Shown here: piece by piece, positions 1-64,000 of the stretch
Numbering within the stretch: the first letter of the stretch is position 1
Layout of the letters: each line of letters opens with the position of its first letter
Assembly (NCBI GenBank): GCA_964584985.1
Contig: CAZPBK010000001.1
Coordinates: 60,742 to 124,741 of the forward strand
Direction of reading: 5' to 3'
DNA length: 64,000 bases
Source: an uncultured Gammaproteobacteria bacterium
GTDB lineage: Bacteria > Patescibacteriota > Patescibacteriia > UBA11705 > JABHMO01
The notes under the pieces: generated by a model
Database searches by the model: none
What the model was told of the DNA's origin: nothing
Seen by the model: the letters and a program-made list of their open reading frames with translations, nothing else
Translations under genes and position numbers: made by a program

Positions 1-14
1 AAATAGCCAATAGA

Positions 15-422
15 ATGAATAGATCCGGAAAAACCACTAAGAATTTGCGGGAGCTTCCCATTAGTTACTCGGATCTGCTTAAAATTAGCGGTTTTTACTT
101 GGAATATCTTGCCCTGAAGAACCGTTTCTTGTATGTGTTTTACGCTACATATGAGGATTTGGCTCAAGTCACTTTGGCTGATCATATTTTGGTCGGTCTG
201 GATGTGGAACTTGATTCAGAACAAAAAATCTGGTGGCCGCCGGACAATCAGTACCATGTACTTTTGTACGAAAGGTTTGAACAGATCGGACGATACAATA
301 TCTTTGCTCTGATCAAAATGGGCGTGGAGCTTGAAGAAATTTCAAACTTGGAAGCGATCGCCAAAGCCACTGGCGATAAAAAGCTGTTTTATTTGCCCTC
401 AACCATCGGACTTTTGCAATAG
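15..422 (+). CDS. Hypothetical protein, possibly truncated at the 5' end by the window edge
   Basis: 135-aa ORF. The reading frame stays open back to position 3, so the true start may lie upstream of the window. No recognisable motif. A hairpin terminator follows it. Confidence 0.35.
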   Translation: MNRSGKTTKNLRELPISYSDLLKISGFYLEYLALKNRFLYVFYATYEDLAQVTLADHILVGLDVELDSEQKIWWPPDNQYHVLLYERFEQIGRYNIFALIKMGVELEEISNLEAIAKATGDKKLFYLPSTIGLLQ

Positions 423-426
423 TTAA

Positions 427-463
427 AAACAAAACGAGCATCAATATGCTCGTTCTTTTTTTA
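427..463. terminator. Rho-independent terminator hairpin (aacgagcat-caat-atgctcgtt) followed by a T-run; usable by both convergent genes
   Basis: A perfect 9-bp stem with a 4-nt loop, then cttttttt on the plus strand. It sits between the convergent ORFs 15..422(+) and 468..1664(-). Confidence 0.5.
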
Positions 464-467
464 TAAT

Positions 468-1664
468 TTAAATATGTGTTAGTATTTTTTTTAAAAGTTC
501 TTGACGATGGTGATGAATCAGCTTTTTCAGGTCTTGCTTTTTTACCCATTTTATTTTTTCCGCCTCAAAACTTTTTTTCAGATCCATTTGTCTATTGGTT
601 CCCAGGTATTGAATTAAATAAGCTGATTGTTTTTGGCCTTTATAGCCCTTTATTTTTTTAGCATAATCCGGCCAGTCATAGCGATGCTGTTCAGGAATTT
701 TTTTGATTATTTTAAACAATTTTTTTGAAGCACCCACTTCTTCACTTAATTCTCGGATAACGCCTTTTTCCGGCTTTTCTCCAAGCTCTATTCCGCCTTG
801 AGGAAATTGCCAGTGGTTTTTAAAACGAGGATTTTTTATTATTAAAAATTTATTGTTTTGATTTTTAACAACCGCCACCGCGTTTTGTCTATATTTTTTG
901 TTCATCCTTTCTTTCCAACGGTGACAAGTCAAAAGAAAATCAACTGTGGCGTTTTTTACTCGCTTTAAGCGTTTGGGCTCTTGATAAAAACGATAAAGCC
1001 ATTCCAGCCCTGATTTACTCAAAGCTTTTGGCGCCCTTTTTATTTGGCCGGTTAAAAAATCAAAACTGCCACCAACAGCCAAAGCAATCTTTGTTTTTGG
1101 TAGCCAAGAAAGATACTTATCAATCCAGATTTCTTGCTCTGGCGCACCCAAGGTGGTGAAAATAATATCCGGTTGAAAATTATTGATTTTGTTTAATAAA
1201 TTATCGCAATTATTCAAATCTTCGGGATTAAGCTTTTCCGCTTGAAAATTGATTTGCGGATATTTTTCTTGGAACATCTTTTTCAAATCCGATTTGCCGG
1301 TCAAGGAATTATGACGCAAAACAATAAAAATTTTAATTTTTTGATACTGATATTTTTCTAAAAGTCTGCGGGTCAAATCAGCTCCGGTCACTCGGTTTTT
1401 TAGTTTTTCTCCTAAAATTTTGGCTCCCAATTTTAAACCTATACCGTCGGGAAGGTTAAAGTCAGCTCTTTCCAAAACATGAAGATAATTTTCATTTTTT
1501 TCCGCTTTTAAACAAATCTCCGGGTTTGGAGTGTAAAGCCTTAACTGTTTATTTTTGATTAAAGCGTTATCTATTTTTTCCACAAAAAAATTCATCGGTC
1601 GATCGTTAACCGGTACTCCGAGGATAATGGCTTTGTTTTTAAATTCCGGTACTCTACTTGACAT
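468..1664 (-). CDS. WecB/TagA/CpsF-family glycosyltransferase fused to a C-terminal NUDIX hydrolase domain
   Basis: N-terminal ~250 aa carry TagA/WecG-like motifs (TPNPE, LPDGIGL, LGAPEQEIW, GGSFDF). The C-terminus has a canonical Nudix box: GGIELGEKPEKGVIRELSEEVGA (GX5EX7REUXEEXGU). Confidence 0.7.
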   Translation of the reverse strand: MSSRVPEFKNKAIILGVPVNDRPMNFFVEKIDNALIKNKQLRLYTPNPEICLKAEKNENYLHVLERADFNLPDGIGLKLGAKILGEKLKNRVTGADLTRRLLEKYQYQKIKIFIVLRHNSLTGKSDLKKMFQEKYPQINFQAEKLNPEDLNNCDNLLNKINNFQPDIIFTTLGAPEQEIWIDKYLSWLPKTKIALAVGGSFDFLTGQIKRAPKALSKSGLEWLYRFYQEPKRLKRVKNATVDFLLTCHRWKERMNKKYRQNAVAVVKNQNNKFLIIKNPRFKNHWQFPQGGIELGEKPEKGVIRELSEEVGASKKLFKIIKKIPEQHRYDWPDYAKKIKGYKGQKQSAYLIQYLGTNRQMDLKKSFEAEKIKWVKKQDLKKLIHHHRQELLKKILTHI

Positions 1665-1700
1665 GTTTTTATGTTTTTTTATTAAGAAATTTTTTAATAA

Positions 1701-2270
1701 TTAATTTTCAGCTAATTGTTTTTCCTGTTTTTTTATTTTAACTTTCATTAATGTTTTATAGATCGGTCCCTCGGGAGTTAAAGTACTTAACATTAAATCA
1801 ATAGTTTTAACTGTGAATTTTAATGGCTTTATTTTTATATTCAGTTCTAGTTTTTTAATTGGTTTTTTTATTCGACCAAGGGTAATATGTGCTGAAAATC
1901 GGCGTTGGTCAATAGGCAAATCCAATTTTTTAAATATTTCATTTACCGCGTTTTTTATGGGGTGCAATTGCTCTTGTTCATCAGTCAAACTTATTTTAAT
2001 CACTTTTGGATAATATTGAGCGGTAAAAACTTCCAATTTTTCCAGTTTTAATTTAAATTGTTTAAAATCCAAATGACTTTCCATGGTTTGTTTAAGGATT
2101 TCCAGTTTTTCGGGTTGTAAATCTTTTATAAAGCCCAAAGTCAGATGTAAATTTCTCGGATTCACCCACTTGATCGGTTTATCCGCTGATTGAATTTTTA
2201 ATTCTTGGATGACCTTTTGCAAATAAGCTTTGGTGTCCAATGGTAGATTAATGGCTATAAAAAGTCTCAT
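1701..2270 (-). CDS. thpR: RNA 2',3'-cyclic phosphodiesterase / 2'-5' RNA ligase family (2H phosphoesterase, ThpR/LigT)
   Basis: Two H-x-T-x motifs typical of the 2H fold: NLHLTLGF and SAHITLGR. Length 189 aa is typical of LigT. Confidence 0.7.
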   Translation of the reverse strand: MRLFIAINLPLDTKAYLQKVIQELKIQSADKPIKWVNPRNLHLTLGFIKDLQPEKLEILKQTMESHLDFKQFKLKLEKLEVFTAQYYPKVIKISLTDEQEQLHPIKNAVNEIFKKLDLPIDQRRFSAHITLGRIKKPIKKLELNIKIKPLKFTVKTIDLMLSTLTPEGPIYKTLMKVKIKKQEKQLAEN

Positions 2271-2316
2271 AGTGGTATTATAACATTAATTTTGCTAAAA
2301 TTTAAATATAAGAGTA

Positions 2317-3204
2317 ATGGCGTTTATGAAAAAATCACAATTTTATAAAAAATTAGAAAATAATTTTGTACAATGTCGCACCTGTTGTCATTATTGTCGG
2401 TTGGCACCAGGGGAAATCGGTCAATGCCAAGTCAGAAAAAATATCAAGGGCGATTTATATAGTTTGGTTTACGGCAAAATAATTGCCCAAGGTGTGGATC
2501 CGATTGAGAAAAAACCCTTATATGAATTTTTGCCGGGCACTTTTACTTATTCTTTGGCCACTCCGGGCTGTAATTTTTCGTGTTTACATTGCCAAAACGC
2601 GGATATTGCCAAGCCGGTTGAAATTGAAAATTTTATCAATGAATTTGCCGCCAAAGAATTTAAACCGCAAGAAATAATTGATCAGGCGTTGCAGTATAAT
2701 TGCCAAAGTATTTCTTATACTTATACCGAACCTACGGTTTTTGCTGATTTTGCTTTGGACATTATGAAACAGGCTAAAAAAGCCAATTTAAAAAATGTTT
2801 GGGTTAGCAATGGTTATTTTTCTAATGAGGTTTTTACCGCTATTAAACCATATTTAGATGCTGTAAATATAGATCTTAAAACTTTTAATGACAAAACTTA
2901 TCAAAAAATCTGTGGTGCTCATCTTGAACCGGTTAAGGAAAATATTAAAAAAGCGGTTAAAGCAAAGGTTCACACCGAAGTGACCACCCTATTGATTCCC
3001 GAAGTAAACGATCGATCCGAAGAAATAAAAAGAATGGCTGAATTTTTATACTCTGTTGATCCGAAAATTGTTTGGCATATTAGCGCTTTTTACCCGGCTT
3101 ATAAAATGATTGATAAACCTCCAACCGATATTAAAACCTTAAAAAAAATCAAAAAAATCGCTAAAAAATGCGGCTTGACCAAAACCTTTTTGGGGAATAT
3201 ATAA
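2317..3204 (+). CDS. amrS: AmmeMemoRadiSam-system radical SAM enzyme (AmrS-like)
   Basis: N-terminal Cys cluster CRTCCHYC...C, then the radical-SAM CxxxCxxC motif in GCNFSCLHCQN. Length ~295 aa. Resembles PflA-like activases of the AmrS family. Confidence 0.65.
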   Translation: MAFMKKSQFYKKLENNFVQCRTCCHYCRLAPGEIGQCQVRKNIKGDLYSLVYGKIIAQGVDPIEKKPLYEFLPGTFTYSLATPGCNFSCLHCQNADIAKPVEIENFINEFAAKEFKPQEIIDQALQYNCQSISYTYTEPTVFADFALDIMKQAKKANLKNVWVSNGYFSNEVFTAIKPYLDAVNIDLKTFNDKTYQKICGAHLEPVKENIKKAVKAKVHTEVTTLLIPEVNDRSEEIKRMAEFLYSVDPKIVWHISAFYPAYKMIDKPPTDIKTLKKIKKIAKKCGLTKTFLGNI

Positions 3205-3216
3205 ACAGTTTTGGCC

Positions 3217-3244
3217 TTGACAGTTTTAGTCATTATTATATACT
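3217..3244 (+). promoter_or_regulatory. Sigma70-like promoter for clpB (TTGACA, 16-nt spacer, TATACT)
   Basis: ttgaca at 3217-3222 and tatact at 3239-3244, located 48 nt upstream of the clpB ATG. Confidence 0.4.
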
Positions 3245-3248
3245 GGTT

Positions 3249-3275
3249 TTAGCACTCTTTTAGTTTGACTGCTAA
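3249..3275 (+). promoter_or_regulatory. CIRCE-like inverted repeat (HrcA operator) upstream of clpB
   Basis: TTAGCACTC-N9-GACTGCTAA matches the CIRCE consensus TTAGCACTC-N9-GAGTGCTAA at 17 of 18 positions. It lies between the putative -10 element and the clpB start. Confidence 0.6.
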
Positions 3276-3291
3276 AAAATAAAAAAAAATT

Positions 3292-5913
3292 ATGGATATA
3301 AGAAAATTTACTACTAATGCCCAACAGGCCATGCAAGGCGCTCAAGCTTTGGCCTTTGAATTAAAACATGCACAAATTGATGTACTTCATCTTTTAGATG
3401 CTCTTTTAGAACAAGAAGAAAGCATTGTCTTGACTTTAATGAAAAAACAAGAATTGCCCATTGAGCAAATCATCGCTCAGGTTAAATCAAATCTTGCTCG
3501 CCTACCCAAAGGCAATGCCGCTTCAGTCGGAGGACAACAAGTGGCGGTTACCGCACAGATGAATTTTGTTTTGGTTAACTCTGAAAAAGAAGCTAAGAAA
3601 TTAGGAGACGAATTTATCAGTACCGAACATCTTTTGCTTTCGTTGTTAAAAGTTGATTCCGCGGCCAGTGAAATTTTGAAGCTTTTTGGTCTGGATTATA
3701 AAACGGCTTTGGAAGTGTTAAAAGAATTGAGAGGCAATGAAACCATTGATTCTCCGGATCCGGAAAACAAACGAAATGTATTAAATAAATATACGGTCAA
3801 TTTAACTAATGAAGCCAAGGAAGAAAATCTGGATCCGGTGATCGGTCGTGAAGAAGAAATCAGACGCGTGCTTCAAGTTCTTTCCAGACGAACCAAGAAC
3901 AATCCGGTTTTAATCGGTGAGCCCGGCGTGGGAAAAACCGCCATTGCCGAAGGTTTGGCACAGCGTATTGTTTCCGGTGATGTGCCTGATAATTTAAAGA
4001 GTAAGGAAATTTTAAGCTTGGACATAGGCGCCTTAATCGCCGGTTCCAAATTTCGCGGTGAATTTGAAGAAAGAATGAAGGCCGTTTTAAGTGAAATAAA
4101 AAAGAATAAAGATAAATTTATTTTATTTATAGACGAATTACATACCATTGTTGGAGCCGGATCCATTGAAGGCAGTTTGGACGCTTCCAATATGCTAAAA
4201 CCGGCCTTGGCTCGCGGTGAATTACATTGTGTGGGCGCTACTACCTTAAAAGAATACCAAAAATATATTGAAAAAGACGCAGCCTTGGAAAGGCGTTTTC
4301 AGCCGATCATGGTCTTGGAACCTAATTTTGATGATACCGTGGCCATTTTGCGCGGGATTAAAGAAAAATACGAGGTTCACCACGGCGTGCGTATTACCGA
4401 TGACGCCATTGTTTCGGCGGCCAAGCTTTCCCAAAAATACATTACAGACAGATTTTTACCGGATAAAGCTATTGATTTGATTGATGAAGCTACTTCGGCT
4501 TTAAGAATTGAATTAAACAGCATGCCGGCTGATTTGGATAAACTAAAAAGAAAAATTCAAAAATTGGAAATTGAAAAACAGGCTTTATCTAAAGAAAAAA
4601 CCGATAGCGCCAAAAAGAAATTAAAAGATATTGAAAAACAATTGGCCGAGAAAAAAGAAAAAGCCAATCAATTGGAAATGCATTGGAATAAAGAAAAAGA
4701 ACTTATTTCGCAAATTCAGGCCTCCAATAAAGAAATTGACTCCTTAAAACAAGAAGCGGAAATTTTGGAGAGAAAAGCTGAGTACGACAAAGTAGCCGAA
4801 ATCAGGTATGGTCGTATCCCCGAATTGGAAAAAAAGATAAAAAGCTTGCAGTCTCGTCTGAGAAAAGTGCAAAGTGGCCCGGGCGGACAAAAGATTTTAA
4901 AAGAAGAAGTCACAGAAGAAGATATTGCTTCCGTGGTTTCCAAATGGACCGGAATTCCGGTCAGTAAAATGTTGCAAAGCGAGATTGAAAAATTGGCCAA
5001 AGCTGAAAAGGTTTTGTCCGAACGAGTTATTGGCCAAAAAAAAGCTATTAATTCCGTAGCCAATGCCTTGCGTCGCTCCAGAGCCGGCTTGTCCGAAGAA
5101 AACCAACCGATCGGTTCTTTTCTTTTCCTTGGACCGACCGGAGTTGGCAAAACCGAACTGGCCAAAGCTTTGGCCGAGTTTATGTTTAACAGCGAAGAAG
5201 CCATTATTCGCGTGGATATGTCTGAATTTATGGAAAAACATGCAGTCTCCAAATTGATCGGTTCTCCACCGGGATATATTGGCCACGACGAAGGCGGACA
5301 ATTGACCGATAAAGTACGCAGACGCCCTTATTCGGTAATTTTATTTGATGAAATAGAAAAAGCTCATCCGGAAGTGTTTAATTCCCTATTACAGCTTTTG
5401 GATGATGGACATTTAACTGACGCCAAGGGACGAAAGGTTAATTTTAAAAACACTATTATAATCATGACTTCAAATATTGGCTCTGATGCTATTTTGGATT
5501 CTTTGAATAAAAAAGAACTGGGCTTTGGCAATAAAGAAAAAGATGTAAAAAAAGATACTGATGAAAAGATCATGAATAAACTGAAAGACCATTTTAGACC
5601 GGAGTTTTTAAACCGCATAAACGAAATAATTATTTTTGACGCTTTAACCAAGCCGGATATCAGGAAAATCGTTGATTTGCAAATGGATCAAGTCAAAAAT
5701 CGTCTTTTGGACAAAGATATTACCATAAAATTCACCAAAAAGATAAAAGACCTGTTGGCTGATCAAGGCTATGATCCGCAATTTGGGGCTCGTCCGCTGA
5801 AACGATTGATCCAAAATAAAATATTGGATGAATTGGCTTTAAACATTATTAAGGGGAAGGTTAAAGAAAGAGTAACGGTTGACAAAGACAAGGGAAAAGT
5901 TATTTTCAAATAA
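3292..5913 (+). CDS. clpB: ATP-dependent chaperone ClpB (two AAA+ modules with a coiled-coil middle domain)
   Basis: 873 aa with N-terminal Clp repeats and NBD1 Walker [17 protein letters not shown] long coiled-coil insert is followed by NBD2 Walker [16 protein letters not shown] and the C-terminal ARPLKR motif. Confidence 0.95.
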
Positions 5914-5927
5914 AATTTCATATAAAA

Positions 5928-5960
5928 AGTCACTGTTTTTTTTATGCAGTGATTTTTTAT
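5928..5960 (+). terminator. Rho-independent terminator after clpB
   Basis: Hairpin tcactg...cagtga followed by ttttttatt. Confidence 0.55.
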
Positions 5961-6005
5961 TGCTGAAATTGTTAAAAAACTATAATTATAGTATAATTAA
6001 GGTAT

Positions 6006-7382
6006 ATGAAAAAAACGGGTTTAAGCCTAATTATTTTTGTGTTATTATTCAATCTTTGGTTGCCAAGTTCAGCTTTGGCTTTAAGTTTTGATAATGCTTA
6101 CATCGTCAGTGATTCGGCCTTAACCGACTATCAAAGTATGAGCCTGGAACAGGTTCGGTCTTTTTTAATGAAAAAAAACAGTGCTTTGGCCGATTACCGG
6201 GTTTCAATTGAACCGGGAAAGGTAAAATCAGCGGCTGAAATCATCTGGGATTCTGCGCAAAAATACCGGGTTAATCCCAAGTTTTTACTGGTTATGTTAC
6301 AAAAAGAGCAGAGTTTGATTGAGGATCCTTCGCCCACTCAAAAACAGCTTGATTGGGCCATGGGATATGGAGTTTGCGATTCTTGTGATCCGGACGATAC
6401 TTCACTGATAATTTTCAAAGGTTTTGCCCGACAAGTAGATCGAGCGGCTTGGCGCCAGCGTTGGTATATTAAAAATAGCGATCTTTCTTGGCTTAGGCAA
6501 AAAGGACAAACCTATAATATTGACGGACATAACATAAAAATAGTAAATCAAGCTACGGCCAATTTATATAATTATACTCCACATATTTACGGTAATTATT
6601 TGTTTTGGAAAATTTGGAATAAATGGTTTGAGCAAAAATATCCTAACGGTTCACTGCTCCAGGCCAAAGGACAAGCCGGAGTATGGCTGATCGAAAACGG
6701 ACAAAAACGGCCTTTTTACAATAAGGGCGCATTATTGTCCAGATATGACATTAACGATATTGTTTTGGTTGAACATCGCGAATTGGATAAATATGAGCCG
6801 GGACCGCCGATCAAGTTTGCTAATTTTTCTTTATTGCAAACAGAATTGGGCGATGTTTATCTTTTGGTTAATGATACTTTACGAAGATTTGAAAGTGATA
6901 AGGTTTGGCGTACTTTGGGCTTTAACCCGGAAGAATTTGAAGAGCTTAACGCTTCTGATTTTAATCATTATAAAACCGGAGCGCTAATAACCTTAAAAGA
7001 AGCCTATCCGGCCGGGGCTCTTTTGCAAAATAATAAAACCGGTGGGGTTTATTTTGTTCAAAACGGTCAAAAAAAACCGATATTAAGTCGAGATATAATA
7101 AAACTTGATTATTCAGCTTACAGTTTAACCCAAGTCAGTCCCGAGGAGTTGGAAAATTTCACAACTAAAGAACCGGCCAGATTAAAAGATGGACACCTGG
7201 TAAAAACCGCTGATTCCCCCATTGTTTATGTGATTTCCGAAGGTAAAAAAAGGCCCATTGCCACAGCCGATGTTTTTGAAAATTTGGGATATCAATGGCA
7301 AAATATCCAAACGGTTGAGACCAAGACTCTTGAAAATATAAAAAAAGGACCATACCTTGATTTGGAATTTAAAAAGCATTAA
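6006..7382 (+). CDS. Secreted protein with signal peptide and C-terminal tandem repeat modules; function unknown
   Basis: N-terminal hydrophobic signal MKKTGLSLIIFVLLFNLWLPSSALA. The C-terminal half contains at least three ~60-70-aa repeats marked by NGQKRPF / NGQKKPI / EGKKRPI. Confidence 0.5.
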   Translation: MKKTGLSLIIFVLLFNLWLPSSALALSFDNAYIVSDSALTDYQSMSLEQVRSFLMKKNSALADYRVSIEPGKVKSAAEIIWDSAQKYRVNPKFLLVMLQKEQSLIEDPSPTQKQLDWAMGYGVCDSCDPDDTSLIIFKGFARQVDRAAWRQRWYIKNSDLSWLRQKGQTYNIDGHNIKIVNQATANLYNYTPHIYGNYLFWKIWNKWFEQKYPNGSLLQAKGQAGVWLIENGQKRPFYNKGALLSRYDINDIVLVEHRELDKYEPGPPIKFANFSLLQTELGDVYLLVNDTLRRFESDKVWRTLGFNPEEFEELNASDFNHYKTGALITLKEAYPAGALLQNNKTGGVYFVQNGQKKPILSRDIIKLDYSAYSLTQVSPEELENFTTKEPARLKDGHLVKTADSPIVYVISEGKKRPIATADVFENLGYQWQNIQTVETKTLENIKKGPYLDLEFKKH

Positions 7383-7416
7383 TATTTATATACACTAATA
7401 ATCAAAATCATTAAAT

Positions 7417-8205
7417 ATGTTGGTATTTTCAGCAATTTGTCCTCATCCGCCCATTTTAATTCCCGGAATCGGCAAAGAAAATCTTTCCAAGATTGAAAAA
7501 ACCAAACAATCCATGGAAATGCTAAAAAAAGGTCTGGATCAAGCCAATCCTGATACAATTATTATAATTTCTCCGCATGGTGAAATAAACAGACACGCTT
7601 TTTCCATAAATACCAATCAAGAATACAGGGCGCGTTTTGAAAATTTTGGTGACTTTAAAACTGAATTGCACTTTAAGTCAGATTTAGAGTTTATAAACAC
7701 GCTAAAAGGATTGGACGAGGTAAACATGCCGATTCATTTGGTTTCAGAAAATAATCTTGATCATGGTTCTTCAGTACCACTTTATTATTTGAATAATCAG
7801 AATGAGAAAGCCAGAATTGTCCCCATCACCTATAGTTTTTTGGGTTATGATAAGCATCTGCAATTTGGAAGATTGATCAAAGAAGCGGCATCGTCATTAA
7901 ATAAAAAATATGCCATTATTGCTTCGGGAGATCTTTCTCACCGATTAACCAAACAAGCTCCGGCCGGTTTTTCACCCAAAGCTAAAGAATTTGATAAAAA
8001 ACTTATTCAGCTCTTAAAGAAAAAAAATACAGAAGGAATTTTGAATCTGGATAAAACCATGATTGAAGAAGCGGCTGAATGTGGTTTGCGTTCAATCCTG
8101 ATTCTGCTGGGAGCCATTGCCAATATGAATTATGAGTTTGAAGTACTGAGTTATGAATCGCCTTTTGGCGTTGGTTATCTGGTTGGTGAATTCAAATTTT
8201 CTTAG
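7417..8205 (+). CDS. amrB: Memo-like protein (AmmeMemoRadiSam system protein B-like, class III extradiol dioxygenase fold)
   Basis: Blockwise similarity to Memo1: ICPHPP vs APHAGY, IIISPHGE vs ILGPSHH, LDHGSSVPLYYL vs EHSIEMHLPY, IIASGDLSHRL vs VVSSDFCHWG, CGLRSILILL vs CGRHPIGVLL. Recalled from memory of Memo1, not aligned. Confidence 0.55.
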   Translation: MLVFSAICPHPPILIPGIGKENLSKIEKTKQSMEMLKKGLDQANPDTIIIISPHGEINRHAFSINTNQEYRARFENFGDFKTELHFKSDLEFINTLKGLDEVNMPIHLVSENNLDHGSSVPLYYLNNQNEKARIVPITYSFLGYDKHLQFGRLIKEAASSLNKKYAIIASGDLSHRLTKQAPAGFSPKAKEFDKKLIQLLKKKNTEGILNLDKTMIEEAAECGLRSILILLGAIANMNYEFEVLSYESPFGVGYLVGEFKFS

Positions 8206-8221
8206 GTCGTTATTTACAAAA

Positions 8222-8250
8222 TCCCCGAAAAAAATCGGGGGTTTTATTTT
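8222..8250 (+). terminator. Rho-independent terminator (ccccga-aaaaaa-tcgggg plus T-run)
   Basis: GC stem followed by gttttatttt, located downstream of the 7417..8205 CDS. Confidence 0.5.
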
Positions 8251-8290
8251 GTAATTGTTTTTTTGTGAAAATGTTTTATAATAAAAGCGT

Positions 8291-10198
8291 ATGAATAAAA
8301 TAGCCAAAATCATTCCTTATAAAAAAATGCCCAGAAAGTTTGGTCAGTTTGATTATTTGATACCCGAAGAATTGATTGAAAAGGTTAAACTTGGTTCGTT
8401 GGTAAAGATCCCTTTTAAAAAGCAAACCATTACCGGGCTGGTAACCGGATTTAGTCATTACAGTAAATTTAAATATATTAAACCGGTAAAAAATCTTGTT
8501 TTGGAAACAGAAGCTGAAAAATGGCAACTGGAGTTTATTAAATGGTTCAGCCTGTATTATTGTTGTTCAGAGCCAACCGCTTTTAAGTTGATCTTTCCTG
8601 ATTTGCCTAAGATTGTCAGAGAATATAAAGTTAAAAAAATTGATTCTCAAAAAATAAAATTGCCAAACAATGGGTGGGATAAACAAAAAATCGCTGAACA
8701 AATATTTTGCTCAAAAACCGAAAAAAAATATCTTTTAATGCCCCACTCCTTTGAAGAAAAGTGTTCTTTTTATCTAAATTTATGCAAATCATCAATAAAG
8801 GAGAACAAACAGATATTATTTATTTTCCCAAGAATAAATCAAATAAATTACTTTTTAAAGCTTTTGTCTGATGATTTAAAAAACCAAGTTTTAATTGTAA
8901 GTTCAGATATTCAAAATTCCAAAAATGCTCAAATTAATACTTGGAAAAAAATCAAAAAAAATGAAAAAAAAATTATCATAGGAACCAGGTTGGCGGTCTT
9001 CATGCCTTTTTCCACCCTGAAATTAGTGGTTGTTGACCAAGCGCACAGTCAAGATTTAAAACAATGGGATCAAAATCCCAGGTATGATTCCGGAGTTATT
9101 GCTGAAAAACTTTGCCAACTATTAAACTGCGGATTAATAATAAGCTCAATTACCCCGACACTAAAACAAGCCTATAAAGCAAAAACCGAAAAGCATGAAA
9201 TGATTAAAATTCCCAAAGGCTCTTCAATAAAAACCAATCTAATTGACATAAAAAAGCAAAGACAGTCGGAGTTTACTTATTTAAGTTTTGAATTGGAGCA
9301 ATTATTAAAGCAAAAACTTTCTCAAAATAAAAAAAGTCTTTTGATTGTAAACCGACGTGGAGAATACACTTATTTTTTTTGCCGAGATTGTGGCTGGGAA
9401 GCTCTTTGTGATGAATGCGGGTTACCCATGGTGGTGGAAGATAAAAAATTGGCTTGTCATCACTGTTCAAAAACAACCGCTCTCCCCTTGCAATGCCCTC
9501 AATGTCATAACACGAATCTAAAAAAACTGGGTGCCGGATTACAACAAATCAAGGATCTGGTCTCTGAAAAATTTCAACAAAAAGTCGGTGAGTTAACTCC
9601 GGAAACCGCCTTTTCCCCGAAAGAAAAAATTTGCATCAGCACCGGACAAGGATTAAAAACGCAACAGATTGCCGCCTTTGATTTTTTAGGCTTTGTTTAC
9701 ATTGACAGCTTGGTTCACTTGGCTGATTTTAATTCCAATTACAATCTGTATTCTTATTTAAAAAATTTAATAAATGACTTTAATTCCTTTTCAGCTTCAA
9801 AAGATAAGGAAGTACTTTTACAAACGGCTTTTCCGGAGAATGAAGCTATAAAAAATGTTTTTACGGATTATAAAGAATTTTATAAAAATGAAATAAAATT
9901 AAGAAAGGATTTTAATTATCCCCCGTTTTCCAGTTTGGTTAAATTGATTTTTGAACATCATGATAAAAAAATTGCCGAACGTGAAGCAAAATCTCTTTTT
10001 GCCGAGCTGGAAGAAAAAGAGAGCAAAGGGATCAAGTTAATTCCTCCTTATTTATATTATGCTCAAAAGGTTCGAAAAAGATTTCGTTATCAAATTGTTT
10101 TATTTTTCAGCTCCTACAACTATCTGGAAATAAACAGGTTTTTAGAAGTGGTTCCGGACCATTGGGCTATTGACAAAGATCCATTAAATCTGATATAA
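8291..10198 (+). CDS. priA: Primosomal protein N' (PriA)-like protein with degenerate helicase motifs
   Basis: A PriA-type N-terminal 3'-DNA-binding domain is recognisable. An 8-Cys zinc-binding region reads CRDCGWEALCDECG...CHHCSKTTALPLQCPQCHN. The Walker A position reads MPHSFEEK instead of GxGKT. The DEEH box reads DQAHS. No GRAGR arginine-finger motif is present. Confidence 0.65.
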   Translation: MNKIAKIIPYKKMPRKFGQFDYLIPEELIEKVKLGSLVKIPFKKQTITGLVTGFSHYSKFKYIKPVKNLVLETEAEKWQLEFIKWFSLYYCCSEPTAFKLIFPDLPKIVREYKVKKIDSQKIKLPNNGWDKQKIAEQIFCSKTEKKYLLMPHSFEEKCSFYLNLCKSSIKENKQILFIFPRINQINYFLKLLSDDLKNQVLIVSSDIQNSKNAQINTWKKIKKNEKKIIIGTRLAVFMPFSTLKLVVVDQAHSQDLKQWDQNPRYDSGVIAEKLCQLLNCGLIISSITPTLKQAYKAKTEKHEMIKIPKGSSIKTNLIDIKKQRQSEFTYLSFELEQLLKQKLSQNKKSLLIVNRRGEYTYFFCRDCGWEALCDECGLPMVVEDKKLACHHCSKTTALPLQCPQCHNTNLKKLGAGLQQIKDLVSEKFQQKVGELTPETAFSPKEKICISTGQGLKTQQIAAFDFLGFVYIDSLVHLADFNSNYNLYSYLKNLINDFNSFSASKDKEVLLQTAFPENEAIKNVFTDYKEFYKNEIKLRKDFNYPPFSSLVKLIFEHHDKKIAEREAKSLFAELEEKESKGIKLIPPYLYYAQKVRKRFRYQIVLFFSSYNYLEINRFLEVVPDHWAIDKDPLNLI

Positions 10199-10207
10199 TT
10201 TGTTCAT

Positions 10208-10675
10208 ATGATTTTAAGTATAGTTACTCATCCCAATAAAATTTTAAGAGAGATTTCCAAAGAAATTGATCTGAAAAAGCTGGCTGATCCCGCCATGCAA
10301 AAGTTTATTGATGAAATGAAAGAAACCATGGTAAAAAAGGACGGCGTTGGTTTAGCCGGTCCCCAAGTTGGAGTTACCAAGAGATTGATTATAGTTAATA
10401 CCAAGAATGGAACAAAATGCTTTATAAATCCTGAAATAGTAAAAAAATCTTGGAAAAAAGAAGCCGGGGAAGAAGGTTGTTTAAGCGTTCCCGGTGTTTA
10501 TGGTTCGGTAAAACGCTCAGTCAGAGTTGTCATTCATGCTTATGACCGAAACGGAGAAAAGATCAAGTTGGAAACCAAGGGACTTTTAGCCAGAATATTT
10601 CAACATGAGATTGATCATTTGAACGGAGTCTTGTTTATTGACAAAATAAAAAATGGAAAAAACAACAAAAAATAA
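10208..10675 (+). CDS. def: Peptide deformylase
   Basis: All three PDF motifs are present: GVGLAGPQVG, EGCLSVPG and HEIDHLNG. Confidence 0.9.
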   Translation: MILSIVTHPNKILREISKEIDLKKLADPAMQKFIDEMKETMVKKDGVGLAGPQVGVTKRLIIVNTKNGTKCFINPEIVKKSWKKEAGEEGCLSVPGVYGSVKRSVRVVIHAYDRNGEKIKLETKGLLARIFQHEIDHLNGVLFIDKIKNGKNNKK

Positions 10676-11606
10676 AAATACTGAAATTGTTTTTTTTGGT
10701 TCCGATCCATTTTCAGTGCCGGTCTTCAAGAAGCTTATAAAAAAATATAATGTTAAAGCTTTAGTTTGTGAATCGGATAAACCTTCCGGAAGAAACCAAA
10801 AAATCACCGCTCCGCCAACAAAGAAAATTGCGGAAAATAACAATATTCCAATATTTCAACCTCAAAGCGTTAAAAAAGATAATATTTTTTTTGAAAAAAT
10901 AAAAGCTTTGAATTGTGATTTGTTTATTGTGGCCGCTTTTGGTCAAATAATCCCCTTAAATATTTTGAATCTACCGCTCCACGGCAGTCTAAACATACAC
11001 CCATCACTTTTGCCAAAGTATCGTGGCGCTTCACCGATTAGACAAACCTTACTCAACGGAGATAAGAAAACAGGTATAACCATTATTCTAATGGATCAGG
11101 GAATGGATACGGGAGATATTGTGGCTCAAGAAGTCACCACCGTTAAAAAAAATGATAATTATATAACCTTATCCAAGAAACTGGCTGATCAATCAGCTGA
11201 ATTTTGCATTCGGATTATCCCCGGATATTTGAACGGGGAATTTACTTTATTAACGCAAGATGACAATCAAGCAACCTACACAAAAAAGATTAAAAAAAAT
11301 GACGGCTTGATAAATTGGAAACAATCCGCTAAAGATATAAAAAATCAGTTAAAAGCCTTTATTGATTGGCCGGGAACTTACACTAAATTTAAACAAAAAA
11401 AACTTGACTTGATTACAGCCAAGGTTAGCGACTTTGATAAAAATATAAAAACCGGTCAAGTTTTTAAATGCAAGAACAATATTTTTGTTCAATGCGGTCA
11501 AGGCAGTTTAAAACTGGAAACGGTTAAATTGGAAGGTAAAAAAGTAACAGATATTAAAAATTTTATAAATGGGCATCAGGATTTTATTGGTTCCGTGTTA
11601 GGCTGA
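10653..11606 (+). CDS. fmt: Methionyl-tRNA formyltransferase
   Basis: Formyltransferase core NIHPSLLPKYRGASPI. The N-terminal domain fits (VFFGSDPFSVPV). Overlaps the end of def as is usual for this pair. Confidence 0.9.
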   Translation: MEKTTKNKNTEIVFFGSDPFSVPVFKKLIKKYNVKALVCESDKPSGRNQKITAPPTKKIAENNNIPIFQPQSVKKDNIFFEKIKALNCDLFIVAAFGQIIPLNILNLPLHGSLNIHPSLLPKYRGASPIRQTLLNGDKKTGITIILMDQGMDTGDIVAQEVTTVKKNDNYITLSKKLADQSAEFCIRIIPGYLNGEFTLLTQDDNQATYTKKIKKNDGLINWKQSAKDIKNQLKAFIDWPGTYTKFKQKKLDLITAKVSDFDKNIKTGQVFKCKNNIFVQCGQGSLKLETVKLEGKKVTDIKNFINGHQDFIGSVLG

Positions 11607-13099
11607 ACATCAAGTAAAATTATAATTAAGATCAATAAATAACCAATCCCCAAGGGATGATTTAAATACGGAGTAAAACCGTTAACCAAAAGCAAACTTA
11701 AAAGTCCCAGCAAACTGCCGATCAACAAAGTCTTTTCCAAGGACTGTTTTTTTTTGGCCGAATCATAGATTTTTCTAATTATTTGCCAAATAAAAACCAG
11801 ATAAACCAACAAACCGAACAAACCGATTTTTAACAAAATATCCAAATATCCCCATTCAAAAGCATAAGTGGTATACCAACCTTGAGGATTGTCTTTGGTT
11901 AAAATTCTTGGATCTTGACTTTTATAAGTAATAGATCTTCCCCATCCCGAACCGACTATTGGGTGTTTACTAATGGCTCGCCCCAATTCCGGTAATTGAC
12001 TCCAGCGACTGGAAACCGCTTCGTCGGAAACAGAAAACCGGTCTTTAATCATGGAACCTTTTTCCGTAGAACTTTGATAAAAAGGCAAAGGTATATTGAT
12101 TATTGCGGACACAAGACCGTAAGACACCACTCCGATCAACAGTAAGGTCATAAATAAAAGCGCTGTTTGGCGCAAATTTTTTCTATAATAAAAAATCAAA
12201 GTTAAGAAATAAACAATAATTCCTCCGATCAAACCGACCCAAAAACTTCTAGACAAACTGGTTAAAATAGTAGAGCCCAACAAAATAATCATAATCAGCA
12301 AACAAATATTTTGTTTGCTTTTTAAATTAAATTTATTTTTAAGACTAAAATATGTCCAAAAAATAAAAAAACCGATCAAAGCAAATATTTGAGCCTGAGA
12401 AAAAATACGAAAAAAACCGGAATTAAGCAGAGTAAATTCGCCCCAAAGGGTATCACGCCCCCAAGTGTAAAGAAAACCCATAATTGGAAATTTATGGGCA
12501 AAAATAAATAAAAATATCATTGTTTTAAGGCTTATAGCAACAAGTCCGGCTGAAAAAATCGGCCAAAAATCAGAAAAAAACTTATTATTGGTGTAAACCG
12601 AAACAAAGGGAAAAATATATAAAAAATAAAGCCAGGCGTTAAAATCCAAAAATATGTTTTTTAAACCATTATTTTGCCAAAAGGCTTGAATTATTCCCCA
12701 AGTTAAAACTATGGCCAAAATGGTAAGGTGTTTTATTTGAAAAACTTGTTTAATTTCTTTAATAAGAGTTTTTTGCCAAACTGATTTTATTAGCCAAGCC
12801 AGCATTATTGCGGAAAAAATGCCGATTCTGATAGAAACTTGAAAATCGGCAATATCAATGGAAAACAAATGACCTTGAGAGCCGATTATTAATTCAACCA
12901 AAGCGGTGTATATTCCCCATTTAAGTTTATATAAGCTTAAACCAAAAACCAAAACAAAAATAATTAAATAAAAAAACAAGCTTAAATCAAAGGCTATTTT
13001 GGTCCAGATAACAAAAAATGAGGCTAATTCCGCCAAAAGAATAAACCATAAAGTATGTTTGAATTTTGTGCCGAAAAAATTAAGTTGTCTTGGCTTCAT
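11576..13099 (-). CDS. Polytopic membrane protein, O-antigen-ligase/Wzy-like (tentative)
   Basis: 507 aa with ≥10 predicted TM helices. It sits next to glycosyltransferase genes. The family assignment is inference from topology only. Confidence 0.35.
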   Translation of the reverse strand: MKPRQLNFFGTKFKHTLWFILLAELASFFVIWTKIAFDLSLFFYLIIFVLVFGLSLYKLKWGIYTALVELIIGSQGHLFSIDIADFQVSIRIGIFSAIMLAWLIKSVWQKTLIKEIKQVFQIKHLTILAIVLTWGIIQAFWQNNGLKNIFLDFNAWLYFLYIFPFVSVYTNNKFFSDFWPIFSAGLVAISLKTMIFLFIFAHKFPIMGFLYTWGRDTLWGEFTLLNSGFFRIFSQAQIFALIGFFIFWTYFSLKNKFNLKSKQNICLLIMIILLGSTILTSLSRSFWVGLIGGIIVYFLTLIFYYRKNLRQTALLFMTLLLIGVVSYGLVSAIINIPLPFYQSSTEKGSMIKDRFSVSDEAVSSRWSQLPELGRAISKHPIVGSGWGRSITYKSQDPRILTKDNPQGWYTTYAFEWGYLDILLKIGLFGLLVYLVFIWQIIRKIYDSAKKKQSLEKTLLIGSLLGLLSLLLVNGFTPYLNHPLGIGYLLILIIILLDVQPNTEPIKS

Positions 13100-13101
13100 A
13101 A

Positions 13102-13548
13102 TTAATCCTTCCGATACATCCGATAAAACGGATTTTGCGAATTATTGCTAATAAAACAATAATATTGTAAAAACGGTCTTAAACTGTTTAACACATTGAT
13201 CCTTTTATCGGCAAATTGTTTGAAGCCCAAATCAATAATTAAATCATTAATTTCAATCCAATAATGTCTTCCCGGATAATTAGCAAAACTCCCCTGTTCC
13301 ACTTGAGCTTGATCTGAATAATTTTTTAATATCTTATGGTTTAAATAATGTGTTAACCGTGGAGCATGTTGAGAGGCCAAACCGGAAACATGAAAAACCT
13401 CCAAAGGCTTTCCCTTAATTATAGCTTTTTGACGATTTTCCATTACATACTCCTCCACCGCATTGATGATGCTTTCCAAGCGTTGGTTTTTTTGCGTAAG
13501 GTCTATTAACGGTTCACTTTTTATTTGATAATCTCCAACAATAATCAT
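13102..13548 (-). CDS. Hypothetical protein
   Basis: 148-aa ORF tightly packed between neighbouring CDS. No motif recognised. Confidence 0.4.
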   Translation of the reverse strand: MIIVGDYQIKSEPLIDLTQKNQRLESIINAVEEYVMENRQKAIIKGKPLEVFHVSGLASQHAPRLTHYLNHKILKNYSDQAQVEQGSFANYPGRHYWIEINDLIIDLGFKQFADKRINVLNSLRPFLQYYCFISNNSQNPFYRMYRKD

Positions 13549-13552
13549 AAGA

Positions 13553-14446
13553 TCATTTTATTTTAGATTGGCTTTTGGGTTTTATACGAAATATTTGCGC
13601 AAAAAGGGTCAATAAATAACTTATTGGTTGCATAATTAGCAAAAACCAATAAGTTGCCCGAGATTTGTTTTTTTTGAAATAGGTTAACATGCCTTTGTTA
13701 AAACGCTTTTGTTTTTTCAAGCTTTTCACTTGGGCAAAACTTTTTCCTTCATAATGAATCACTTGAGTAATGGGCAAATAAACAATTTCCGCACCCGTTT
13801 TCCTAACATCCAAACAAAGTTGAAGATCTTCCCACCATAAAGGATAATCTTCGTCCCAACCGTTTATCTCATTCATTAAAGTGGCTCTGGTAAAAATAAA
13901 AGCGCCCATAACCTGGTGAACATATTTTTTTTGATTGTAATCAAAGTTTTTTTGCAGATACCTTTCTAAGGGGGGTAAAAAACTGAAAATATGATGTAAT
14001 TTCAACAATATAAGCAACTGATCGCAAAATCCGGGGTCTTTTTTTACATTGGGTTGAGTGGTTTTGTCGCCAAAAAGCAAACGGCAAGTACAAATACCCA
14101 CATTTGGCGTTTTTTCCATAAATTCATACAATTTCAAAAAACTGTTTTCCATGATTTCCATATCCGGATTCATATATAGTTGGTATTTCCCAATGGACGC
14201 GCGAGCACCTTGATTATTGGCTTTGGCAAAACCGGCATTAAAATCGTTGGTTATAATTTTTAACTGCTTTTTTTCAATCCATTGGCCATAGTTTTTCTTT
14301 ATATTTTCCGCTGTCCCATCCTTGGAGTCATTATCCACAATTATTACCTCGTAATTAAGCCCTTCGGTATACTGAAAAATGGAATCCAAAAGCCGAGCAA
14401 GCAAATCTCGCACATTCCAGCTGACTATTATAATACTTAGATCCAT
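13553..14446 (-). CDS. Glycosyltransferase family 2
   Basis: N-terminal GT-A signature: LSIIIVSWN, VIIVDNDSKDGT (DxD-type) and a later acidic motif. Confidence 0.8.
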   Translation of the reverse strand: MDLSIIIVSWNVRDLLARLLDSIFQYTEGLNYEVIIVDNDSKDGTAENIKKNYGQWIEKKQLKIITNDFNAGFAKANNQGARASIGKYQLYMNPDMEIMENSFLKLYEFMEKTPNVGICTCRLLFGDKTTQPNVKKDPGFCDQLLILLKLHHIFSFLPPLERYLQKNFDYNQKKYVHQVMGAFIFTRATLMNEINGWDEDYPLWWEDLQLCLDVRKTGAEIVYLPITQVIHYEGKSFAQVKSLKKQKRFNKGMLTYFKKNKSRATYWFLLIMQPISYLLTLFAQIFRIKPKSQSKIK

Positions 14447-14490
14447 ATTTCAGTTTCTAAAATAATTTATTTTATTTTTTCGTTCGTTTA

Positions 14491-15705
14491 TCAAAGATTT
14501 AACTTTTTAAATAAATAATCAGTCATTGTATCCACTCTTGATTTCCAACTATGAGCCTTAATCGCATTTTTTCGTTTGAATTGTTTCTCCGGGCTATCTT
14601 CCGTCAGGGCTTTATTTATCAGATTGGAAAAAGCTTTCGGCTCTTCAGCCAAATAAATCAAGTCCTTAAACATTTCCGTTCCGGCGCTTGGCGTAGAAAC
14701 CAACGGCCGACCACAGGCCAAATATTCATACAACTTCATAGGATTATTGGATTTAGTAAATTCGCTGATTTTATGAGGCATAATCGCCACATCAAAGCGA
14801 TTCATATAGGCCGGAGCTACTTTATAATCAATGCGTCCAAAAGTATGCACATTTTTATATTTATGCATTTTTTTATGAAACATTGGTTTGACAATTGGCC
14901 AAATCGGTCCACATATCGCGATTTCCTTGTCCTGATGATCCTCGGCCACTTTGGCCAGTAAATCCAAATCCAAACGACTTTCTATTGTGCCGAAATAACC
15001 AATAATCTTTTTATCAAAATCATCCAACTCGGTTTTTTGTTTAATGGCTGACGGACGGTTAAAAAATTCAAAATCCACGCCATTGGGAATCCAGTGGACA
15101 TCTTTGGTACGCGACATTTCAGCGTAAAAATCCTTTAACTCTTGAGAAACAGTAAAAATAAGGTCAGCCTTATCCGCAATTTTGAAATAATTGCGTTTTA
15201 ATCTTTTTGGGGGCATCATTTTTGGATAAGTGGGATGCTCCATCCAGTTGTCAACCGTATCAAAAACAAACAGTTTTTCATTCAGCTTGCCTAAAAATTC
15301 GGTAAACATGGGATTGTATGACCAAAAAACAACATTTTTTAAATTAAGAATTTTTTCCACGCGTCGCAATTCCTTGCCCACCTTATTCATGGAAAAAATA
15401 GAATCAATCGTGGTGTAAGCGTAAATTTTATCAGAACGCTGATAACAAGCCGAGGTTAAATCTCCGTAAACCATTTCCGCGCTTTTGATTTCCCACAAAA
15501 TATTTTTAACATAATGTGAAGCCGCTTTTTTCCAACCACGCGGTAAAAAATCCACGCCGACTATTTTGTTTATTTTATTTTCTTTGACCAGATTATGCAA
15601 AACATGGTAATTGCGATTTACCACGCCATGATCCCAATCCCAAAAACTGGACATGTTAAACATGACAATGTCTATTTTGGCTGAAGGATCAGTTGTTTTT
15701 TCCAT
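14491..15705 (-). CDS. Glycosyltransferase family 1 (GT4-like, GT-B fold)
   Basis: 404 aa. The C-terminal half has a GT1-like pattern (FGRIDYKVAPAYM...E...PMKLYEYLACGRPLVS). Confidence 0.65.
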   Translation of the reverse strand: MEKTTDPSAKIDIVMFNMSSFWDWDHGVVNRNYHVLHNLVKENKINKIVGVDFLPRGWKKAASHYVKNILWEIKSAEMVYGDLTSACYQRSDKIYAYTTIDSIFSMNKVGKELRRVEKILNLKNVVFWSYNPMFTEFLGKLNEKLFVFDTVDNWMEHPTYPKMMPPKRLKRNYFKIADKADLIFTVSQELKDFYAEMSRTKDVHWIPNGVDFEFFNRPSAIKQKTELDDFDKKIIGYFGTIESRLDLDLLAKVAEDHQDKEIAICGPIWPIVKPMFHKKMHKYKNVHTFGRIDYKVAPAYMNRFDVAIMPHKISEFTKSNNPMKLYEYLACGRPLVSTPSAGTEMFKDLIYLAEEPKAFSNLINKALTEDSPEKQFKRKNAIKAHSWKSRVDTMTDYLFKKLNL

Positions 15706-15709
15706 ATTT

Positions 15710-16645
15710 TTATTTTAGATAAATCTTGCTTTTTAGAAAAAAGTCGCGGTCACTAAAATCTTCTTCCGAATCCTTGTTTTCCTGAATTATACGATCAGCG
15801 GTGCTAACTTTGGCTGAGGTATTATCAATATGAGCCAGAGCCAAAGATTCTCTGCTCATTGGCAAAACCGGACTGCCAAATTCTTGTCGTCCATGATGAG
15901 AAAGAAGCATGTTTAACAATTTGGCTCTAAGCTCGCGGGGAAAATTTTGCTCCATTTTTTTATCAACCCATATGGCGCCAAGTGAAATATGCCCAATCAA
16001 ATTGCCTTCCAAGGTGCGATAAATGCAAGTATCAAATCCCAGTTCTTGCATTTTTCCCACATCATGCAAAAGAACCCCGGTTATCAAAAGATCCTTATCC
16101 AACTCCGGATAAGATTCAAATAAACTATGCGCCAGATTAAGCATTTCCACCACATGTTCCATTAAACCGCCAAGATAAGCATGATGAATCTTTTCCGCGC
16201 CCGGTGCTTTTTTAAATTTTTCCACAAAATCTTTATCTCCAAAAAAAGAATTTAAAAGTCTTTTTAAATCAGGATGTTTTATTTGCTCCACATTGGCTTG
16301 TACGGTTTGCCATAAATCATCAATGTTTTTTTCACTGGCCGGTAAAAAAGACTGAAGATCAAAATCTCGAGATTGCTCCAAAAAACTTATATCCAATTGA
16401 GGTTTCCCACGAAATTCCTTAACCTCGGCTGAAAGACTAACGACTTGACCTTTTTCCGGTTCTTGACAATTACTCATATTATCTTCCCATATTTTACCGG
16501 TTATTTCTCCGGTTTTGTCACTTAAAATAAGATCAAAATAATCCTTGCCCTGAACGGTTTTACCACATTTAACCCCTTTAATCGCAAATTCTTGGCCGGT
16601 TATTTTTTCATTTATGGCCAATTCGTTGATGAATTTGTTTTTCAT
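15710..16645 (-). CDS. yhaM: YhaM-like 3'-5' exoribonuclease (OB-fold plus HD phosphohydrolase domain)
   Basis: N-terminal OB-fold region (GQEFAIKGVKCGKTVQGKDYFDLILSDKTGEI). HD domain motifs HHAYLGGLMEHV and LLHDVGK. Confidence 0.65.
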   Translation of the reverse strand: MKNKFINELAINEKITGQEFAIKGVKCGKTVQGKDYFDLILSDKTGEITGKIWEDNMSNCQEPEKGQVVSLSAEVKEFRGKPQLDISFLEQSRDFDLQSFLPASEKNIDDLWQTVQANVEQIKHPDLKRLLNSFFGDKDFVEKFKKAPGAEKIHHAYLGGLMEHVVEMLNLAHSLFESYPELDKDLLITGVLLHDVGKMQELGFDTCIYRTLEGNLIGHISLGAIWVDKKMEQNFPRELRAKLLNMLLSHHGRQEFGSPVLPMSRESLALAHIDNTSAKVSTADRIIQENKDSEEDFSDRDFFLKSKIYLK

Positions 16646-17196
16646 AATTTTTGTTCTGAAAATTTAATGGTTTTATAAGTAAAAAATTCCGTACTTTTAT
16701 TTTTAAAGCAATTAAATTCCAAACCGGCTTTTTGACATAAAGAAGCAAAAAATTGTTTTTTGTTCTCAAAACTTTTCCAAACTTCCGGCAAGTAAGTGGC
16801 TTGATTTTGCTTGTTTTTAATAATCACTCCTTCTCCCGGCTTAATTTGGTCATATTTAACTTTTTTTGGTTCGGTTAAAACGGAAATTTCAATGGTAATG
16901 TTATTTAATTCTTCAGGCTTTACCGGAGGAAAACGATAATCTTTTATGGCCGCGGACTGCGTATTTTCAGCCACTGCCCGCCAAAGCGATAAAATCGGTT
17001 CAATCTGTCCAATACAGCCTCTGACTCGGTTGTTTTTCATTAAAGTGATAAAAACCCCGCTTTTTTGCTTAAAATTTTCATCAGGGCAATCGGGAAGAGC
17101 AAATCCCCGGCTTTCAACGGCCGCTTTTAAAGCTTTTTCAGCCAAAGCTGAAAGTTGTTTTTTTTGCTGATCGTTTAATTGCATATTCTTATTCAA
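16642..17196 (-). CDS. amrA: AMMECR1-domain protein (AmmeMemoRadiSam system protein A-like)
   Basis: 184 aa with the characteristic RGCIG motif (NNRVRGCIGQIEP) and the overall AMMECR1 length and pattern. Confidence 0.75.
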   Translation of the reverse strand: MNKNMQLNDQQKKQLSALAEKALKAAVESRGFALPDCPDENFKQKSGVFITLMKNNRVRGCIGQIEPILSLWRAVAENTQSAAIKDYRFPPVKPEELNNITIEISVLTEPKKVKYDQIKPGEGVIIKNKQNQATYLPEVWKSFENKKQFFASLCQKAGLEFNCFKNKSTEFFTYKTIKFSEQKL

Positions 17197-17229
17197 TTAT
17201 AGCAGGTTTTCGCAATGAAACAAACCGTT

Positions 17230-18261
17230 TTATTGTAAAAACATGGCATCGCCAAAACTGTAAAACCGATATTTAAGTCTGGCCGCTTTTTGATAAATTT
17301 TTAAAGTTTTTTGGCGACCTACAAAGGCTGAAACCAGCATTAACAAACTTGATTTTGGCAAATGAAAGTTGGTGATTACAGCGTCAACAAATTTAAACTT
17401 ATATCCCGGATAAATAAAAATATCCGTGGAAAAATTGTAGTCTTTGACTTTGATTTTTTGATCAAAAAGAGACTCCAATGCCCGAACCGAGGTGGTACCC
17501 ACGGCGATTATTCTTTTACCTTGCTTTTTAGCCTTTAACAAACGAGCAACGGTTTTTTTATCAATGCTCAGACGCTCCTCATGGATTTGATAATCTTTAA
17601 TATTTTGAGTATTTACCGGTTCAAAAGTGCCCAAACCAACATGCAAGGTGATGTATTCGGTTTGCACTCCTTTTTTATATAATTTTTTCAGTAAACGCTC
17701 GGTAAAATGCAAACCGGCCGTCGGAGCCGCGGCCGAACCGGGATTTTTGGCAAAAACAGTTTGATATTGTTTTTTTAGACGGCTTTGATTTTTTATTGGA
17801 TTTTTAATATACGGAGGCAAAGGGACCTGACCGACTCTGTTTATTCGTTTGTCTAAATTTTTACCTGAAAAATTAAATTTTAAGCGCCAAGTTTTATCGG
17901 ACAGCTGTTCAGCCAATTCAGCTCTTAAACCGGCGGGAAAGAGCAATTTTAGACCGATTTTTGGCTTCCTACAACCTACTTGGGCCTCCCATTCATTTTT
18001 GTTAATCTTTTTTAATAAAAGAGCCTCGGCCGCTCCCCCGGTTGGTTTATGTCCGAGTAATCTGGCCGGCATAACTTTGGAATCATTAAAAACCAAAATA
18101 TCGCCCTTTTTTAAATACTTTGGCAGATTTAAGAACTTGTCATGAGTGATTTTATCGCTTTGACGATTGTAAACCAAAAGACGCGAGGAATCTCGCGGAT
18201 TAGCCGGTTTGTTGGCAATCAACCTTTTCGGTAAATTGTAATCAAATAAGGATAATTTCAT
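17230..18261 (-). CDS. queA: S-adenosylmethionine:tRNA ribosyltransferase-isomerase
   Basis: QueA N-terminus LFDYNLPKRLIANKPANPRDSSRLLV. Also carries GGAAEALL and PLPPYI motifs. 343 aa. Confidence 0.85.
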   Translation of the reverse strand: MKLSLFDYNLPKRLIANKPANPRDSSRLLVYNRQSDKITHDKFLNLPKYLKKGDILVFNDSKVMPARLLGHKPTGGAAEALLLKKINKNEWEAQVGCRKPKIGLKLLFPAGLRAELAEQLSDKTWRLKFNFSGKNLDKRINRVGQVPLPPYIKNPIKNQSRLKKQYQTVFAKNPGSAAAPTAGLHFTERLLKKLYKKGVQTEYITLHVGLGTFEPVNTQNIKDYQIHEERLSIDKKTVARLLKAKKQGKRIIAVGTTSVRALESLFDQKIKVKDYNFSTDIFIYPGYKFKFVDAVITNFHLPKSSLLMLVSAFVGRQKTLKIYQKAARLKYRFYSFGDAMFLQ

Positions 18262-18463
18262 AAATAAAAAATTTTACAAAAGTTTCTTAACTAATAGCCC
18301 TTTTGGCTACTACTTTGGATGCCGGGGCTCCATTTTTCGACAATTTCGGCTTAAAATTCTGAAAATGATTCGTAATTTACTTCCAAGTAATTTGCATTAA
18401 ATCTATTCCAATATTTTAATCCCCTTTTCTTCTTTATTTTGCTTTTTCTCTTTTTCTTTTATT

Positions 18464-18477
18464 TTTCGGATTGAATC
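18464..18477 (+). repeat. Direct repeat copy 1 (TTCGGATTGAATCT), immediately downstream of the redoxin gene
   Basis: A 14-bp exact match to 18937..18950. The extended 19-bp copies match at 17 of 19 positions (tttttcggattgaatcttt vs tttattcggattgaatctc). Confidence 0.5.
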
Positions 18478-18483
18478 TTTACA

Positions 18484-18930
18484 TTATTCCGTCCCAACCT
18501 CTTTAACCAAGTCAAAAATTTCTTGACCGGATAAAAGATCTTCATAATCTTGACCCATTTTTTTTATTAAAACTTCATGTTTTGGTGAAATTAAGATAAC
18601 CGCCGGACGACTGACATCCCTGTCATCTGTTTGTGTTTTAAGCTTAAAATGATTTATCAAATCCAATCCCGCATCGGAAAGAACCGAAAAATTTAAACTT
18701 AAAAATTTTTTTAATAAGCTGGATCTTAGTTTGGTGTCGGAAGATACAGCTAAAATTTTTATATTTTTATTTTGAAATTTATCAAACAGTTCATTAATTT
18801 GCTTTAATTGTTTTTTGCATAGATTGCACCAAACTCCACGAAAAAAAACAAGCAGGAGGTAGGCATCTCCTTGATATTCAAATAAATCAAAATCCTCTTC
18901 GTTGTTATTTTTCAATATAAAATTTTTCAT
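18484..18930 (-). CDS. Thioredoxin-fold redoxin / peroxiredoxin-like protein (AhpC/TSA family, single active Cys)
   Basis: Motif FFRGVWCNLCKKQL with a thioredoxin-fold length of 148 aa. Confidence 0.55.
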   Translation of the reverse strand: MKNFILKNNNEEDFDLFEYQGDAYLLLVFFRGVWCNLCKKQLKQINELFDKFQNKNIKILAVSSDTKLRSSLLKKFLSLNFSVLSDAGLDLINHFKLKTQTDDRDVSRPAVILISPKHEVLIKKMGQDYEDLLSGQEIFDLVKEVGTE

Positions 18931-18936
18931 GGTTTA

Positions 18937-18950
18937 TTCGGATTGAATCT
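18937..18950 (+). repeat. Direct repeat copy 2 (TTCGGATTGAATCT), immediately upstream of the redoxin gene
   Basis: Exact 14-bp copy of 18464..18477. Together the two copies bracket the 447-bp redoxin CDS. Confidence 0.5.
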
Positions 18951-19007
18951 CTTCTGAAATTTCGGATAAAAAAGTGCTCTGCCTCTACATTATTCTTTGA
19001 TGTATTG

Positions 19008-19031
19008 CCCCGCCTTTCGCGAAAGGCGGGG
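19008..19031. repeat. Perfect 24-bp GC-rich palindrome CCCCGCCTTTCGCGAAAGGCGGGG
   Basis: Fully self-complementary (10-bp stem with a self-complementary CGCG centre). It sits in an otherwise AT-rich 390-bp intergenic region. The flanking T-runs are weak, so it is not a classical terminator. Confidence 0.6.
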
Positions 19032-19056
19032 TTGACGTTTTAATTTGGCTCTTTTC

Positions 19057-19209
19057 CTAACAACAATTGTCCCAATCCACTATACTTTCCATTTCTTTTA
19101 GTTTTTCTTTGTATTTATCTTTACATTTTTGACTGCAAAAATACACCTCACCATTAAACAAGGCTTTATTTTTATCAACTTTTTTTTGGCAAATTATGCA
19201 CTTTTTCAT
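19057..19209 (-). CDS. Small (50 aa) FCS/TRASH-like zinc-finger protein candidate (not in the ORF track; below 60 aa)
   Basis: Manual translation gives MKKCIICQKKVDKNKALFNGEVYFCSQKCKDKYKEKLKEMESIVDWDNCC. It has a CxxC...FCSxxC arrangement. No strong SD, but native genes here generally lack one. Confidence 0.3.
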   Translation of the reverse strand: MKKCIICQKKVDKNKALFNGEVYFCSQKCKDKYKEKLKEMESIVDWDNCC

Positions 19210-19322
19210 AATTTTGTGATTTTACGATATAATTATACTAAATTTTACACTTAATTTCAATTCTATTCAACCAAAACAAAAGAACGGGCTTTCCCGCTCT
19301 TTTGTTGTTATATCCTGTATTC

Positions 19323-20135
19323 TTATCTGGTTGCTCCACTGTAGGCAATTGCTCTTACGGCATCCCAATCCGTTGCGCTACTTGGTGAATGCCCAAAGAT
19401 TCCTTCAAAATGGTCAATAGCTTCGGCTTCACTGCCCAAATTTCTTTCCCCCGGTCTTAAACCATAAGCCATAATGGTCACGGCCGCATTATCATTGGGA
19501 TTATCCATATTAGCCACTCTTAAATAAATTGTTTCAAACATGTCCTTGGCATTGTCCAAAGCGGTTTGACTGGACTCACTCGGCCATCGTCCATTGGCAA
19601 TTTTTAATACATCATTCCATTCAGCTGCAGTTTCAGGTAATTTCCCAAAAGCAGCCTGGTAGCTGTCCACTACGCCCGCTCTTTCACCGGCTCCCAAGTT
19701 CAAAGTAGTGGGAGTTCCATAGGTGATAAAATTAACAAGCGCGGTCATGACAGCTTCGCTTTCGTCACCGGAAATGATTTTACTGACAAGAGTTGATTCA
19801 TAGGAAGCCTCTTTAGCCAAATCTCTTTCAACGCCAACGGCCGAGGTAAGATCAACCACATTTCCGCCCGCAATATCTTCGGCTTCGTTAGTCATTTTTT
19901 CTAATTCAGTTGCGGCCTCTTCATCACCGCTAACCGGTTCTTCATCTCCATAAGTTGGAGTTGGTTCCGGTTCATCGACCGGCTCTTCAGGTGTGTCAAA
20001 TAAACTTTGTGGAGCGGAATAAGAAATTCCTCCACCGCCACCACCATAACCAAAGGCATCATTAAACACCATGGTCACTCCGGGTAGAAGAAGAAGAGCG
20101 GCAAGTACAAAGTAAATGAAAAATCTTGTTTTCAT
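19323..20135 (-). CDS. Secreted acidic Gly-rich protein with DUF4214-like C-terminal repeats
   Basis: Signal peptide MKTRFFIYFVLAALLLLPGV, a GGGGGG run and an acidic linker. Three repeats of the pattern xxFGxxPxxAxxWxxVxxIAxG. GC is elevated relative to neighbouring genes. Confidence 0.45.
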   Translation of the reverse strand: MKTRFFIYFVLAALLLLPGVTMVFNDAFGYGGGGGGISYSAPQSLFDTPEEPVDEPEPTPTYGDEEPVSGDEEAATELEKMTNEAEDIAGGNVVDLTSAVGVERDLAKEASYESTLVSKIISGDESEAVMTALVNFITYGTPTTLNLGAGERAGVVDSYQAAFGKLPETAAEWNDVLKIANGRWPSESSQTALDNAKDMFETIYLRVANMDNPNDNAAVTIMAYGLRPGERNLGSEAEAIDHFEGIFGHSPSSATDWDAVRAIAYSGATR

Positions 20136-20256
20136 AAGCTCAAAATTAATTAAAAATTATTATGTGATTATCTAAAGTTATGCTATCTTCAAATTTATTA
20201 TACCACTTACACCATACAATAAAAAGCCTACAAATATTCAGGTGTGGATAAATATT

Positions 20257-21882
20257 TTAATAGGCATTATTTTTCCATATTTGTAAAACTTGATTATCAA
20301 AAATATTTTTTAGGTTTTTTTGATTTTGAACAAAAGCATATTTTGACCAATCAACCTCTTTAAGTAAAATTATATATTTAATATCCCACTTGCTCAACTT
20401 TTCGCCCAAATCACGAATCTGATCTGTTTTTCCCAAAATATCCCGTTCCCAAAAAAGAGAAAAAGGTCTGGTACTGGAGCTATAAATTCCTCCCACTTCC
20501 ATATTGTCGCCACAATAATTATCTTTTTCCAAAAAACGACAAAAAGGATTGGCCGTAACTCTATCCTCTAAAAAATCAAAACTCATATAACCGTGCCAAG
20601 GCAAAGCCAAGACATTAAAATCATCTTCATCTTGATCAATAATCTTTTTAACTTCATACCACTCCGCAGGATAATTAGCGGTACTCAATTGACCACGAAA
20701 ACCGTTGAACATCAAAGGATTATAAACCAAAGGCAAAACAACAATCAGCCCGACCAACCAGGTTTTATTGATTTTTTTAAAATAATTTTCAGCTTGTTTA
20801 ACTCCGATTGATCCGAAATAAAGGTAAACAATCGCTAAAAAAGCCAACCATTTTTGCGGTTCTCTAAGGCCTTGATAAAAAGGGACATATTTATTTAATA
20901 ATTTTACTAAGGCTTCAAAAGGCGCAAAAGCCGAACCGACTCCCAAAATCAAAGCCAAGATACCGATTACCAAAAAGCCAACTGAGCTTGGTTTGTGTTT
21001 TTTATTTTTCCAACCAACGATCACTCCCCAAACAACAAAAAGAAAAATTAAACCAAAAATCACCCACCAAAAAGGATTAAATTCATTAACCGGCAAATAA
21101 AATCCGGTTTTTTCAGCCCAAAAACCATGCATTCCCAAAGCATTGAGAAGAACATGGGTATTACCGGGATCCGTTGAAAAAGCCAAGTTGTGTTGCCAGT
21201 CAAACCCCTGAATCCTTTGATTTTTTTCACTATCGCCAAAAGTAAAAGGAATTAACCAATAAAGATTAACAATCACAACTGCCAATATCAAAATCAGTGA
21301 TTTTAATAAATATTTTTTCAATCTTGGCTGGTTTTTCTTTTTAAAAGCCGAGCCAACAAGCAAAATCAGCACGGTAAATACGGAAATATAAAACAAATGC
21401 AAAGACAATTGGCTGATTAGAAACCAAAAAATTAAAGTAAAAATCAAATCTTTCCATTGTAAGGAATTAATAAACTTTAACAAACCATAAAATAAAAATG
21501 GTAGTAAAGCATAAGCCAAACAATGCCAAATCTGGCCAAAAACGATTCGGGAATACAAAAAAGGAGAAAATAAATAAAGAAATGAGGCAAACAAAGAAGA
21601 CCATCTTGATTCAGTTAAATAATAGGTCAACCGATAGGCGGAAAAACCAGCTAAGAAAAAAACCAAGAATAACATGGCCTTTTGTATAAAAGCACTGGAA
21701 AAAACCATGTTTAACAAGTATAAAACAAAGTTCAATAAAAAATAATTATCTACTTTCTGAGGAAAATTAAATTCCAAGGACCAACTCATATCCGTAGCAA
21801 AAACAAAACCACTCTTTAAAAGTGGCCAGATAATTAACAATGACAAAATTACATATTTAAAAATTAACCTTTTCTTTTCCAT
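20257..21882 (-). CDS. Polytopic integral membrane protein (possible GT-C-type glycosyltransferase or YfhO-like), function unknown
   Basis: 541 aa with ≥12 hydrophobic segments. Adjacent to other envelope genes. Confidence 0.4.
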   Translation of the reverse strand: MEKKRLIFKYVILSLLIIWPLLKSGFVFATDMSWSLEFNFPQKVDNYFLLNFVLYLLNMVFSSAFIQKAMLFLVFFLAGFSAYRLTYYLTESRWSSLFASFLYLFSPFLYSRIVFGQIWHCLAYALLPFLFYGLLKFINSLQWKDLIFTLIFWFLISQLSLHLFYISVFTVLILLVGSAFKKKNQPRLKKYLLKSLILILAVVIVNLYWLIPFTFGDSEKNQRIQGFDWQHNLAFSTDPGNTHVLLNALGMHGFWAEKTGFYLPVNEFNPFWWVIFGLIFLFVVWGVIVGWKNKKHKPSSVGFLVIGILALILGVGSAFAPFEALVKLLNKYVPFYQGLREPQKWLAFLAIVYLYFGSIGVKQAENYFKKINKTWLVGLIVVLPLVYNPLMFNGFRGQLSTANYPAEWYEVKKIIDQDEDDFNVLALPWHGYMSFDFLEDRVTANPFCRFLEKDNYCGDNMEVGGIYSSSTRPFSLFWERDILGKTDQIRDLGEKLSKWDIKYIILLKEVDWSKYAFVQNQKNLKNIFDNQVLQIWKNNAY

Positions 21883-21884
21883 CC

Positions 21885-22235
21885 TTACTTAAAATTCAAT
21901 TTTTTAACTTTGAGATATAATTTTGATTTTTTAATATGCTGAATTATTTGTAACAACAAGCCCAACGATAAAGCATAGTAACAATAAAAAGCTATTTGTT
22001 CAGCCGATTTAGGTAATCTAAGCATTAAAAAAATTGGAATAAATAAAAAGAACATAAGACCAAAAAGTAAATAAATTCTCGGATCCCAGTTGAAAAGGAC
22101 AAACAAGAAAAAGCTCCCCAGAAACAAAGCTACTTCTATTCCGAATGATCTATAAAAGATCAAAAAAACAATCAAAAAAGTAAAAAACTTTAAATTATAT
22201 TTTTCCCCGAATATTTTATCTAATTTCTTACTCAT
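21885..22235 (-). CDS. Small integral membrane protein
   Basis: 116 aa with 3-4 TM segments. Overlaps and is co-directional with the flanking membrane-protein genes. Confidence 0.4.
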   Translation of the reverse strand: MSKKLDKIFGEKYNLKFFTFLIVFLIFYRSFGIEVALFLGSFFLFVLFNWDPRIYLLFGLMFFLFIPIFLMLRLPKSAEQIAFYCYYALSLGLLLQIIQHIKKSKLYLKVKKLNFK

Positions 22236-22237
22236 AG

Positions 22238-23488
22238 TTAGTGTTTTATTTTTATTTGCTTAATAAAGCTGTATCCTTTATCGATACAAGCAATGCCAAG
22301 TCCGCCTGATGAATATTCTTCATCGACCACTTCCGTTAACAATTTATAGTCATCACCATCCAATGAAATAAACAAACTAATATTCGGACCTTCAGCCTCT
22401 ATCCTTAACCAATAATAATTATCTTTTCTAAAATTAAAATTAAGTATTTTCCCTTGCTTAATATCCTGCCATCCATCGCTTGTTAATGACATCAAAGACC
22501 AAATGTTACTATTTTCCTTTATAAAAAAGTAATAACCTTTTCCAGTTTTATAATTACCACGGAAAAAGGCGCCACTTCTGCCACGCTGTGGGGCTAATTG
22601 TAGGTCATAAACAAAATCATTAACACTCGAAGCTCTTTTTAGAATAGTGTTATACCCGCTAAAATGGTGAATTTCCAAGACATTGTTGCCATCATTATCA
22701 ATGTTAAGAGTCAGGGTGTCGCTATTGTGCAAATTCCAATCATCGATAAAATCTTTGTTATAAACAAACTTCAAATCATCGATATTTATCATACTTGTTA
22801 ATCCCAACCTTGATTTTATGCTAAATTCAATCTTATTTACCTGATTTATATCAAAATCAGGGTCTTCACTGACTCTGGCCATAAATGAGACGGGCAACCT
22901 GTTAAAAATCCAACCGGAAGACAAATTTGTTATATTATAAATATAATATTCATTCGGATCATCTCCCAATAATCTTATTTTAAAAGATTCTACATTTTGG
23001 GGATCCGAAATATTTGTATAAAACTCTATAAACTTCAAGTTCTTGTAGTTTTCATTTTTACTTTGATCTTCACTGTCTTTTATTTTATCATTAATTGACT
23101 CTTTACTGTTGATGGCTTTTGATATAACTTTTTCTTCTTTTTCTGCCACTATCGTAATACTAGCTTCTCCGTTATGATATGTTCTCTTGTCATAATATCC
23201 ATCACCCTGCCAATTTTCTCCTATTTCAAAATCACTTACCTTTTCCACCTTAAACTCTTTATACTTTTCTGCAAAATTTATTTTTATATTAGCTTTTCCA
23301 AAAAGGATCTCCGATAGACTTGATTTATTTTCTATAGATGTTTGTTCATATTCGTAATCTTGTTTAGTTATAGTTTTTGTTTGGTAATTAATCCAAAAAA
23401 AGGCAAATAAGACTCCGATAATTGCTATCGCTACTCCCATTATTAAAGGTAAACTGCGTTTTATCCAACTTTTAGGTTTTTTTGACAT
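22238..23488 (-). CDS. Membrane-anchored extracytoplasmic protein, unknown function
   Basis: A single N-terminal TM helix (LPLIMGVAIAIIGVLFAFFWINY) followed by a ~390-aa soluble domain rich in Asn, Asp and Tyr. Confidence 0.45.
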   Translation of the reverse strand: MSKKPKSWIKRSLPLIMGVAIAIIGVLFAFFWINYQTKTITKQDYEYEQTSIENKSSLSEILFGKANIKINFAEKYKEFKVEKVSDFEIGENWQGDGYYDKRTYHNGEASITIVAEKEEKVISKAINSKESINDKIKDSEDQSKNENYKNLKFIEFYTNISDPQNVESFKIRLLGDDPNEYYIYNITNLSSGWIFNRLPVSFMARVSEDPDFDINQVNKIEFSIKSRLGLTSMINIDDLKFVYNKDFIDDWNLHNSDTLTLNIDNDGNNVLEIHHFSGYNTILKRASSVNDFVYDLQLAPQRGRSGAFFRGNYKTGKGYYFFIKENSNIWSLMSLTSDGWQDIKQGKILNFNFRKDNYYWLRIEAEGPNISLFISLDGDDYKLLTEVVDEEYSSGGLGIACIDKGYSFIKQIKIKH

Positions 23489-23620
23489 ATATTACAGTTT
23501 ATTAGATTATTAGAGCTATTCATTATATAATATACTATCCGCTGTTGACCTTGTCAATTATAATATTATATAATAAAATCAGACAATGTTAAGTAAATTA
23601 ATCTTCAAATAATTTATTTT

Positions 23621-23779
23621 ATGTGTTTCCTGAAAAAAATATTCAAGAAAAAAACCAAGTTAGAAAATTATGATTCTCCCACATCAAACCAAGGCCGTAA
23701 GTCAGAGTCAAAAAAGCACAATGGGAATGATGAAGAAAAGATCAAGGATCGACTTCGCGAATTAGGTTATTTTGAATAA
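23621..23779 (+). CDS. Small ORF (52 aa), candidate only
   Basis: Translates to MCFLKKIFKKKTKLENYDSPTSNQGRKSESKKHNGNDEEKIKDRLRELGYFE. It is the lone plus-strand ORF in a 320-bp AT-rich gap. No SD and no recognisable motif. Confidence 0.2.
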   Translation: MCFLKKIFKKKTKLENYDSPTSNQGRKSESKKHNGNDEEKIKDRLRELGYFE

Positions 23780-23810
23780 AAAATATTATATTTTTTCCTA
23801 AAAACAAGTT

Positions 23811-26189
23811 TTAAAACTTGTTTTTATGTTCTTTAAATACCGCAAAGCCAGCTAAAACAATACTTGTGACACTCAACAAAACTCCGAGATATAAATAATT
23901 TTGTGAATTATTATATATTGTTAATTTAATTTTTTTATTTCCCTCATCTTCTAAAGGACCAATGTACCAAGCATTAGCATAACCATTTGCTCTGATGTGT
24001 TGATCATCATAAAGAGGTTTTTTAAACATAAATTTCAAATCTGAGATTTTATATTTAAAAGCTGAATGTTTTCCTTCTCCGATGTTAGCGTGTACCCTTT
24101 CGAGCTCTTCTATGTTTGAAAAATTATTTGTGTAAAGCTTCCATCCATTATTGAAATTTTCCAAAAAAACCAAATAAAAGGAATTCTTAAAATTTGAGAT
24201 CTCAATATCATAATGGGTAGGATTTATTTTTTTAAATTTAATATAAGGTGAGAAAGATTTATTCTCATTAACAAAACAGGAGGTGGGATCTGAAGATATA
24301 ATCTCTTTCTCTGGCGTAAAGGCGGATGAAGTTATATATTTAGAAAGTTCCTTTATGTTGGAAGCGTTATTAATCTTTTGACAGGATGGAACATTGTAAA
24401 TTTTGGGTAAAAACTCATCGGCAAGATATATATCATTACCTCCTATCTTTTTATGCAATGAAATATTTTTGATGTTTTGCAACTTTTCTTTTACAAACTC
24501 GGGAGAATCTTTGCCATTTAAATAGTCATATATAAGGTCATTTCTTTGTACTATGTACTTGATATTTAAAATTGATGTTAGCTTGGTTATCTTTAAATAT
24601 TCTTGATCAATTGATTGATAAAGTAAATTAACAAGTTCATCTCTTAATCTCTCAGCATTATTTAAACTTCTCTCGTAATAGTTGACTAAAAAAGCCTTAC
24701 TGGAAAGATATGGCAACAAATGAGAATTAAGAATCATCCCCCAACTGTAAACCGCCCTATCGGTGTTTGGCAAAAGCAGTCCTCTAAATTCTTGAGGGTC
24801 ATTATTCAAAAAAGTGGCTGTTTTATTAACATACTCGGGAAAAGGATAGTTAATATGTGCTGACTGAAGCTTTGTTTTATCAGTTCTATGAGGATACATC
24901 TCTCCGTTCCAAAATGGTTTTAGTTGGATCAGAACCAATATTAGAAAAACGCCAAGGAGGAGATATTTTAAAACTCTTTTTTTGTATTTTTCAAAAAGTT
25001 TTAAAGCATAAACAATTGATGTTGTAAACATTATAGAAAAACACAAGGTCAAAACATTCATCGACTTTTGCCATGGGGACCGGAACAACCAAAATCCGGG
25101 AATATTTTCAATGGCCCAACTGTACAAATTAAATTTTTGAGCTATGGCGAAAAAAGCAAACAGTATAAATATTATTTTGAAAAACAGTACTTTTTTATTT
25201 TTATTAAAAATTAAAAAACTTAAAAACCCAATAAAGCTCAATAAATAACTGAGAAATATATATAAAGGGTTATTAAAATATTTTTGTATTGACGGATAAA
25301 AAAGTTCCCCATTTTTACCGGCTGACAGCCCTTTAGCGCCCATTAGTCGTAGATTTTCATGAAGCACTAGAGACTTACCCTTGCTCCATTTTATACTCAA
25401 CTCTTTTGCTTCGTGCAGCTTGTCTTGATTGTTTATTGCCGTAGACAAGGTTTCATGCAAAAACGGTAAAAAACACCACAAATTGAAAAAAACAAAAAAC
25501 AATAGACCCATGGCCATTTTTTTTATAAACTCTTTTTTAAAGTTGTGGGTGATTATGTAAAAAGCAAGATAGGCTAATAAAACTGAATAAGTGGACGCTA
25601 TAATGGAAATATTTGATAAACCGATGTTTAAGGGAATTGTAAATAATGAAAAAATCACTATGTTTTTAAGACAAAATTCACTTTCCAACAATATCATTAA
25701 ACGAGCCAATACAATTGGTAAAAATAAAAAAGGTAATATTTTTATAAAATGCAACCCATGCCAAATCATGAATTGATAAAATGAACAAATATAAATAATT
25801 GATCCAATTATATTTGGAAAATATTTTTTCCGAAAAATATGATCCAATAAATAATAAATTGAAGTGAAACCGGAAGCCAAAAGTAAAGCAAAAATTATTT
25901 TTTCAGTAATTATGAGCGATCCTGTTAATAACAAAATTAAATAAAAAGGAATGAACAAAAGTGTTTGAGAAAACTTTCTTCCATAAGGGACTCCCCCGGA
26001 TCTAATATCCCATAAAAATGTGGTTTTATTGATAAAATTTTTTCCGTAAGAAATCCTACCGTCTCCGTAGTTTATTATACTCCCCTGATTAAACCAAAAG
26101 TTTGAAACAATTAAAAAAAATATTATTAATGACAACAAAAAGATCACTAAAACATGATTTTTTTTACAAAAACTCGCAAGGCGTTTCAT
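23811..26189 (-). CDS. Large polytopic membrane protein with C-terminal extracytoplasmic domain (YfhO-like GT-C candidate)
   Basis: 792 aa with ~14 TM segments in the first ~450 aa, a soluble C-terminal domain, then a final TM. This architecture resembles YfhO-type polyprenyl-phosphate-sugar-dependent glycosyltransferases. The family assignment is inference. Confidence 0.4.
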   Translation of the reverse strand: MKRLASFCKKNHVLVIFLLSLIIFFLIVSNFWFNQGSIINYGDGRISYGKNFINKTTFLWDIRSGGVPYGRKFSQTLLFIPFYLILLLTGSLIITEKIIFALLLASGFTSIYYLLDHIFRKKYFPNIIGSIIYICSFYQFMIWHGLHFIKILPFLFLPIVLARLMILLESEFCLKNIVIFSLFTIPLNIGLSNISIIASTYSVLLAYLAFYIITHNFKKEFIKKMAMGLLFFVFFNLWCFLPFLHETLSTAINNQDKLHEAKELSIKWSKGKSLVLHENLRLMGAKGLSAGKNGELFYPSIQKYFNNPLYIFLSYLLSFIGFLSFLIFNKNKKVLFFKIIFILFAFFAIAQKFNLYSWAIENIPGFWLFRSPWQKSMNVLTLCFSIMFTTSIVYALKLFEKYKKRVLKYLLLGVFLILVLIQLKPFWNGEMYPHRTDKTKLQSAHINYPFPEYVNKTATFLNNDPQEFRGLLLPNTDRAVYSWGMILNSHLLPYLSSKAFLVNYYERSLNNAERLRDELVNLLYQSIDQEYLKITKLTSILNIKYIVQRNDLIYDYLNGKDSPEFVKEKLQNIKNISLHKKIGGNDIYLADEFLPKIYNVPSCQKINNASNIKELSKYITSSAFTPEKEIISSDPTSCFVNENKSFSPYIKFKKINPTHYDIEISNFKNSFYLVFLENFNNGWKLYTNNFSNIEELERVHANIGEGKHSAFKYKISDLKFMFKKPLYDDQHIRANGYANAWYIGPLEDEGNKKIKLTIYNNSQNYLYLGVLLSVTSIVLAGFAVFKEHKNKF

Positions 26190-26192
26190 AAA

Positions 26193-27518
26193 TTACTTTT
26201 GTGTTTTTATTTTTTTTATAACCTCTAAAGCCTTTTTTTCTAAAATAAGACTTCCGTTTATGTGCGTTTTTATTTTATTTTTCTCGTTTGGATCATTTTT
26301 CAAATCATAGATAAAAAAATCTTTTACTTCACCTTTGGTTGTTATCTTGGCAATGTATTTTTCATACTCATTCCTAACACTGATTAAAAAAATATTTTTA
26401 TCCTCAATTGACAGGCTAATTATATCACGGTTTTTTTCTTCAACAGAATCTTCTGTTAATAAATCCACCAAACTTTTTCCATCATATTCATTGGCTCCAC
26501 TTCCATTAATCAAATGATCCAAGGTCGGGCATATATCCACCGTACTTACATTTTCAGAGACAATTTTTCTAGAAATTCCGGGACCAACCCAGATAAAAGG
26601 GATTTTTATCAATTCTTCATACAAGTCACTTGTATGTTCAACTTTGCCGTGCTCCAAAAAAGCTTCGCCATGATCCGCCGTAAAGATAAAATGTGTATTG
26701 TTTTTATTTATTCCTTTTTTTTCTAAATCGTGTATAAATTTTTTTATTATATTATTTGATAAATATAAATATTGATTTATGTATAATTTTTTCAATACAC
26801 CTATCTGCTTATTTGAAAAATTTTCCAGAGGCTTAAAGAAAAATAATGAACGGAGAAAAAACCACTTTAGTCTATTGGTAAACTTATTGTGAGAGCTATA
26901 TGGTCCGTGGACATCCATAAAATGCATCCATAAGAAAAAAGGATCCCCTTGTTCTCTTTTTTCTATTACATTTAAGGCGGTTTTTGTCAGTTTATCAGAG
27001 TTTGTATGGCTTAAGTCCAAAAAATAAAAACTAATTAATTTTAAAACCCCCCTTAGAAATTTTAGTTTTTTGGATCGCCTTAATAATCTGATTAATTTCC
27101 CTCTAAACATTTTTTTCTTTGATCTTGTTTGAAAATCATGATAATAACAAAAACCCCTTTCATAGCCAAGACCCTTTATCAGAAAAGGATTAAAATCATT
27201 TAAACCAACTGTGTGGTATCCCTTGTCTTTTAATTTTTCTGCTATTGTTTTTCTTTGATTTGATAATTTAACCGGATGCCAGCTGGTTCCCGGCAAAGGA
27301 TCCCTTATCTCGTTTTCATAAACGCCTGGATATTGACCACTCATGATACTTGGCAAGGAATAGGGTGTTATCGGAGCATTGGAAAATGAGTTTATAAATA
27401 AAGTCCCTTGTTTTGAAAACTCACTTATAAAATCATTATTATTTCTTTCATTATATGCCTTTAAGATATCTGATCGTAAGGCATCAACGGTAATTAAAAT
27501 TATATTTGGTTTTTCCAT
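26193..27518 (-). CDS. Alkaline-phosphatase-superfamily (sulfatase-like) protein lacking the formylglycine Cys/Ser
   Basis: N-terminal metal-binding block ILITVDALRSD. The sulfatase-signature region reads ITPYSLPSIMSGQYP, with Ile at the Cys/Ser (FGly) position and no Arg. Distal motif TADHGEAF. Confidence 0.6.
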   Translation of the reverse strand: MEKPNIILITVDALRSDILKAYNERNNNDFISEFSKQGTLFINSFSNAPITPYSLPSIMSGQYPGVYENEIRDPLPGTSWHPVKLSNQRKTIAEKLKDKGYHTVGLNDFNPFLIKGLGYERGFCYYHDFQTRSKKKMFRGKLIRLLRRSKKLKFLRGVLKLISFYFLDLSHTNSDKLTKTALNVIEKREQGDPFFLWMHFMDVHGPYSSHNKFTNRLKWFFLRSLFFFKPLENFSNKQIGVLKKLYINQYLYLSNNIIKKFIHDLEKKGINKNNTHFIFTADHGEAFLEHGKVEHTSDLYEELIKIPFIWVGPGISRKIVSENVSTVDICPTLDHLINGSGANEYDGKSLVDLLTEDSVEEKNRDIISLSIEDKNIFLISVRNEYEKYIAKITTKGEVKDFFIYDLKNDPNEKNKIKTHINGSLILEKKALEVIKKIKTQK

Positions 27519-27519
27519 A

Positions 27520-28359
27520 TTATTTTACAATTTTTAATAAGGGGACTTTTCTTAGTTCAGGTGCTGAGAGATCGTAATAGTGCAAGTAACTATTATATTC
27601 TCCAAGCAATTCACCGTGGTCTGAAGTAATAAATATAGTTATATTTTGCGGTAGATTATTGATAAGCTTTTCCACATATTTCAAAGCTAGTTTCAAATTG
27701 CCTTCATAGGCTTTTTTAAAATCCTCCTTTGAAAGTTGTTTTTTTCTGATCTTTGAAATAACAGCCTCGTCATTCCCTTCAATGGGATTTTTACTTGAAG
27801 TGATGATACTCGGTTCACCAATCCATGGTCCGTGTGGTTGCATGAACCAAAAAATATTTTTTTTCGAACTATCATAATGCTTTAAAGATTCCTTGTAAAG
27901 TATCTCGGGATGAACAGTATTTAACTTTTTATTCCAACCATAATCCCAAACGTCAATAATATAATCTTTTTTAAAATGGTCTGTTGCTTTATATCCCAAA
28001 ATCTCAATTCCTTGTGAATTTATATGAGGATTTGTAGAAAGTAATTTTATATTTGGATATTTTTTATTAAAGGTTTTTTTGAACCAACCAATTGTGCCAC
28101 TGGCGGGAGAATGAAGAGCTTTTAATTCTCCTTTTAAATGTTTTTTATAGTTTTTTTTAAAATAATCATATCTACAAGCATCCAAAACAATTAGAACATC
28201 CCACTTCTCCTCATTTAAATAGTTCAATTGGCACGAGCCTGTTTTCTTATTAATTAATTTATACAATAAACCAAGAAACAAAAACCTAAAACTACATTTG
28301 CTACGTTTTTGTAACATTTGTTTTAATATAAAAATTAATCTTTTTATGGTTTTTATCAT
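27520..28359 (-). CDS. Second alkaline-phosphatase-superfamily / sulfatase-like protein
   Basis: Motifs LIVLDACRYDYF, TSDHGELLGE and QPHGPW. Confidence 0.5.
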   Translation of the reverse strand: MIKTIKRLIFILKQMLQKRSKCSFRFLFLGLLYKLINKKTGSCQLNYLNEEKWDVLIVLDACRYDYFKKNYKKHLKGELKALHSPASGTIGWFKKTFNKKYPNIKLLSTNPHINSQGIEILGYKATDHFKKDYIIDVWDYGWNKKLNTVHPEILYKESLKHYDSSKKNIFWFMQPHGPWIGEPSIITSSKNPIEGNDEAVISKIRKKQLSKEDFKKAYEGNLKLALKYVEKLINNLPQNITIFITSDHGELLGEYNSYLHYYDLSAPELRKVPLLKIVK

Positions 28360-29051
28360 TTTTTGTTAACAAATTTACAAAACACTGTTGTAAAGCCTAT
28401 CTTATTTTTAAATTCTTGATCAACTTTTTTGTTAAAGTAATTTACAAAAAATTGATCTCTTCGAAATATCCATTTTGATATATATAGATTTAAAACATAA
28501 AAAATTTCCCACCAGGCACCTTTAATAATACTATCCGTTATTTTAAAATTACTTTTTTTTCCTATTTCCTTGATTTTTTTTAATGAATAATGTCTATGGC
28601 CGGTTAACCACCATGCAGGATCAAAAACATTACTGAAAAAGCTTTTATTTGGTGTTGATAAATAAAAAGTCCCGTTTGGCTTTAAAACCCTAGATATTTC
28701 CTTAAACATTTGCCTTTCTGTTTTTTGAGGAATATGTTCAATTACTTCCCAACTGACCACTGTATCAAACTGATTGTCATTAAAAGGTAAACTAAGAGCA
28801 GAGCCTTTAATGAACTTTATTTGAGGATTTTTTATATTTTTTCTTGCAGTTAGTAAATCTTTTTCAGACGGTTCAATTCCTACAACCTTAAAACATTTTT
28901 TGTTTACACAGGCAAGTTCAAACCAGCCGTAACCACAACCAACATCTAAAATACTTTTATTTACCATGTCTGCTTTACTTACAAAGTCTATATTGAATTT
29001 AGTTCTACCGTGCTGTTCAAGTCTTGGCTTTTCATTGACTACATTTTTCAT
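28356..29051 (-). CDS. Class I SAM-dependent methyltransferase
   Basis: Motif I ILDVGCGYGWF, plus post-I acidic and Motif II-like segments. Confidence 0.75.
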   Translation of the reverse strand: MKNVVNEKPRLEQHGRTKFNIDFVSKADMVNKSILDVGCGYGWFELACVNKKCFKVVGIEPSEKDLLTARKNIKNPQIKFIKGSALSLPFNDNQFDTVVSWEVIEHIPQKTERQMFKEISRVLKPNGTFYLSTPNKSFFSNVFDPAWWLTGHRHYSLKKIKEIGKKSNFKITDSIIKGAWWEIFYVLNLYISKWIFRRDQFFVNYFNKKVDQEFKNKIGFTTVFCKFVNKK

Positions 29052-29881
29052 AGATTGGAGTTTACTAAATAATAAGTTCTATTTTCAATAAAATCAACAA
29101 TTTTAAAGCTACTTGAATCAATAATTTTTTCAAATTTTTCTTGATCAATTACATTTTTATGTATTTCCACAAAAATTGACCTTACTCTTTTTTCAAAGAA
29201 ATCAATGGATTTATAAAACACTTTTTCCTCTTCCCCTTCTATATCTATCTTTAATAAATCGATTTTGTAGATTTGGTGTATTTTACAAAATTCTTCAATT
29301 GTATATATTGCAACAAGTTCATTTTTTTTACTTTTGCTTAGGCTGTATGAATCCGGGGAAGCTGATAAATCCAAGTTACCCTTGCCTAAATAGTCTGAAA
29401 TTGCACATTTATATGATTTTATGTTTTTATAATTATTTAATTTCAAATTTTGATTTAATAATTCAAAATTTTGTTTACTGGGTTCCACGGCATAAATTAT
29501 TGGCTTTTTTTGGTATAAATGATTATTCACATAAATTGAAAATAATCCAATGTTCGCTCCAATATCCACGATTATGGGATTATTCGTTGTTGGAAAATAT
29601 TTTTCGGGATATTCAAGATCTGCATTTATTATTACCACTTCACCTAAATCACATGACTTTGTCCTTGCTTTTATCTCTGTTCCATTTCTAAGTTTGTAAA
29701 TCGTATATTGATTTTTGAAAAACCCCAAAAAATCCAAAACCGCTGTTTGAATATTTTTTATTGCTTTTAATGTCAAATAAATTTTTTTTATCATTTGTTT
29801 AATAAATATTTTATTCCAACAACAACCCTTAAAGCAAATAAATTGATTGATAAAAGCGGATGACTTAATAATCGTTTCCAT
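29048..29881 (-). CDS. FkbM-family methyltransferase
   Basis: Motif IVDIGANIGLFSIY with an FkbM-like length of 277 aa. Overlaps neighbours in an operon-like arrangement. Confidence 0.65.
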   Translation of the reverse strand: METIIKSSAFINQFICFKGCCWNKIFIKQMIKKIYLTLKAIKNIQTAVLDFLGFFKNQYTIYKLRNGTEIKARTKSCDLGEVVIINADLEYPEKYFPTTNNPIIVDIGANIGLFSIYVNNHLYQKKPIIYAVEPSKQNFELLNQNLKLNNYKNIKSYKCAISDYLGKGNLDLSASPDSYSLSKSKKNELVAIYTIEEFCKIHQIYKIDLLKIDIEGEEEKVFYKSIDFFEKRVRSIFVEIHKNVIDQEKFEKIIDSSSFKIVDFIENRTYYLVNSNL

Positions 29882-30666
29882 TTACCATTTTCTGTAAAAA
29901 CTCCTAAATACCTATATTTAATTCCTAACTGCTTTTTTACATCAGGATCATCCTTCCCCCATTTTTTTATATATGGTTCAATAGTTGGTACATATTTACT
30001 TTTCTTATTTAAATAAACACCTAATGTTAGCCATTCCTCATGATGATAGATTTTATTTTTCGTAATACTTAATTTATTTGTTATTTCTTTTATCATTTTT
30101 GTTAAATCCCAATCATCCGGAGCAAACGGCATATTGATTTCATCAAACCCACTGACTTGTTCAAAAATATCTTTTTTAAAAACTCTCAAAGCATCAATGC
30201 AAGTTTGGTTATAAAAACTCCTTTCAAAATTTCTGATTTTCCCAAACCAACCTTTTCCCATTACGAACTCAGGAACATATAAAGCATCGAATTGTTGTAT
30301 TTTTTCGGCAATTTCTTGAAAAAGGCCCTTTTCAAAGGTCATATCCGCATCAGGAACAAATAAAATCTCACCATTTGCCTTTGATGCCCCGAAATTCACT
30401 TGTGCGCCGCGAAAGTTTTCCACATTCGTTAGCTTTTTTTCGTTTGCCAAATTATATACTTTATCAATCAAACTGCGAGCTTTTTCGCGTGTTGAATCTT
30501 TTGAATTATTGTCAACCACAATAATCTCCACTCTGTCTTTTGGATAATCAAGAGAATCAATTGAATTAATAATGTTTTTGATATTCTTTTCTTCGTTATA
30601 GGTTGCAATAATTGTTGAAATTAGAGGTAATTTATGCATAGTTGTTATCTTATTTTCTAAAATCAA
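29791..30666 (-). CDS. Glycosyltransferase family 2
   Basis: LISTIIATYNEEKNI, VEIIVVDNNSKD and DADM motifs. Confidence 0.75.
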   Translation of the reverse strand: MILENKITTMHKLPLISTIIATYNEEKNIKNIINSIDSLDYPKDRVEIIVVDNNSKDSTREKARSLIDKVYNLANEKKLTNVENFRGAQVNFGASKANGEILFVPDADMTFEKGLFQEIAEKIQQFDALYVPEFVMGKGWFGKIRNFERSFYNQTCIDALRVFKKDIFEQVSGFDEINMPFAPDDWDLTKMIKEITNKLSITKNKIYHHEEWLTLGVYLNKKSKYVPTIEPYIKKWGKDDPDVKKQLGIKYRYLGVFTENGKWKRLLSHPLLSINLFALRVVVGIKYLLNK

Positions 30667-32119
30667 TTAAATGGCCGAAAAATTTCATACTCGACCTGAA
30701 CAAATATTTTACATCATCAAGGTTTTTGATATTTATAATTTTTCGCCAAATAAATTGCGGGCTTATAAATGATTTATATAAACCTTGAGTTAATTCCTTA
30801 ACATCAGCCGTAGTTAACTCGGATTTCATGACTTGTTCCCTTTGATCGTATCTGTCATAATCAACAAAATTCAGTAATTTTTTTTCTCGGCAATATTTAT
30901 ATAAAGGCGTTCCAGGATAAGGGATAACGACCGTAGCTTGAAGTGTGTCAACATAGCCTTTTTTGAATAATCTTTTAGCCAAATCAACAGTTTTTTTAGC
31001 CTCGGCTTTACTTTCCCATGGATAGCCAATCATAGCCGTAATATGAGGCTCCAATCCTGCCTGCTTACATATTTTTAAATTCGGTTCAATTTCTTCCACC
31101 TTCAAACCTTTTTTAATTTTATCCAAAGTTTCTTGATTGGCTGATTCCAAACCAAAAAGAATAAATCTAAAACCGGCTTTTTTCATTAATTTCCAAGTTT
31201 CAATATTTTTAATTCCATTAATCCTCATGTTACAACTCAAGGTTACTTTTTTATTGAAACCATATTTAATCATTCCTCGGCAAAATTCATATAACCAGTC
31301 CCCGATTGGTAAACTTCCGGAATCTTCCATTATTTCTTTAACTCCAAGATCTATTAGTCTTTTAACTTCGCTCAGAGCTTGTTGAGCTGACATTTTTCTG
31401 AATTTTGAACCAGGGAAAAGAGTTGTCCATGAGCAAAAAGTACATTTCCCCCACCAACAATCTCTACCACTCATTAAATATGAACCTGGTGTATATTTAA
31501 AATTACCATTTTTGTAGGCATAAAGTTTCCATTCGGTCAATTGTCTGTCAATTAAGGGTAATTCTGTCAGCTTATGAGAATGAAAACCATATTCACCGGT
31601 ATTATTTATTAAACTACCTTCTCTATAATAAATTCCCTTTTCCAAACTTGTTGCCTTATCCAAGTGATTAGCAATACTTAATAACAAAAAGTCAAAATCA
31701 CCTGATTTTATTACATAATCTACTTTAGAGTTATTTAGTGATTCTTCCGGCAGAGCTGTGACATGATCTCCCATCAATACAATTTTCAACTTCCAATCTT
31801 CAGTCTTTGATGAAATCTTTTTTAATTTATTTATAATTTGCCAATGCTTTTTTATAACTGGTGTTTTGGTCTCAATCGCGACAAGTTCCGGTTTTTTTTC
31901 AACAATAAAGTCAAACCATTCTTTTTCCGATTGTTCTTTGGCAATTCCATCAGCCCAAAGAACTTCGTGACCATTATTTTTTAATAATGTTGCTGCATAG
32001 GCCGGAATAACAGGATAAATATAAGTGGGACTATTAAACCATTGGAATTGTCTATTTTGGGTAAGAAGTGGAACCCCTTTTTTTGATTCAATTGGAGGAA
32101 AACAAATAGCAACCTTCAT
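30650..32119 (-). CDS. B12-binding-domain radical SAM protein
   Basis: N-terminal cobalamin-binding-like domain. The radical-SAM cluster reads DCWWGKCTFCSW (CxxxCxxC) at ~residue 220. 489 aa. Confidence 0.75.
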   Translation of the reverse strand: MKVAICFPPIESKKGVPLLTQNRQFQWFNSPTYIYPVIPAYAATLLKNNGHEVLWADGIAKEQSEKEWFDFIVEKKPELVAIETKTPVIKKHWQIINKLKKISSKTEDWKLKIVLMGDHVTALPEESLNNSKVDYVIKSGDFDFLLLSIANHLDKATSLEKGIYYREGSLINNTGEYGFHSHKLTELPLIDRQLTEWKLYAYKNGNFKYTPGSYLMSGRDCWWGKCTFCSWTTLFPGSKFRKMSAQQALSEVKRLIDLGVKEIMEDSGSLPIGDWLYEFCRGMIKYGFNKKVTLSCNMRINGIKNIETWKLMKKAGFRFILFGLESANQETLDKIKKGLKVEEIEPNLKICKQAGLEPHITAMIGYPWESKAEAKKTVDLAKRLFKKGYVDTLQATVVIPYPGTPLYKYCREKKLLNFVDYDRYDQREQVMKSELTTADVKELTQGLYKSFISPQFIWRKIINIKNLDDVKYLFRSSMKFFGHLIDFRK

Positions 32120-32120
32120 A

Positions 32121-33092
32121 TTATCTTAATTTGCTAGTTAAATTTTTTACGCACAAACCTTTTAAAAAATTGTAGCCATAACTTAAATGAGTACCTAATA
32201 TATAGGGTACTACTCCAAAACTGATTTTCCAATCTTTTTCATATTTTCTGATTTGCCAAACAGCAATCACAAGACCAATTAGATACACTAACCAACCAAA
32301 TATATATAGATTTAAAATTAATTTTGAAATAAGACTTCCAATCAGTCCGATCACAACAAATACAAGAAATAAGCTGGGAATAAAATATTTTAATTTAAGG
32401 GATGTTTTTGGAAATTTTTTAGCAAAATAACCTCTATGCAAGCCATAAGCACCTACCTGCTTCAAATGTTTTAAAAAACCTTTTCTTCTGTGATGAAAAA
32501 CAATTAGCTCCGGATTGTATAATATTTTCTTTCCAGTATTTATTAAGTCCAGACACATTAAGGTATCTTCACCTGGCCAATATTTTGATTTGAATCCACC
32601 GATATTTTCAAAATCAACCTTTTTTACTGAGAGATTAACACTGGGCCAATCATCAACAAATTTTTTTTTACCAACTGACACATATCTTTCGGCACATCCG
32701 CCTGAAAAACCGCTCAAAAAAACTGCACCAGATAGTTTTTGGCCAAAACTATCATCTTTAGGTGTTATAGCCGGACCGGCTACAGCACCAAGGTCAGAAT
32801 TTTTAAAAGATTTATCTAACTTTTCCAAAAAATCCTCTTTTGGGTAAGCATCATCATCAATAAATATTAAAATTTCGCCTTGAGCATGATTCATAGCCAT
32901 ACTTCTCTTCATGGCCGGCCCCCCCGGACCACTTGATATTTGTTTTGTTTTTGGCCAATTTTCACTATTGCTTCGGTCCGGAAAAATTAATATTTCATAA
33001 TCACTTCTTTCAATTTTAAGAATGTTCGGAACGGCTTCCCGAATATAATTATTTATTTCCTTAACTGGAATTATAAAACTATATTTAATCAT
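32121..33092 (-). CDS. Glycosyltransferase family 2 with C-terminal transmembrane anchors
   Basis: YSFIIPVKEINNY, FIDDDAYP (DxD) and a GxGGxxxKR-like segment. The last ~90 aa form two TM helices. Confidence 0.65.
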   Translation of the reverse strand: MIKYSFIIPVKEINNYIREAVPNILKIERSDYEILIFPDRSNSENWPKTKQISSGPGGPAMKRSMAMNHAQGEILIFIDDDAYPKEDFLEKLDKSFKNSDLGAVAGPAITPKDDSFGQKLSGAVFLSGFSGGCAERYVSVGKKKFVDDWPSVNLSVKKVDFENIGGFKSKYWPGEDTLMCLDLINTGKKILYNPELIVFHHRRKGFLKHLKQVGAYGLHRGYFAKKFPKTSLKLKYFIPSLFLVFVVIGLIGSLISKLILNLYIFGWLVYLIGLVIAVWQIRKYEKDWKISFGVVPYILGTHLSYGYNFLKGLCVKNLTSKLR

Positions 33093-34389
33093 GTTTTTTT
33101 CCTATACAATAATATTTAAAACCCAATTCATTCATTTTCTTGGGGTTATGAGCATTTCTGCCATCAATAAACACATTGCCCTTCATTGATTCTTTAATTC
33201 TTTTTAAATCAATTTGTTTGAATTCATCCCAATCAGTACATAAAATAATTGAATCAACATTTTTTGCTGCTTGATAGGGACATTCAAAATAATTTATATT
33301 CGGATAGTGTTTTTGAAAATTATTTAAGGCCGCTGGGTCAAATACATTTACTTTGATCTCATGATCCAAAAGATTTTGAACTAATTCCAGTGATGGAGCA
33401 AACCTTATGTCATCAGTATTTGGTTTAAAGGATACCCCCCAAATGGCTACGGATAAATTATTAATTTCCTTATTATAAGCCTTTGATAGTTTTTGAAATA
33501 GTGCCTTTTTCATTTTATTATTCAATAATTCTACTTTTTCCAATATTTCAAAATTTTCATTATTCTGTTTACCGATATGGATCAAGGCTTGAACATCTTT
33601 GGGAAAACAAGAACCTCCATAACCACAACCAGCATCTAAAAAGGCGTTCCGACCAATTCTTTTATCAAGCTTCATTCCTTGAGAAACTTTGTTCACATCA
33701 GCCCCGGCCTTTTCACAGATATTGGCAATTGAATTAATAAAAGAAATGCTTGTAGCCAAAAAGGCGTTTGAAGCGTATTTTATCATTTCTGCACTTTTTA
33801 AATCAGTTGTAACAATCGGACAATTTAACGGCTGATATAATTTTTTCATTATACTCAACGCTTTATAGTCTTTACTATCACAACCGAGGACAACTCTATC
33901 GGAATTAAGAAAATCATCAACTGCAGTCCCTTCACGCAAAAATTCCGGATTTGAAACAACATCAAAAGAACCATTATATTGTTCTTGTATTATTTGGGTT
34001 ACTAAATCACCTGTACCGACCGGAACTGTACTTTTATTAACAATTATTGTATATTTTTTTATATTTTGACCAATACTTTTGGCAACATCTTTGATAAACG
34101 AAAGATCGCACTCTCCGTTTTCTTTTGGCGGTGTACCAACGGCAATAAAAACCATATCCACCTCATCAAAAAATGTTTGAATATTATTTTCAAAAAACAG
34201 CCTCTTTTCTTTGATGTTTTTACAAACCATTTCCTCCAATCCCGGCTCATAAATGGGAATATTCCCCTTTTGCAATAAGGCAATTTTATTTTTGTCTACA
34301 TCAATACAAGTTACATTATTGCCTAAATTCGCTAAGCATGTTCCAGTAACTAAGCCAACATAGCCTGTGCCAATTACAGCAATTTTCAT
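33085..34389 (-). CDS. ugd: UDP-glucose 6-dehydrogenase
   Basis: Rossmann motif MKIAVIGTGYVGLVTG and catalytic block GYGGSCFPKD. 434 aa. Confidence 0.9.
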   Translation of the reverse strand: MKIAVIGTGYVGLVTGTCLANLGNNVTCIDVDKNKIALLQKGNIPIYEPGLEEMVCKNIKEKRLFFENNIQTFFDEVDMVFIAVGTPPKENGECDLSFIKDVAKSIGQNIKKYTIIVNKSTVPVGTGDLVTQIIQEQYNGSFDVVSNPEFLREGTAVDDFLNSDRVVLGCDSKDYKALSIMKKLYQPLNCPIVTTDLKSAEMIKYASNAFLATSISFINSIANICEKAGADVNKVSQGMKLDKRIGRNAFLDAGCGYGGSCFPKDVQALIHIGKQNNENFEILEKVELLNNKMKKALFQKLSKAYNKEINNLSVAIWGVSFKPNTDDIRFAPSLELVQNLLDHEIKVNVFDPAALNNFQKHYPNINYFECPYQAAKNVDSIILCTDWDEFKQIDLKRIKESMKGNVFIDGRNAHNPKKMNELGFKYYCIGKKHD

Positions 34390-34395
34390 AAATTA

Positions 34396-35334
34396 TTATA
34401 TTACTTTTCTGAAATATTTTATAGTTTTTTGTAAACCTTGTTCTAGTGCTATTCCCGGTTGCCAATTTAATTTTTCCTTAGCTAAGCCGATATCTGGCTT
34501 TCTTTGTTTGGGATCGTCCTTAGGCAATTCCTTATATATAATTTGGCTAGTGGAACCGGGAACTAAATCCAATATTTTCTCTGCCAATTGTTTAATAGTA
34601 AATTCATCGGGATTTCCCAGGTTAACAGGCCCAATAAAATTATTTTTATTATTCATCATCAATAGCATACCATTTATTAAGTCATCCACATATTGGAACG
34701 CCCTGGTTTGTCCACCATCACCAAAAATTGTAATCGGTTGATTCTTTAATGCTTGAACGATAAAATTTGAAACAACTCGACCATCATTCGGATGCATATT
34801 AGGACCATAAGTATTAAAAATTCTAATAATACGAATATCAACTTTATTTGAACGATGGTAATCCATAAACAAACATTCAGCTGCTCTTTTTCCTTCATCA
34901 TAGCAGGAACGAATTCCAATAGGGTTTACATTTCCCCAATATATTTCTGATTGAGGATGAACATCAGGATCGCCATATACCTCCGATGTTGATGCTTGCA
35001 GAATTTTTGCTTTTACCCTTTTAGCTAAATCCAACATGTTAATGGCACCAGATACTGATGTTTTAATTGTTTTGATTGGATTATACTGGTAATGCACCGG
35101 GGAAGCCGGACAGGCTAGGTTATAAATTTGATCGACTTCTAATATTATAGGTTCGACAATATCGTGTCTTATAAATTCAAAATTTCTATTATTTAATAAG
35201 TCTTTTATATTATCTTTTGTTCCCGTAAAACAATTATCAAGGCAAATGACTTTATTTTTCTGTTCTAATAATTTTTTACATAAATGTGAACCTATAAAAC
35301 CCGCGCCTCCTGTTACTAAAATGGTTTTGTTCAT
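34396..35334 (-). CDS. uxs: UDP-glucuronate decarboxylase (UDP-xylose synthase family)
   Basis: [22 protein letters not shown] and CYDEGKR motifs. Collinear with UXS1/ArnA-decarboxylase-type SDR enzymes. 312 aa. Confidence 0.8.
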
Positions 35335-36287
35335 AGATTTTTTGATCTTTCTTTAATTATATACATTGGTCGATTTATTACTTCTCTTTGGATGTTCCCT
35401 ATATATAAGGCTATTAAACCGAGACAACTCAAAACTATACCAATAAAAAATATTATTAAAACAGCTAGTTGAGCCGGTCCGGAAAAGTTAAAAGACCACG
35501 CAGGATAGAGATATTGTGTTACCAGCATGAATAAACCAATCGTCCCGGAAATTAAAATTATAAAAATACCTAAATACCCCGCTAACTTAAGTGGCAATAA
35601 GCTATTAGAAACAAATGAAGACAAGGCCAGTTTAGCTAGCTTTAAATAGCTATAACCTGGTTGTCCGCTTTTTCTTGGTCGAGCTTGAAAATTAACATAA
35701 GCCTTATTAAAACCAATCCAATTCAGTAATCCTCGAGTAATTCTTTGCTTTTCAGTTAACTTGTTGAATTCTTTAATAATTTTTTTGTCTATTAAACGAA
35801 AATCAGTTGAGTGGGGTTTTATTTTTGTCTCACTGATTAAATTTATAAGTTTATAATAAAATATTGCTCCCAATTTCCTTATTAAGCTTTCTCCAACATT
35901 AGCATCTCGAACTCCAATAACCATATCATTTCCTTGTTCCCATTTATCGATGAATTTATTTATTGTTTCCGGCGGATGTTGAAGATCCGCATCTATAATA
36001 ACGGCCGCTTGTCCGTTGACATGATGCAATCCCGCACTAGTGGCGATTTCTTTACCAAAATTTCTAGAAAAAGAAATATAATTAACATTTACATCTTTCT
36101 TTGCCAATTCTTTTATAGTGGTTAAACTCGTATCCGTACTTCCGTCGTCAACAAAAATGAACTCAAAGTTTTTATTCAATTCTTTTAATTCGTTGTATAA
36201 TTCTCTTATTGTTTCCTGTTCATTATAGACAGGAATAACTATTGAAATTCTAAACATTTTTTTTATTTCTATATAAATTTGGATCAA
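35331..36287 (-). CDS. GT2 polyprenyl-phosphate glycosyltransferase (DPM1/GtrB/ArnC-like) with two C-terminal TM helices
   Basis: [23 protein letters not shown] and DADLQHPP motifs, plus a C-terminal membrane anchor. Confidence 0.75.
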
Positions 36288-36828
36288 TTACCTCCTTCAT
36301 TTTGTTGGAGTTAAGAAAAACATCAAGAAAGCTGATAATTTTATTGATATTTTCATCGGCATTAACAAAAAAATCATTGTATGAAACGCTTAAGACATCA
36401 AAATTATCTTTTTTGTTCAACCAAGCCTTAACTTCTTCTAAATGCTTTTCATACAAGGTTTTTATTTCCTTATCAGAAATGCTACTTTCTTTTTTTCTAT
36501 GAGCCAACATCTTATTTTGAGATCTTATTATTTCCTCCAAATCTCTTTCCATGAATATAACTTTATATCTGTAATTTTTGGGTAAATCATAAAGTAACAT
36601 TGAAATTATTTTCACAACCCTTCCCTTGGCTCGCTTCAACCATAATGAATCCTTTTTTGTTTTTTTTACTTTTTCAAACTCATAATACCCTTTTGGATTG
36701 TCTTTATCAGGTTTTCTAATATTGTCAACCAAAGATTTCAAACCTCCAGCTTCCAACATGTTCATCATCAAAGAGGTTCCGGACCTAGGTAGGCCGGAAA
36801 CTATAATTATCGGATTTTCATTTGACAT
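36250..36828 (-). CDS. PAPS-dependent sulfotransferase (Sulfotransfer_3-like)
   Basis: 5'-PSB motif IIIVSGLPRSGTSLMMNML. 192 aa, a small cytosolic sulfotransferase size. Context includes PAPS synthesis genes. Confidence 0.65.
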   Translation of the reverse strand: MSNENPIIIVSGLPRSGTSLMMNMLEAGGLKSLVDNIRKPDKDNPKGYYEFEKVKKTKKDSLWLKRAKGRVVKIISMLLYDLPKNYRYKVIFMERDLEEIIRSQNKMLAHRKKESSISDKEIKTLYEKHLEEVKAWLNKKDNFDVLSVSYNDFFVNADENINKIISFLDVFLNSNKMKEVIDPNLYRNKKNV

Positions 36829-38105
36829 ATATTTTTGTTAGTAATGAAAAAATGTAAAATAAGCAACAAAAGAGAAAAGACCACAGAAATCAAATATACA
36901 TTCAAAATTTGTGAAATATTGTCATGGAAGTTTAATAATAACAACACTTCCAATACTACGGAACCGACCAAAACATATGTAAAATTTGTTTTTCTTATAG
37001 ATAGAGCAAATAAAGAAATTAAATTAATAATAGAATAAACTGTAAATACTACAGCAATCTTCCATAGTAATGGTTGAATGGAAATATATTCCGCTCCCAA
37101 AATCAAATTAATAATCCTATCTGGGAACAAAAAATAAACAAGAGTAATAACTCCGGAAACAAAAGAGACTACAAGTAGGGCGATCTTGAAGACTTTAAGA
37201 TTACTGATTCTCATAATTTTATTTTTTGCAGCGATGGGAAACAAAACCACTGGGACTGAACTGGTGGCAAAAAATATTATTTTCCCAAATAAAACTAAAC
37301 CGGCATATAAACCTGCATTCTTTTGATCTAAAAAATGTTTGGCGAACAAAACATCAATGTTATATATAAAAACCAAACATAACGATACAATAAAGACCGG
37401 CTTCATATATGAAAATAAGCTTTTCCAATCAATATTTGTTTCTTCATTCTTTAAGACATCGCGCCGAGAAAACCAAGCATAGACCATTATTATAAATATC
37501 ACAGAGGCAAGAGGGATTGCAATCATTGCCCCCAATATGCCTAAACCTATTTTGACCAAAAAAACACCTATTAACAACTTTGAAAAGACCATGACTATTT
37601 GACTGAAAGATAATCTGACAAACTGTTGCAACCCTCTCATGAAACCCAATCCAACGGGCACCAGAAATGAGAACAAAAAATAACCGGACAAAACAATTAA
37701 GGGGGCTATTGAATCCAAGTTTAGCAATTTTTTTACTTGGCTGGAAAACAATAAAAATACAATTGATAAAAAAACTCCATAAAACGAAGCCTTTTTTATA
37801 ATTTGTTTTAAAAAACTAAAAATCTTGTTTTTCTGATTTTTTCCTGTTAAATCAGCAACTGTCTTTGAAACAACATGATTTATTGTTTGTGTAGGTACTG
37901 CTAAAATGAGAGTGATTGATAACAAGGCAGCCAAAAGTCCGAAATCCTCAGGGCCCAACATCCGACCCATAATTATTTGAAATAAATAATTACCAAAGCC
38001 TACAATTAAAGACCCCACAAAAACCATTAAGCTTCCGCTAAGTAACTTATTTTTTTTTATACTGGAGAGGCTTAATTCTCTAAATGAAAAATGCCGGTTA
38101 CTCAT
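36807..38105 (-). CDS. wzx: Wzx-type polysaccharide flippase (MOP superfamily)
   Basis: 432 aa with ~12 TM helices, typical of polysaccharide biosynthesis protein flippases. Confidence 0.65.
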   Translation of the reverse strand: MSNRHFSFRELSLSSIKKNKLLSGSLMVFVGSLIVGFGNYLFQIIMGRMLGPEDFGLLAALLSITLILAVPTQTINHVVSKTVADLTGKNQKNKIFSFLKQIIKKASFYGVFLSIVFLLFSSQVKKLLNLDSIAPLIVLSGYFLFSFLVPVGLGFMRGLQQFVRLSFSQIVMVFSKLLIGVFLVKIGLGILGAMIAIPLASVIFIIMVYAWFSRRDVLKNEETNIDWKSLFSYMKPVFIVSLCLVFIYNIDVLFAKHFLDQKNAGLYAGLVLFGKIIFFATSSVPVVLFPIAAKNKIMRISNLKVFKIALLVVSFVSGVITLVYFLFPDRIINLILGAEYISIQPLLWKIAVVFTVYSIINLISLFALSIRKTNFTYVLVGSVVLEVLLLLNFHDNISQILNVYLISVVFSLLLLILHFFITNKNICQMKIR

Positions 38106-38106
38106 A

Positions 38107-38895
38107 CTAAATCTTAGCTAATTCTTTAATAACATTATAATGGATTTTCCCATTACTAACAACAAAACCGTTATAATTCATGGGATCTCTTTTATTGTAA
38201 ACAATGTTATCACCAAACATATCCGTAAAAACACCACCCGCCTCTTTAACAATAATATCAGAGGCGCAAACATCCCATTCACCGGTTTTATCACTGGTAT
38301 TTAGATATAAATCACCGAATTGGTCGGCTATTTTAGCGGATTTAAGTCCGGCACTACCGCAAGTTTGCATTTTATCTATACTTAACTTTTTAGCCAGATT
38401 CATTTCCCTATCCAAAAGATGATTGCGACTACGCAATAAAATGATTTCCGAATAATCTTTTTTATCGGAAACTTGTAATTTAACGGTTTGACCGCGATGC
38501 TCCATATAAGCTCCTTGGCCGGCTGACGCCCAAAAAAGTTTATCCTCGGCCGGCTGATAAACCGCCCCCAAAACCGGACGACCATTTTGACTTAAACCGA
38601 TCATAATGGAAAATTCGCCGGTCTGCTGAATAAAATCCTTGGTTCCGTCCAAAGGATCAATTATCCAAACCTTTTCCTGATACAACCGCTTATTTTCTTT
38701 ATCGGTTTCCTCGGACAAAATACCGTAATTCAATTGTTTTAGTTTTTGCAAAATAACCTTTTCCGAAGCTAAATCAGCTTGAGTAACCGGACTGTCCCCG
38801 CCTTTATCCCGGATATTTAAATCTTGACCGTAAAATTCCATAACTTTTTTTCCGGCTTGTTTTATGGTACTCTTCAATATACTTAATTCCGACAT
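38107..38895 (-). CDS. cysQ: 3'(2'),5'-bisphosphate nucleotidase CysQ-type (inositol monophosphatase family)
   Basis: IMPase-family motifs EETDKE, WIIDPLDGTKDF and WDVCASDIIVKEAGG. Chosen as CysQ rather than SuhB from the PAPS-gene context. Confidence 0.65.
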   Translation of the reverse strand: MSELSILKSTIKQAGKKVMEFYGQDLNIRDKGGDSPVTQADLASEKVILQKLKQLNYGILSEETDKENKRLYQEKVWIIDPLDGTKDFIQQTGEFSIMIGLSQNGRPVLGAVYQPAEDKLFWASAGQGAYMEHRGQTVKLQVSDKKDYSEIILLRSRNHLLDREMNLAKKLSIDKMQTCGSAGLKSAKIADQFGDLYLNTSDKTGEWDVCASDIIVKEAGGVFTDMFGDNIVYNKRDPMNYNGFVVSNGKIHYNVIKELAKI

Positions 38896-38978
38896 ATTGA
38901 TCTACTATTAGTTGACAGATGTCTTTATTATGTTAATATTTCTAGAACAGGTTATTTTAAAAATCCACAGGAGGAAAA

Positions 38979-39401
38979 ATGAAAAACATTTTGAACAACG
39001 GAAGGTTAAGGTGTTCGGGAAGATCATGGCAATTAGTTGAAAGCGACAAGTCCTGTATTCCTGGCGGTAAAAAAAACGGTGATCATTTGATTATTCTTTT
39101 TTCAGACAAAAATAGATATTGTAGTCGCGAAGAACTGGGAGAACTCTATGTAATAGCCGAACAACTGGCTACGGAATACGCACATCAGATCAATCTTTAC
39201 CGTATTGTTAAAAACGGCAAAGGCCTGCAATTTCGTAAAGGCTTTCATCTTCATCTCATCCTTCCGAAAAAAAGAAATTTCATTGCTCGTTGTGTTGAAC
39301 CAAGCGTTTCTATGATAAAACTGAGAAAATGGCAAGGTGAGAAGGTCTTTAAGTATGTTTTGAACAAATTACTGACCAGAGGACAACAGCAAAAAAGATA
39401 A
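38979..39401 (+). CDS. Divergent HIT-superfamily-like protein (tentative)
   Basis: A strong SD sits upstream (cacaggagg-N6-ATG). A HIT-like core reads GDHLIILFSDK...YRIVKNGKGLQFRKGFHLHLILP; this is an HxHxI motif rather than HxHxH. Elevated GC. Lone plus-strand gene inside the cysQ-cysNC array. Confidence 0.35.
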   Translation: MKNILNNGRLRCSGRSWQLVESDKSCIPGGKKNGDHLIILFSDKNRYCSREELGELYVIAEQLATEYAHQINLYRIVKNGKGLQFRKGFHLHLILPKKRNFIARCVEPSVSMIKLRKWQGEKVFKYVLNKLLTRGQQQKR

Positions 39402-39457
39402 TATCTCCATCCCTTCAAAAACTTCCAACCTCAAAAAGGTGAGTCACACTCGCCTTT

Positions 39458-41269
39458 TTATTTTTGTAAAAACTTATTTTTATACAAATAATCAATAATC
39501 TGCTCCACACATTCATCAACTGTATTTTCATGAGTTTGACAACAAATATGAGGATTGTCCGGTGCTTCATATGGAGCGGAAATACCGGTAAAATTATCAA
39601 TTTCACCATTAAGAGCTTTTTTATACAAACCTTTGACATCCCGTTTAATACAAATATCCAAAGGGGCGTCAACAAAAACCTCCAAAAATTTATCAGTATG
39701 AAAAGAGGCTGTTTTCCTATGCTCTTTATAAGGTGAAATAAAAGTGGCCAAAACCAAAACATCGTGTTTGCTAAGCAAGCCGGCCACATAAGAAACTCGT
39801 TCAATATTTTTATCGCGATCCTCTTTGGAAAATCCCAAATCTCTGGTTAAAGCCTGTCGCACAATGTCACCGTCCAATCGCTCGCAACGAACCCCCATGT
39901 TTTTCAAAACCACATATAATTTATCAGCAATAGTACTTTTGCCCGATCCGGAAAGTCCGGTAAACCACATCACACCTCCTTTATTGTCTTTTACCCGGTG
40001 AATATAACCACCGGTTTCAGCATTTTTTACTTTTTTATTTATTATACCCGCACCCACGGTATTTTTACTTATTGGATCAATAATAATAAAATTTCCGGTA
40101 TGACGATTTTTTTGGTATGGATCAAAAGACAATGAATCCTGTGTGCGAATGTAAACTCGCCCCATTTCATTTAAATAAAGTTTTGATTTTTCCTCACGAT
40201 GCAAATCATCCATGTTTATTCTGTATCTTAATCTTTCCACAAAACCATTGCTCGTTCTGCTGGTGTGCTTGATAATATAATTTTTATTTTCTGCCAAAGG
40301 CTCATCGCTCATCCAACAAACAGTGGCCTCAAAATTATCTGAAACCTCAGACATATTTTGTTCTTTAACTATCATATCTCCTCGACTAATATCCAGTTCG
40401 TCCTCCAAAGAAAGCAAAGCGGACAAAGGATTAAAAGCATAATCTTGTCTGGAACCGTTAACATAAATCTCCTTTATTGAAGATTTATTATTGGCCGGTA
40501 AGATTCTGACTCGATCACCGCGCCGAATAATTCCACCCTCAATTTTTCCGGTATAACCACGGAAATCTTGATTCGGACGGACAACACTCTGCACCGGGAA
40601 ACGAAAATCAATCAAATTTCTATCAGCGGTTATTTGAATATTTTCCAAATAATCCAAAATTGTTCGTCCGTTATACCAAGGCATATTATGACCACGATCC
40701 ACCACCATATCTCCTTTAAGCGCGGAAACCGGTGTAAATTGTAAATCTTTTATATTTAGTTTGGAACAAAAATCAGAAAAATCTTGTTTAATTTTATTAA
40801 AAATCTTTTGATCATAATCCACTAAATCCATTTTATTGACTACAACCAAAACATGCGGAATACCCAAAAGAGCGGCTATGAATAAATGTCTTTTAGATTG
40901 AATAAGTAAGCCTTTTCTGGCATCACACAAAATCAAAGCCAAATTTGAGTTAGAAGCCCCGGTCATCATGTTTCTGGTATATTGTTCATGCCCCGGTACA
41001 TCGGCAATAATAAAACGCCGTTTGGGAGTGGAAAAATAACGATAAGCCACATCAATGGTTATCCCTTGTTCCCTTTCCGCTTTTAAGCCGTCCAAAAGAA
41101 AAGCCAAATCAACTTCCTTGCCCACTTTATCACAAGTTTTTTTTACTGATAAATACTGATCCTCAAAAATAGAATGACAATCATGAAGCATTCTTCCAAT
41201 CAGGGTTGATTTTCCGTCATCCACGCTCCCGGCGGTGCTTATTCTCAAAAGTTCAATATCATTTTGCAT
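39458..41269 (-). CDS. cysNC: Bifunctional sulfate adenylyltransferase subunit 1 / adenylylsulfate kinase (CysN-CysC fusion)
   Basis: N-terminal GTPase motif STAGSVDDGKSTLIGRL and DVPGHEQY. C-terminal APS kinase P-loop FTGLSGSGKSTIA and LDGD. 603 aa. Confidence 0.9.
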   Translation of the reverse strand: MQNDIELLRISTAGSVDDGKSTLIGRMLHDCHSIFEDQYLSVKKTCDKVGKEVDLAFLLDGLKAEREQGITIDVAYRYFSTPKRRFIIADVPGHEQYTRNMMTGASNSNLALILCDARKGLLIQSKRHLFIAALLGIPHVLVVVNKMDLVDYDQKIFNKIKQDFSDFCSKLNIKDLQFTPVSALKGDMVVDRGHNMPWYNGRTILDYLENIQITADRNLIDFRFPVQSVVRPNQDFRGYTGKIEGGIIRRGDRVRILPANNKSSIKEIYVNGSRQDYAFNPLSALLSLEDELDISRGDMIVKEQNMSEVSDNFEATVCWMSDEPLAENKNYIIKHTSRTSNGFVERLRYRINMDDLHREEKSKLYLNEMGRVYIRTQDSLSFDPYQKNRHTGNFIIIDPISKNTVGAGIINKKVKNAETGGYIHRVKDNKGGVMWFTGLSGSGKSTIADKLYVVLKNMGVRCERLDGDIVRQALTRDLGFSKEDRDKNIERVSYVAGLLSKHDVLVLATFISPYKEHRKTASFHTDKFLEVFVDAPLDICIKRDVKGLYKKALNGEIDNFTGISAPYEAPDNPHICCQTHENTVDECVEQIIDYLYKNKFLQK

Positions 41270-41284
41270 ATTTAAAAATCATTT

Positions 41285-42187
41285 TTAAAAATAACCGGAT
41301 TGTTTTTTATCCTCCATGGAACTATCACCACTATGATCAATTATTCTATTTTCCCTCTCGGATTTTTTAGCCAATAAAACTTCTTTTAAAATATCTTCCA
41401 CCGTGGAGGCCGAAGATTCAACCGCTCCGGTACAAGGCACACAGCCAAGGGATCTGAATCGGCACATTACTTCTCCCACTTTTTCATCTTTCTTTACCCT
41501 AGTGGATTCTTCCACCGGCACCAAAAGTCCATTTCTTCTAACCACCTTTCTTTTTTTGGCAAAATAAAGTGGTACTATTTCAATATTTTCTTCTTTAATA
41601 TAATTCCAAACATCCGACTCGGTCCAATTGGAAAGAGGAAAAACACGCATGGTTTCTTGTTTATTTAAATGCGAATTAAAATTATGCCAAAGTTCGGGGC
41701 GCTGATTTTTAGGATCCCACTTGCCCATCGAATTACGATGGGAATAAACTCGCTCTTTGGCTCTGGATTTTTCTTCATCTCGCCGAGCACCGCCTATGGC
41801 CGCATCAAATCCATGCTTTTTTATAGAGTCAAGCAAAGCTTGAGTTTTTAAATAACTACAACAAGTATCTACGCCGTGAATAGCCGGATGCAGACCTTGT
41901 TTGAATTTTTCATGCTGTTCCACAATTAATTTTACGCCTACCTTTTTAGTATAATAATCTCTAAAGTCAGTCATTTGTTTTGGTTTGTAGCCGGTATCAA
42001 TATGCATTAAAGGAAAAGGCACTTTTCCCGGATAAAAAGCTTTGCGCGCCAAATGCAATAGACAAGAAGAATCCTTGCCAACGGAATACAGCATTACCGG
42101 ATTTTTAAACTCCGCCGCCACTTCCCTAATTATGTAAATCGCCTCAGACTCTAACTCCTTTATATGCGACAATTTATAATTTTCCAT
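41285..42187 (-). CDS. cysD: Sulfate adenylyltransferase subunit 2
   Basis: PAPS-reductase-fold N-terminus [29 protein letters not shown]. 300 aa. Directly adjacent to cysNC. Confidence 0.9.
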
Positions 42188-42268
42188 AGTTTTAAATTAT
42201 TCTTCCAATCACTATATTCTTTATACATATATTCTCATATTACCAATTTCCAAACTTATTGTAAAAAC

Positions 42269-43036
42269 TTATCCACAGTTTTCTTTATTCCAATTCTTAA
42301 CAGTCTTTAATAGTAAATTTCTAACCTTGTCGACATTATTGTTCATTCTATCGACAATCAACTCCCAAGTAACGAATTTTTCATTCTTTTTCCAACAATC
42401 AAAATCAGTTACCATAGCAATTGACTGGTATGGTATTTTTAACTCATTGGCCAAAATTACTTCCGGTACAGTGGACATATTAATAACCTGGCCACCCAAT
42501 TTTTGGAACATAAGACTTTCAGCTCTGGTTGAAAACCTGGGGCCTTCAATAGTTATTGCGGTTCCATTATCATGAAATTTTAAATCCAATTCTTTAGCTG
42601 ATAATATTAATTTTTTTCTAAGTTTCCGGTCAAACGGTTCGGCCATGGGAGTATGCACCACTTTTTTTTCATGGTAAGTCAAATTTCTATGTTTGGTAAA
42701 ATCAATAAATTGGTCTAAAAAAACAAATTCTCCCGGCCTAATGTTTTCTTGCAAGCTACCACAGGCAGTCGTGGCCAAAATTGCCTGACACCCTTGATCT
42801 TTAAGTGCCTCGACATTTGCACGGTAAGGCACCATGGTTGGCATAATAGAATGATTTTTCCCGTGGCGAGGTAAAATTACCACTTCAATGTTTTTAATTT
42901 TTCCAACAATCAAATCATCCGACGGCCAACCATAAGAAGTTTTGGATTTTATTGTTTGATAATTTTCCAGTATTTGCGGATCATCCAATCCCGACCCGCC
43001 GATTATTCCGATTTTCATATTTTTTATTAATCCCAT
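42269..43036 (-). CDS. mtnP: S-methyl-5'-thioadenosine phosphorylase (purine nucleoside phosphorylase family)
   Basis: IGIIGGSGL, LPRHGKNH and TIEGPRFSTRAES motifs. Confidence 0.8.
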   Translation of the reverse strand: MGLIKNMKIGIIGGSGLDDPQILENYQTIKSKTSYGWPSDDLIVGKIKNIEVVILPRHGKNHSIMPTMVPYRANVEALKDQGCQAILATTACGSLQENIRPGEFVFLDQFIDFTKHRNLTYHEKKVVHTPMAEPFDRKLRKKLILSAKELDLKFHDNGTAITIEGPRFSTRAESLMFQKLGGQVINMSTVPEVILANELKIPYQSIAMVTDFDCWKKNEKFVTWELIVDRMNNNVDKVRNLLLKTVKNWNKENCG

Positions 43037-43554
43037 TCATAGTCATAACTGACCAAAGAATGGATATTATATTTTTTTAATCTTTCGCTTCCGCCCAAAA
43101 AGGGCAAATCAATAATTAAACTGACTCCGACCACCTCGGCTTTTAACTTTTCCACCAATTCAATGGTCGCTCCCAAGGTGCCACCGGTAGCCAAAAGATC
43201 ATCAACAATTAAAATTTTTTGCCCCGCTTTTATAGTATCTTTATGCATAGCCACACCGTCAGATCCATATTCTTTTTCATATACAGCTTCAACGGTTTTA
43301 TACGGCAATTTCCCTTTTTTTCTAACCAAGGAAACGCCCAAACCCAGTTTATAAGCAATCACCGTTCCCAACAAAAATCCACGAGCATCTATTACCGCTA
43401 TTTTATCAATTTTTGTCCCGGAAAAAGGTCTAATCATTTGATCAATAACCTGTTTAAAGGTTGGTCCGTCTTGTAAAAGAGTGGTAATATCCTTGAAATT
43501 TACACCCTTTTCAGGCCAATCGGAAACTTCCCTAATTTTAGATTTTAAATCCAT
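43027..43554 (-). CDS. apt: Adenine phosphoribosyltransferase
   Basis: PRTase motif ILIVDDLLATGGT and the Apt-type flanking sequence. 175 aa. Confidence 0.9.
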   Translation of the reverse strand: MDLKSKIREVSDWPEKGVNFKDITTLLQDGPTFKQVIDQMIRPFSGTKIDKIAVIDARGFLLGTVIAYKLGLGVSLVRKKGKLPYKTVEAVYEKEYGSDGVAMHKDTIKAGQKILIVDDLLATGGTLGATIELVEKLKAEVVGVSLIIDLPFLGGSERLKKYNIHSLVSYDYEWD

Positions 43555-43641
43555 ATTTAATAATTTTATTTTAGACTTGACATAATTACATTTTTGTGCA
43601 AATATATAATGATGCTTTAATATTTATTTAAGGAGGAAAAA

Positions 43642-44490
43642 ATGAAAACATGGGCGATCTTTAACAATGTCTTTTCAAATTATCCGGCACTTTACGCGGT
43701 GCTCAATCATGCAAAGAGTCTGGGTTCAGAAGCCTTTCTTTGTTTGGGAAATCTGGTTGGTTTCGGACCGCAACCCTTAGCCTGCCTAAAAACAGCTCAC
43801 GAAGAACATATTTTGCTAACTCAGGGACAGATGGAGTTCATGGTGGGCGCCGGCAAATTTACGCACTCTTTGGCCGATGATCAATTCACCGTTAAGGGTG
43901 CTCTGAGTAATATCAAGGAGTTGCAAGATTCCGGGCAAGAACAACGCTTAGCCTGTCACTTTCAAGAGGAAATGTACCAATTGGACAAAACAAAGATCAT
44001 AAAAATCAATGAAAAAAATGATCTGGTTATGGGGCACAGCTCCCTGAGCCCCAAACACAAGATTTGGCCGCCTCCCTGGCCGAAAATAAAAGGCAGAAAA
44101 AGCTTGGCCTCGGAGATCATCTTGGCTAAACGATCGTCAGAAAACGCCAGCTTGGTTCTTCTGGGCAACACCCGAGATGGTCTGTGGATGGATATGGAAA
44201 GAAGAAATATTCAAAACACAAGATTATTTAATGGTCGTGTCTTTATTCAAGAACCGACCTGCTTGTTGGTCAACCCGGGTTCAGTCGGCCAGTTGGACAG
44301 TGTAACCAATCTGGATGAAAACGGGTTTGGTCAAGCTTCCTATGTAACCTTGCATATTCCAGAAGAGGAAGACGAGGAAAAAAGTTGGGTCGAATTTCAT
44401 ACAGTTCGATACAACGCCATGGGATGCTTACAGACCATGAAGGAAAAAGGATTTGATCAAGACGAGATGAAATTCCTTTTCAATCTTTAA
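43642..44490 (+). CDS. Metallophosphoesterase (calcineurin-like, YfcE-like) homologue with degenerate metal-binding motifs
   Basis: Strong SD (taaggagg-N6-ATG). MPP-like blocks: CLGNLVGFGPQP (GN instead of GD) and VNPGSVGQ. The expected D-x-H and GNHE motifs are absent. Elevated GC. Confidence 0.5.
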   Translation: MKTWAIFNNVFSNYPALYAVLNHAKSLGSEAFLCLGNLVGFGPQPLACLKTAHEEHILLTQGQMEFMVGAGKFTHSLADDQFTVKGALSNIKELQDSGQEQRLACHFQEEMYQLDKTKIIKINEKNDLVMGHSSLSPKHKIWPPPWPKIKGRKSLASEIILAKRSSENASLVLLGNTRDGLWMDMERRNIQNTRLFNGRVFIQEPTCLLVNPGSVGQLDSVTNLDENGFGQASYVTLHIPEEEDEEKSWVEFHTVRYNAMGCLQTMKEKGFDQDEMKFLFNL

Positions 44491-44502
44491 ACAACAACAA
44501 AA

Positions 44503-44532
44503 ATGCTCTCCTCACCGAGAGCATTTTTTTTA
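44503..44532. terminator. Bidirectional rho-independent terminator (atgctctc-ctcacc-gagagcat with flanking A- and T-runs)
   Basis: An 8-bp stem with a T8 run on the plus strand and a T-rich tract on the minus strand. It sits between convergent CDS. Confidence 0.6.
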
Positions 44533-44557
44533 TCAGCTATTCATATATAAACAATCT

Positions 44558-45034
44558 TTACTTTTTTCTTTCATAAACTTCTTTGACTTCCGTGCCGGAC
44601 AAAGTCACCCACACAGTCAAAGTATTGTTACTGTTGCTCAACTCATAATTATATTCCGTAACATTCGGAACCGTATAACCGGGGCAATCACTGCTGTCAA
44701 CGGTCATAGTCATTGTTTTATTATCTTGATCAACATCAAGCTCTCCGGAAATTGTACATTCTGCTTTGGACACAAAAGTTTCCTCTCCCAAAAGCATGGA
44801 AGCCGGTTCTTGATGTTCCAAGTTATCATTCACATAAGTTGCCTGACGCTGCCAATTTCCCTTATAAGCAATATTTTCAGCTCCCTGTTCTTCACCTTCT
44901 TCCGTTTGACTAACCGCTTCACCGGGTTGCTGATTCTGTTTTTGACTTTGCTCCTCGGGAGTATACTTGGTACAGCCCGCAACCAAAGTTAAAGCCACTG
45001 CCAAAAAAAGCACTAAGATAAGATTTTTTCTCAT
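44558..45034 (-). CDS. Lipoprotein (signal peptide plus lipobox LVAGC)
   Basis: MRKNLILVLFLAVALTLVAGCTK. The mature part is acidic and Gln/Glu-rich. Confidence 0.5.
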   Translation of the reverse strand: MRKNLILVLFLAVALTLVAGCTKYTPEEQSQKQNQQPGEAVSQTEEGEEQGAENIAYKGNWQRQATYVNDNLEHQEPASMLLGEETFVSKAECTISGELDVDQDNKTMTMTVDSSDCPGYTVPNVTEYNYELSNSNNTLTVWVTLSGTEVKEVYERKK

Positions 45035-45097
45035 AAATTTTGAGTTATGTCTCTTTTTTTCAGTATAGCAGATTATATTTATTTGTAAAAAAATGCC

Positions 45098-45171
45098 TGG
45101 CAGGAGCTGAGGGAATCGAACCCCCGACCTCGGTTTTGGAGACCGATGTTATACCACTTAACTAAGCTCCC
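45098..45171 (-). tRNA. trnW: tRNA-Trp (anticodon CCA), CCA end encoded
   Basis: Manual fold: acceptor GGGAGCT/AGCTCCT (G1-U72 wobble), anticodon stem TCGGT/ACCGA, loop CTCCAAA (anticodon CCA), T-loop GTTCGATTC, then discriminator G and an encoded CCA. Confidence 0.85.
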
Positions 45172-45311
45172 AAAACTTGCCAGACATTTTTGTTGTATCT
45201 TGTATAGATTTTATTGGCTTTTATCTTAAAAAAATCAAATAAATTCCCTTTTTTTAACAATTACTTGACCATGATAGCACAAACAAACAAAATTGACAAC
45301 ATTTATACAAT

Positions 45312-45761
45312 CTAATCTCCAACCTTGAAAAAGAGCCAATTTTTCTCTTGATCTTTTAAATTTATTAAAACAAATTTTCCGTTTAATCTATCGCCTTTTA
45401 TTTTAAAAACAATTTTGTTTTTTTTAATATCCTCAGGTTCCCAAAAGCCTTTATCCCAAATTTTCACCCGGCCGGCGCCATAATGACCTTTGGGTATTTC
45501 TCCTTCAAACCCCGCATAATCAAGCGGATGATCTTCGGTCCTGATGGCCAATCTTTTTATACCGGAATCGGAGGGCTTTTTGGGTACAGCCCAGCTCCAA
45601 AGCACGCCTTCATGTTCCAATCTCAGATCATAATGCAAATTTTGGGCATGATGTTTTTGCACTACATAGGTTAAGTTTTTATCCTTTTTTTGGCCAACCT
45701 CGGCCTTTGGCTCGTGTGACTTTTCCAAATCTCTTTTTTGTTTGTATTTTTCCAAACCCAT
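45312..45761 (-). CDS. Stand-alone LigD-type 3'-phosphoesterase (PE) domain protein
   Basis: LTYVVQKHHAQNLHYDLRLE...SWAVPKKPS...KRLAIRTEDHPLDYAGFEGEIPKG.YGAG.V.IWDKGFW matches the LigD PE domain pattern. 149 aa. Confidence 0.7.
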   Translation of the reverse strand: MGLEKYKQKRDLEKSHEPKAEVGQKKDKNLTYVVQKHHAQNLHYDLRLEHEGVLWSWAVPKKPSDSGIKRLAIRTEDHPLDYAGFEGEIPKGHYGAGRVKIWDKGFWEPEDIKKNKIVFKIKGDRLNGKFVLINLKDQEKNWLFFKVGD

Positions 45762-45771
45762 TTTTATTAAA

Positions 45772-46406
45772 TTAATTTTTATCTTCTTGATTTACCAAGG
45801 GAACAAAAGCAAAACCGGGAAACTCTTTTTGTTCAAACTCCTTTTCCGCTCTTTTTTTAATTAGCCATAAACTGCTTTTTACCGGACAAACCAAACAGCC
45901 GCTGATTTTTAATTGTTCCAACCAAAATTCAGGTATTTGTTCTCCGGCGGCTGCGACAATAATTTTATCGTAGGGCGCGAATTCAGACAATCCTTTGCCG
46001 GCGTCAGTGCAAATAAATTTTACTCGCTGATATAGTTTTTTATATTTTTTTAAATTACTTTGACCGGATCTTTTTAATTGCTTAATCCTTTCCATCGCCA
46101 AAACTTGACCGTTTTTTCCCGCTAATTCGGCCAAAAGTCCGGTTTGCCAACCGCTACCGAACCTATCTCAAAAACTTTATCGCCATTTTTGACTTGTAAT
46201 TTTTCCAACATAAAAGCCACAGTGGCCGGCTGGGATATGGTTTGTCCCCGGCCAATGGGCAGCGGACGATTTTCATAAGCTTCACCTTTGTATTCCGGCG
46301 TAACAAAATCTTTTCTGTCCACTTTTTCAAAAACGTGAATAATCTCTTTGGACTGCAAATAGCCTGTATCAATTAATTGTTCAATCAATAAATGCATAAA
46401 AATCAT
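45772..46406 (-). pseudogene. pcm: Protein-L-isoaspartate O-methyltransferase (pcm) interrupted by a single-base (-1) frameshift
   Basis: ORF 46122..46406 encodes the Pcm N-terminus up to VFEIGS. ORF 45772..46134 encodes the remainder (AELAGKNGQVLAMERI...). Reading ggttcgg(g)tagcggttgg around 46147..46163 restores EIGSGSGWQTGLLAELAG. Confidence 0.7.
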
Positions 46407-47538
46407 TAAAAAAATTTTCCTCGGTAAACTCTTTGGCTTTTTTTAAACAATTTTCAGAAAACTCATTGAATTTTTGATCAATTAAATCTTCGGCTTTTGA
46501 AAATTTATAATAAAGATCCTTTTTATTTCCGGGGAAAAAGGTAAAACCGGTTTCTCCCGATTCAATCAATTCGCTAATTCCGCCAATTTTTGCGCCGATA
46601 ACCGGCACTCCGTTTTGATAAGCCAAAGGAATTACCGTAGGCGAATTTTCATAGCACAAGCTGGGGATTAATAAAAAATCAACTTTTTGAAAATTTTTTT
46701 CTAATTCCGATCCATGTTTTCGTCCCAAAATCTTAATGTTTTTTTGATCTTTTGGTTTTAAATTTCCCGAGCCCACAATAAGTAACTCACTATCAATTTC
46801 ATTTTCTTGCCAAAAATTAATCAACCAATCAAGGCCTTTGTGCTTTTCCCATTGCCCGATAAACAAATAACGCTTATTTTTACTTTTTTTCGGCTCAGAT
46901 TTTATTTTTCCGGACACCGGATTGTTTATTATTTTAATTTGAGAATTCGGGAAAAAGCCCTTTTCAGTGTAAAAGTCGGCCAACCAAACTGAAGGGGAAA
47001 TTACTTTTTCCGGCGAGCCAAAAGTCTTTTTGCATAATCTCTCATATTTTCTTATCGGCCAACCTTGAACCATAAAACTCTTTTCTTTTCCTTTAATTAA
47101 TAAACCGGAAGGCACGGAAAGCTGGACATCATGCAGATAATGAAAGTGTTTTATGCCCAAATCCCTGATCACTTTCGGTACTCGCAAACTCAATCCTTTT
47201 AAATTATGTGTAATTATTAAATCCGGTTTTTCTTTTTGTAAAATTTTTTTCACTGTTTTAGCGGCAAAAAAATTAAACAAATCAAAAATATGCCAAAAAA
47301 TCCTAATAAAAAACGGCCACTTATGGTCGTTTATATAATAAAATATATTCAAAGGCTTAAATCGATAAATTCTAATCCCAGCTTCAATTTTCTGTTTTAA
47401 ACCACTTTTTGGCTTGGTTGATATAACCAAAACATCTTCACCGCGTGCTTTTAGCCCTTCAGCCATAGTCTTAACTACATTTTCCGCTCCGCCGCGAGTA
47501 TAAGGTTCGTACAAATTACTGATTAAACAAATCTTCAT
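46381..47538 (-). CDS. Glycosyltransferase family 1 (GT4-like)
   Basis: N-terminal MKICLISNLYEPYTRGGAE and a C-terminal GT-B E...E motif region (IPSLCYENSPTVIPLAYQNGVPVI). Confidence 0.75.
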   Translation of the reverse strand: MKICLISNLYEPYTRGGAENVVKTMAEGLKARGEDVLVISTKPKSGLKQKIEAGIRIYRFKPLNIFYYINDHKWPFFIRIFWHIFDLFNFFAAKTVKKILQKEKPDLIITHNLKGLSLRVPKVIRDLGIKHFHYLHDVQLSVPSGLLIKGKEKSFMVQGWPIRKYERLCKKTFGSPEKVISPSVWLADFYTEKGFFPNSQIKIINNPVSGKIKSEPKKSKNKRYLFIGQWEKHKGLDWLINFWQENEIDSELLIVGSGNLKPKDQKNIKILGRKHGSELEKNFQKVDFLLIPSLCYENSPTVIPLAYQNGVPVIGAKIGGISELIESGETGFTFFPGNKKDLYYKFSKAEDLIDQKFNEFSENCLKKAKEFTEENFFNDFYAFID

Positions 47539-47544
47539 GGCTTA

Positions 47545-48525
47545 TTAATTTTTATGCGGACGCAAAGATAAAATATCGCACTTACCGCAATATATTTTTT
47601 GATTTTTTCTAAATTTTTGAAATTTTTTACTTTGCCAAATATCTTTTAAATCCTGCTCAACCAGATTCCCGATTACCAACTTGGGCAAACCGCAACACGG
47701 CGTCACCTGTCCGTTAACATTAATATATACATCATTAAAAGTTCGCAAACAATAATGACCAAACCTGTGCAAAAAAGGCTTTACCAGCTTATATAATATT
47801 TTTTGCCACCCGCTAAAGGCAGTATGAGGTACAAAGTCCAATCCCACCGAACTGTTTTTTAACTTTTTTTCAAGTTTTTTAATAGCTTTTTTTTCGCTTT
47901 TTAAATCAGGGCGATCAAAATCATGAAACCTTATATCCAATCTGGTTAAACGAAGACGATCCACCTTGTTCTCCTTGGCAAACTCAGCAATATCCATTAA
48001 ATCATTCAAATTGTCCTTCATCAAAACGGTTTGTAGATTAATCTTGGTTTCAGACTTATTTTTCGCCAGCAAGTCAGCAAACTGCTTAATATTTTTTATT
48101 TGTTGACGACTGTCATGTCCTTGATAATCCGCCTTGGGCTTAATACTTTCCACGGAAAAACTCACTTCGTCCACTCCGGAGATCAAGAGTTGTTTTTGTT
48201 TCTCTTCGGTCAAAAGAGCGGCGTTGGATGTAAAACGAACCTTTTTCCCTTTTTCTTTAGCCACCTGAATCATTTTTAATAAATCCGGATGCAACAAAGG
48301 CTCTCCCCACCCGGTTAAAATAACATCCTCAACTGAATTCAAACCGACCAATATTTTTTTAAAAAAATCAAAGTCCATCTGCTTTATTAAAACTTTCAAA
48401 TCATGCCGCTGGCACATCGGACAATTAAAATTGCATTTATTGGTAATACTAATCTGAGCGGTTTTGGGATTTTGAGGAATAATGTAAAAAATCCGCCCAA
48501 GAACTTCTTTGATTAATTTCAGCAT
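47545..48525 (-). CDS. Radical SAM protein with C-terminal SPASM-like Cys cluster
   Basis: ITNKCNFNCPMCQ (CxxxCxxC) at the N-terminus. The C-terminal Cys cluster reads TPCCGLP...CGKCD. Confidence 0.7.
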   Translation of the reverse strand: MLKLIKEVLGRIFYIIPQNPKTAQISITNKCNFNCPMCQRHDLKVLIKQMDFDFFKKILVGLNSVEDVILTGWGEPLLHPDLLKMIQVAKEKGKKVRFTSNAALLTEEKQKQLLISGVDEVSFSVESIKPKADYQGHDSRQQIKNIKQFADLLAKNKSETKINLQTVLMKDNLNDLMDIAEFAKENKVDRLRLTRLDIRFHDFDRPDLKSEKKAIKKLEKKLKNSSVGLDFVPHTAFSGWQKILYKLVKPFLHRFGHYCLRTFNDVYINVNGQVTPCCGLPKLVIGNLVEQDLKDIWQSKKFQKFRKNQKIYCGKCDILSLRPHKN

Positions 48526-49679
48526 AAATCTATATATATTTTTTCCAACTGATCAATGATCACCGACCAGCGATATTTTTTTTCAACGGTCTTAGCTCCG
48601 GTGGAACCAAACAATTTGATTTTTTTTGGATTTGCCACCAAATAACCGATCTTATTGGCAATATCTCGACTGTTGCCCGGCTCCATTAAAAGACCGTTTA
48701 TTCCCGGATCCACAACAGCTCTGACACCCTTTAAATTAGAAGCCAAAACAGGCTTACCACAAGCCATGGCCTCTACCAAAACAATACCAAAAGCTTCCGA
48801 GCTATTTATGGAGGGCAGAATAAACATATCTGATAAGTTATAATAATCCACTTTTACTTTATCAGGGATATAACCGGTAAAAATTACGCGATCATTAACC
48901 TTAAGATCATTAGCCATTTTTTGGTAATCTTTTTTCAAACGACCCCGCCCGACTATTAAGGCTTTTACCTTTTTGTCGTCAATCAGGGAAATTGCTTTAA
49001 TTAAAAAATTCACCCCCTTAAAATAATGATTTTGCCCCAGTCCGCCCAAAAACATTACTATTTTGTCATCTTGGTCAAAACCATACTTTTTCAAAAGAGC
49101 AATATTCTTTTCTTTGGGATTAAATCTTCTGGGCGCACCAAACGGCAATTCAACAAATTTTCCCAAATTTTGAAAATAATATTTTTGCACATTGGAAGCT
49201 TCAATATAATCAAAAGAGGAAACAATGATCTTATCAGCCATCTTTAAAAGTTGCTTCAAGAATATTCTTCTGGTAATTTTTTCATAAACGCCTTTCCAGC
49301 CTTTTAAATGCACATCCTGGTGGTAACTGACCACCAGCTTAATCTTGTCTTTTTTTAATCGTTTAAGCAAACAAACAAAAAAAGCACTACCAAAAAGCGG
49401 ATGATGATAATGAACAATATCATACTTCCATAATCGCCATATTAACTGTGGCATAACCGCTCCGAGTCCGGAGCGCAACCAAGGAATCAGTTTTTTTATT
49501 TTGTATTGTCTATCGCCAAAATCAACCCCAGCTTTTGGCAATAAAACAGTTACCTCATGCCCTCTTTTGGCCAATTGTTCAGCATAAGAATGCGCCACCA
49601 TGCCCAGTCCCCCGGCCTGAGGCGGTAACATGCAAACCACCTGAGCTATTTTTAATTTTTTTTCCTGTTTATTATTCAT
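48519..49679 (-). CDS. Glycosyltransferase family 1
   Basis: GT-B fold pattern including PSINSSEAFGIVLVEAMACGKPVLAS (E-x7-E motif). Confidence 0.75.
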   Translation of the reverse strand: MNNKQEKKLKIAQVVCMLPPQAGGLGMVAHSYAEQLAKRGHEVTVLLPKAGVDFGDRQYKIKKLIPWLRSGLGAVMPQLIWRLWKYDIVHYHHPLFGSAFFVCLLKRLKKDKIKLVVSYHQDVHLKGWKGVYEKITRRIFLKQLLKMADKIIVSSFDYIEASNVQKYYFQNLGKFVELPFGAPRRFNPKEKNIALLKKYGFDQDDKIVMFLGGLGQNHYFKGVNFLIKAISLIDDKKVKALIVGRGRLKKDYQKMANDLKVNDRVIFTGYIPDKVKVDYYNLSDMFILPSINSSEAFGIVLVEAMACGKPVLASNLKGVRAVVDPGINGLLMEPGNSRDIANKIGYLVANPKKIKLFGSTGAKTVEKKYRWSVIIDQLEKIYIDLC

Positions 49680-50307
49680 TTGTTGCCTGGTCTTCCTTTT
49701 TTTCTTGATTAAAACTTGTTGGATTTAAAATTTCTTTGTTTTTCTCCTTATTTTGGGTGACAAACAAAGGCTCGCAAGTGGATATTAAATCATCGGATAA
49801 TACCGTACAAGTATTTACATAATTAACCGGTTCCAAATCAACCTCTTCTTCTCCCAAAAACTGTTCCTCATGATAATTTTGAACTATGCATTCTCCTTTA
49901 TCATTGGAACGCAAAACCCTAACCAAGGAATAGGAAACAGTTTTTTCTTTTGTCTGAGCCAAATCGTCAACCAATAAGATATTTCGTCTCTGACAATTGT
50001 CAAAAGATTCCTTAAAACATTTTTTTACTTTAGAATTACTTTTTCCGGCAACCAACTCTCCGTTTTTATCTTGACTTTCATACCAAATTCCGCAAGTTTT
50101 TTCTTGCGCATTATAAAAATGCTCCACCGGCATAGCTACTGCATAACGAAAAGATCTTTTTAATTGCATTTGCGAATTGGGATAAACAAACTTGAAAAAG
50201 GCCAATACGGCCACAATTACCACCAATACGGCTAACCAAATTGCTTTTTTCATATTTTTTGATTCTACCATCTTATTATTAACTTTATTATTTTGTAATA
50301 CCCCCAC
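49672..50307 (-). CDS. Membrane-anchored Cys-containing hypothetical protein
   Basis: One N-terminal TM helix (AIWLAVLVVIVAVLAFF) and a 170-aa extracytoplasmic domain with 8 Cys. Confidence 0.4.
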   Translation of the reverse strand: MGVLQNNKVNNKMVESKNMKKAIWLAVLVVIVAVLAFFKFVYPNSQMQLKRSFRYAVAMPVEHFYNAQEKTCGIWYESQDKNGELVAGKSNSKVKKCFKESFDNCQRRNILLVDDLAQTKEKTVSYSLVRVLRSNDKGECIVQNYHEEQFLGEEEVDLEPVNYVNTCTVLSDDLISTCEPLFVTQNKEKNKEILNPTSFNQEKKEDQATNE

Positions 50308-51329
50308 ATTAAGGGATTAATAATTTTATTTAAAATAATGTTTTCTATTTCTTGAAATTTTATTTCCTTAACCATGTCCGGTAAAACTTGACTGTCTTTT
50401 TTTTCTCTTAAATTTTTAATTTGTTTTTTTGCTCTATGTATTTTTTTCCAGGTGGATGGTCTTAAAAAATAACCTTTTATTCTTAACTTTTGCCACAACC
50501 AACCTCCGAACAAAGAATAAACAATCATTCCCAGTTCCAGAAATATCACTATGGGCAAAAGCAGTAACACCGTTGCAAGCTTATAATATGTAAACAAAGC
50601 CAAATAACGATTACGCTCCATATAGTAAATCATGCGCACACTGCGAGAAAACTCATACTTATGATAAACTACTGATTTATCGGCCAAATAAACTTCATAT
50701 CCGGCCAATTTAGCTCGCCAGCCCATTTCTAGATCATCATGATACATAAAATATTCCTCATTGTACAGACCGATTTTATCCACGACTTTTCTGTCGGTAA
50801 TATAAGAACAACCACTGGCATAACCTTTTATTCGGCTAATTTCGGGACGATCCGCCGAATCTGATTTTTTATAACCGCGAGTAAAACCAAAACCCAAATA
50901 ATGCAGTTCATTGCCCAAAGAGTTAATTTTCGCCTTGTTAAAATTACCGTCTTCAGGATAAAGTAAAATCTTTGATTGAACCATCCCCGGATTTTTCGCA
51001 CCCTCAAAAGCCTTAACTAAATTCTCCAACCAAAATCGATCAAATCGCGTATCCATATTGGCAATCACATATAGATCAATCCCCTGTTCCCGCGCTTTTT
51101 TTATTCCCGCGTTATTAGCCGCCGCATAATTACCGTCTTTTCTGGGAATAATTTCCGCTTCCGGATATTTTTGCTTTAAATATTTTTCAGAATCTTCAGA
51201 GCTGGCATTGTCCACAATAAAAACCTTGAAATCTTTATAACTTTGTTCTTGCAAACTTTGCCGGCATTCACTTAAAAACTTTTTGGCATAATCCTTATAA
51301 TTAACTAAAATAACCGCTGTTTTTTTCAT
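50265..51329 (-). CDS. Glycosyltransferase family 2 with C-terminal TM region
   Basis: AVILVNYKDY, VFIVDNASSEDS and later GT-A motifs, then TM helices at the C-terminus. Confidence 0.7.
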   Translation of the reverse strand: MKKTAVILVNYKDYAKKFLSECRQSLQEQSYKDFKVFIVDNASSEDSEKYLKQKYPEAEIIPRKDGNYAAANNAGIKKAREQGIDLYVIANMDTRFDRFWLENLVKAFEGAKNPGMVQSKILLYPEDGNFNKAKINSLGNELHYLGFGFTRGYKKSDSADRPEISRIKGYASGCSYITDRKVVDKIGLYNEEYFMYHDDLEMGWRAKLAGYEVYLADKSVVYHKYEFSRSVRMIYYMERNRYLALFTYYKLATVLLLLPIVIFLELGMIVYSLFGGWLWQKLRIKGYFLRPSTWKKIHRAKKQIKNLREKKDSQVLPDMVKEIKFQEIENIILNKIINPLMWGYYKIIKLIIRW

Positions 51330-51332
51330 AAA

Positions 51333-51677
51333 CTAATTTTCTCCTTGATTTTTTTTAGTGGAATCAACCGCGATTTTCCCGACCAATTCAGTCATTTTTT
51401 CTTCTATTTTATTTAATTTTAAATTCAAACGAAAACCGGCGTAAAACAAGATAATCACTGCTAAATAAATAATCAAATCTACTCCCCGACCCACTCCTAT
51501 CATGTTGGCCACATAACTCACGCTCATGGGAAAAATATCAATCAATGCCACAATTAGCCAAAGTAATGTCCAAAATCCAAACAACCAAACTGAAATTTGT
51601 TTTTGCTTAAGTTTAACCGCTGCCCTGAAAATAACAAAAGCGATAAACAACAATATCAAAACTTGAAAAACAGACAT
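51333..51677 (-). CDS. Small membrane protein of the DUF2304 type that accompanies GT2 genes
   Basis: 114 aa with 3 TM helices, tightly coupled between two GT2 genes. The family name is recalled from memory. Confidence 0.45.
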   Translation of the reverse strand: MSVFQVLILLFIAFVIFRAAVKLKQKQISVWLFGFWTLLWLIVALIDIFPMSVSYVANMIGVGRGVDLIIYLAVIILFYAGFRLNLKLNKIEEKMTELVGKIAVDSTKKNQGEN

Positions 51678-51679
51678 AG

Positions 51680-52342
51680 CTAATTTAATAATTTATTAAT
51701 CATCATTTTCCAGCCCATACTTATTTTCGGTTTAACTTTTTTGTTAGTTGCATACTCATCATAATTAACCACAATGGAAACCTCGGTGCAATTTAAGTTT
51801 TTCTTTTTTATATTCTGCATTATTTCACTACAATGCATAAAATCATTTTTTCGCCAATATAAATCCTTATAAACTCGAGTTCGAAAAGCTCTTAACCCAC
51901 TTTGCGGATCACTGAATTGCAGATCCAACACCTTTTTGGAAAAAATCCGAGCCAAGCCTAAAATTATCTTCTTTTTCCCCGGCAGATCGCTTTTTTTCTG
52001 CAAAAACCTGGAGCCGATCACTACTTCAGATCCGGCCTTAAGTTGATTAACCAGTTTTTCAATATCTTTAACTCTATGCTGTCCGTCGGCGTCAAAATGT
52101 ACCACAAAATCATAACCGGCGCCAACGGCAAACTCACTACCTGTTCTAAGCGCCGCCCCCTGTCCCAAATTGACCAAATGTCTGGTTCGATAAATCGGCA
52201 AATCACCCAAATTTTTCCAAGTTGCGTCTCTGCTACCATCATCCACCACCAAAACATCATAACCGTTTTGACAAAGATCTTTAACCGTGACAAATATTCT
52301 TTTTTGTTCATTATAAGCGGGAATCACCACCAAAGTTTTCAT
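51680..52342 (-). CDS. Glycosyltransferase family 2 (DPM1-like soluble catalytic domain)
   Basis: LVVIPAYNEQKRI, VLVVDDGSRD and DADGQH motifs. Confidence 0.75.
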   Translation of the reverse strand: MKTLVVIPAYNEQKRIFVTVKDLCQNGYDVLVVDDGSRDATWKNLGDLPIYRTRHLVNLGQGAALRTGSEFAVGAGYDFVVHFDADGQHRVKDIEKLVNQLKAGSEVVIGSRFLQKKSDLPGKKKIILGLARIFSKKVLDLQFSDPQSGLRAFRTRVYKDLYWRKNDFMHCSEIMQNIKKKNLNCTEVSIVVNYDEYATNKKVKPKISMGWKMMINKLLN

Positions 52343-52343
52343 A

Positions 52344-53348
52344 TTAAATATCTGTACTAAAAGTTAAAAGATTTTTATGTGCTTTGGTAAAATCAATGGT
52401 TTTTTGCAAACCGTCTTCCAGAGTCACCACCGGAATCCACCCGAGATCCTCTTTGATTTTGGTAATGTCCGGCAAGGCCAACTCCCTCATAAAAAGCTCT
52501 TTTTCAGCTGTCTTTATCTCAGACTTGGAATTAGTCAAATCTATGATTTTTTCAGCAATATCACCTATTTTATAAACATCCGTACTCCCCACATTCACCG
52601 GCTCTTTAATATCGGATCTCATTACTTTTAAGCATCCTTCCACCGCATCGCTGACATAACATAGAGAAGTGGTGAAATCCTTGGTACCATAGATTGTTAA
52701 ATTCTTATTTTCCAGAGCGTTGATAATAAAATCCGGTATCATTTGCCCATCATCCAAAAGCATTTTTGGCCCATAAGTTCTAAAAAATCTGATCGTACGC
52801 ACTTCCAAACCCTTGATTTCAGCATAAGTTCTGACCACTGTTTCGGCATATCTTTTTCCTTCATCATAACAGGCTCTGGGATCATCCAAGCGAGAAATGC
52901 CTTGAAAATCTTCTTTCACAAATTCGTCTTTGGGGGTTTCTCCGTACACCACCGAAGAAGAAGCCTGTAAAAATCTGGCTTGATATTTAACCGCTATATC
53001 CAAAGCATTAATCAAGCCCAAAGTCTGGGTCCTAACCGTATCCAATTTTAATTTTTCAAAATTTTTAACCGAAGTGGGACAAGCTAAATTATAAACCTCT
53101 TGAATCCCAAAAACTTTTAATTGTAAAGAAGCCAGCTCCTTGTTGTTTTCCAAATTTAATTTTTCGGTTATATCAGCTTTGATAAACTTAAAATTAGGTG
53201 CTCTTAACAAATGATTAATATTATTTTCCGAACTGGTGACAAAGTTGTCCACACAGATAACATTAGATTCGGAAAGCAATCTTTCACATAAATGCGCACC
53301 GATAAAACCGGCTCCGCCGATCACTAAAATATTTTTTTTATTGTCCAT
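52344..53348 (-). CDS. NAD-dependent epimerase/dehydratase of the UDP-glucuronate decarboxylase (UXS) family, paralogue of 34396..35334
   Basis: GGAGFIGAHLCERLL and the ACYDEGKRYAE motif shared with the uxs gene. 334 aa. Confidence 0.75.
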   Translation of the reverse strand: MDNKKNILVIGGAGFIGAHLCERLLSESNVICVDNFVTSSENNINHLLRAPNFKFIKADITEKLNLENNKELASLQLKVFGIQEVYNLACPTSVKNFEKLKLDTVRTQTLGLINALDIAVKYQARFLQASSSVVYGETPKDEFVKEDFQGISRLDDPRACYDEGKRYAETVVRTYAEIKGLEVRTIRFFRTYGPKMLLDDGQMIPDFIINALENKNLTIYGTKDFTTSLCYVSDAVEGCLKVMRSDIKEPVNVGSTDVYKIGDIAEKIIDLTNSKSEIKTAEKELFMRELALPDITKIKEDLGWIPVVTLEDGLQKTIDFTKAHKNLLTFSTDI

Positions 53349-53412
53349 AAGGCAAAAAATTAATTTTTAGGCTTATTTTATACTCTTATTTTAACTTTTT
53401 TTATAAATAAAA

Positions 53413-53610
53413 TCAAACCTGAGATTTATATTCCCCTTCTTCCAAAATCAACCAAAGGATTCCGCTGATAACCGCCAAAACCACCAACCAACCAAAATCA
53501 AAGTAATATCTGATAAAACCGTCTTGAATATTGTCAATCAAATAAAAAAGTCCCAAAAAGATTAAATCTATCCAAAAAAATTCCTTAAAAAAAATTCTTA
53601 AATACTGCAT
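53413..53610 (-). CDS. Small membrane protein (2 TM), candidate
   Basis: 65 aa, hydrophobic, co-directional with the cluster. Confidence 0.3.
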   Translation of the reverse strand: MQYLRIFFKEFFWIDLIFLGLFYLIDNIQDGFIRYYFDFGWLVVLAVISGILWLILEEGEYKSQV

Positions 53611-53644
53611 ATTTTAATACTTGTTTTTTACAATTATCCCCGGT

Positions 53645-54904
53645 TTATTCAAATTCAATCTTAATACGGTTAATCTTAAACTTTTGTTCATCCAAACGGG
53701 CAAAAGGCACCCAAAAACTAAAAATAAAACGATCAAAATCTCCATAAGAGTAATAGTTTTTCGGAGACAATAAAAATTCCAAACTCTTAGTTTGCCAATC
53801 ATCTGAATTTTCATTGTTAACTTGAGCGTTCTCTTTCTTGTCCTGAAAACTGAAATGATCAAACGGTTTAAAAGAAATAAAACCGTTGGTACGCATTTTT
53901 AAATCTCCAATTTTTGAATAAACCTTTACCGGCTTGGAATAATCACGCAAATCAGCGGTTTTATATTTTAAAATCTCGTTTAATTGAAATTCTTGACTAT
54001 TTAATAAAATGGTTTGCTTGCTTTCCCTGTGCGGAGTAAAAAAACTCAAATAATCGGCTTGAACCCAAAATTCGGAGTATTCTTTTTTCTTTAATTGCGG
54101 ATAATGGATCGAAAGATCTTCGGTCAAGAATATCTTGTCGGAAAACAAAACAACCGGGGAATTTATTTTTATACTGTTGGTCACAACATCTTCACCCGCT
54201 TTCCAACTTAATTTATACCAACCTTTTTGACCCAAAAATTCTTGAACACCAAAATTGCTCAAAAAATTTAATTGGCCGTTCCCCTCGGCAACACCATCGT
54301 CTTTAATTATTTCATGGTAAATCTGCGTCTCCCGATCAAAAATCTCTAACTCTACAGGATCGGCTCCGGCATGACGATTTATATCAAAATGCTCAATCTC
54401 TAAATCCAGTAAATCTTTATCAGCCCAAAAATAAAACTCAAAAGAACCGCGCAATCGAATGTTTATATCGGTTGATTTTTGTTGATCTTTTTTTACGCTC
54501 GGCAATCGCTTATTTAACATGCTCCGGGGATCTGACAAAACTCGCCAATCATATTCTCCGGTACTTGGGTTTTCCAATTTACCCAATTCAATCGGCTGAC
54601 CTGATTTATTTTTATATTCAATACTAACCCGACCTCGGGTGAAATTATTTTTAACTTTTACTTCAAAATGCACCGGATAACCGCGTACCGCCTGATAATT
54701 TCGCCCGGTTTCATCTTTTTGCGGCAAAACCAGACTTTCATTGGGATAAAGCCGGGAAATAAAACGATTGTCACGGACAAAATCATAACTATGCTCCCAC
54801 GGTGTTAAAACAGCCAGATTCTTATCAATAATAAACACACTCAACCCCAAAAAGCCTGAAAAAATCACAATAGTTGTTAACCATTTAAAAGTTTTAATCT
54901 TCAT
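53645..54904 (-). CDS. Membrane-anchored hypothetical protein
   Basis: N-terminal TM (LTTIVIFSGFLGLSVFII) and a ~390-aa extracytoplasmic domain. Overlaps the GT39 gene start, consistent with translational coupling. Confidence 0.45.
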   Translation of the reverse strand: MKIKTFKWLTTIVIFSGFLGLSVFIIDKNLAVLTPWEHSYDFVRDNRFISRLYPNESLVLPQKDETGRNYQAVRGYPVHFEVKVKNNFTRGRVSIEYKNKSGQPIELGKLENPSTGEYDWRVLSDPRSMLNKRLPSVKKDQQKSTDINIRLRGSFEFYFWADKDLLDLEIEHFDINRHAGADPVELEIFDRETQIYHEIIKDDGVAEGNGQLNFLSNFGVQEFLGQKGWYKLSWKAGEDVVTNSIKINSPVVLFSDKIFLTEDLSIHYPQLKKKEYSEFWVQADYLSFFTPHRESKQTILLNSQEFQLNEILKYKTADLRDYSKPVKVYSKIGDLKMRTNGFISFKPFDHFSFQDKKENAQVNNENSDDWQTKSLEFLLSPKNYYSYGDFDRFIFSFWVPFARLDEQKFKINRIKIEFE

Positions 54905-56594
54905 TATTTAATTCAATTAGTTTGTATAAATTTTCAGTTCCGCTAATATGACAAACATATTCCAAGCTAAGGTTTAGCTCAGTCAATTTGCCTTCGGAAA
55001 AAGCGATCACTTCATCAATCGGTCGCTCACTGTAATAATAACCTTGAAATTTGGTTTGCGGTATCTTTTGTAAGGCCTGAAAATGCTTGGTGCTATTCAG
55101 TTGTCTTATGATTTTATATTCATCGTCAAAAACCTTATCCGCCCAATTGGGAACAATTAAAATACTTGCATTCACCGGCGCTCTTTTTTTCACCAGCTCC
55201 AAACGCTCGGCATATCCGTCCAGAGTTTTTTCCACTTGCAACATACCCAGTTTTTTTTCAAAAAATGTTAAATACCCAGAAAAGGTTAAAAACAAAATTA
55301 AATACAAAGCAATAAACGATTTTTTATATTTCCCCAAACTCTTGGCCATAAAATTCAAGCCGATCACCGCAAAGGGCAAGCCGAAAATATAAATCGGTAA
55401 AAAATAACGCACATAAGAAATATCCAAGGTCGGTTTGGCCAAATCATAATTGCTATGATAAAGCCACAGCCACCAACTGCCGTAATAAACAAAAACCGCG
55501 ACCGAACTTAAACAATAGGTTAGCAAATAAAATTTTTCCGAGCGTTTTATTTTTTTTTTCATCAAATCAATAAACTTTTTGGCCAGACCTAAAAACAGAG
55601 GGATGGAAATCCACCAAAAAATCAGCAAAATAAATTTATAAAAATTCTCCATCAGTCTTTTTTCTTTAAAACCAAAAGGTGCGATAAAAGCCCGAGTTAA
55701 ATCCCAAACATTGTTATTTTTTTTAACCACCAAGGCTTGTTTGTTTTTATCATAATCGCGATCCGCTTGACTAATATCAATCAATTCAACTCGGTCGCCG
55801 TCGTCATTGTCCAATTTAGAGTAACCGGTGGTAAAAGATGAACCGTACAGAGTTTTATTCACCTCCAATACGGGCAAAGCCAAAACAATCATTAAAATCA
55901 AACCTACAGACAAATAAGACCATTTTATTTTTTTTCTTTGCCAAATAATCAAGCCCAGGACCATGACAGCGATCCACAAAAGCTCACTTGGACGCATCAA
56001 TACGGCCAAAGCCAAGCAAAAAGCCGACAAAACATAAAATAACAGTTTGCTTTTTTCATTTTCAAAAATTTTCACCCAAAAATATACAGCCAAAATCACC
56101 AAACTCAAAACCGGGATATTATTCATCATTCCCCTGTTGGAATAATAAAGAAAGACCGGATGCAAAGCCATTAAAAACCCGGAAAACAAGGCGATTTTTG
56201 GGCTGAAAAATCTTTTAATCAATCCGTAAAACGCCATCACGGCCAAAACTGCCAAAAGCGGAGTAAGATATTCAATTAAACTCAAGCCGATAATTTTTCC
56301 GATTAAACCGTAGACCATGATCATTCCGACAAAGCCCTGAGGTACCAACCGCCCATGAGAATTAACATTAAAACTGCGGCCCTGAATCTGCTTTTCCAAC
56401 TCCAAATTCAAAGGTTCGTCAATGGCGATTTGTCCCGTTTGGACATAATTTTTTATAAAAATAAAATTCGCGGTTTCATCCGGTGAATTGTAAATCTGAT
56501 CCGAGGTTAAAGCCAAAAAACTATATAAAATAAAGCAAAGCACCAAAAAAGCGCCCGCCAAAACAGGGAAATATTTTTTCAGATTTTTACTCAT
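54894..56594 (-). CDS. GT-C glycosyltransferase family 39 (PMT/ArnT-like)
   Basis: Polytopic, 566 aa. The conserved first-loop DE motif is present (NSPDETANFIF). Soluble C-terminal domain. Confidence 0.65.
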   Translation of the reverse strand: MSKNLKKYFPVLAGAFLVLCFILYSFLALTSDQIYNSPDETANFIFIKNYVQTGQIAIDEPLNLELEKQIQGRSFNVNSHGRLVPQGFVGMIMVYGLIGKIIGLSLIEYLTPLLAVLAVMAFYGLIKRFFSPKIALFSGFLMALHPVFLYYSNRGMMNNIPVLSLVILAVYFWVKIFENEKSKLLFYVLSAFCLALAVLMRPSELLWIAVMVLGLIIWQRKKIKWSYLSVGLILMIVLALPVLEVNKTLYGSSFTTGYSKLDNDDGDRVELIDISQADRDYDKNKQALVVKKNNNVWDLTRAFIAPFGFKEKRLMENFYKFILLIFWWISIPLFLGLAKKFIDLMKKKIKRSEKFYLLTYCLSSVAVFVYYGSWWLWLYHSNYDLAKPTLDISYVRYFLPIYIFGLPFAVIGLNFMAKSLGKYKKSFIALYLILFLTFSGYLTFFEKKLGMLQVEKTLDGYAERLELVKKRAPVNASILIVPNWADKVFDDEYKIIRQLNSTKHFQALQKIPQTKFQGYYYSERPIDEVIAFSEGKLTELNLSLEYVCHISGTENLYKLIELNNED

Positions 56595-56628
56595 AGCCTA
56601 ATTATTATACACTATTTGCCTGTTTTTA

Positions 56629-56656
56629 CAAAAAAATTCGGCCGCTCGGCGACCGA
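56629..56656 (-). terminator. Rho-independent terminator (minus strand) downstream of the GC-rich element
   Basis: Minus-strand read tcggtcgc-cga-gcggccga (an 8-bp stem with one G-U pair) followed by attttttt. Confidence 0.55.
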
Positions 56657-56681
56657 ATGTATGTTTTGAATTCCTTGTTGA

Positions 56682-56966
56682 TCAAAGCTTAATCAGAATC
56701 CTGCCCGGCTCATCATTTCCGTTACTCCAACGACCATTTTTAAAGCGAAACCCCAACTGTCGCATACGCTTGGACGGAACCGCTCTTTGCCCCCTTGGAG
56801 TGGTGTAAGTGCCCACGCGCCGGGTTCTCCCCAAAAAAAGAATCAATTCTTCTTGCTCCGAAATTTCACTCGGCTCTACTCGGCTACCGGATTTTGATTC
56901 CACCACTACGGCCGGATCCTGGCGACGAGCCACGGCAAGAACAGGAGTTGTCTCCATACCTTTCAT
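56682..56966 (-). CDS. GC-rich (~55-60%) 94-aa Arg-rich ORF with canonical SD; could alternatively be a structured RNA
   Basis: aaggagga-N3-ATG. The product is MKGMETTPVLAVARRQDPAVVVESKSGSRVEP...GRTRRVGTYTTPRGQRAVPSKRMRQLGFRFKNGRW.... GC content is about double the genome background, and its own terminator lies downstream. A tandem agccgagt motif occurs within. Confidence 0.35.
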   Translation of the reverse strand: MKGMETTPVLAVARRQDPAVVVESKSGSRVEPSEISEQEELILFLGRTRRVGTYTTPRGQRAVPSKRMRQLGFRFKNGRWSNGNDEPGRILIKL

Positions 56967-57203
56967 TTGTCCTCCTTGGTTTTAGTTAAAAAGTATAATT
57001 ATTATAGCGAATTAGCCAATTTCAGTCAAGCAAGAACAAAAGACTCCTTATTTTTATTAAACAGATTAATTCAACATAAATCAACTGACAAATCTATACT
57101 TAGCCCTAATTACCTTTACCTGTTTTTTGTTATTTTGACCTCTATCGCCTCATTTATGTGCTATTCACCAACGCTCCAAAACAAGAACACTAAATTTGTT
57201 CAA

Positions 57204-57240
57204 GACTAAAAAAAGCGTTAGCAATGAAGCAAACGCTTTT
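57204..57240. terminator. Bidirectional terminator hairpin (aaaagcgtt...aacgctttt)
   Basis: A 9-bp perfect stem with a 12-nt loop and T-runs on both strands. Downstream of the 57258..57554 CDS. Confidence 0.45.
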
Positions 57241-57257
57241 AATTTTTTTATTTCTTC

Positions 57258-57554
57258 TTACCCTTGCCGCCGGTCATTCTTTCGCTTCCCCCATTTCAGG
57301 AACAAGGCAATGCCCAGCAACAAAAACACAAACATCACCAAATAGACTGCCAACAGATGCTTAGCCGTCAACACAAAACCCAAAAAAAGGCTAAGCCCTA
57401 TCGCGACCAAACAGCCGATAATCACAAAAGCTACGGCAAAAGGCCAAAAAGAAAACAAAGCAATTCCAAACCCGATAATAGTCGCCAGTACGAGTCCGTT
57501 ATGAACGGCTTTACTCGTATTTCGCCCTTGTTTGTTTCCGTCCAAATCTTTCAT
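57258..57554 (-). CDS. Small integral membrane protein (3 TM)
   Basis: 98 aa: a polar N-terminus followed by three hydrophobic helices and a basic C-terminal tail. Confidence 0.45.
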   Translation of the reverse strand: MKDLDGNKQGRNTSKAVHNGLVLATIIGFGIALFSFWPFAVAFVIIGCLVAIGLSLFLGFVLTAKHLLAVYLVMFVFLLLGIALFLKWGKRKNDRRQG

Positions 57555-57624
57555 ATTGACCTCCTTTTAGCAATGAACAAATTGACCTTGAATTATAGCA
57601 GATTAAGAAAATATTGTCAATATC

Positions 57625-57652
57625 AAAAAATCGGCTAATGGCCGATTTTTTT
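57625..57652. terminator. Bidirectional terminator (atcggc-taatg-gccgat flanked by A6 and T6)
   Basis: Lies immediately downstream of the rpmG stop on the minus strand. Confidence 0.5.
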
Positions 57653-57661
57653 GCAATAACT

Positions 57662-57817
57662 TTATTTTGTTTCTTTATGCGGAGTATGCTTTTTACATTT
57701 TTTACAGTACTTTTTCAACTCTAGCTTTTCTTTAATGGATTTTTTGTTTCTGCGAGAAAAATAGTTTATATTTCCGCATTCTTTGCATTGCAACTTAATT
57801 AAATGTGTTTGTGACAT
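57662..57817 (-). CDS. rpmG: 50S ribosomal protein L33
   Basis: [51 protein letters not shown] is collinear with Bacillus-type L33 (C-x2-C...[15 protein letters not shown]). The true start is the internal ATG at 57817. The longer ORF-track frame (to 57940) would run through the tRNA-Thr gene. Confidence 0.85.
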
Positions 57818-57869
57818 ATAATAAAATTTATTGTTTAAAATCAATCTCAGCCGAATTTTCAGAAAAACA

Positions 57870-57945
57870 CAGCTGAGAATGGAGCCAACGGAGGGATTCG
57901 AACCCACGACCGATGGTTTACAAAACCACTGCTCTACCAACTGAG
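57870..57945 (-). tRNA. trnT: tRNA-Thr (anticodon UGU), CCA end encoded
   Basis: Manual fold: acceptor GCCAACG/CGTTGGC, D-arm GCTC-AGTTGGTA-GAGC, anticodon stem GTGGT/ACCAT, loop TTTGTAA (anticodon TGT). T-loop TTCGAAT with one U-U mismatch in the T-stem. Discriminator U plus CCA. Confidence 0.8.
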
Positions 57946-57997
57946 CTACGTTGGCAAAAAGGTGTTGGCATTATAGCATAATCAGTAAATAATGCAA

Positions 57998-58025
57998 GAG
58001 TTTGAATAAAAAAAAGACAAAGCCG
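57998..58025 (-). terminator. Rho-independent terminator downstream of the PRTase-domain gene
   Basis: Minus-strand read gacaaagc-aacg-gctttgtc followed by T8. Confidence 0.6.
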
Positions 58026-58059
58026 TTGCTTTGTCTCATTTTATTACTTTTTGTCCCTC

Positions 58060-59154
58060 CTACCGGCCGGATCCTCCTTTTTCCAGACGGTTAATACTTT
58101 CTTCAATTGCTTTGACCACCGACCAATCCCGTTTTTTGCGGTAATGAAAAGGAATTCTGGGCAAATGCCCCACCTTCAAAATTCGCTTCTCACAGGTGAT
58201 GGCTTTGGTCTCTTTTTCAATAGCCAAACACAATTCAATGCTGAGATTCAGACAAAAAACCGAAAATTCTTTAACCTTGGAAATGGGAATTCCGGCCCAA
58301 GCCACCGGATTTCCCAATGGCATGATATAAGGCGCACAATAATTCCCCTCCATGGGTACGCCGAAATACCACTTGCCGATTTCTTCGTGGGAATGGTCAA
58401 ACAATTGCTCCCCCACAATTCGTCCGGAATAATCAACTCCCACAAAAAAATCTCGCTCGGCCACCCAATCGTGCACTCTTTGTCGGGAAAATCTTTCAAC
58501 CCATTCAAAGGGCACATCCAAGGTTTGACAATCCTTTGTCTCATCCCTTATCTCAATACCAATAATAAACTTTTCCACTTCAATCCCGGCACTACCCAGC
58601 AAACTCTTCACGGCCAGTAAAGACTTTCTGGTCCAAGTCCCATCATCAACCACAATCACACGTTTTTTGCGCATAGCCTTGATCCGCCCCTGATTAACAA
58701 TCCTGTCCAACTGTCTTTTGATACTAAGCTCGGTTTCCCTGGGACCGCGACCTATCTCAGACCAAGCAAAAAAAGGATTATTCTGTTCCATAATCTCGGA
58801 GAAATGCACTATGCGCCCCGTGTCAAAAAAGATATCAGCCGTACCTTGCTCCACATAGACCTTGTCCAAGGAAATTACCGGTACATCTTGGGACGCCTTG
58901 CTCAGATGTCGCAAAATTCCCGTTTTAACATATTCCCAAGGAAAGTAACTAAGAGCAATTCCATGCGGAGACAAAATCCTTTCCAATTTTTTTCGCAACT
59001 TTCCGGTTAAACGATCAAAAATCTTTTTGTCCGGTAAGTAAAAAAAACCCTTGCCGTTATTGATAGTCCTGCTGACTAAAACACGCAAATCCCCCGTTAA
59101 AATATAATCCTTAACCAAAGGTTCAGAATATAACAAATGATCACTCCTCGGCAT
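58060..59154 (-). CDS. Phosphoribosyltransferase-domain protein of unknown function, elevated GC, canonical SD
   Basis: Internal type-I PRTase-like PRPP-binding motif KKRVIVVDDGTWTRKS. ~150 aa N-terminal and ~170 aa C-terminal extensions have no recognised motifs. GC is ~43% against a ~30% background. ggagggagg sits 4 nt upstream of the ATG at 59154 (the ORF track starts 3 nt earlier at a TTG). Confidence 0.45.
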   Translation of the reverse strand: MPRSDHLLYSEPLVKDYILTGDLRVLVSRTINNGKGFFYLPDKKIFDRLTGKLRKKLERILSPHGIALSYFPWEYVKTGILRHLSKASQDVPVISLDKVYVEQGTADIFFDTGRIVHFSEIMEQNNPFFAWSEIGRGPRETELSIKRQLDRIVNQGRIKAMRKKRVIVVDDGTWTRKSLLAVKSLLGSAGIEVEKFIIGIEIRDETKDCQTLDVPFEWVERFSRQRVHDWVAERDFFVGVDYSGRIVGEQLFDHSHEEIGKWYFGVPMEGNYCAPYIMPLGNPVAWAGIPISKVKEFSVFCLNLSIELCLAIEKETKAITCEKRILKVGHLPRIPFHYRKKRDWSVVKAIEESINRLEKGGSGR

Positions 59155-59223
59155 CAAACCTCCCTCCGGGTCAAAAAGAATTAAATGAACAAATATTAAA
59201 AATTCCTTAAATATATCTTATCT

Positions 59224-60060
59224 CTATCTTGCTAAATCGTCAATTTTTAACAATATTTCTTCAACTCCCTTGGCAATCGGCTCCTTGGCTACATAATCAG
59301 CGTTTTTCTTAGCATCTTCACCGGCATTGCCGACAACAAAAAAGTAATTCATTTTACTTTTCAACGGTTTATCCAAAATGTCATCACCAATTACAATATT
59401 TTTATAATTCGGATACTTTTCCTTTAGAACCTGAAAAGCTTTTGCCTTGCTGGTTTCCTTGGGATAAGCCAATAAATTGGCAAATGAAGTTGTATATTCC
59501 AAATCAAAAGGATAGTTCTTTTTTTCAACCAATTCTTTCACTTTTTGATAAAATTCCTTGACCGCCGGAAGATGTTTTGCTAATTGACCGTTTTCAACTT
59601 TTTTGACATGAATACTCAAACTGTATTTTCTATATTGATTAACGAAAAAAATCACAGTATCCTCACCAGGTATTTCTTGAACATCCAAATGCTTGTTAAT
59701 GTCCGTGGTGTCACAATTAAAGATCCTGGAATCTTTAAACTCTTTTTTTACCAAGAAATCAATATCCCGCTTTAACTCTTTTAAGCTTTCAACCGTTTTA
59801 TCACTGACCAATATTTGCTCGGTTTCATTTTCCTGATCATAAATAAAACTACCGTTTTCGCCGATTAAAGGCCCATGTATGTCAAACATTTGAACCACTT
59901 CAAACAAATCCTCCAAAGATCTGTTGGAGTTAATAATAAATATCTCGCCTTCTTCTGAAAGTTGCTTTATTACAGAATTAATTGTCGGAGAATTGGAACG
60001 ATAATCAGTATCCAACAAAGTGCCGTCCACATCCAAGGTAATTAAATATTTATTTTTCAT
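59224..60060 (-). CDS. HAD-superfamily hydrolase, Cof-like (HAD-IIB) sugar-phosphate phosphatase
   Basis: Motif I ITLDVDGTLLD, motif II-like ..INSNRS, and C-terminal GDDILD/..VVGNA motifs. 278 aa. Confidence 0.65.
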   Translation of the reverse strand: MKNKYLITLDVDGTLLDTDYRSNSPTINSVIKQLSEEGEIFIINSNRSLEDLFEVVQMFDIHGPLIGENGSFIYDQENETEQILVSDKTVESLKELKRDIDFLVKKEFKDSRIFNCDTTDINKHLDVQEIPGEDTVIFFVNQYRKYSLSIHVKKVENGQLAKHLPAVKEFYQKVKELVEKKNYPFDLEYTTSFANLLAYPKETSKAKAFQVLKEKYPNYKNIVIGDDILDKPLKSKMNYFFVVGNAGEDAKKNADYVAKEPIAKGVEEILLKIDDLAR

Positions 60061-60123
60061 AAAAATTATTTTTCATTATATATTAAAAAAAAGATTCGGG
60101 TTTGTCAAATACCTGCCGTTTTT

Positions 60124-60160
60124 CAAAAAAAGCAGACACTTCTCATGTCTGTTTTTTTTT
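60124..60160 (-). terminator. Rho-independent terminator downstream of hisS
   Basis: Minus-strand read cagaca-tgagaag-tgtctg followed by cttttttt. Confidence 0.5.
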
Positions 60161-60168
60161 AGCTTGTT

Positions 60169-61473
60169 TTACTTGTTTATTTTTTCCAATATTTGGTTTA
60201 AAGTTAGCAAATCCTGCTCTCCTGTTTTCATATTTTTCAAACTGTACTTTTTTTGCTTATCCTCATCCTCTCCGATCAGAACAACATAGGGGATGTTGTA
60301 AGCATTGGCAAAATCCAAGGCTTGTTTTATCTTTTTTTCGGATAAGTTAATATCAGTGTTTAGACCGGCCTTTCTCAACTCCGAGGCAGCTTCCAAAGCT
60401 CTAAAATAATACTTTTTTTCAAAAGGCACAAAATAAACTTGAGCCACAGCTTTTTCATCTTGAACAATCCTTTTGTTCAATTTCATAGCCTCAAAAACAG
60501 TTTCCAAACCAAACCCCACTCCAATCGCAGGATACTCTTTCTTGGAATTAAGAAATCCGGAAATCATTTTGTCATAGCGACCGCCTCCGGCCAGAGAAGA
60601 ATCCAACTCAGACTGATCCTTTAAAAAGACTTCAAAAATATTTCCTGTGTAATAGTCCAAGCCTCTGGCCAATGATGGAATAAATTCTATTGATTCATTA
60701 TTTAAAACTCCCTTGATGGTTCGCTCCAATTCGTCCAAGCCGGAATCATCTCCCAATATCTCACGCAAATTACTAATTTTTTCCCTATTGGAACCTTGAA
60801 TGTTTATTGTTTTAATAATCGTTTCCACTTGATCTTCCTTTAGTCCCTTAGCTTTTAATTCTTCAATCACTTTGCTTTGTCCCATTTTTTCCAATTTATC
60901 CAAAGTTATTATAGTTGTGGCAAACAAATCCTCAGTTAAACCTGCATATTTTAATATGGAGTTTATAACTTTCCGGTTGTTTAAGCTGATTGTAATTTCC
61001 AAATCCAATTTTTCAAAAACTTCGTAAATAAGCTGTAAAATTTCAGCGTCGGCGTTTGTGCTTTTTACTCCCACCATATCAATATCAGCCTGCCAAAACT
61101 CCCTGTAACGACCCAGCTTTACCGGTCCATCGCGAAAAACCTGCCCGATTTGATAACGTTTGAACGGCATTTTCATATTGGGGTTCATTCCAACATATCG
61201 GGCAAAAGGTACGGTAAATTCAGTTCGTAAAACCAAGTCTCTGCCACCTTGGTCTTGAAGCTTGAAAGATTCTTTCATGGCATCGGATTCCTGTCCCGGA
61301 CCAAATTTTGAAGCAAAAAGATCATATCTCTCAATGATCGGGGTTTCAATCGGGTTGTAACCAAAAGACTCAAAAACTTGGCGCAAAGTTTTTACTATTT
61401 TATCTCTGGCTTTTTTTTCTTTCGGAGCAAAATCTCTGACTCCTTTGGCCCTTTTTAATATTTCCGATTTCAT
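60169..61473 (-). CDS. hisS: Histidine--tRNA ligase
   Basis: Class II motif 2 region YQIGQVFRDGPVKLGRYREFWQADID (the HisRS pattern FR.E.PQ.GR.R.F.Q). 434 aa with a C-terminal anticodon-binding domain. Confidence 0.85.
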   Translation of the reverse strand: MKSEILKRAKGVRDFAPKEKKARDKIVKTLRQVFESFGYNPIETPIIERYDLFASKFGPGQESDAMKESFKLQDQGGRDLVLRTEFTVPFARYVGMNPNMKMPFKRYQIGQVFRDGPVKLGRYREFWQADIDMVGVKSTNADAEILQLIYEVFEKLDLEITISLNNRKVINSILKYAGLTEDLFATTIITLDKLEKMGQSKVIEELKAKGLKEDQVETIIKTINIQGSNREKISNLREILGDDSGLDELERTIKGVLNNESIEFIPSLARGLDYYTGNIFEVFLKDQSELDSSLAGGGRYDKMISGFLNSKKEYPAIGVGFGLETVFEAMKLNKRIVQDEKAVAQVYFVPFEKKYYFRALEAASELRKAGLNTDINLSEKKIKQALDFANAYNIPYVVLIGEDEDKQKKYSLKNMKTGEQDLLTLNQILEKINK

Positions 61474-61493
61474 ATATTTTTTTTATAACCAAA

Positions 61494-61570
61494 TGGGGTG
61501 GACGACGGGACTTGAACCCGCGGCCTCTAGTACCACAAACTAGAGCTCTACCAACTGAGCTACGTCCACC
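61494..61570 (-). tRNA. trnH: tRNA-His (anticodon GUG) with genomically encoded G-1 and CCA
   Basis: Manual fold: extra 5' G, then acceptor GTGGACG/CGTCCAC, discriminator C (pairs with G-1), CCA. Anticodon stem CTAGT/ACTAG with loop TTGTGGT (anticodon GTG). It lies 20 nt upstream of hisS on the same strand. Confidence 0.85.
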
Positions 61571-61580
61571 ATATTTTTAT

Positions 61581-61609
61581 AAAAAACACCGGCTTTTGCC
61601 GGTCATTTT
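61581..61609 (-). terminator. Hairpin plus U-run (terminator or attenuator) between the CPA2 gene and tRNA-His
   Basis: Minus-strand read gaccggc-aaaa-gccggt followed by gttttttat. Confidence 0.45.
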
Positions 61610-61687
61610 AGTATATTCAAATTACAGACCAGCGACTACTGACTCAATCTATGATGACCCTTGTTCATTATTCTTTTCATGTATCAT

Positions 61688-61716
61688 ATATTAGCAAATT
61701 TTTTTGTAATTGTCAA
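61688..61716 (-). promoter_or_regulatory. Sigma70-like promoter candidate (TTGACA, 17-nt spacer, TAATAT) on the minus strand, reading toward tRNA-His/hisS
   Basis: The -35 element overlaps the stop codon of the upstream antiporter gene. Spacing is exactly 17 nt. Its function is inferred only. Confidence 0.3.
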
Positions 61717-63410
61717 ATAAGCTTTTGCTTTTTCAAATACTCCAAATCAAAAATATGTTTCTCTCTTTCATGTTTATATTTATCCATATTTAACTTGTTT
61801 TTCTTTATTAAATCAACCATAAATCTCCTACCCAGATACGGAGGCATAATCACATATGTGGCTCCGGCCTTATACATTTTATCGGCCTCACCCGTTTGAT
61901 TAGCCACGCATAAAAATTTAATGCGACTATTACGTTTTTTAACTTTTTTTAACAAATCAACATTAACATCAGCATCCGGAACCGTAGAAATAATCAATTT
62001 TGTCCCAACCATTGGCAAATCTTCAATGAGTTCAGGATCATCGGCCGAACCGTAAACACAATCAACTCCCCGATTAATCAATGACTCAATGACTCTGGGA
62101 TCATGATCCACAATCAAGAAATCCACTTTCATTTTTTTGAATTGTGAAATTAAACCGCCCCCTAAACGATGAGCTCCGAATAAAATAACTTCAAATCTTT
62201 TCTTAGAAAGCTTTTTTTCTCTGCGTCTATGGCGATCGGGAAAAATTTTGGACAAAGGCTTTTTAAACTTTTTTAAAAGCTGGTGATTGTAAGTTATATA
62301 GTAAGTTGAAACCCCGATGGTAATGATACTGACAATGGTCGCCGGTCCTAAAATATATTCCGGCAAATGACCAAAGCCAATTCCTATTCCCATCACAATA
62401 AGGGAAAACTCACTAATCTGGGAGACGGTTAATCCGGCGAAAAAACTGGTTCTAAGAGTATATCGCAACCAACGCATTACCAAAATCATTATTATCGGAT
62501 TTCCTATCAAGATAAACAAAGAAAAAGCAATAATAAACCCAAGGGAATCCTGAACTTGAGATAAATGCACATTGGCTCCCAAAACAACGAAAAAAATTAT
62601 CAAAAAGAAATCCCTGAGAGACTGAATCCTGGAAGCAATTTCTCTTTGATAGGGAGAAACCGAAAGAATAATTCCGGCCACCAGAGCGCCCAATTCCATG
62701 GAAAAATCAAGCTTGTAAAAAACCGAAGCCATAACAAAACAAACGCCCAGACCGAAAATGAACAACATTTCTTTATTATCGGCAAAAATACGATCAACAT
62801 GAGGAACCACAAATTTCAATAATAAATAGATTCCCAAAACAGTTAAGGCCATTTTCCCGGTAAGTATGAACAAAGAAGAAGCTACTTGTCCTTCACTAAC
62901 ATTGGAAAAAGCCGACAATCCTATCAAAAAAAGCATCGCCACCACATCCTGCACCAATAAAAACCCAATGGTTATTTTGCCGTACAAGGTGTCTTGCTCT
63001 TTTTTATCATACAATATACGCAAAATTATAATCGTGCTACTTAAGGCAAAAGCCAAGGAAACATAAAAAGAAACAAGCGGTGCAAAGCCCATAATTCTGG
63101 AAATGGCATATCCGCCGATAGTGGTAAAAATTATTTGAGCCAAACCGGTTATGGTCGCCACTTTTCCCACATCCTTAATCACACTGGGACGCAATCCAAG
63201 ACCGACTATAAACAAAAGCAAAGCAATCCCAATATGAGAAAACGACTCCAGCAAGCCTTCATGAGGAATAATGCCGGTAACCGACGGTCCGACAATTATT
63301 CCGGTAATGATATAGCCAATAACCAAAGGTTGCCTGAGCAACTTCATGATCACCGAAATAATCAAAGCTATTCCCAAAGTAGCTCCCAGTTGTATAAAGA
63401 CATCTGTCAT
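61713..63410 (-). CDS. Monovalent cation:proton antiporter-2 (CPA2, KefB/KefC-like) with C-terminal RCK/TrkA-N domain
   Basis: ~12 TM helices over residues 1-380. Then a Rossmann-type RCK domain: EVILFGAHRLGGGLISQFKKMKVDFLIVDHDP. Confidence 0.7.
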   Translation of the reverse strand: MTDVFIQLGATLGIALIISVIMKLLRQPLVIGYIITGIIVGPSVTGIIPHEGLLESFSHIGIALLLFIVGLGLRPSVIKDVGKVATITGLAQIIFTTIGGYAISRIMGFAPLVSFYVSLAFALSSTIIILRILYDKKEQDTLYGKITIGFLLVQDVVAMLFLIGLSAFSNVSEGQVASSLFILTGKMALTVLGIYLLLKFVVPHVDRIFADNKEMLFIFGLGVCFVMASVFYKLDFSMELGALVAGIILSVSPYQREIASRIQSLRDFFLIIFFVVLGANVHLSQVQDSLGFIIAFSLFILIGNPIIMILVMRWLRYTLRTSFFAGLTVSQISEFSLIVMGIGIGFGHLPEYILGPATIVSIITIGVSTYYITYNHQLLKKFKKPLSKIFPDRHRRREKKLSKKRFEVILFGAHRLGGGLISQFKKMKVDFLIVDHDPRVIESLINRGVDCVYGSADDPELIEDLPMVGTKLIISTVPDADVNVDLLKKVKKRNSRIKFLCVANQTGEADKMYKAGATYVIMPPYLGRRFMVDLIKKNKLNMDKYKHEREKHIFDLEYLKKQKLI

Positions 63411-63527
63411 TTATTTTGATTTTATTTTTGTTTTCTACTTTTTGTTATCTTGTCCAAAAAGCACTCTAACATACCATTCATTCCTAATCCACATTAATTA
63501 AATCATTATCTTTAAACAATTATGATT

Positions 63528-64000
63528 TTATTCACTTTTGTTCAAGACAATTACCTGGGTCGGATAAGCAAATTCAATTTTTTCTTTTTCAAATTCTTTA
63601 AATATAGCTAAATTGATTTCTTGTTTTTTCTCCATATAATCAGCATAATCATCCGAATTAACCAGGTAAACCAGCTCAAAATTTAAACTAAAGTCACCAA
63701 AAGATTCAAAATGACAACGATCAAAATCCACGCCCTTAATATCTTTTATAATTCTTTTGGTTATGCTCGGTATGGCCTTTAATTTGGTCTGGCTTGTTTC
63801 ATAAATAACGCCCAAATTAACTACCACACGCCGCTGTTCCAACCGTTTGAAGTTTTGGACTCGCGCCGTAGTTAATTCTTTGTTGGAAATAACCAGCTCC
63901 TCACCTTGCAAAGTCCTTATTCTGGTAGTTTTCAAGCCAATCCTTTCCACTGTGCCGGAATCACCGCCAACAGCAATAAAATCTCCAATTTCAAAAGGTT
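63528..64000 (-). CDS. Mechanosensitive channel MscS-family protein, C-terminal part; gene continues beyond the window end
   Basis: Minus-strand translation of 63951..64000 continues the frame: ...PFEIGDFIAVGGDSGTVERIGLKTTRIRTLQGEELVISN. This is the MscS signature GD.I..G..G.V..I....T.IRT.DG..V.IPN. The M at 63950 in the ORF track is really a GTG. Confidence 0.6.
   Translation of the reverse strand, partial: PFEIGDFIAVGGDSGTVERIGLKTTRIRTLQGEELVISNKELTTARVQNFKRLEQRRVVVNLGVIYETSQTKLKAIPSITKRIIKDIKGVDFDRCHFESFGDFSLNFELVYLVNSDDYADYMEKKQEINLAIFKEFEKEKIEFAYPTQVIVLNKSE

Follow-up and report, generated by a model that had tools for sequence, protein, structure and literature searches.

A predicted sulfation module among the surface-glycan genes of a Patescibacteria (CPR) bacterium

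What would a Patescibacteria (CPR) bacterium with a tiny genome do with PAPS made inside a locus of glycan genes: donate the sulfate to a surface glycan, donate it to another acceptor, or assimilate it? The question was raised by a 64-kb stretch of DNA (the window) from a Patescibacteria (CPR) MAG, in which genes for PAPS synthesis adjoin those for a PAP phosphatase, a flippase and a sulfotransferase. Separate assemblies of at least six samples (L001-L006) contain the locus with identical proteins. On balance, the genes probably form a module dedicated to sulfation within a surface-glycan locus, with the surface glycan sulfated. The identities and folds of the gene products, the packing of the operon and comparative synteny underlie this reading, and from them we infer the mechanism. 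The architecture of such a module is known from marine bacteria and is not yet described for the Patescibacteria lineage.

Gene content and organisation

An ORF check placed five genes, all on the minus strand, exactly where the original prediction had them, and profile scores bore out their identities, with CysQ below its equivalog cutoff. The gene cysD (41285-42187), for the ATP sulfurylase small subunit, scored 450.8 bits with NF003587 (cutoff 195) and 442 bits with TIGR02039 (above cutoff), and its translation contains the PP-loop SVGKDS. The cysN/cysC fusion (39458-41269), combining the ATP sulfurylase GTPase subunit and APS kinase, scored 804.4 bits with NF004035 (cutoff 715) and carries the Pfam domains GTP_EFTU and APS_kinase; alignment A2 shows no variation in its GTPase motifs or its kinase P-loop. 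All named relatives of the fusion (54-59% identity) are CPR, metagenome matches reach 66%, and the protein is assigned to a CPR-wide clade. The CysQ-type 3'(2'),5'-bisphosphate nucleotidase (PAP phosphatase, 38107-38895) matched Inositol_P (192.8 bits); its best subfamily was CysQ TIGR01331 (196.5 bits, trusted cutoff 228.8), followed by HisN (135 bits). Its best PDB match was 3b8b, deposited as 'CysQ' and presumably from Bacteroides thetaiotaomicron.

The MOP-superfamily (Wzx/PST-type) flippase (36807-38105) matched Polysacc_synt (44.5 bits) and Polysacc_synt_3 (44.3 bits) above the gathering scores, and a crude hydropathy scan found 14 hydrophobic segments. For the last of the five ORFs (36250-36828), the Pfam HMM test proposed with the original prediction gave matches above the gathering scores to Sulfotransfer_3 (42.8 bits) and Sulfotransfer_1 (38.8 bits). 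This ORF encodes a predicted cytoplasmic PAPS-type sulfotransferase of 192 aa, with the PRSGTS motif at residues 14-19.

The same prediction had described one co-directional array; the genes, coordinates and strand stand, and the uninterrupted run does not, as a plus-strand gene (38979-39401) splits the array within the 562-bp gap between cysNC and cysQ. A bidirectional terminator-like hairpin lies at the cysNC stop (39433-39459, 12-pair stem flanked by an A-run and a T-run), and the plus-strand gene has its own promoter-like site (38912-38939, plus strand: TTGACA-16-TAATAT with TG extension, 10/12 matches, a consensus match only). From these two elements, cysD-cysNC and the genes from cysQ onwards are probably separate transcripts. 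The latter form a tight array of 15 genes, running from cysQ to a GT-C gene (38895 down to 23811), in which neighbours overlap or are separated by at most 10 nt.

The array has the content of a glycan locus: a UDP-glucose dehydrogenase, a UDP-xylose synthase, four GT2 enzymes, methyltransferases and the GT-C enzyme. All genes are on the minus strand. The first after the sulfotransferase encodes a GT2 polyprenyl-phosphate glycosyltransferase of the GtrB/ArnC/PgfS type (35331-36257, start at the ATG at 36257 per gene calls; Glycos_transf_2 123.7 bits). It scored 229.6 bits with PgfS and 145 bits with ArnC, each below the equivalog cutoff, and has two C-terminal TM helices (residues 229-247 and 264-282). 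It is followed by a UDP-glucuronate decarboxylase (UDP-xylose synthase; 34396-35334, 411 bits to human UXS1, 4gll and 2b69) and a UDP-glucose 6-dehydrogenase (33085-34389; TIGR03026 460.8 bits, above cutoff; TuaD 539.5 bits, below the cutoff of 700). The locus is thus predicted to make UDP-GlcA and UDP-xylose. Further along lie a GT2 glycosyltransferase (32121-33092, Glycos_transf_2), an HpnJ-like B12-binding radical-SAM enzyme (30650-32119; Radical_SAM and B12-binding domains; HpnJ 172.9 bits, below cutoff), another GT2 glycosyltransferase (29791-30639, start per gene calls; Glycos_transf_2 77 bits), an FkbM-type methyltransferase (29048-29794, Methyltransf_21) and a class I SAM methyltransferase (28356-29051, Methyltransf_11 and Methyltransf_25). 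Two sulfatase-like genes precede the final gene, for an AftD-like GT-C glycosyltransferase (23811-26189; GT-C_AftD 40.5 bits; 15 hydrophobic segments by hydropathy scan). The opposite-strand gene, the two sulfatase-like genes and the UDP-GlcA/UDP-xylose capacity had been overlooked in the first reading of this DNA.

Use of the PAPS

In this locus PAPS most likely serves as a sulfate donor, because cysH, cysI/sulfite reductase and cysK were not found among the scanned ORFs of at least 100 aa in the 64 kb, in agreement with the absence originally claimed, and because CysQ and the sulfotransferase are encoded in the adjoining operon, immediately downstream of cysD-cysNC.

Nine sampled CPR CysNC loci were compared with 37 more distant, non-CPR CysNC loci. 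Glycan genes surround cysD-cysNC in 8/9 CPR loci, and 5/9 have a CysQ-like gene no more than 10 kb from cysNC. A sulfotransferase was found within 10 kb of CysNC in 6/9 CPR loci versus 2/37 non-CPR loci (Fisher p = 2e-4; most sulfotransferase queries came from CPR, which biases detection in the control set), and glycosyltransferases were near CysNC in 5/9 versus 0/37 (p = 9e-5). The counts of glycan loci and sulfotransferases make the donor role well supported, as the original prediction had proposed. The closest relative (L175) retains the order APRT-MTAP...cysD-cysNC-(HIT-like)-cysQ with a different sulfotransferase, of 281 aa, the pattern expected if a conserved module supplies the donor for glycans that vary; other CPR loci have unrelated sulfotransferases in a similar glycan context.

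A role of cysD-cysNC in assimilatory sulfate reduction is very improbable; cysH, sir and cysK would then lie elsewhere on the genome, and the glycan genes would be neighbours by coincidence. Such a role would fit the probable separate transcript of cysD-cysNC ending at the hairpin, and the inspected 64 kb belong to a contig of at least 157 kb. In addition, a true cysH (176 bits, cutoff 154) lies directly upstream of cysD in a Magasanikbacteria relative (L093); the CPR CysNC clade is therefore not exclusively donor-making. But this was the one CPR locus of nine with an adjacent cysH, against six with sulfotransferases, and the L093 cysH, used as query against the window, matched cysD only. To our knowledge, moreover, CPR genomes generally lack amino-acid biosynthesis.

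Precedents for a donor role exist in other bacteria. The capsule cluster of Cobetia marina KMM 1449 contains a cysN/cysC fusion, cysD, cysQ and sulfotransferase genes, and its product was chemically proven to be sulfated (Rha2S) (PMC11766843); Vibrio sp. KMM 8419 has a sulfated-capsule cluster of the same architecture (PMC11641403). PAPS genes together with sulfotransferases in a polysaccharide cluster were regarded by the authors as a hallmark of sulfated polysaccharide synthesis (PMC11766843, PMC11641403). The window shares these four components inside a glycan cluster. The Cobetia and Vibrio clusters, in contrast, belong to Gammaproteobacteria, use ABC-transporter (Kps) export and rhamnose/mannose sugars, and include a sulfate permease in the module, whereas the window combines a CPR host with a MOP flippase, a polyprenyl-phosphate GT2, a GT-C enzyme and GlcA/xylose precursors; no sulfate transporter was detected in its 64 kb, a HIT-fold gene and sulfatase-like partners are additional, and its sulfated product is a predicted one. 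The trait had been presented as rare. With this architecture published, and with PAPS modules recurring in glycan loci across CPR lineages, it is not.

Acceptor of the sulfate group

The favoured sulfation module would operate as follows: CysD and the CysN/CysC fusion would convert sulfate, ATP and GTP into PAPS, and the 192-aa sulfotransferase would transfer sulfate to a saccharide built from the operon's UDP-GlcA and UDP-xylose. The likeliest such acceptor is a sugar or oligosaccharide linked to polyprenyl on the cytoplasmic side of the membrane. The MOP flippase would move the lipid-linked product outward, the GT-C enzyme would then attach it to a surface acceptor, and the CysQ-type phosphatase would convert the inhibitory by-product PAP to AMP. 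The GtrA/GtrB/GtrC, ArnC/ArnT and PgfS/PgfM systems similarly consist of three components: a flippase, a GT-C enzyme and a GT2 enzyme carrying two TM helices at its C-terminus; the window flippase is of the MOP family, whereas the GtrA or ArnE/F flippases of such polyprenyl-phosphate sugar systems are small. We know of no sulfation in these systems. The sulfated lipid-linked glycan exported by Wzx that was originally proposed is a putative product; no priming phosphoglycosyl transferase was detected in the 64-kb window, and the sulfotransferase family occurs mostly outside glycan loci.

Members of this small sulfotransferase family, which occurs in many bacterial phyla and in some archaea, are about 50% identical and share an invariant block (D35 R38 D41 N44 P45 G47 Y48 E50 E52 K55). 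We take the block to be the acceptor side; it hints at a single acceptor common to the family instead of a glycan specific to the locus. In a rival reading, the sulfated molecule would be a small metabolite, a lipid or a tyrosine residue of a protein, with the position in a glycan locus incidental or due to co-transfer and PAPS still made by a donor module. We regard this as unlikely. It agrees with the conservation of the block across phyla, with the lack of glycan genes near the sulfotransferase in most of 80 reference loci (NDP-sugar genes are near a minority of family members), and with tyrosylprotein sulfotransferases as best structural matches. Bacteroides thetaiotaomicron BT_0411-BT_0416, like the window, clusters PAPS synthesis genes (with a transporter) with a sulfotransferase and makes PAPS for donation; the acceptor is cholesterol (PMC9417993), and the cluster, unlike the window, has a different sulfotransferase and lies outside a glycan locus. 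Against a non-glycan acceptor, the sulfotransferase gene, within the 15-gene operon, shares 22 nt at its start with the flippase gene and a further 8 nt with that of the polyprenyl-phosphate GT2, some family members directly adjoin NDP-sugar dehydrogenases or epimerases (L007, L021, L090), and the similar glycan context of unrelated CPR sulfotransferases points the same way.

In five distant genomes (L009, L010, L032, L063, L088) the small sulfotransferase is flanked by a Sat-type ATP sulfurylase on one side and a standalone APS kinase on the other. This supports the sulfation module, as PAPS synthesis and sulfotransferase are coupled there in the same way through non-orthologous enzymes.

Several observations run against a sulfation module: the hint of one acceptor common to the whole family, the minority position of NDP-sugar neighbours, the CysQ score below cutoff, the missing priming transferase and sulfate transporter in 64 kb, the probable separate cysD-cysNC transcript and the L093 cysH.

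Sulfatase-like partner proteins

The two alkaline-phosphatase-superfamily ('sulfatase-like') proteins near the operon end, of 279 aa (27520-28359, minus strand; Sulfatase 25.5 bits, borderline) and 441 aa (26193-27518, minus strand; Sulfatase 120.3 bits), share DA.R.D and T/SDHGE metal-binding motifs and are probably involved in this sulfation chemistry as well. The 441-aa protein appears cytoplasmic (no signal peptide or TM segment was found) and has Thr at the nucleophile position: its T-P-Y-S-L aligns with the S-Q-P-S-R formylglycine motif of BT1596, one of its top PDB sequence matches. All members of its AP-like subfamily have Thr and none has C/S-x-P-x-R; formylglycine sulfatase identity was therefore ruled out.

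A member of the subfamily was found no more than 5 kb from the small sulfotransferase in 24/78 genomes versus 0/59 control loci (p = 3e-7) and at 5-10 kb in 3/58, a near-versus-far contrast inflated because the partner HMMs were built from near neighbours. The pairs are co-oriented in 20/24 cases, less than 300 nt apart in 10/24, and spread over at least eight phyla. The window protein scored 148 bits with a subfamily HMM built without it, and among CPR loci the subfamily occurs only here, also the sole locus with the small sulfotransferase. By its neighbourhoods, the subfamily is a habitual partner of this enzyme.

The partnership speaks for a two-step relay, in which the sulfotransferase, without sulfating the glycan itself, charges a small carrier or the partner enzyme and the Thr-nucleophile proteins (26193-28359) transfer the group to hexuronate or xylose residues; a hydrolytic sulfatase in the cytoplasm would mean a futile cycle. 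In Halobacterium salinarum, sulfatase-like Agl30/Agl31, encoded in a glycosylation gene cluster, are genetically required if the hexuronic acids of a lipid-linked glycan are to be sulfated, and suffice for lipid-linked glycan sulfation in Haloferax volcanii, the sulfate donor not being named (PMC11980604). They comprise one membrane-associated and one soluble alkaline-phosphatase-superfamily protein, and BT1596 is the closest structure to Agl30 (PMC11980604), a near match shared with the 441-aa protein. But the likeness is drawn from published descriptions of the Agl proteins, the system is archaeal, and its cluster, unlike the window, has no reported PAPS-type sulfotransferase or PAPS genes (PMC11980604). 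Furthermore, no biochemical precedent was found for sulfo-transfer by a Thr-nucleophile AP-superfamily enzyme, and the sulfotransferase and 441-aa genes are 8 kb apart, in one operon. The partners could instead be phosphodiesterases with PAPS, APS or PAP as substrate, or they could decorate the same glycan as phospho-transferases. The relay is accordingly considered quite improbable.

HIT-fold gene

The plus-strand gene (38979-39401) encodes a divergent HIT-fold protein of 140 aa from a new family without a Pfam model. HIT-superfamily enzymes (Fhit, Hint4, DcpS) hydrolyse or phosphorolyse APS, and PAPS is not used by Fhit in the ammonolysis reaction (PMC4613722). Like them, the window protein has the HIT fold and the triad's H-x-H; it differs in having no Pfam HIT match and Gly in place of the first triad His. 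By analogy it is a candidate APS or adenylyl-conjugate hydrolase or phosphorylase, which would probably be a valve within the sulfation module, serving control or salvage by acting on APS or a similar adenylyl conjugate. The gene is kept beside CysQ in relatives.

PAPS synthesis genes

Profile searches recovered all five minus-strand ORFs of the original prediction, each in its predicted place and with its predicted identity. cysD (41285-42187) scored 450.8 bits against NF003587 (cutoff 195) and 442.1 bits against TIGR02039 (cutoff 396.6), and carries the PP-loop SVGKDS. The cysN/cysC fusion (39458-41269) scored 804.4 bits against NF004035 (cutoff 715) and contains the Pfam domains GTP_EFTU and APS_kinase; its CysN GTPase motifs and APS-kinase P-loop (G14-T22, D90-H94, N145-D148, G438-K444) were invariant in an alignment of CysNC fusions that included the window sequence (A2). 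By domains and motifs, CysD and CysN/CysC are the predicted PAPS-synthesis set. On balance, and with some reserve, we favour the reading that the locus would be a dedicated PAPS-supplied sulfation module for a surface glycoconjugate containing GlcA and xylose.

The five genes had been described as a co-directional array. They do share the minus strand, but the array is broken between cysNC and cysQ by a plus-strand gene (38979-39401). This gene lies within the 562 bp cysNC-cysQ gap with a near-consensus promoter-like site upstream. The cysNC stop coincides exactly with a 12-bp hairpin that has an A-run on one side and a T-run on the other. Given the opposite-strand gene, the promoter-like site and the hairpin, cysD-cysNC is probably transcribed separately from the 15-gene run that starts at cysQ.

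As originally proposed, no PAPS reductase (cysH), sulfite reductase or cysteine synthase was found by profile searches on any scanned ORF of the window; the cysH of a Magasanikbacteria locus (L093), used as query, matched cysD alone. No sulfate transporter was found in the window by domain scans of ORFs or with CPR-locus queries, and the CPR-locus proteins detected no DUF2061, TauE or further sulfotransferase there.

Some neighbours of the PAPS genes recurred between loci. Genes for adenine phosphoribosyltransferase and MTA phosphorylase lie directly upstream of cysD in the window (42269-43554, minus strand), in the closest relative (L175, 3528-5244) and in the same locus assembled from another sample (L001, 945-2230); this synteny of purine-salvage genes with an AMP-producing pathway may be coincidence. 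A DUF2061 small membrane protein adjoins the PAPS genes in two sulfotransferase-anchored reference loci (L009, 10722-11024; L010, 2405-2707) and in three loci of relatives (L092, 8874-9089; L175, 8876-9136; L176, 11917-12126). As an alternative to DUF2061, an Rrf2 regulator and a TauE-family permease stand directly beside the PAPS genes of two other relatives (L094, 12443-13192; L177, 14136-14885). Either arrangement may contribute sulfate uptake or regulation to the PAPS module; a literature search found no published link between DUF2061 and sulfate.

Comparison with other CysNC loci

Relatives of the CysNC fusion comprised unnamed metagenome matches of up to 66% identity and named sequences of 54-59% identity, all of the latter from CPR (Peregrinibacteria, Andersenbacteria, Magasanikbacteria, Falkowbacteria, Paceibacteria and "Patescibacteria group"). 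Searching metagenomes with the CPR CysNC alignment gave only fusions at 42-53% identity, which were used as a comparison set and not as CPR relatives.

The window and eight further loci of the CPR CysNC clade were compared, counting features within 10 kb of cysD-cysNC. The genes were embedded among glycan genes in 8/9 loci, and the glycan-locus setting of the original prediction holds. A sulfotransferase of 192 to 320 aa (Pfam Sulfotransfer_1, _2 or _3) was present in six of the nine, a CysQ-like phosphatase in five (and in 13 of 37 other loci), a MOP flippase in three to four and cysH in one. In a group of 37 CysNC-fusion loci, more distant but similar in length, a sulfotransferase was detected in two (Fisher p = 2e-4 versus CPR) and the glycosyltransferase types in none (Fisher p = 9e-5 versus CPR), a comparison biased by the CPR origin of most sulfotransferase queries.

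The single cysH (L093, 8388-9056; 176 bits, cutoff 154) lies immediately upstream of cysD-cysNC and next to nonulosonic-acid genes, and some CPR may reduce PAPS as well. It is the one locus of the nine that would favour plain assimilation as the role of cysD-cysNC. The closest relative points the other way: its gene order, APRT-MTAP...cysD-cysNC-(opposite-strand small gene)-cysQ, is that of the window, yet its sulfotransferase is a different one of 281 aa. The simplest reading of this pattern would be a conserved donor module that serves variable glycan chemistry, which supports PAPS being made for sulfate donation, as had been proposed, and we consider plain assimilation very improbable for the window.

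The comparison also shows the trait to be recurrent in CPR and not exceptional, and the rarity claimed for it was not borne out. In Cobetia marina KMM 1449, a capsule cluster with a cysN/cysC fusion, cysD, cysQ, a sulfate permease and a sulfotransferase makes a Rha2S-containing polysaccharide (PMC11766843). The capsule cluster of Vibrio sp. KMM 8419 contains second copies of cysC, cysN and cysD with three sulfotransferases, and its authors regard PAPS genes and sulfotransferases in a capsule cluster as a hallmark of sulfated polysaccharide synthesis (PMC11641403). The window shares with them a glycan cluster that includes PAPS genes, CysQ and a sulfotransferase, and its putative product would be a sulfated glycan. 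The core architecture is thus already known from marine Gammaproteobacteria; what is new is the lineage, our literature search having found nothing relevant that ties CPR/Patescibacteria to sulfotransferases or PAPS use.

The 192-aa sulfotransferase

The sulfotransferase (36250-36828, minus strand, 192 aa) scored above the gathering scores of both Sulfotransfer_3 and Sulfotransfer_1, carries PRSGTS at residues 14-19 and was assigned to the sulfotransferase fold. The 5'-phosphosulfate-binding loop (P-K/R-x-G-T/S-T/S, with no Walker-A lysine) was invariant as GLPRSGTS in 33 sequences, and a motif of this type occurs once in the whole window. By conservation and spacing, the invariant residues R95, E99 and S103, which follow a beta strand at the distance expected, form a candidate 3'-phosphate-binding motif. 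A further block (D35, R38, D41, N44, P45, G47, Y48, E50, E52 and K55), taken as acceptor-side, is invariant throughout the family, and its conservation suggests one common acceptor.

The family is large, with at least 7,899 database matches and members in at least 598 species genomes, ranging over Chloroflexota, Planctomycetota, Desulfobacterota, Myxococcota, Nitrospirota, Acidobacteriota and some archaea. No CPR were among the best 80 relatives (45-57% identity to the window sulfotransferase), and a homology search found no characterised member of the ~190-aa family. A few genomes have the small sulfotransferase gene flanked by genes for a Sat-type ATP sulfurylase and a standalone APS kinase. 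This gene order repeats the coupling with non-orthologous enzymes and is taken to confirm PAPS dependence in vivo.

The nature of the acceptor is less constrained. In most genomes neither PAPS-forming nor NDP-sugar genes are found near the small sulfotransferase, and in Bacteroides (BT_0411-0416) PAPS synthesis is coupled to a cholesterol sulfotransferase (PMC9417993), so a PAPS-sulfotransferase module alone does not identify its acceptor. Both points would suit a sulfotransferase that acts on something other than a glycan. In a few other genomes the gene stands beside NDP-sugar dehydrogenases or epimerases, and in the window it overlaps the flippase gene by 22 nt and a GT2 gene by 8 nt. Since most family members lack such neighbours, we infer the glycan acceptor in the window only from operon position, that is, from the flippase and GT2 overlaps; a non-glycan acceptor is regarded as unlikely, and sulfation of a glycan as the preferred reading.

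Glycan operon and proposed export

The flippase (36807-38105, minus strand), predicted as Wzx, is a MOP flippase with 14 hydrophobic segments that scored above the gathering scores of Polysacc_synt (44.5 bits) and Polysacc_synt_3 (44.3 bits). The overlapping GT2 (35331-36257, minus strand) is of the GtrB/ArnC/PgfS kind, with two C-terminal TM helices. Same-strand genes downstream of it include two more GT2s, a B12/radical-SAM enzyme, two methyltransferases and a UDP-xylose synthase (411 bits to human UXS1) accompanied by a UDP-glucose 6-dehydrogenase; two sulfatase-family proteins and an AftD-like GT-C complete the run, with overlaps or gaps of at most 10 nt. From the UDP-xylose synthase, the UDP-glucose 6-dehydrogenase and the GT2/GT-C set, the locus is predicted to make UDP-GlcA and UDP-xylose and to carry parts of a polyprenyl-phosphate-sugar pathway. 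No priming phosphoglycosyl transferase was found in the window (no Bac_transf or Glycos_transf_4 match on scanned ORFs). The sole Wzy_C-type protein (11576-13099) is ~24 kb away and outside the operon, so the flippase has no Wzy partner in it, and we infer the export route, like the acceptor, from the gene set.

At least six independent samples each yielded an assembly of this locus in which the proteins are identical. GC content is 0.27-0.325 in the glycan operon from the flippase downward (20001-38000) versus 0.367 for cysD-cysNC and 0.34-0.39 for cysD-cysNC with its flanks (38001-44000). The low GC and the absence of a close CPR relative of the sulfotransferase are consistent with a horizontally acquired glycan part joined to resident PAPS genes. 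Horizontal acquisition of the small sulfotransferase itself is plausible, its named relatives being all non-CPR and at most 57% identical. One-off horizontal acquisition of the PAPS module was ruled out for cysNC, every named close relative of which is from CPR.

CPR genomes are generally poor in biosynthetic capacity, and the retention of a costly PAPS pathway suggests that it matters to these bacteria. CPR are tiny episymbionts that meet the host cell through their surface, and a strongly anionic glycan there, charged by sulfation, would give this contact a concrete property open to testing.

Just after the GT-C gene and two unknown membrane ORFs (21885-23488), a 541-aa ORF with ~10 hydrophobic segments (20257-21882, minus strand) scored 136.9 bits (cutoff 210) to the NCBIfam "MmpA family trehalose lipid delivery protein".

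Sulfatase-like partner proteins

Two features of the window were not part of the original prediction: the HIT-fold gene between cysNC and cysQ (38979-39401) and a pair of sulfatase-like genes (26193-28359, minus strand). In unsupervised clustering of neighbours, alkaline-phosphatase-superfamily proteins were the commonest companions of the small sulfotransferase, as two types: Phosphodiest proteins (PF01663) of ~620-640 aa and Sulfatase proteins (PF00884) of ~510 aa. With HMMs of the two subfamilies, a partner gene was found within 5 kb in 24/78 sulfotransferase-anchored loci versus 0/59 CysNC-anchored control loci (p = 3e-7). At 5-10 kb it was found in 3/58 of the same sulfotransferase-anchored loci, the HMMs, built from near neighbours, favouring the near class. 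In 20 of the 24 pairs the genes were co-oriented, in 10 they were less than 300 nt apart, and the pairs came from at least eight phyla. Thr-nucleophile partners of the Sulfatase/Phosphodiest types thus occur in the window and in 24 loci among the reference set (L011-L090). The other CPR loci, which carry other sulfotransferases, held no gene matching the partner HMMs.

Against the Sulfatase-type partner HMM, whose training set does not include it, the 441-aa window protein (26193-27518) scored 148 bits. Its T-P-Y-S-L aligns with S-Q-P-S-R of the sulfatase BT1596, and all 10 aligned full-length partners have Thr at this position; the C/S-x-P-x-R nucleophile motif is absent from the protein. No anSME or FGE maturase was found near its gene: none of the anSME models matched the radical-SAM/SPASM ORF at 47545-48525, which scored best to W_rSAM_matur (140.6 bits, cutoff 380). 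The window copy has no signal peptide; elsewhere some partner proteins carry Tat signal peptides and others do not.

A true sulfatase that desulfates the product was rejected as a role for this protein, which has Thr in place of the formylglycine Cys/Ser, lacks the Pro and Arg of the motif and has no anSME. Several partner proteins carry W-T-x-P-S-H-A-S-L-F-T-G, which we take to resemble the NPP active-site motif.

In Halobacterium salinarum, two sulfatase-like proteins were found in 2025 to be required for sulfating IdoA and GlcA of a dolichol-phosphate-linked N-glycan; Agl30 is membrane-associated and Agl31 soluble, both confer sulfation on Haloferax volcanii, and the paper names neither sulfate donor nor mechanism (PMC11980604). 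The window operon resembles that system in its two adjacent AP-like genes, UDP-GlcA synthesis and lipid-linked pathway, a suggestive parallel by analogy; Agl30 and Agl31 (VNG1056C, VNG1057C; Q9HQQ3, Q9HQQ2) are linked to the 441-aa protein only by superfamily and by BT1596 as shared best structural relative. Sulfation by relay through the sulfatase-like proteins would draw on this parallel, on the pairing, and on the partner gene being confined, among the CPR loci, to the one that has the small sulfotransferase; we consider the relay doubtful. The conserved association of a sulfatase-like or phosphodiesterase-like partner with a sulfotransferase family found in at least 598 species may help to explain how the Halobacterium sulfatase-like sulfotransferases work and which donor they use.

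CysQ and the opposite-strand HIT-fold gene

The CysQ-type phosphatase (38107-38895, minus strand) scored 192.8 bits to Inositol_P, and its best subfamily was CysQ (TIGR01331, 196.5 bits, below the equivalog cutoff of 228.8) versus HisN (135 bits) and the SuhB type (79 bits). Its top PDB match was 3b8b, "CysQ".

The plus-strand gene (38979-39401, 140 aa) has no Pfam or NCBIfam match and is 35% identical (E 1e-13) to the L175 ORF of the same position and orientation (11912-12418, minus strand). An exhaustive homology search gave 26 representatives, versus the ORF itself only in a word-index search. Their consensus has a C-terminal NGPGL..R.HFHIHIILP, a histidine-triad motif: HFHIHII has all three His of H-phi-H-phi-H-phi-phi, the second and third (H90 and H92) are invariant, and the window copy has Gly at the first His. 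In a PDB profile search, 20/22 matches were HIT-named with the motifs aligned (HinT at E 8.8e-4), and the protein was assigned to the HIT fold. These similarities are consistent with a new, Pfam-less HIT-fold family of ~110-170 aa.

On two further contigs (L179, 1512-1850; L180, 1059-1397) the nearest homologue of the window ORF likewise has a CysQ-like gene as its divergent neighbour, and a weaker member follows cysNC and a sulfotransferase in L177 (12944-13543). At least four CPR-type lineages thus keep the family either divergent to a CysQ-like gene or within the PAPS module. The HIT enzymes Fhit, Hint4 and DcpS hydrolyse or phosphorolyse APS (PMC4613722). By analogy, the family may serve to control APS or a similar adenylyl conjugate, and its link to CysQ could mean that APS or PAPS is subject to a control step not recognised before.

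Taken jointly, sulfated surface glycans might be a widespread, undescribed CPR trait fed by a lineage-wide cysD-cysNC, with the ~190-aa sulfotransferase of the window depending on Thr-nucleophile sulfatase-like enzymes as obligate partners or as the next step of a sulfate relay, and a CysQ-paired HIT-fold APS hydrolase or phosphorylase as valve; in this full form the proposal is speculative and improbable. If true, the sulfotransferase/AP-like pairing would supply the missing donor logic for sulfatase-like sulfotransferases of the Agl30/Agl31 type.

Other observations

Beyond these loci, the RNA features of the window are three tRNAs and nothing else. A second glycan locus (46381-56594, minus strand) holds GT4s, a radical-SAM/SPASM enzyme (not anSME), GT2s, DUF2304, an NDP-sugar dehydratase/epimerase and a PMT_2/STT3-like GT-C (54894-56594). 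The ORF at 468-1664 (minus strand) joins a WecG/TagA-family glycosyltransferase and a NUDIX hydrolase domain in one protein, a combination of which we know no other example. The AmmeMemoRadiSam parts are scattered over 15 kb (2317-3204, plus strand; 7417-8205, plus strand; 16642-17196, minus strand) and comprise a radical-SAM enzyme (TIGR04337, 275 bits), a Memo/LigB protein and AMMECR1.

Follow-up and report, generated by a model that had tools for sequence, protein, structure and literature searches.

A divergent HIT-fold protein family encoded beside CysQ and PAPS-synthesis genes in Patescibacteria

HIT proteins and sulfonucleotides

To our knowledge, the textbook bacterial sulfate-activation module contains no dedicated enzyme for degrading APS or PAPS, and the only HIT proteins that we know to hydrolyze APS, in each case as a side activity, are the eukaryotic Fhit, Hint4 and DcpS. 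APS inhibits the sulfurylase and the kinase of this pathway, PAP inhibits sulfotransferases, and Patescibacteria depend on nucleotide salvage.

Fhit is an adenylylsulfate sulfohydrolase that works via a covalent His-nucleotidyl intermediate, and Hint4 and DcpS catalyze both hydrolysis and phosphorolysis of APS (PMC4613722). The initial annotation of the gene described here drew on this action of HIT proteins on APS, which is documented for all three proteins. As reported through PMC4613722, the APS-cleaving HIT proteins turn APS into AMP or, when phosphate is present, into ADP (2010, FEBS Lett 584:93), and PAPS was not used by Fhit in ammonolysis (PMC4613722). These functional precedents for the reaction proposed here are eukaryotic and carry canonical triads; no gene linkage with CysQ is described for them in PMC4613722.

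An APS-cleaving enzyme of bacteria is APS:phosphate adenylyltransferase (as cited in PMC8232776). The GalT branch, represented by the Ap4A phosphorylase of M. tuberculosis (3ano) and by APAT, an ‘ADP sulfurylase’ (Bruser et al. 2000, as cited in PMC8232776), carries Gln at the third triad position. Enzymes of this branch are larger or internally duplicated, whereas the protein described below is a single domain of 140 aa; APAT, as PMC8232776 presents it, serves dissimilatory sulfur oxidation, in contrast to the sulfotransferase-pathway context of the present gene.

The HIT-like gene and its surroundings

Within the window, that is, the whole stretch of 64,000 nucleotides that was analyzed, ORF calling on the letters identified an ATG-started ORF at 38979..39401 on the plus strand, with a product of 140 aa that NCBI lists as HMB26352.1, ‘hypothetical protein’, from a Patescibacteria group bacterium. 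It lies, as originally described, between cysQ and cysNC, and it fills part of the 562-bp gap between these two genes, in which an Rfam search of both strands found neither a riboswitch nor an sRNA. The gene is the sole non-nested plus-strand ORF in a minus-strand array of about 32 kb (11576..43554), of which 27 kb lie on the cysQ side; its isolation on the plus strand, first noted for an array of about 27 kb, therefore holds for non-nested ORFs.

On one side, cysQ (38107..38895, minus strand) is transcribed divergently from the HIT-like gene and is the most constant neighbor of the family. It encodes a CysQ-like 3'(2'),5'-bisphosphate nucleotidase of the Inositol_P family (Pfam Inositol_P, 1e-56), an assignment that, judged by sequence profile, is secure at the family level. 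The best NCBIfam model is TIGR01331 (CysQ), with 196.5 bits, under the cut-off of 228.8; the same model was best, and likewise below cut-off, for all partner phosphatases tested, including those of loci L050 (210.3 bits) and L028 (181 bits). On the other side, and convergent with the HIT-like gene, lies the gene for a bifunctional CysN-CysC, the ATP sulfurylase large subunit fused to APS kinase (39458..41269, minus strand; NF004035, 804 bits, above cut-off; Pfam GTP_EFTU and APS_kinase), followed by that for CysD, the ATP sulfurylase small subunit (41285..42187, minus strand; NF003587 and TIGR02039, above cut-off). A sulfotransferase that would consume PAPS is encoded at 36250..36828 on the minus strand (Pfam Sulfotransfer_3 and Sulfotransfer_1), inside the polysaccharide gene array that lies downstream.

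The stretch 27520-43554 (minus strand) amounts to a full sulfated-glycan toolkit in one array of a Patescibacteria genome. Its sulfur and nucleotide genes encode a phosphoribosyltransferase, MTAP, CysD, CysNC, CysQ and the sulfotransferase, and its glycan genes a Wzx-type flippase, several GT2 glycosyltransferases, an epimerase/dehydratase and a UDP-glucose dehydrogenase; a B12-radical SAM enzyme and methyltransferases are also encoded. In the related locus L009 a MTAP homologue is likewise present, 4 kb past CysD. Near the sulfotransferase gene, the mechanically called ORF 35331-36287 (minus strand) starts at a TTG after an AGGAGG and shares 38 nt with the sulfotransferase gene; its true start, and with it the significance of the AGGAGG, is uncertain because in public copies of the locus the gene is called with 308 aa rather than 318.

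The HIT-like gene has expression signals of its own. A Shine-Dalgarno sequence AGGAGG lies at 38969..38974, 4 nt upstream of the ATG, as the first reading of the sequence had it. A putative sigma-70-like promoter was found at 38912..38939 on the plus strand (TTGACA, 16 nt, TG-extended TAATAT), predicted by consensus match alone (10 of 12 positions, plus the TG before the -10 box), inside the 83-bp divergent region shared with cysQ. Beyond the stop codon, an intrinsic terminator predicted on the plus strand at 39433..39459, a hairpin whose 12-pair stem has an A run on one side and a T run on the other, appears placed to end both the HIT-like gene on the plus strand and the convergent cysNC on the minus strand; it can serve cysNC (stop at 39458) as well because of the symmetry of the A and T runs. 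With promoter-like site, SD and terminator, the HIT-like gene is therefore, on paper, a complete monocistronic unit.

Many other genes of the window are preceded by a TATAAT box that ends 6-10 nt before the start codon, with no SD, as upstream of 1701-2270 (minus strand), 6006 (plus), 8291 (plus), 10208 (plus) and 54894-56594 (minus); this pattern suggests that leaderless mRNAs may be widespread. Elsewhere, the 2.6 kb at 56595-59223 hold no convincing long ORF except overlapping TTG-start ORFs on both strands, and contain a tRNA-Thr gene at 57880-57955 on the minus strand.

A rare family with a HIT fold

Taken alone, the window protein gave no useful match in Pfam, NCBIfam or, with phmmer, the PDB, two weak NCBIfam matches being meaningless. 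Word-indexed homology searches were similarly poor, returning only a 99% identical copy with the protein itself and just three proteins with the family profile. An exhaustive phmmer search of 1.84 billion representatives (E<=1e-3) recovered 25 further proteins (26 clusters including the window protein), mostly of about 110 aa and 28-43% identical. No source checked gives a protein name to these relatives of HMB26352.1, and the family is, as seen so far, rare, unnamed and derived from Patescibacteria-type contigs. Three of the relatives, P0017, P0022 and P0025 (233-272 aa), have two domains in tandem. These double HIT-like domains, at locus L082 and on 2-kb contigs, are reminiscent of the internally duplicated GalT-type HIT enzymes.

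Over the 32 domains of the family, G34, H36 and H92 are invariant, H90 is present in 31, residues R75, N79, G80, S22, P96 and V106 are near-invariant, and R86 is common. Such a pattern of conservation across so much divergence shows that the ORF is a real protein-coding gene.

The HIT-like core proposed in the initial annotation is supported by profile and by predicted structure. The curated profile of the HIT family, Pfam PF01230, did not match the window protein at E<=10; five of the 26 family members matched it weakly and below threshold (best E=0.002), so that the family does not reach the gathering threshold. The family profile searched against the PDB, however, matched HIT proteins almost exclusively, led by HinT (E=7.8e-4) and followed by Hint2 and Fhit, and it also matched the CDP-diacylglycerol pyrophosphatase Cdh. 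The profile check originally suggested has thus failed with the single sequence against Pfam and succeeded with the family profile against the PDB.

With the 26-sequence alignment, AF2 modeled the window protein as a monomer with a pLDDT of 88.7 and a pTM of 0.74, against a pLDDT of 37 from the single sequence alone. The model consists of a beta-hairpin, strand 34-41, helix 50-67, strands 75-77 and 90-96, and a C-terminal helix 108-139, and the top 50 Foldseek matches to it were all Hint or Fhit structures; model and fold search together give the window protein the alpha+beta HIT fold. The PDB profile matches and the AF2 and Foldseek results therefore support the HIT assignment at the fold level, despite the missed Pfam threshold.

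Among named HIT proteins, the Hint branch (E. coli HinT, 3n1s; human HINT1 and HINT2) provides the best sequence-profile matches (E=7.8e-4 to 0.03) and top Foldseek matches (TM 0.45-0.6). It has an equivalent succession of elements (strand, helix, ‘YR..N’ strand, His strand), with equal N-to-His spacing in the ungapped register discussed below. Unlike the window protein, Hint enzymes, which are phosphoramidases and acyl-AMP hydrolases, possess all three histidines and the GQ motif, and unlike them the family misses the curated HIT threshold. The Fhit/Ap3A hydrolase branch (human Fhit, 7p8p; P. falciparum Ap3A hydrolase, 5cs2) shows identities of only about 10-14%. In contrast to these proteins, the window protein lacks one triad histidine and has no Pfam HIT match, the N-terminal hairpin of the family has its own S-R-K-[KS] loop, ‘NGPG...R’ stands in place of ‘N.G..GQ’, and the protein comes from a bacterium (Patescibacteria), where a PAPS locus encodes it.

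The histidine motif

The string GFHLHLILP was read at the outset as an HxHxI variant of the histidine triad. The string itself is present at 39240..39266 on the plus strand (residues G88-F-H90-L-H92-L-I94-L-P96), on strand 90-96, and the family consensus at residues 88-96 is H-F-H-I-H-I-I-L-P; the HxHxI reading corresponds to just one of two alignments. In ungapped alignments (three by HMMER, and hhalign to EcHinT), H90 takes the place of the first histidine, H92 that of the nucleophile and I94 that of the third, and N79 stands as far from the histidines as it does in HinT. A permissive hhalign alignment with gaps against three HIT sequences (probability 14.6%) instead puts position 88 first, H90 at the nucleophile and H92 third. 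Read in this way, the consensus H-F-H-I-H-I-I matches H-phi-H-phi-H-phi-phi perfectly, as do 19 of the 32 domains, and the window protein is without the first histidine only (G88). The window protein may thus be read either as HxHxI, with I94 at the third histidine, or as xxHxH, with G88 at the first, and in either register it has only two of the three triad histidines. As aligned, the nucleophile position is nevertheless filled by a conserved histidine in both cases, H92 (32 of 32 domains) or H90 (31 of 32).

The His36 codon lies at 39084..39086 on the plus strand, and the residue, found in all 32 domains, stands at the start of strand 34-41. It is probably the equivalent of the conserved histidine in the ‘xH-phi-L-V-I-P’ strand of HIT proteins (His51 of HINT1), its alignment with His39 of HinT coming from a low-confidence hhalign only, while HMMER puts H36 one residue off. 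The idea of a basic loop residue in place of the ribose-binding Asp of Hint, which would permit recognition of a 3'-phosphate, was dropped, since the N-terminal alignment has no confidence and, at this site, the window protein itself carries Asp.

The H-x-H-x-Q motif of the GalT branch is absent from the family. In the ungapped register the third position is I in 17 domains, M in 7, V in 5, L in 2 and K in 1, and is never Q; with I94 at this position in the window protein, catalysis could be weak. This composition, which counts as hydrophobic, fits with a weak or inactive HIT-fold protein that would bind nucleotides, sense APS, PAP or PAPS and, through protein-protein contact, modulate either CysQ or the sulfation pathway, and such a role would accord as well with the basic C-terminal helix 108-139, unique to the window protein and modeled with lower confidence, and with the promoter-like site and strong SD, which suggest separate control of the gene. 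We consider a sensor of this kind quite improbable: the near-invariant pair of histidines, together with H36, N79/G80 and R75, is retained across sequences only 23-41% identical, as expected of a preserved active site, and the catalytic pair is canonical in the gapped register.

Genomic neighborhoods of the family

The initial annotation had made a link with sulfation depend on whether homologues co-occur with cysNC in related genomes. Relatives at 31-41% identity were found beside CysQ, CysNC or CysC, which favors a functional link. The arrangement of the window recurs at the locus of P0003, on a 55-kb contig with different glycosyltransferases, where the order is Inositol_P (minus strand), the family gene (plus), CysNC (minus) and CysD (minus); P0003 is 37-40% identical to the window protein, and its neighbors are 56.5% (CysQ), 65.7% (CysNC) and 56.1% (CysD) identical to those of the window, as compared with about 37% for the family protein itself. 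The gene for P0002 (38-41% identical to the window protein) is divergent from a CysQ-like gene, and that for P0012 has the C-terminus of a convergent CysC (57% identity) on one side and a weak CysQ N-terminus on the other. The window, P0002, P0003 and P0012 may form a group with one inherited arrangement, and many of the contigs are short. In a Ca. Saccharibacteria MAG (L028), the family gene is directly downstream of CysQ on the same strand. The gene for P0024 (L050) is convergent on Sat-CysC-CysQ, where the ATP sulfurylase is of the Sat type and not homologous to CysDN.

CysQ and/or CysC adjoin the family gene in six of 11 informative lineages, a set that leaves out four further contigs that were too short. 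The linked lineages display three orientations and two non-homologous ATP sulfurylases, and a rough NJ tree places the linked members on three or more branches. A search for related loci with a narrow family alignment gave no genome match. A degenerate DNA motif scan, sifted with the family HMM, yielded mostly chance matches, one of 24 genome loci and four to five of 40 metagenome loci being true; in the chance-match loci, kept as a control, no CysQ-like gene occurred (0 of 59 loci, 408 kb). The link with CysQ and CysC is not universal, because three of the 11 lineages (P0005, P0014 and L077) have no evident sulfur-related neighbor. Two other members have different partners: the gene for P0006 follows a NUDIX gene, and that for P0010 (L083, 6101-10069) has a type I phosphodiesterase/nucleotide pyrophosphatase gene (PF01663) on one side and a sulfatase gene (PF00884 with SGSH_C) on the other. 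The P0010 locus, on a groundwater contig, is a glycosyltransferase locus and offers a sulfate-ester and nucleotide context without CysQ.

These exceptions bear on the view that the protein is an active HIT enzyme with a substrate other than a sulfonucleotide, either a Hint-like nucleoside phosphoramidase or acyl-adenylate hydrolase, or an Ap(n)A hydrolase, with the CysQ link reflecting shared adenine-nucleotide salvage, as both enzymes would yield AMP. The NUDIX and pyrophosphatase/sulfatase neighbors and the three lineages outside a sulfur context agree with it, as do the best fold matches, which are Ap3A hydrolase/Fhit and Hint enzymes, and the MTAP and phosphoribosyltransferase genes just past CysD in the window. 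The adjacency is, however, specific to PAPS-pathway genes (CysQ, CysC, CysNC and Sat) in the six linked lineages, and it outlasts the exchange of one sulfurylase type for another; generic salvage enzymes would not be expected to follow the module in this manner, and we regard this alternative as unlikely.

The family is a conserved genomic partner of a CysQ-type PAP phosphatase and of PAPS-synthesis genes. The window protein is very probably a real HIT-fold protein that is functionally coupled to these genes.

Native or foreign origin

The gene had been described as foreign-looking and inserted, and a recent acquisition between cysQ and cysNC unrelated to sulfation had been offered as the alternative to a role in the pathway. 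Several traits appear to agree with this. The gene is on the opposite strand; it has an AGGAGG in a genome poor in SD sequences, the claim that native genes lack an SD being confirmed by 49 of 57 window genes without an SD-like word and only three with AGGAGG; and its product diverges faster than those of its neighbors. Its synonymous codon usage, the check proposed at the outset, is mildly atypical (length-calibrated z=-2.3, p~0.014, second-lowest of 56 genes) through a surplus of C/G-ending codons, and this is not a strand effect because other plus-strand genes score normally.

The elevated GC reported at first was not upheld. With a value of 0.374, the ORF is ordinary in GC when set beside the average over genes (0.347 +/- 0.037; z=0.7; GC3 z=0.5), and it equals cysQ (0.376), cysNC (0.365) and cysD (0.386). 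A repeat scan detected no direct or inverted repeats bracketing the gene and no insertion scars, and searches with the protein for phage (PHROGs) and defense (PADLOC) matches were negative. At other loci, 10 of 12 family genes have an SD-like word in front of them; the SD is therefore typical of the family and does not signal a recent arrival. The gene occupies the same site in the same orientation in genomes where CysQ, CysNC and CysD are only 56-66% identical and the family protein about 37%, and its linkage with CysQ recurs in other orientations and on other branches. A recent foreign insertion is thus largely refuted and highly improbable; only the SD and the mild deviation in codon usage look unusual. 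The gene is native and evolves fast, and its function is tied to the CysQ/PAPS module. Eight public contigs of the locus differ by about 0.03% and show a single, synonymous SNP in the HIT-like ORF, a strain comparison that has no power because the divergence is so low.

A better foreign-gene candidate than the HIT-like ORF is a second free-standing plus-strand orphan gene at 43642-44490 (282 aa), which has the same AGGAGGAAAAA-ATG leader. At 0.441, its GC ranks among the highest in the window, no other gene departs further in codon usage (length-calibrated z=-5.6), and its product has no match in Pfam, NCBIfam or PADLOC; the N-terminus (…LCLGNLVGFGPQP…) is reminiscent of what we take to be a metallophosphoesterase motif with degenerate metal ligands.

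A possible role in sulfonucleotide turnover

By analogy with the known HIT enzymes, the favored role for the protein, to which we would give a little less than an even chance, is that of a His-nucleophile adenylyl-sulfate hydrolase or phosphorylase working alongside CysQ on a sulfonucleotide substrate. The catalytic activity, substrate and physiological role that we infer would be as follows. H92 or H90, depending on the register, would attack the alpha-phosphate of APS, and possibly of PAPS; sulfate would leave and a covalent AMP-His intermediate would form, to be resolved by water to AMP or by phosphate to ADP. Together with CysQ, which would convert PAP to AMP and PAPS to APS, the enzyme could clear inhibitory sulfonucleotide by-products of the sulfotransferase pathway and give adenylate back to a cell whose own biosynthetic capacity is small. 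As the most constant partner is CysQ and not CysNC, the substrate could be a 3'-phosphorylated nucleotide or another compound related to CysQ, and not necessarily APS.

HIT enzymes and their side activities on APS are known; the novelty here lies in a HIT clade that profiles miss, whose triad and N-terminal loop are altered and whose genes are fixed beside CysQ in bacteria of the candidate phyla radiation. A broader proposal, which we put forward only tentatively as a possibility rather short of even, is that the family represents a new HIT branch for sulfonucleotide turnover, a bacterial APS (or PAPS) sulfohydrolase or phosphorylase that would form with CysQ a two-enzyme unit for clearing by-products and recycling adenylate, its altered triad and basic S-R-K loop being tuned to a sulfate leaving group or to a 3'-phosphate.

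Concluding remarks

Should the function prove different, a clean annotation remains, namely a new, divergent HIT family and the correction of the gene to a native one. If the proposal is true, a function would be assigned to a ‘hypothetical’ family invisible to Pfam and NCBIfam, and a small enzyme would become available for managing inhibition by APS and PAP in engineered sulfation systems. It would also add an extra step of control or recycling to PAPS metabolism, and would help to explain how episymbionts with reduced genomes afford sulfated surface glycans.

Follow-up and report, generated by a model that had tools for sequence, protein, structure and literature searches.

The segment 56629-59160 of the window (the whole 64-kb stretch of DNA that was analysed) appears to hold four transcription units, all on the minus strand and set close together, as far as its operon structure can be inferred. 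The first would comprise the gene of a HAD-IIB phosphatase followed by that of a phosphoribosyltransferase-like (PRTase-like) enzyme, the second tRNA-Thr and rpmG (ribosomal protein L33), the third the gene of a lineage-specific 98-aa membrane protein, and the fourth that of a 94-aa small basic protein. An earlier note on this DNA had passed over the tRNA, rpmG and the 98-aa gene. In the order of transcription the features are:

60151-60133: terminator of the HisRS gene, which precedes the promoter of the HAD gene
60080..60108, minus strand: sigma-70-like promoter of the HAD gene from a consensus scan, TTGACA-17-TAATAT, 10/12
59224..60060, minus strand: HAD-IIB (Cof-type) phosphatase gene, 278 aa (Hydrolase_3, 6e-23; TIGR01484 above cutoff)
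59159..59167, minus strand: Shine-Dalgarno (SD) site GGAGGGAGG of the PRTase-like gene
58060..59154, minus strand: gene of the PRTase-like protein, 364 aa, with a type I PRTase core, the PRPP loop VIVVDDGTWTRKS and a conserved extension
58014..58037, minus strand: intrinsic terminator of the HAD/PRTase-like unit, fold z -4.4
57880..57955, minus strand: tRNA-Thr (UGU)
57662..57817, minus strand: rpmG, ribosomal protein L33, 51 aa (Pfam Ribosomal_L33, 3.5e-18)
57592..57620, minus strand: predicted promoter of the 98-aa gene, a perfect sigma-70 consensus, TTGACA-17-TG-TATAAT, 12/12
57566-57560, minus strand: SD site AAGGAGG of the 98-aa gene
57258..57554, minus strand: gene of a 98-aa predicted membrane protein, GC 0.45, GC3 0.53
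57208..57240, minus strand: terminator-like hairpin and U-tract behind the 98-aa gene, fold z -2.0
57001..57029, minus strand: predicted sigma-70-like promoter of the 94-aa gene, TTGACT-17-TATAAT, 11/12
56971..56977, minus strand: SD site AAGGAGG of the 94-aa gene, kept in all four orthologues
56682..56966, minus strand: gene of the 94-aa small protein, with orthologues in the related loci L004, L007 and L012 and subjected to codon-position analysis
56636..56658, minus strand: intrinsic terminator of the 94-aa gene, a 10-bp stem with 6 GC pairs followed by U7, fold z -3.3

The HAD gene is probably the first of a two-gene operon with the PRTase-like gene, the two being separated by a 69-nt spacer in which no terminator is predicted. 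Transcription of the 94-aa gene would start near 56994. The terminators that the earlier note had assigned to its two ORFs were recovered as predicted hairpins with U-tracts, one behind the 94-aa gene and the other behind the HAD/PRTase-like unit.

The earlier description of a 365-aa PRTase-domain protein holds for the PRTase core and the large unassigned parts around it; its length becomes 364 aa, counted from the ATG at 59154, which lies 8 nt after the first GGAGG and is a better start than the TTG at 59157. The PRPP-loop motif VIVVDDGTWT, also pointed out previously, lies at residues 167-176. The type I loop is defined by four hydrophobic residues, two acidic residues, any three residues and S/T-G-x-S/T, and that of the window protein reads VIVV-DD-GTW-T-R-K-S. 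The loop keeps the two acidic and the two hydroxyl residues, whereas T-R-K-S replaces the S-G-x-S/T of most of the family, with Arg in the place of the Gly that is also typical of other type I PRTases. The Gly of this motif usually helps to bind the 5'-phosphate. Across 74 diverse members D171-D172, R115, R140, a D230..R235-D236-F237 motif and G245 are nearly invariant.

Structural comparison confirmed the Rossmann-like PRTase core fold and recovered APRT, XPRT, OPRT and HGPRT as the best matches, with about 125-150 of the 364 residues superposing at 9-18% identity. In contrast to the type I PRTases (APRT, XPRT, HGPRT, OPRT, UPRT; PF00156) the protein is twice as large, and the motifs DWVxERDF, GxSGR and APY..P.G.P..WA of its extension have no structural match among them. 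Sequence profiles gave 14.6 bits with PF00156 (cutoff 26.3) and 16 bits with the NCBIfam APRT-like models (cutoff 143); all ten family members scanned in detail fell under the cutoff, and the best E-value among the 74 was 2.7e-07. With these cutoffs failed, the window protein falls outside the curated PRTase families of Pfam and NCBIfam, and the clear homology to a housekeeping PRTase that the earlier note had allowed for was not found. The family comprises about 480 sequence clusters and has no model in curated databases; the closest protein comes from a Patescibacteria MAG, and relatives of 49-53% identity include Falkowbacteria. We take the window protein to be, very probably, a working type I phosphoribosyltransferase that depends on PRPP and represents an uncharacterised family.

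Gene neighborhoods were compared in 11 related loci, which were chosen for long contigs and constitute neither a random nor a phylogenetically independent sample. HisRS occurs in ten of these, and in eight the PRTase-like gene has a HisRS paralogue of a distinct type at a distance of one to three genes; both types score above the hisS equivalog cutoff and possess the anticodon-binding domain. In 9/11 loci a HAD-IIB-like gene adjoins the PRTase-like gene or lies close by; orthologues 48-51% identical occupy such positions in L004, L007, L012 and L015, while L020 and L021 have distant homologues. Further recurrent associates are an LDcluster4 (LOG-like) gene (6/11), histidine ammonia-lyase (6/11; the L004 copy, the one scanned, scored 669 bits on TIGR01225), PNP_UDP_1 (4/11) and adjacent hisG-hisE (2/11). 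The order HisRS, HAD, PRTase-like gene, and beyond it tRNA-Thr, L33, small protein gene and PMT_2 glycosyltransferase, is kept in L004, L007 and L012, with rpmG in the same position. Even in minimal genomes the family stays tightly linked to the HAD phosphatase, to HisRS and to enzymes acting on histidine or nucleosides, which suggests a retained, useful metabolic step. In the window itself the cluster is without genes for the LOG-like protein (which a tblastn search did not find anywhere in the 64 kb), PNP, histidine ammonia-lyase or a second HisRS, and the pathway logic is therefore borrowed from the relatives.

These associations are reminiscent of the angustmycin pathway, in which the nucleoside is built by the LOG-type phosphoribohydrolase AgmA, the PRTase AgmE, an adenine phosphoallulosyltransferase (PDB 7f06), and the HAD phosphatase AgmB (PMC8599513). 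As in that triad, the PRTase-like and HAD phosphatase genes of the window are adjacent; unlike it, the LOG-like gene is absent from the window, its LDcluster4 counterpart being present in six of the 11 related loci. The PRTase-like clusters also differ in having no pyrophosphokinase, epimerase or dehydratase genes, in being tied to HisRS and histidine ammonia-lyase, and in their hosts, which are small-genome Patescibacteria and others rather than Streptomyces. By this analogy, the PRTase-like enzyme would join an acceptor to PRPP to give a ribotide, which the presumably co-transcribed HAD phosphatase would dephosphorylate to a riboside; the conserved parts outside the core, mainly the C-terminal extension, would form a hood binding the acceptor, and in the fuller clusters the LOG-like phosphoribohydrolase and the nucleoside phosphorylase would supply or recycle the base. 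We give this sequence of PRTase and phosphatase a little less than an even chance.

Since HisRS and histidine ammonia-lyase are consistently linked to the cluster, an acceptor, or a mode of regulation, related to histidine or imidazole suggests itself, although a histidine- or imidazole-type acceptor as such is on balance unlikely. A bolder and equally doubtful proposal has two separate parts, namely that the PRTase-like/HAD cluster defines an undescribed histidine-linked pathway, and that the 94-aa protein is a new nucleic-acid- or ribosome-associated factor of one Patescibacteria clade. Such a pathway would attach phosphoribose to histidine, urocanate, histamine or AICA, as an acceptor of the imidazole type, and would set the riboside free. 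Its fuller clusters would include a dedicated HisRS paralogue besides the LOG-like hydrolase, the nucleoside phosphorylase and histidine ammonia-lyase, and it would range widely, from minimal Patescibacteria to GC-rich bacteria.

Alternatively, the PRTase-like protein might be a divergent housekeeping enzyme of purine or pyrimidine salvage, in a host without de novo nucleotide synthesis and with the phosphatase and HisRS as unrelated neighbors. Patescibacteria depend on salvage, the best structural matches are APRT, XPRT, OPRT and HGPRT, and the PNP and LOG-like neighbors in relatives are likewise enzymes of the salvage type. However, the superposable part is small and of low identity, the extension with its near-invariant motifs has no counterpart, no curated salvage family was matched, and a phosphatase partner in nine of the 11 loci would reverse the salvage reaction. 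As the linkage to HisRS and histidine ammonia-lyase would also be left unexplained, we regard this alternative as unlikely.

A role as a PRPP- or nucleotide-sensing regulator of the PyrR or PurR type, or as a HisRS partner comparable to HisZ/HisG, is improbable. Fold and profile comparisons did bring up PyrR and PurR, and the frequency of HisRS, and of its nearby paralogue, in the related loci would fit such a role, given that HisRS paralogues regulate the ATP-PRTase in the HisZ-HisG system. The likeness to that system extends to a predicted PRPP-dependent transferase being genomically tied to HisRS-family genes, and to the two loci in which hisG-hisE adjoin the PRTase-like cluster. Nevertheless, no DNA- or RNA-binding domain was detected in the PRTase-like protein, there is hardly any variation in its catalytic acidic pair and in several of its Arg residues, HisG has a different (type IV) fold, and the HisRS types here, unlike HisZ, retain the anticodon-binding domain and score above the hisS cutoff.

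The composition of the segment bears on its origin. Its GC content of 0.410 is the top value for windows of that length in the 64 kb, the background being 0.344. The 94-aa ORF has the highest GC of the window (0.516); the 285-nt peak reaches 0.526 at 56695-56979 (z=3.5 against background) and is unmatched by other 285-nt windows, and the PRTase-like gene, at 0.437 (z=2.9), is unmatched by other windows of 1098 nt. GC3 amounts to 0.48 and 0.46 in the two genes, respectively, as against 0.32 +/- 0.06. The GC rise that the earlier note had remarked on is thus real, and its value of about 43% for the PRTase-like gene was borne out, while its 55-60% for the small ORF was slightly too high. SD cores of the GGAGG type (positions -20 to -3) precede seven of the 64 window genes, as against 0.9 +/- 0.9 in shuffled upstream regions. 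Three of the seven are the 94-aa, 98-aa and PRTase-like genes of this segment and four lie elsewhere in the window, so that the assertion that native genes lack such sites is true for 57 of the 64 genes and fails for these four. The SD-bearing genes are GC-richer than the SD-less ones (Mann-Whitney p=0.01), and SD-like motifs also stand upstream of most homologues of the PRTase-like gene. In this genome, where most genes start behind SD-less A/U-rich leaders, these GC-richer genes may need an explicit SD site for initiation.

In all 11 related loci, which span GC values of 0.345 to 0.648, the PRTase-like gene exceeds the mean of its neighbors in both GC and GC3 (sign test about 5e-4), which argues that the excess is a property of the gene family and not a trace of transfer. 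The small gene behaves similarly, with GC of 0.52, 0.56, 0.44 and 0.52 in four lineages against locus values of 0.345, 0.408, 0.356 and 0.473, respectively. Its third codon positions are saturated between the lineages, and a donor composition could accordingly not have survived. The raised GC would stem from an abundance of Arg, Gly, Ala, Pro and Trp residues together with a persistent bias to G/C-ending codons, and would, like the SD sites, be a family trait maintained in every lineage; the GC3 excess may reflect selection or some local mutational bias. We are confident that the genes are native, conserved and protein-coding, and that neither transfer nor an RNA nor a retron accounts for them. 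The fuller account, of a native Patescibacteria chromosome with GC and SD sites as gene-family traits and a PRTase/HAD enzyme pair, is the best explanation of the whole and is probably correct. In an AT-rich, SD-poor genome, local GC excess, SD sites and private terminators can thus be stable features intrinsic to genes rather than marks of transfer, and comparison of orthologues separates the two explanations.

That the segment is instead a horizontally acquired island, with its GC, SD sites and private terminators derived from a foreign donor, as previously argued, is quite improbable. The GC and GC3 excess is genuine, three of the seven SD-bearing genes do cluster here, and a tRNA gene lies inside; the 98-aa gene, moreover, is specific to this organism, without a homologue in any related locus examined, and could be a recent gain. 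Against this, the 94-aa and PRTase-like genes are syntenic in four lineages with proteins 26-53% identical, the offset of the PRTase-like gene recurs in 11/11 loci and tracks the GC of each host, synonymous sites are saturated between lineages, and the housekeeping tRNA-Thr and L33 genes occupy the middle of the segment. Neither an integrase, nor a repeat-bounded structure, nor phage or plasmid homologues were found. A genomic island comprising the 94-aa and PRTase-like genes was largely refuted by the synteny, the common offset and the lack of mobility genes.

A role of the PRTase-like protein as an effector against phages, whether retron-associated, as the earlier note had raised, or of the ShosT type, did not survive inspection of its surroundings and is very improbable. 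Like the effector of retron type III-A3 or ShosT, the protein has a divergent PRTase fold with extra domains, and it gave a weak ShosT match, its sole one in PADLOC, which covers the PRPP loop (E=0.003, 15.6 bits); seven of 74 family members showed sub-threshold PRTase-CE matches, and an uncharacterised protein of an Acinetobacter phage came up as a remote match by fold (E=3e-4). These defence-type matches are, however, restricted to the generic PRPP loop. Unlike such systems, the locus has no reverse transcriptase, msr/msd RNA, ShosA/DprA-like or antitoxin partner or other defence gene within 5 kb, where the neighbors are HisRS, HAD, tRNA-Thr, L33, small proteins and a PMT_2 glycosyltransferase; apart from the tRNA no Rfam family was found near the gene, and in all 11 loci the neighborhood is stable and of a housekeeping or metabolic character, unlike defence islands.

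For the small ORF the earlier note had offered two alternatives, a real gene or a structured RNA. The former prevailed: orthologues, detected by hmmsearch with E-values of 4e-39 to 5e-44 for the four, hold the same place between rpmG and the PMT_2 glycosyltransferase in four lineages, and the start codon, reading frame and SD site are conserved throughout. Codon-position differences among the four range over 0.62-0.81 at third, 0.45-0.60 at first and 0.33-0.47 at second positions, with the order p3 > p1 > p2 in every pair, and 14/14 invariant degenerate residues use more than one synonymous codon over the four lineages, including switches between CGN and AGR. That the tract 56640-56980 is a structured non-coding RNA with an incidental ORF is scarcely credible: it is the window's highest-GC stretch, would form a short monocistronic transcript from its own predicted promoter to its own terminator, and word-indexed searches gave no protein homologue of the ORF, but it matches no Rfam family at E<=10, its fold z-scores are -1.3 and +0.2, the RNAalifold consensus of the four orthologues reaches a mere -2.6 kcal/mol, and its substitutions are of the coding type. 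Over 56400-57700 no Rfam 15 covariance model (RNase P, tmRNA, SRP, 6S, riboswitches and others) reached its gathering score, the best E-value being 0.14 for a terminator-like sRNA model outside the ORF, and ARAGORN reported no tmRNA.

On the sequence evidence, then, the 94-aa ORF is a protein gene of a clade-restricted family, found in close relatives only, in four lineages, and with it the many Patescibacteria proteins of unknown role gain one more small conserved member. The protein is acidic in its N-terminal half and basic in its C-terminal half, which is conserved, and the family shows the pattern G-x-x-x-RV-x-T ... AV ... R ... RW-x-NG ... G-x-x-x-I. The ORF would be translated into a conserved small protein with the basic half as its functional part, and nucleic-acid binding would be a plausible role. 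Unlike the small basic proteins that bacteria encode next to ribosomal-protein genes, the 94-aa protein is known from the four lineages only and has no sequence match to ribosomal, nucleoid or RNA-binding families in Pfam, NCBIfam or PDB, and none at all in these or in PADLOC or PHROGs. It is like them in its size of about 90 aa and a net charge of about +8, and its gene resembles theirs in having its own strong predicted promoter, SD site and terminator, and in lying directly downstream of rpmG in the relatives.

All genes from 53 to 64 kb of the window lie on the minus strand, and the gene for the PRTase-like protein of 364 aa is placed among them in the following order of transcription:

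61494-61569 (-), tRNA-His
60169-61473 (-), HisRS
59224-60060 (-), HAD-IIB phosphatase
58060-59154 (-), PRTase-like gene
57880-57955 (-), tRNA-Thr
57662-57817 (-), rpmG (ribosomal protein L33)
57258-57554 (-), 98-aa membrane-protein gene
56682-56966 (-), 94-aa ORF (small gene)
54894-56594 (-), PMT_2-type glycosyltransferase gene

No terminator was found in the spacer between the HAD and PRTase-like genes, and hence these two are likely to form an operon. Hairpins with U-tracts are present 3' of the PRTase-like, 98-aa and 94-aa genes, in agreement with the earlier note, which had ascribed terminators of their own to the first and last of these. Consensus scans recovered a perfect extended sigma-70 promoter (TTGACA-17-TG-TATAAT, 12/12) at 57592-57620 (-) for the 98-aa gene and, for the 94-aa gene, a sigma-70 promoter that matches the consensus at 11/12 positions.

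The PRTase-like protein is a member of a sizeable, uncurated family of the PRTase fold with a distinctive, histidine-linked gene neighborhood. An exhaustive profile search recovered 483 family representatives at 50% clustering, 313 of them with E<=1e-10 and most of them 290-330 aa in length; the members that were looked up carry no label beyond 'hypothetical protein'. Pfam analysis of 74 diverse members gave matches to the PRPP loop alone (PF00156 in 32, UPRTase in 11 and PRTase-CE in 7), all ten members examined in detail fell below the curated cutoffs, and the window protein likewise had only sub-threshold PRPP-loop matches in PADLOC, PHROGs, NCBIfam and Pfam. Among the near-invariant residues of the family are R115, R140 and, in the PRPP loop, the acidic pair D171-D172, together with a block outside the core comprising D230, R235-D236-F237, G240, P242, G245, Y277, G282 and W287-A288. 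These residues would be in keeping with catalytic activity and with an acceptor-binding hood of a novel kind, with the caveat that, in the subclade of the window protein, arginine or another residue stands in for the glycine of the S/T-G motif. The protein was modeled with AlphaFold from a 74-sequence alignment (pLDDT 93.8; an earlier six-sequence model with a pLDDT of 55 was discarded), and the AgmE structure is its second-best fold match. Among viral proteins, the closest fold match is to an uncharacterized 212-aa protein of the Acinetobacter phage vB_AbaM_ME3 (A0A172Q0R7; E=3.4e-4, TM 0.69 on target), which covers a larger share of the model than do cellular PRTases.

Neighbors were counted in 11 loci, chosen for long contigs and constituting neither a random nor a phylogenetically independent sample, whose PRTase-like members share 25-53% identity with the window protein:

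HisRS gene, 10 of 11 loci
HAD-IIB-like phosphatase, beside or near the PRTase-like gene, 9 of 11
LDcluster4 (LOG-like phosphoribohydrolase), 6 of 11
Histidine ammonia-lyase, 6 of 11 (the one copy scanned, from locus L004, scored 669 bits on TIGR01225, cutoff 539)
PNP_UDP_1 nucleoside phosphorylase, 4 of 11
hisG-hisE, 2 of 11
Histidine decarboxylase, 1 of 11
CntK-like histidine racemase domain, 1 of 11

The HisRS genes are of two types that share about 30% identity; the scanned representative of each passes the hisS equivalog cutoff. The type of 433-435 aa occurs in the window and in the relatives' loci L007 and L015, and that of 447-472 aa lies one to three genes from the PRTase-like gene in 8 of the 11 loci (L004 6875-8275, L012 5522-6916, L015 7267-8631, L017 6969-8357, L018 8504-9847, L019 7035-8417, L020 7315-8733 and L021 3420-4787); three loci have two HisRS genes each. 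The window cluster is a minimal version, comprising HisRS, HAD and PRTase-like genes, and LOG-like, PNP, histidine ammonia-lyase and second HisRS genes are all absent from the window. In relatives (L004 837-5437 and L015 1765-4398) the cluster is adjoined by a histidine-centered island, the contents of which are absent from the window: histidine ammonia-lyase, a pyruvoyl histidine decarboxylase, an MR_MLE-type racemase, M20 peptidases, GNAT acetyltransferases and a CntK-like (histidine racemase) N-terminal domain fused to an acetyltransferase. A literature search for PRTase-CE and LDcluster4 returned nothing.

The combination of a PRTase, a phosphatase and a LOG-type hydrolase has the same enzyme logic as angustmycin, for which the LOG-type hydrolase/PRTase/phosphatase logic of AgmA, AgmE and AgmB has been shown experimentally (PMC8599513). 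Given this likeness and the fold match to AgmE, we propose that the HAD/PRTase-like operon might phosphoribosylate an acceptor and then strip the 5'-phosphate, such that the PRTase followed by the phosphatase would convert a base and PRPP to a riboside, and the LOG-type hydrolase, where present, would free the base from the nucleotide. The most interesting possibility, suggested by gene linkage only, is that the acceptor is of the imidazole type or that histidine status exerts control; the literature mentions N-ribosylhistidine solely as a metabolite, in metabolomics papers that assign it no enzyme. Alternatively, the protein might be a plain but divergent salvage enzyme, which we consider unlikely. 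A role as a PRPP-sensing regulator or partner of HisRS appears quite improbable. Two further candidates were rejected, namely an alternative ATP-PRTase or histidinol-phosphatase pair (hisG lies next door in two loci and other his-pathway genes are absent here) and queuine salvage tied to tRNA-His (no tgt linkage).

The compositional anomaly of the segment 56629-59160, from which the earlier note had argued for horizontal transfer, is real: the 94-aa ORF, with GC of 0.516, is the maximum across the 64 kb (z=3.5), and the PRTase-like gene, with 0.437 (z=2.9), is unmatched by other same-length stretches of the window, against a background of 0.344. Their GC3 values are 0.48 and 0.46 respectively, against 0.32 +/- 0.06. 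Both genes indeed have Shine-Dalgarno (SD) sites with GGAGG-type cores; the accompanying claim that native genes lack such sites holds insofar as a core is found upstream of just 7 of the 64 window genes (0.9 expected from shuffled upstream regions), but only three of these, the 94-aa, 98-aa and PRTase-like genes, belong to the segment. SD-led genes are higher in GC than the remaining genes (p=0.01; 64 genes). A minority class of genes that are GC-richer, frequently SD-led and without an assignable annotation seems to exist in the genome. The other GC-richest ORFs of the window are 15-422 (+), 19323-20135 (-), 43642-44490 (+) and 44558-45034 (-), with GC of 0.41-0.45 and GC3 <=0.49; 43642-44490 is also SD-led, as is the ORF 38979-39401 (+) with GC of 0.37, and all five are devoid of a Pfam family.

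Across the 11 loci, selected as described and ranging in locus GC from 0.345 to 0.648, the PRTase-like gene in every case exceeds the mean of the other locus ORFs in GC (by 0.02-0.09) and GC3, and its absolute GC tracks the host, from 0.44 to 0.68. The small gene exceeds its own locus in GC in all four lineages. The offset derives partly from residue content (GC1 of 0.57 and GC2 of 0.49 in the small gene) and for the other part from a persistent preference for G/C-ending codons. The third codon positions of the small-gene orthologs are saturated between lineages; therefore, a donor composition cannot persist, and the offset has to be sustained where the genes now reside. Four lineages, the proteins of which have diverged to 26-53% identity, share the gene order HisRS, HAD, PRTase-like ... 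tRNA-Thr, L33, small protein, PMT_2. A Patescibacteria MAG has an annotated, identical copy of the PRTase-like protein, and Candidatus Falkowbacteria is among the relatives with 49-53% identity. No integrase was found, and tblastn against 50,697 phage and 72,556 plasmid records recovered no relative. Despite the anomalous composition, synteny, the recurrent offset and the absence of mobile signatures argue against transfer: by these comparisons the segment is not a recent acquisition, and a transferred island is very unlikely. Only the 98-aa gene could be a recent element; it has no homolog in any related locus, and its product has no matches in PADLOC, PHROGs, NCBIfam or Pfam.

A scan of a genome collection yielded one related locus and that of metagenomes four. 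The sole GTDB-representative genome with a close relative, L010 (CAZPYM010000001.1, 563,767 bp), is labeled 'uncultured Gammaproteobacteria bacterium', a label that is probably wrong, as its gene order and proteins agree with the Patescibacteria loci. In L007 an ORF for an 85-aa GIY-YIG nuclease (14175-14432; GC 0.26) directly upstream of tRNA-Thr/rpmG looks like a small mobile insertion.

That the PRTase-like protein is a defense effector is highly improbable, given that a reverse transcriptase, ncRNA and antitoxin are all absent and that a match to ShosT (E=0.003) falls on the PRPP loop; with neither reverse transcriptase nor ncRNA present, the suggested retron association is likewise not supported.

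Contigs with orthologs of the small gene were obtained via the PRTase-like protein and the orthologs then located by position, as ORFs of 87-93 aa at the matching place, 3' of rpmG and 5' of PMT_2, in L004, L007 and L012. They are 26-41% identical, keep the start codon and an AAGGAGG-type SD, and have in common a basic C-terminal block (G-x-x-x-RV-x-T ... AV ... R ... RW-x-NG ... G-x-x-x-I); in the 94-aa protein the N-terminal half is acidic and the C-terminal half has 13 basic and 2 acidic residues. Word-indexed protein searches with this protein and a three-sequence profile recovered just the sequences already known, a four-sequence profile retrieves the four orthologs alone (E of 4e-39 to 5e-44), and there was no family match in Pfam, NCBIfam, PADLOC or PHROGs and none to solved structures (PDB) in a profile search with the alignment. 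In the codon-threaded alignment, differences are most frequent at third positions (0.62-0.81), followed by first (0.45-0.60) and second (0.33-0.47), in all pairwise comparisons of the four lineages, and all 14 invariant residues with synonymous codons use more than one codon, including CGN/AGR switches for arginine. A structured ncRNA, proposed earlier as an alternative for this GC-rich tract, is highly improbable: Rfam recovered just three tRNAs at the gathering score in the whole window and chance-level matches alone at E<=10 on 56400-57700, and no structure signal came from single-sequence folds (z-scores: transcript -1.3, coding sequence +0.2) or from the RNAalifold consensus of four sequences, -2.6 kcal/mol. 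The pattern of substitution thus marks the 94-aa ORF as a protein gene and not an RNA, its product being a clade-restricted small basic protein, for which nucleic-acid binding is a reasonable guess, nothing more. A small Cys-rich, zinc-ribbon-like ORF adjoins the small gene in L007 (15219-15488, after it) and L012 (13156-13476, before it), where the window carries the unrelated 98-aa membrane protein.

Elsewhere in the window, a different 94-aa ORF, 46122-46406 (-), matches just positions 6-82 of the 210-position PCMT (protein-L-isoaspartate O-methyltransferase) model and overlaps by 13 nt the next ORF, 45772-46134 (-), of 120 aa; the two may represent a frameshifted or split pcm gene.
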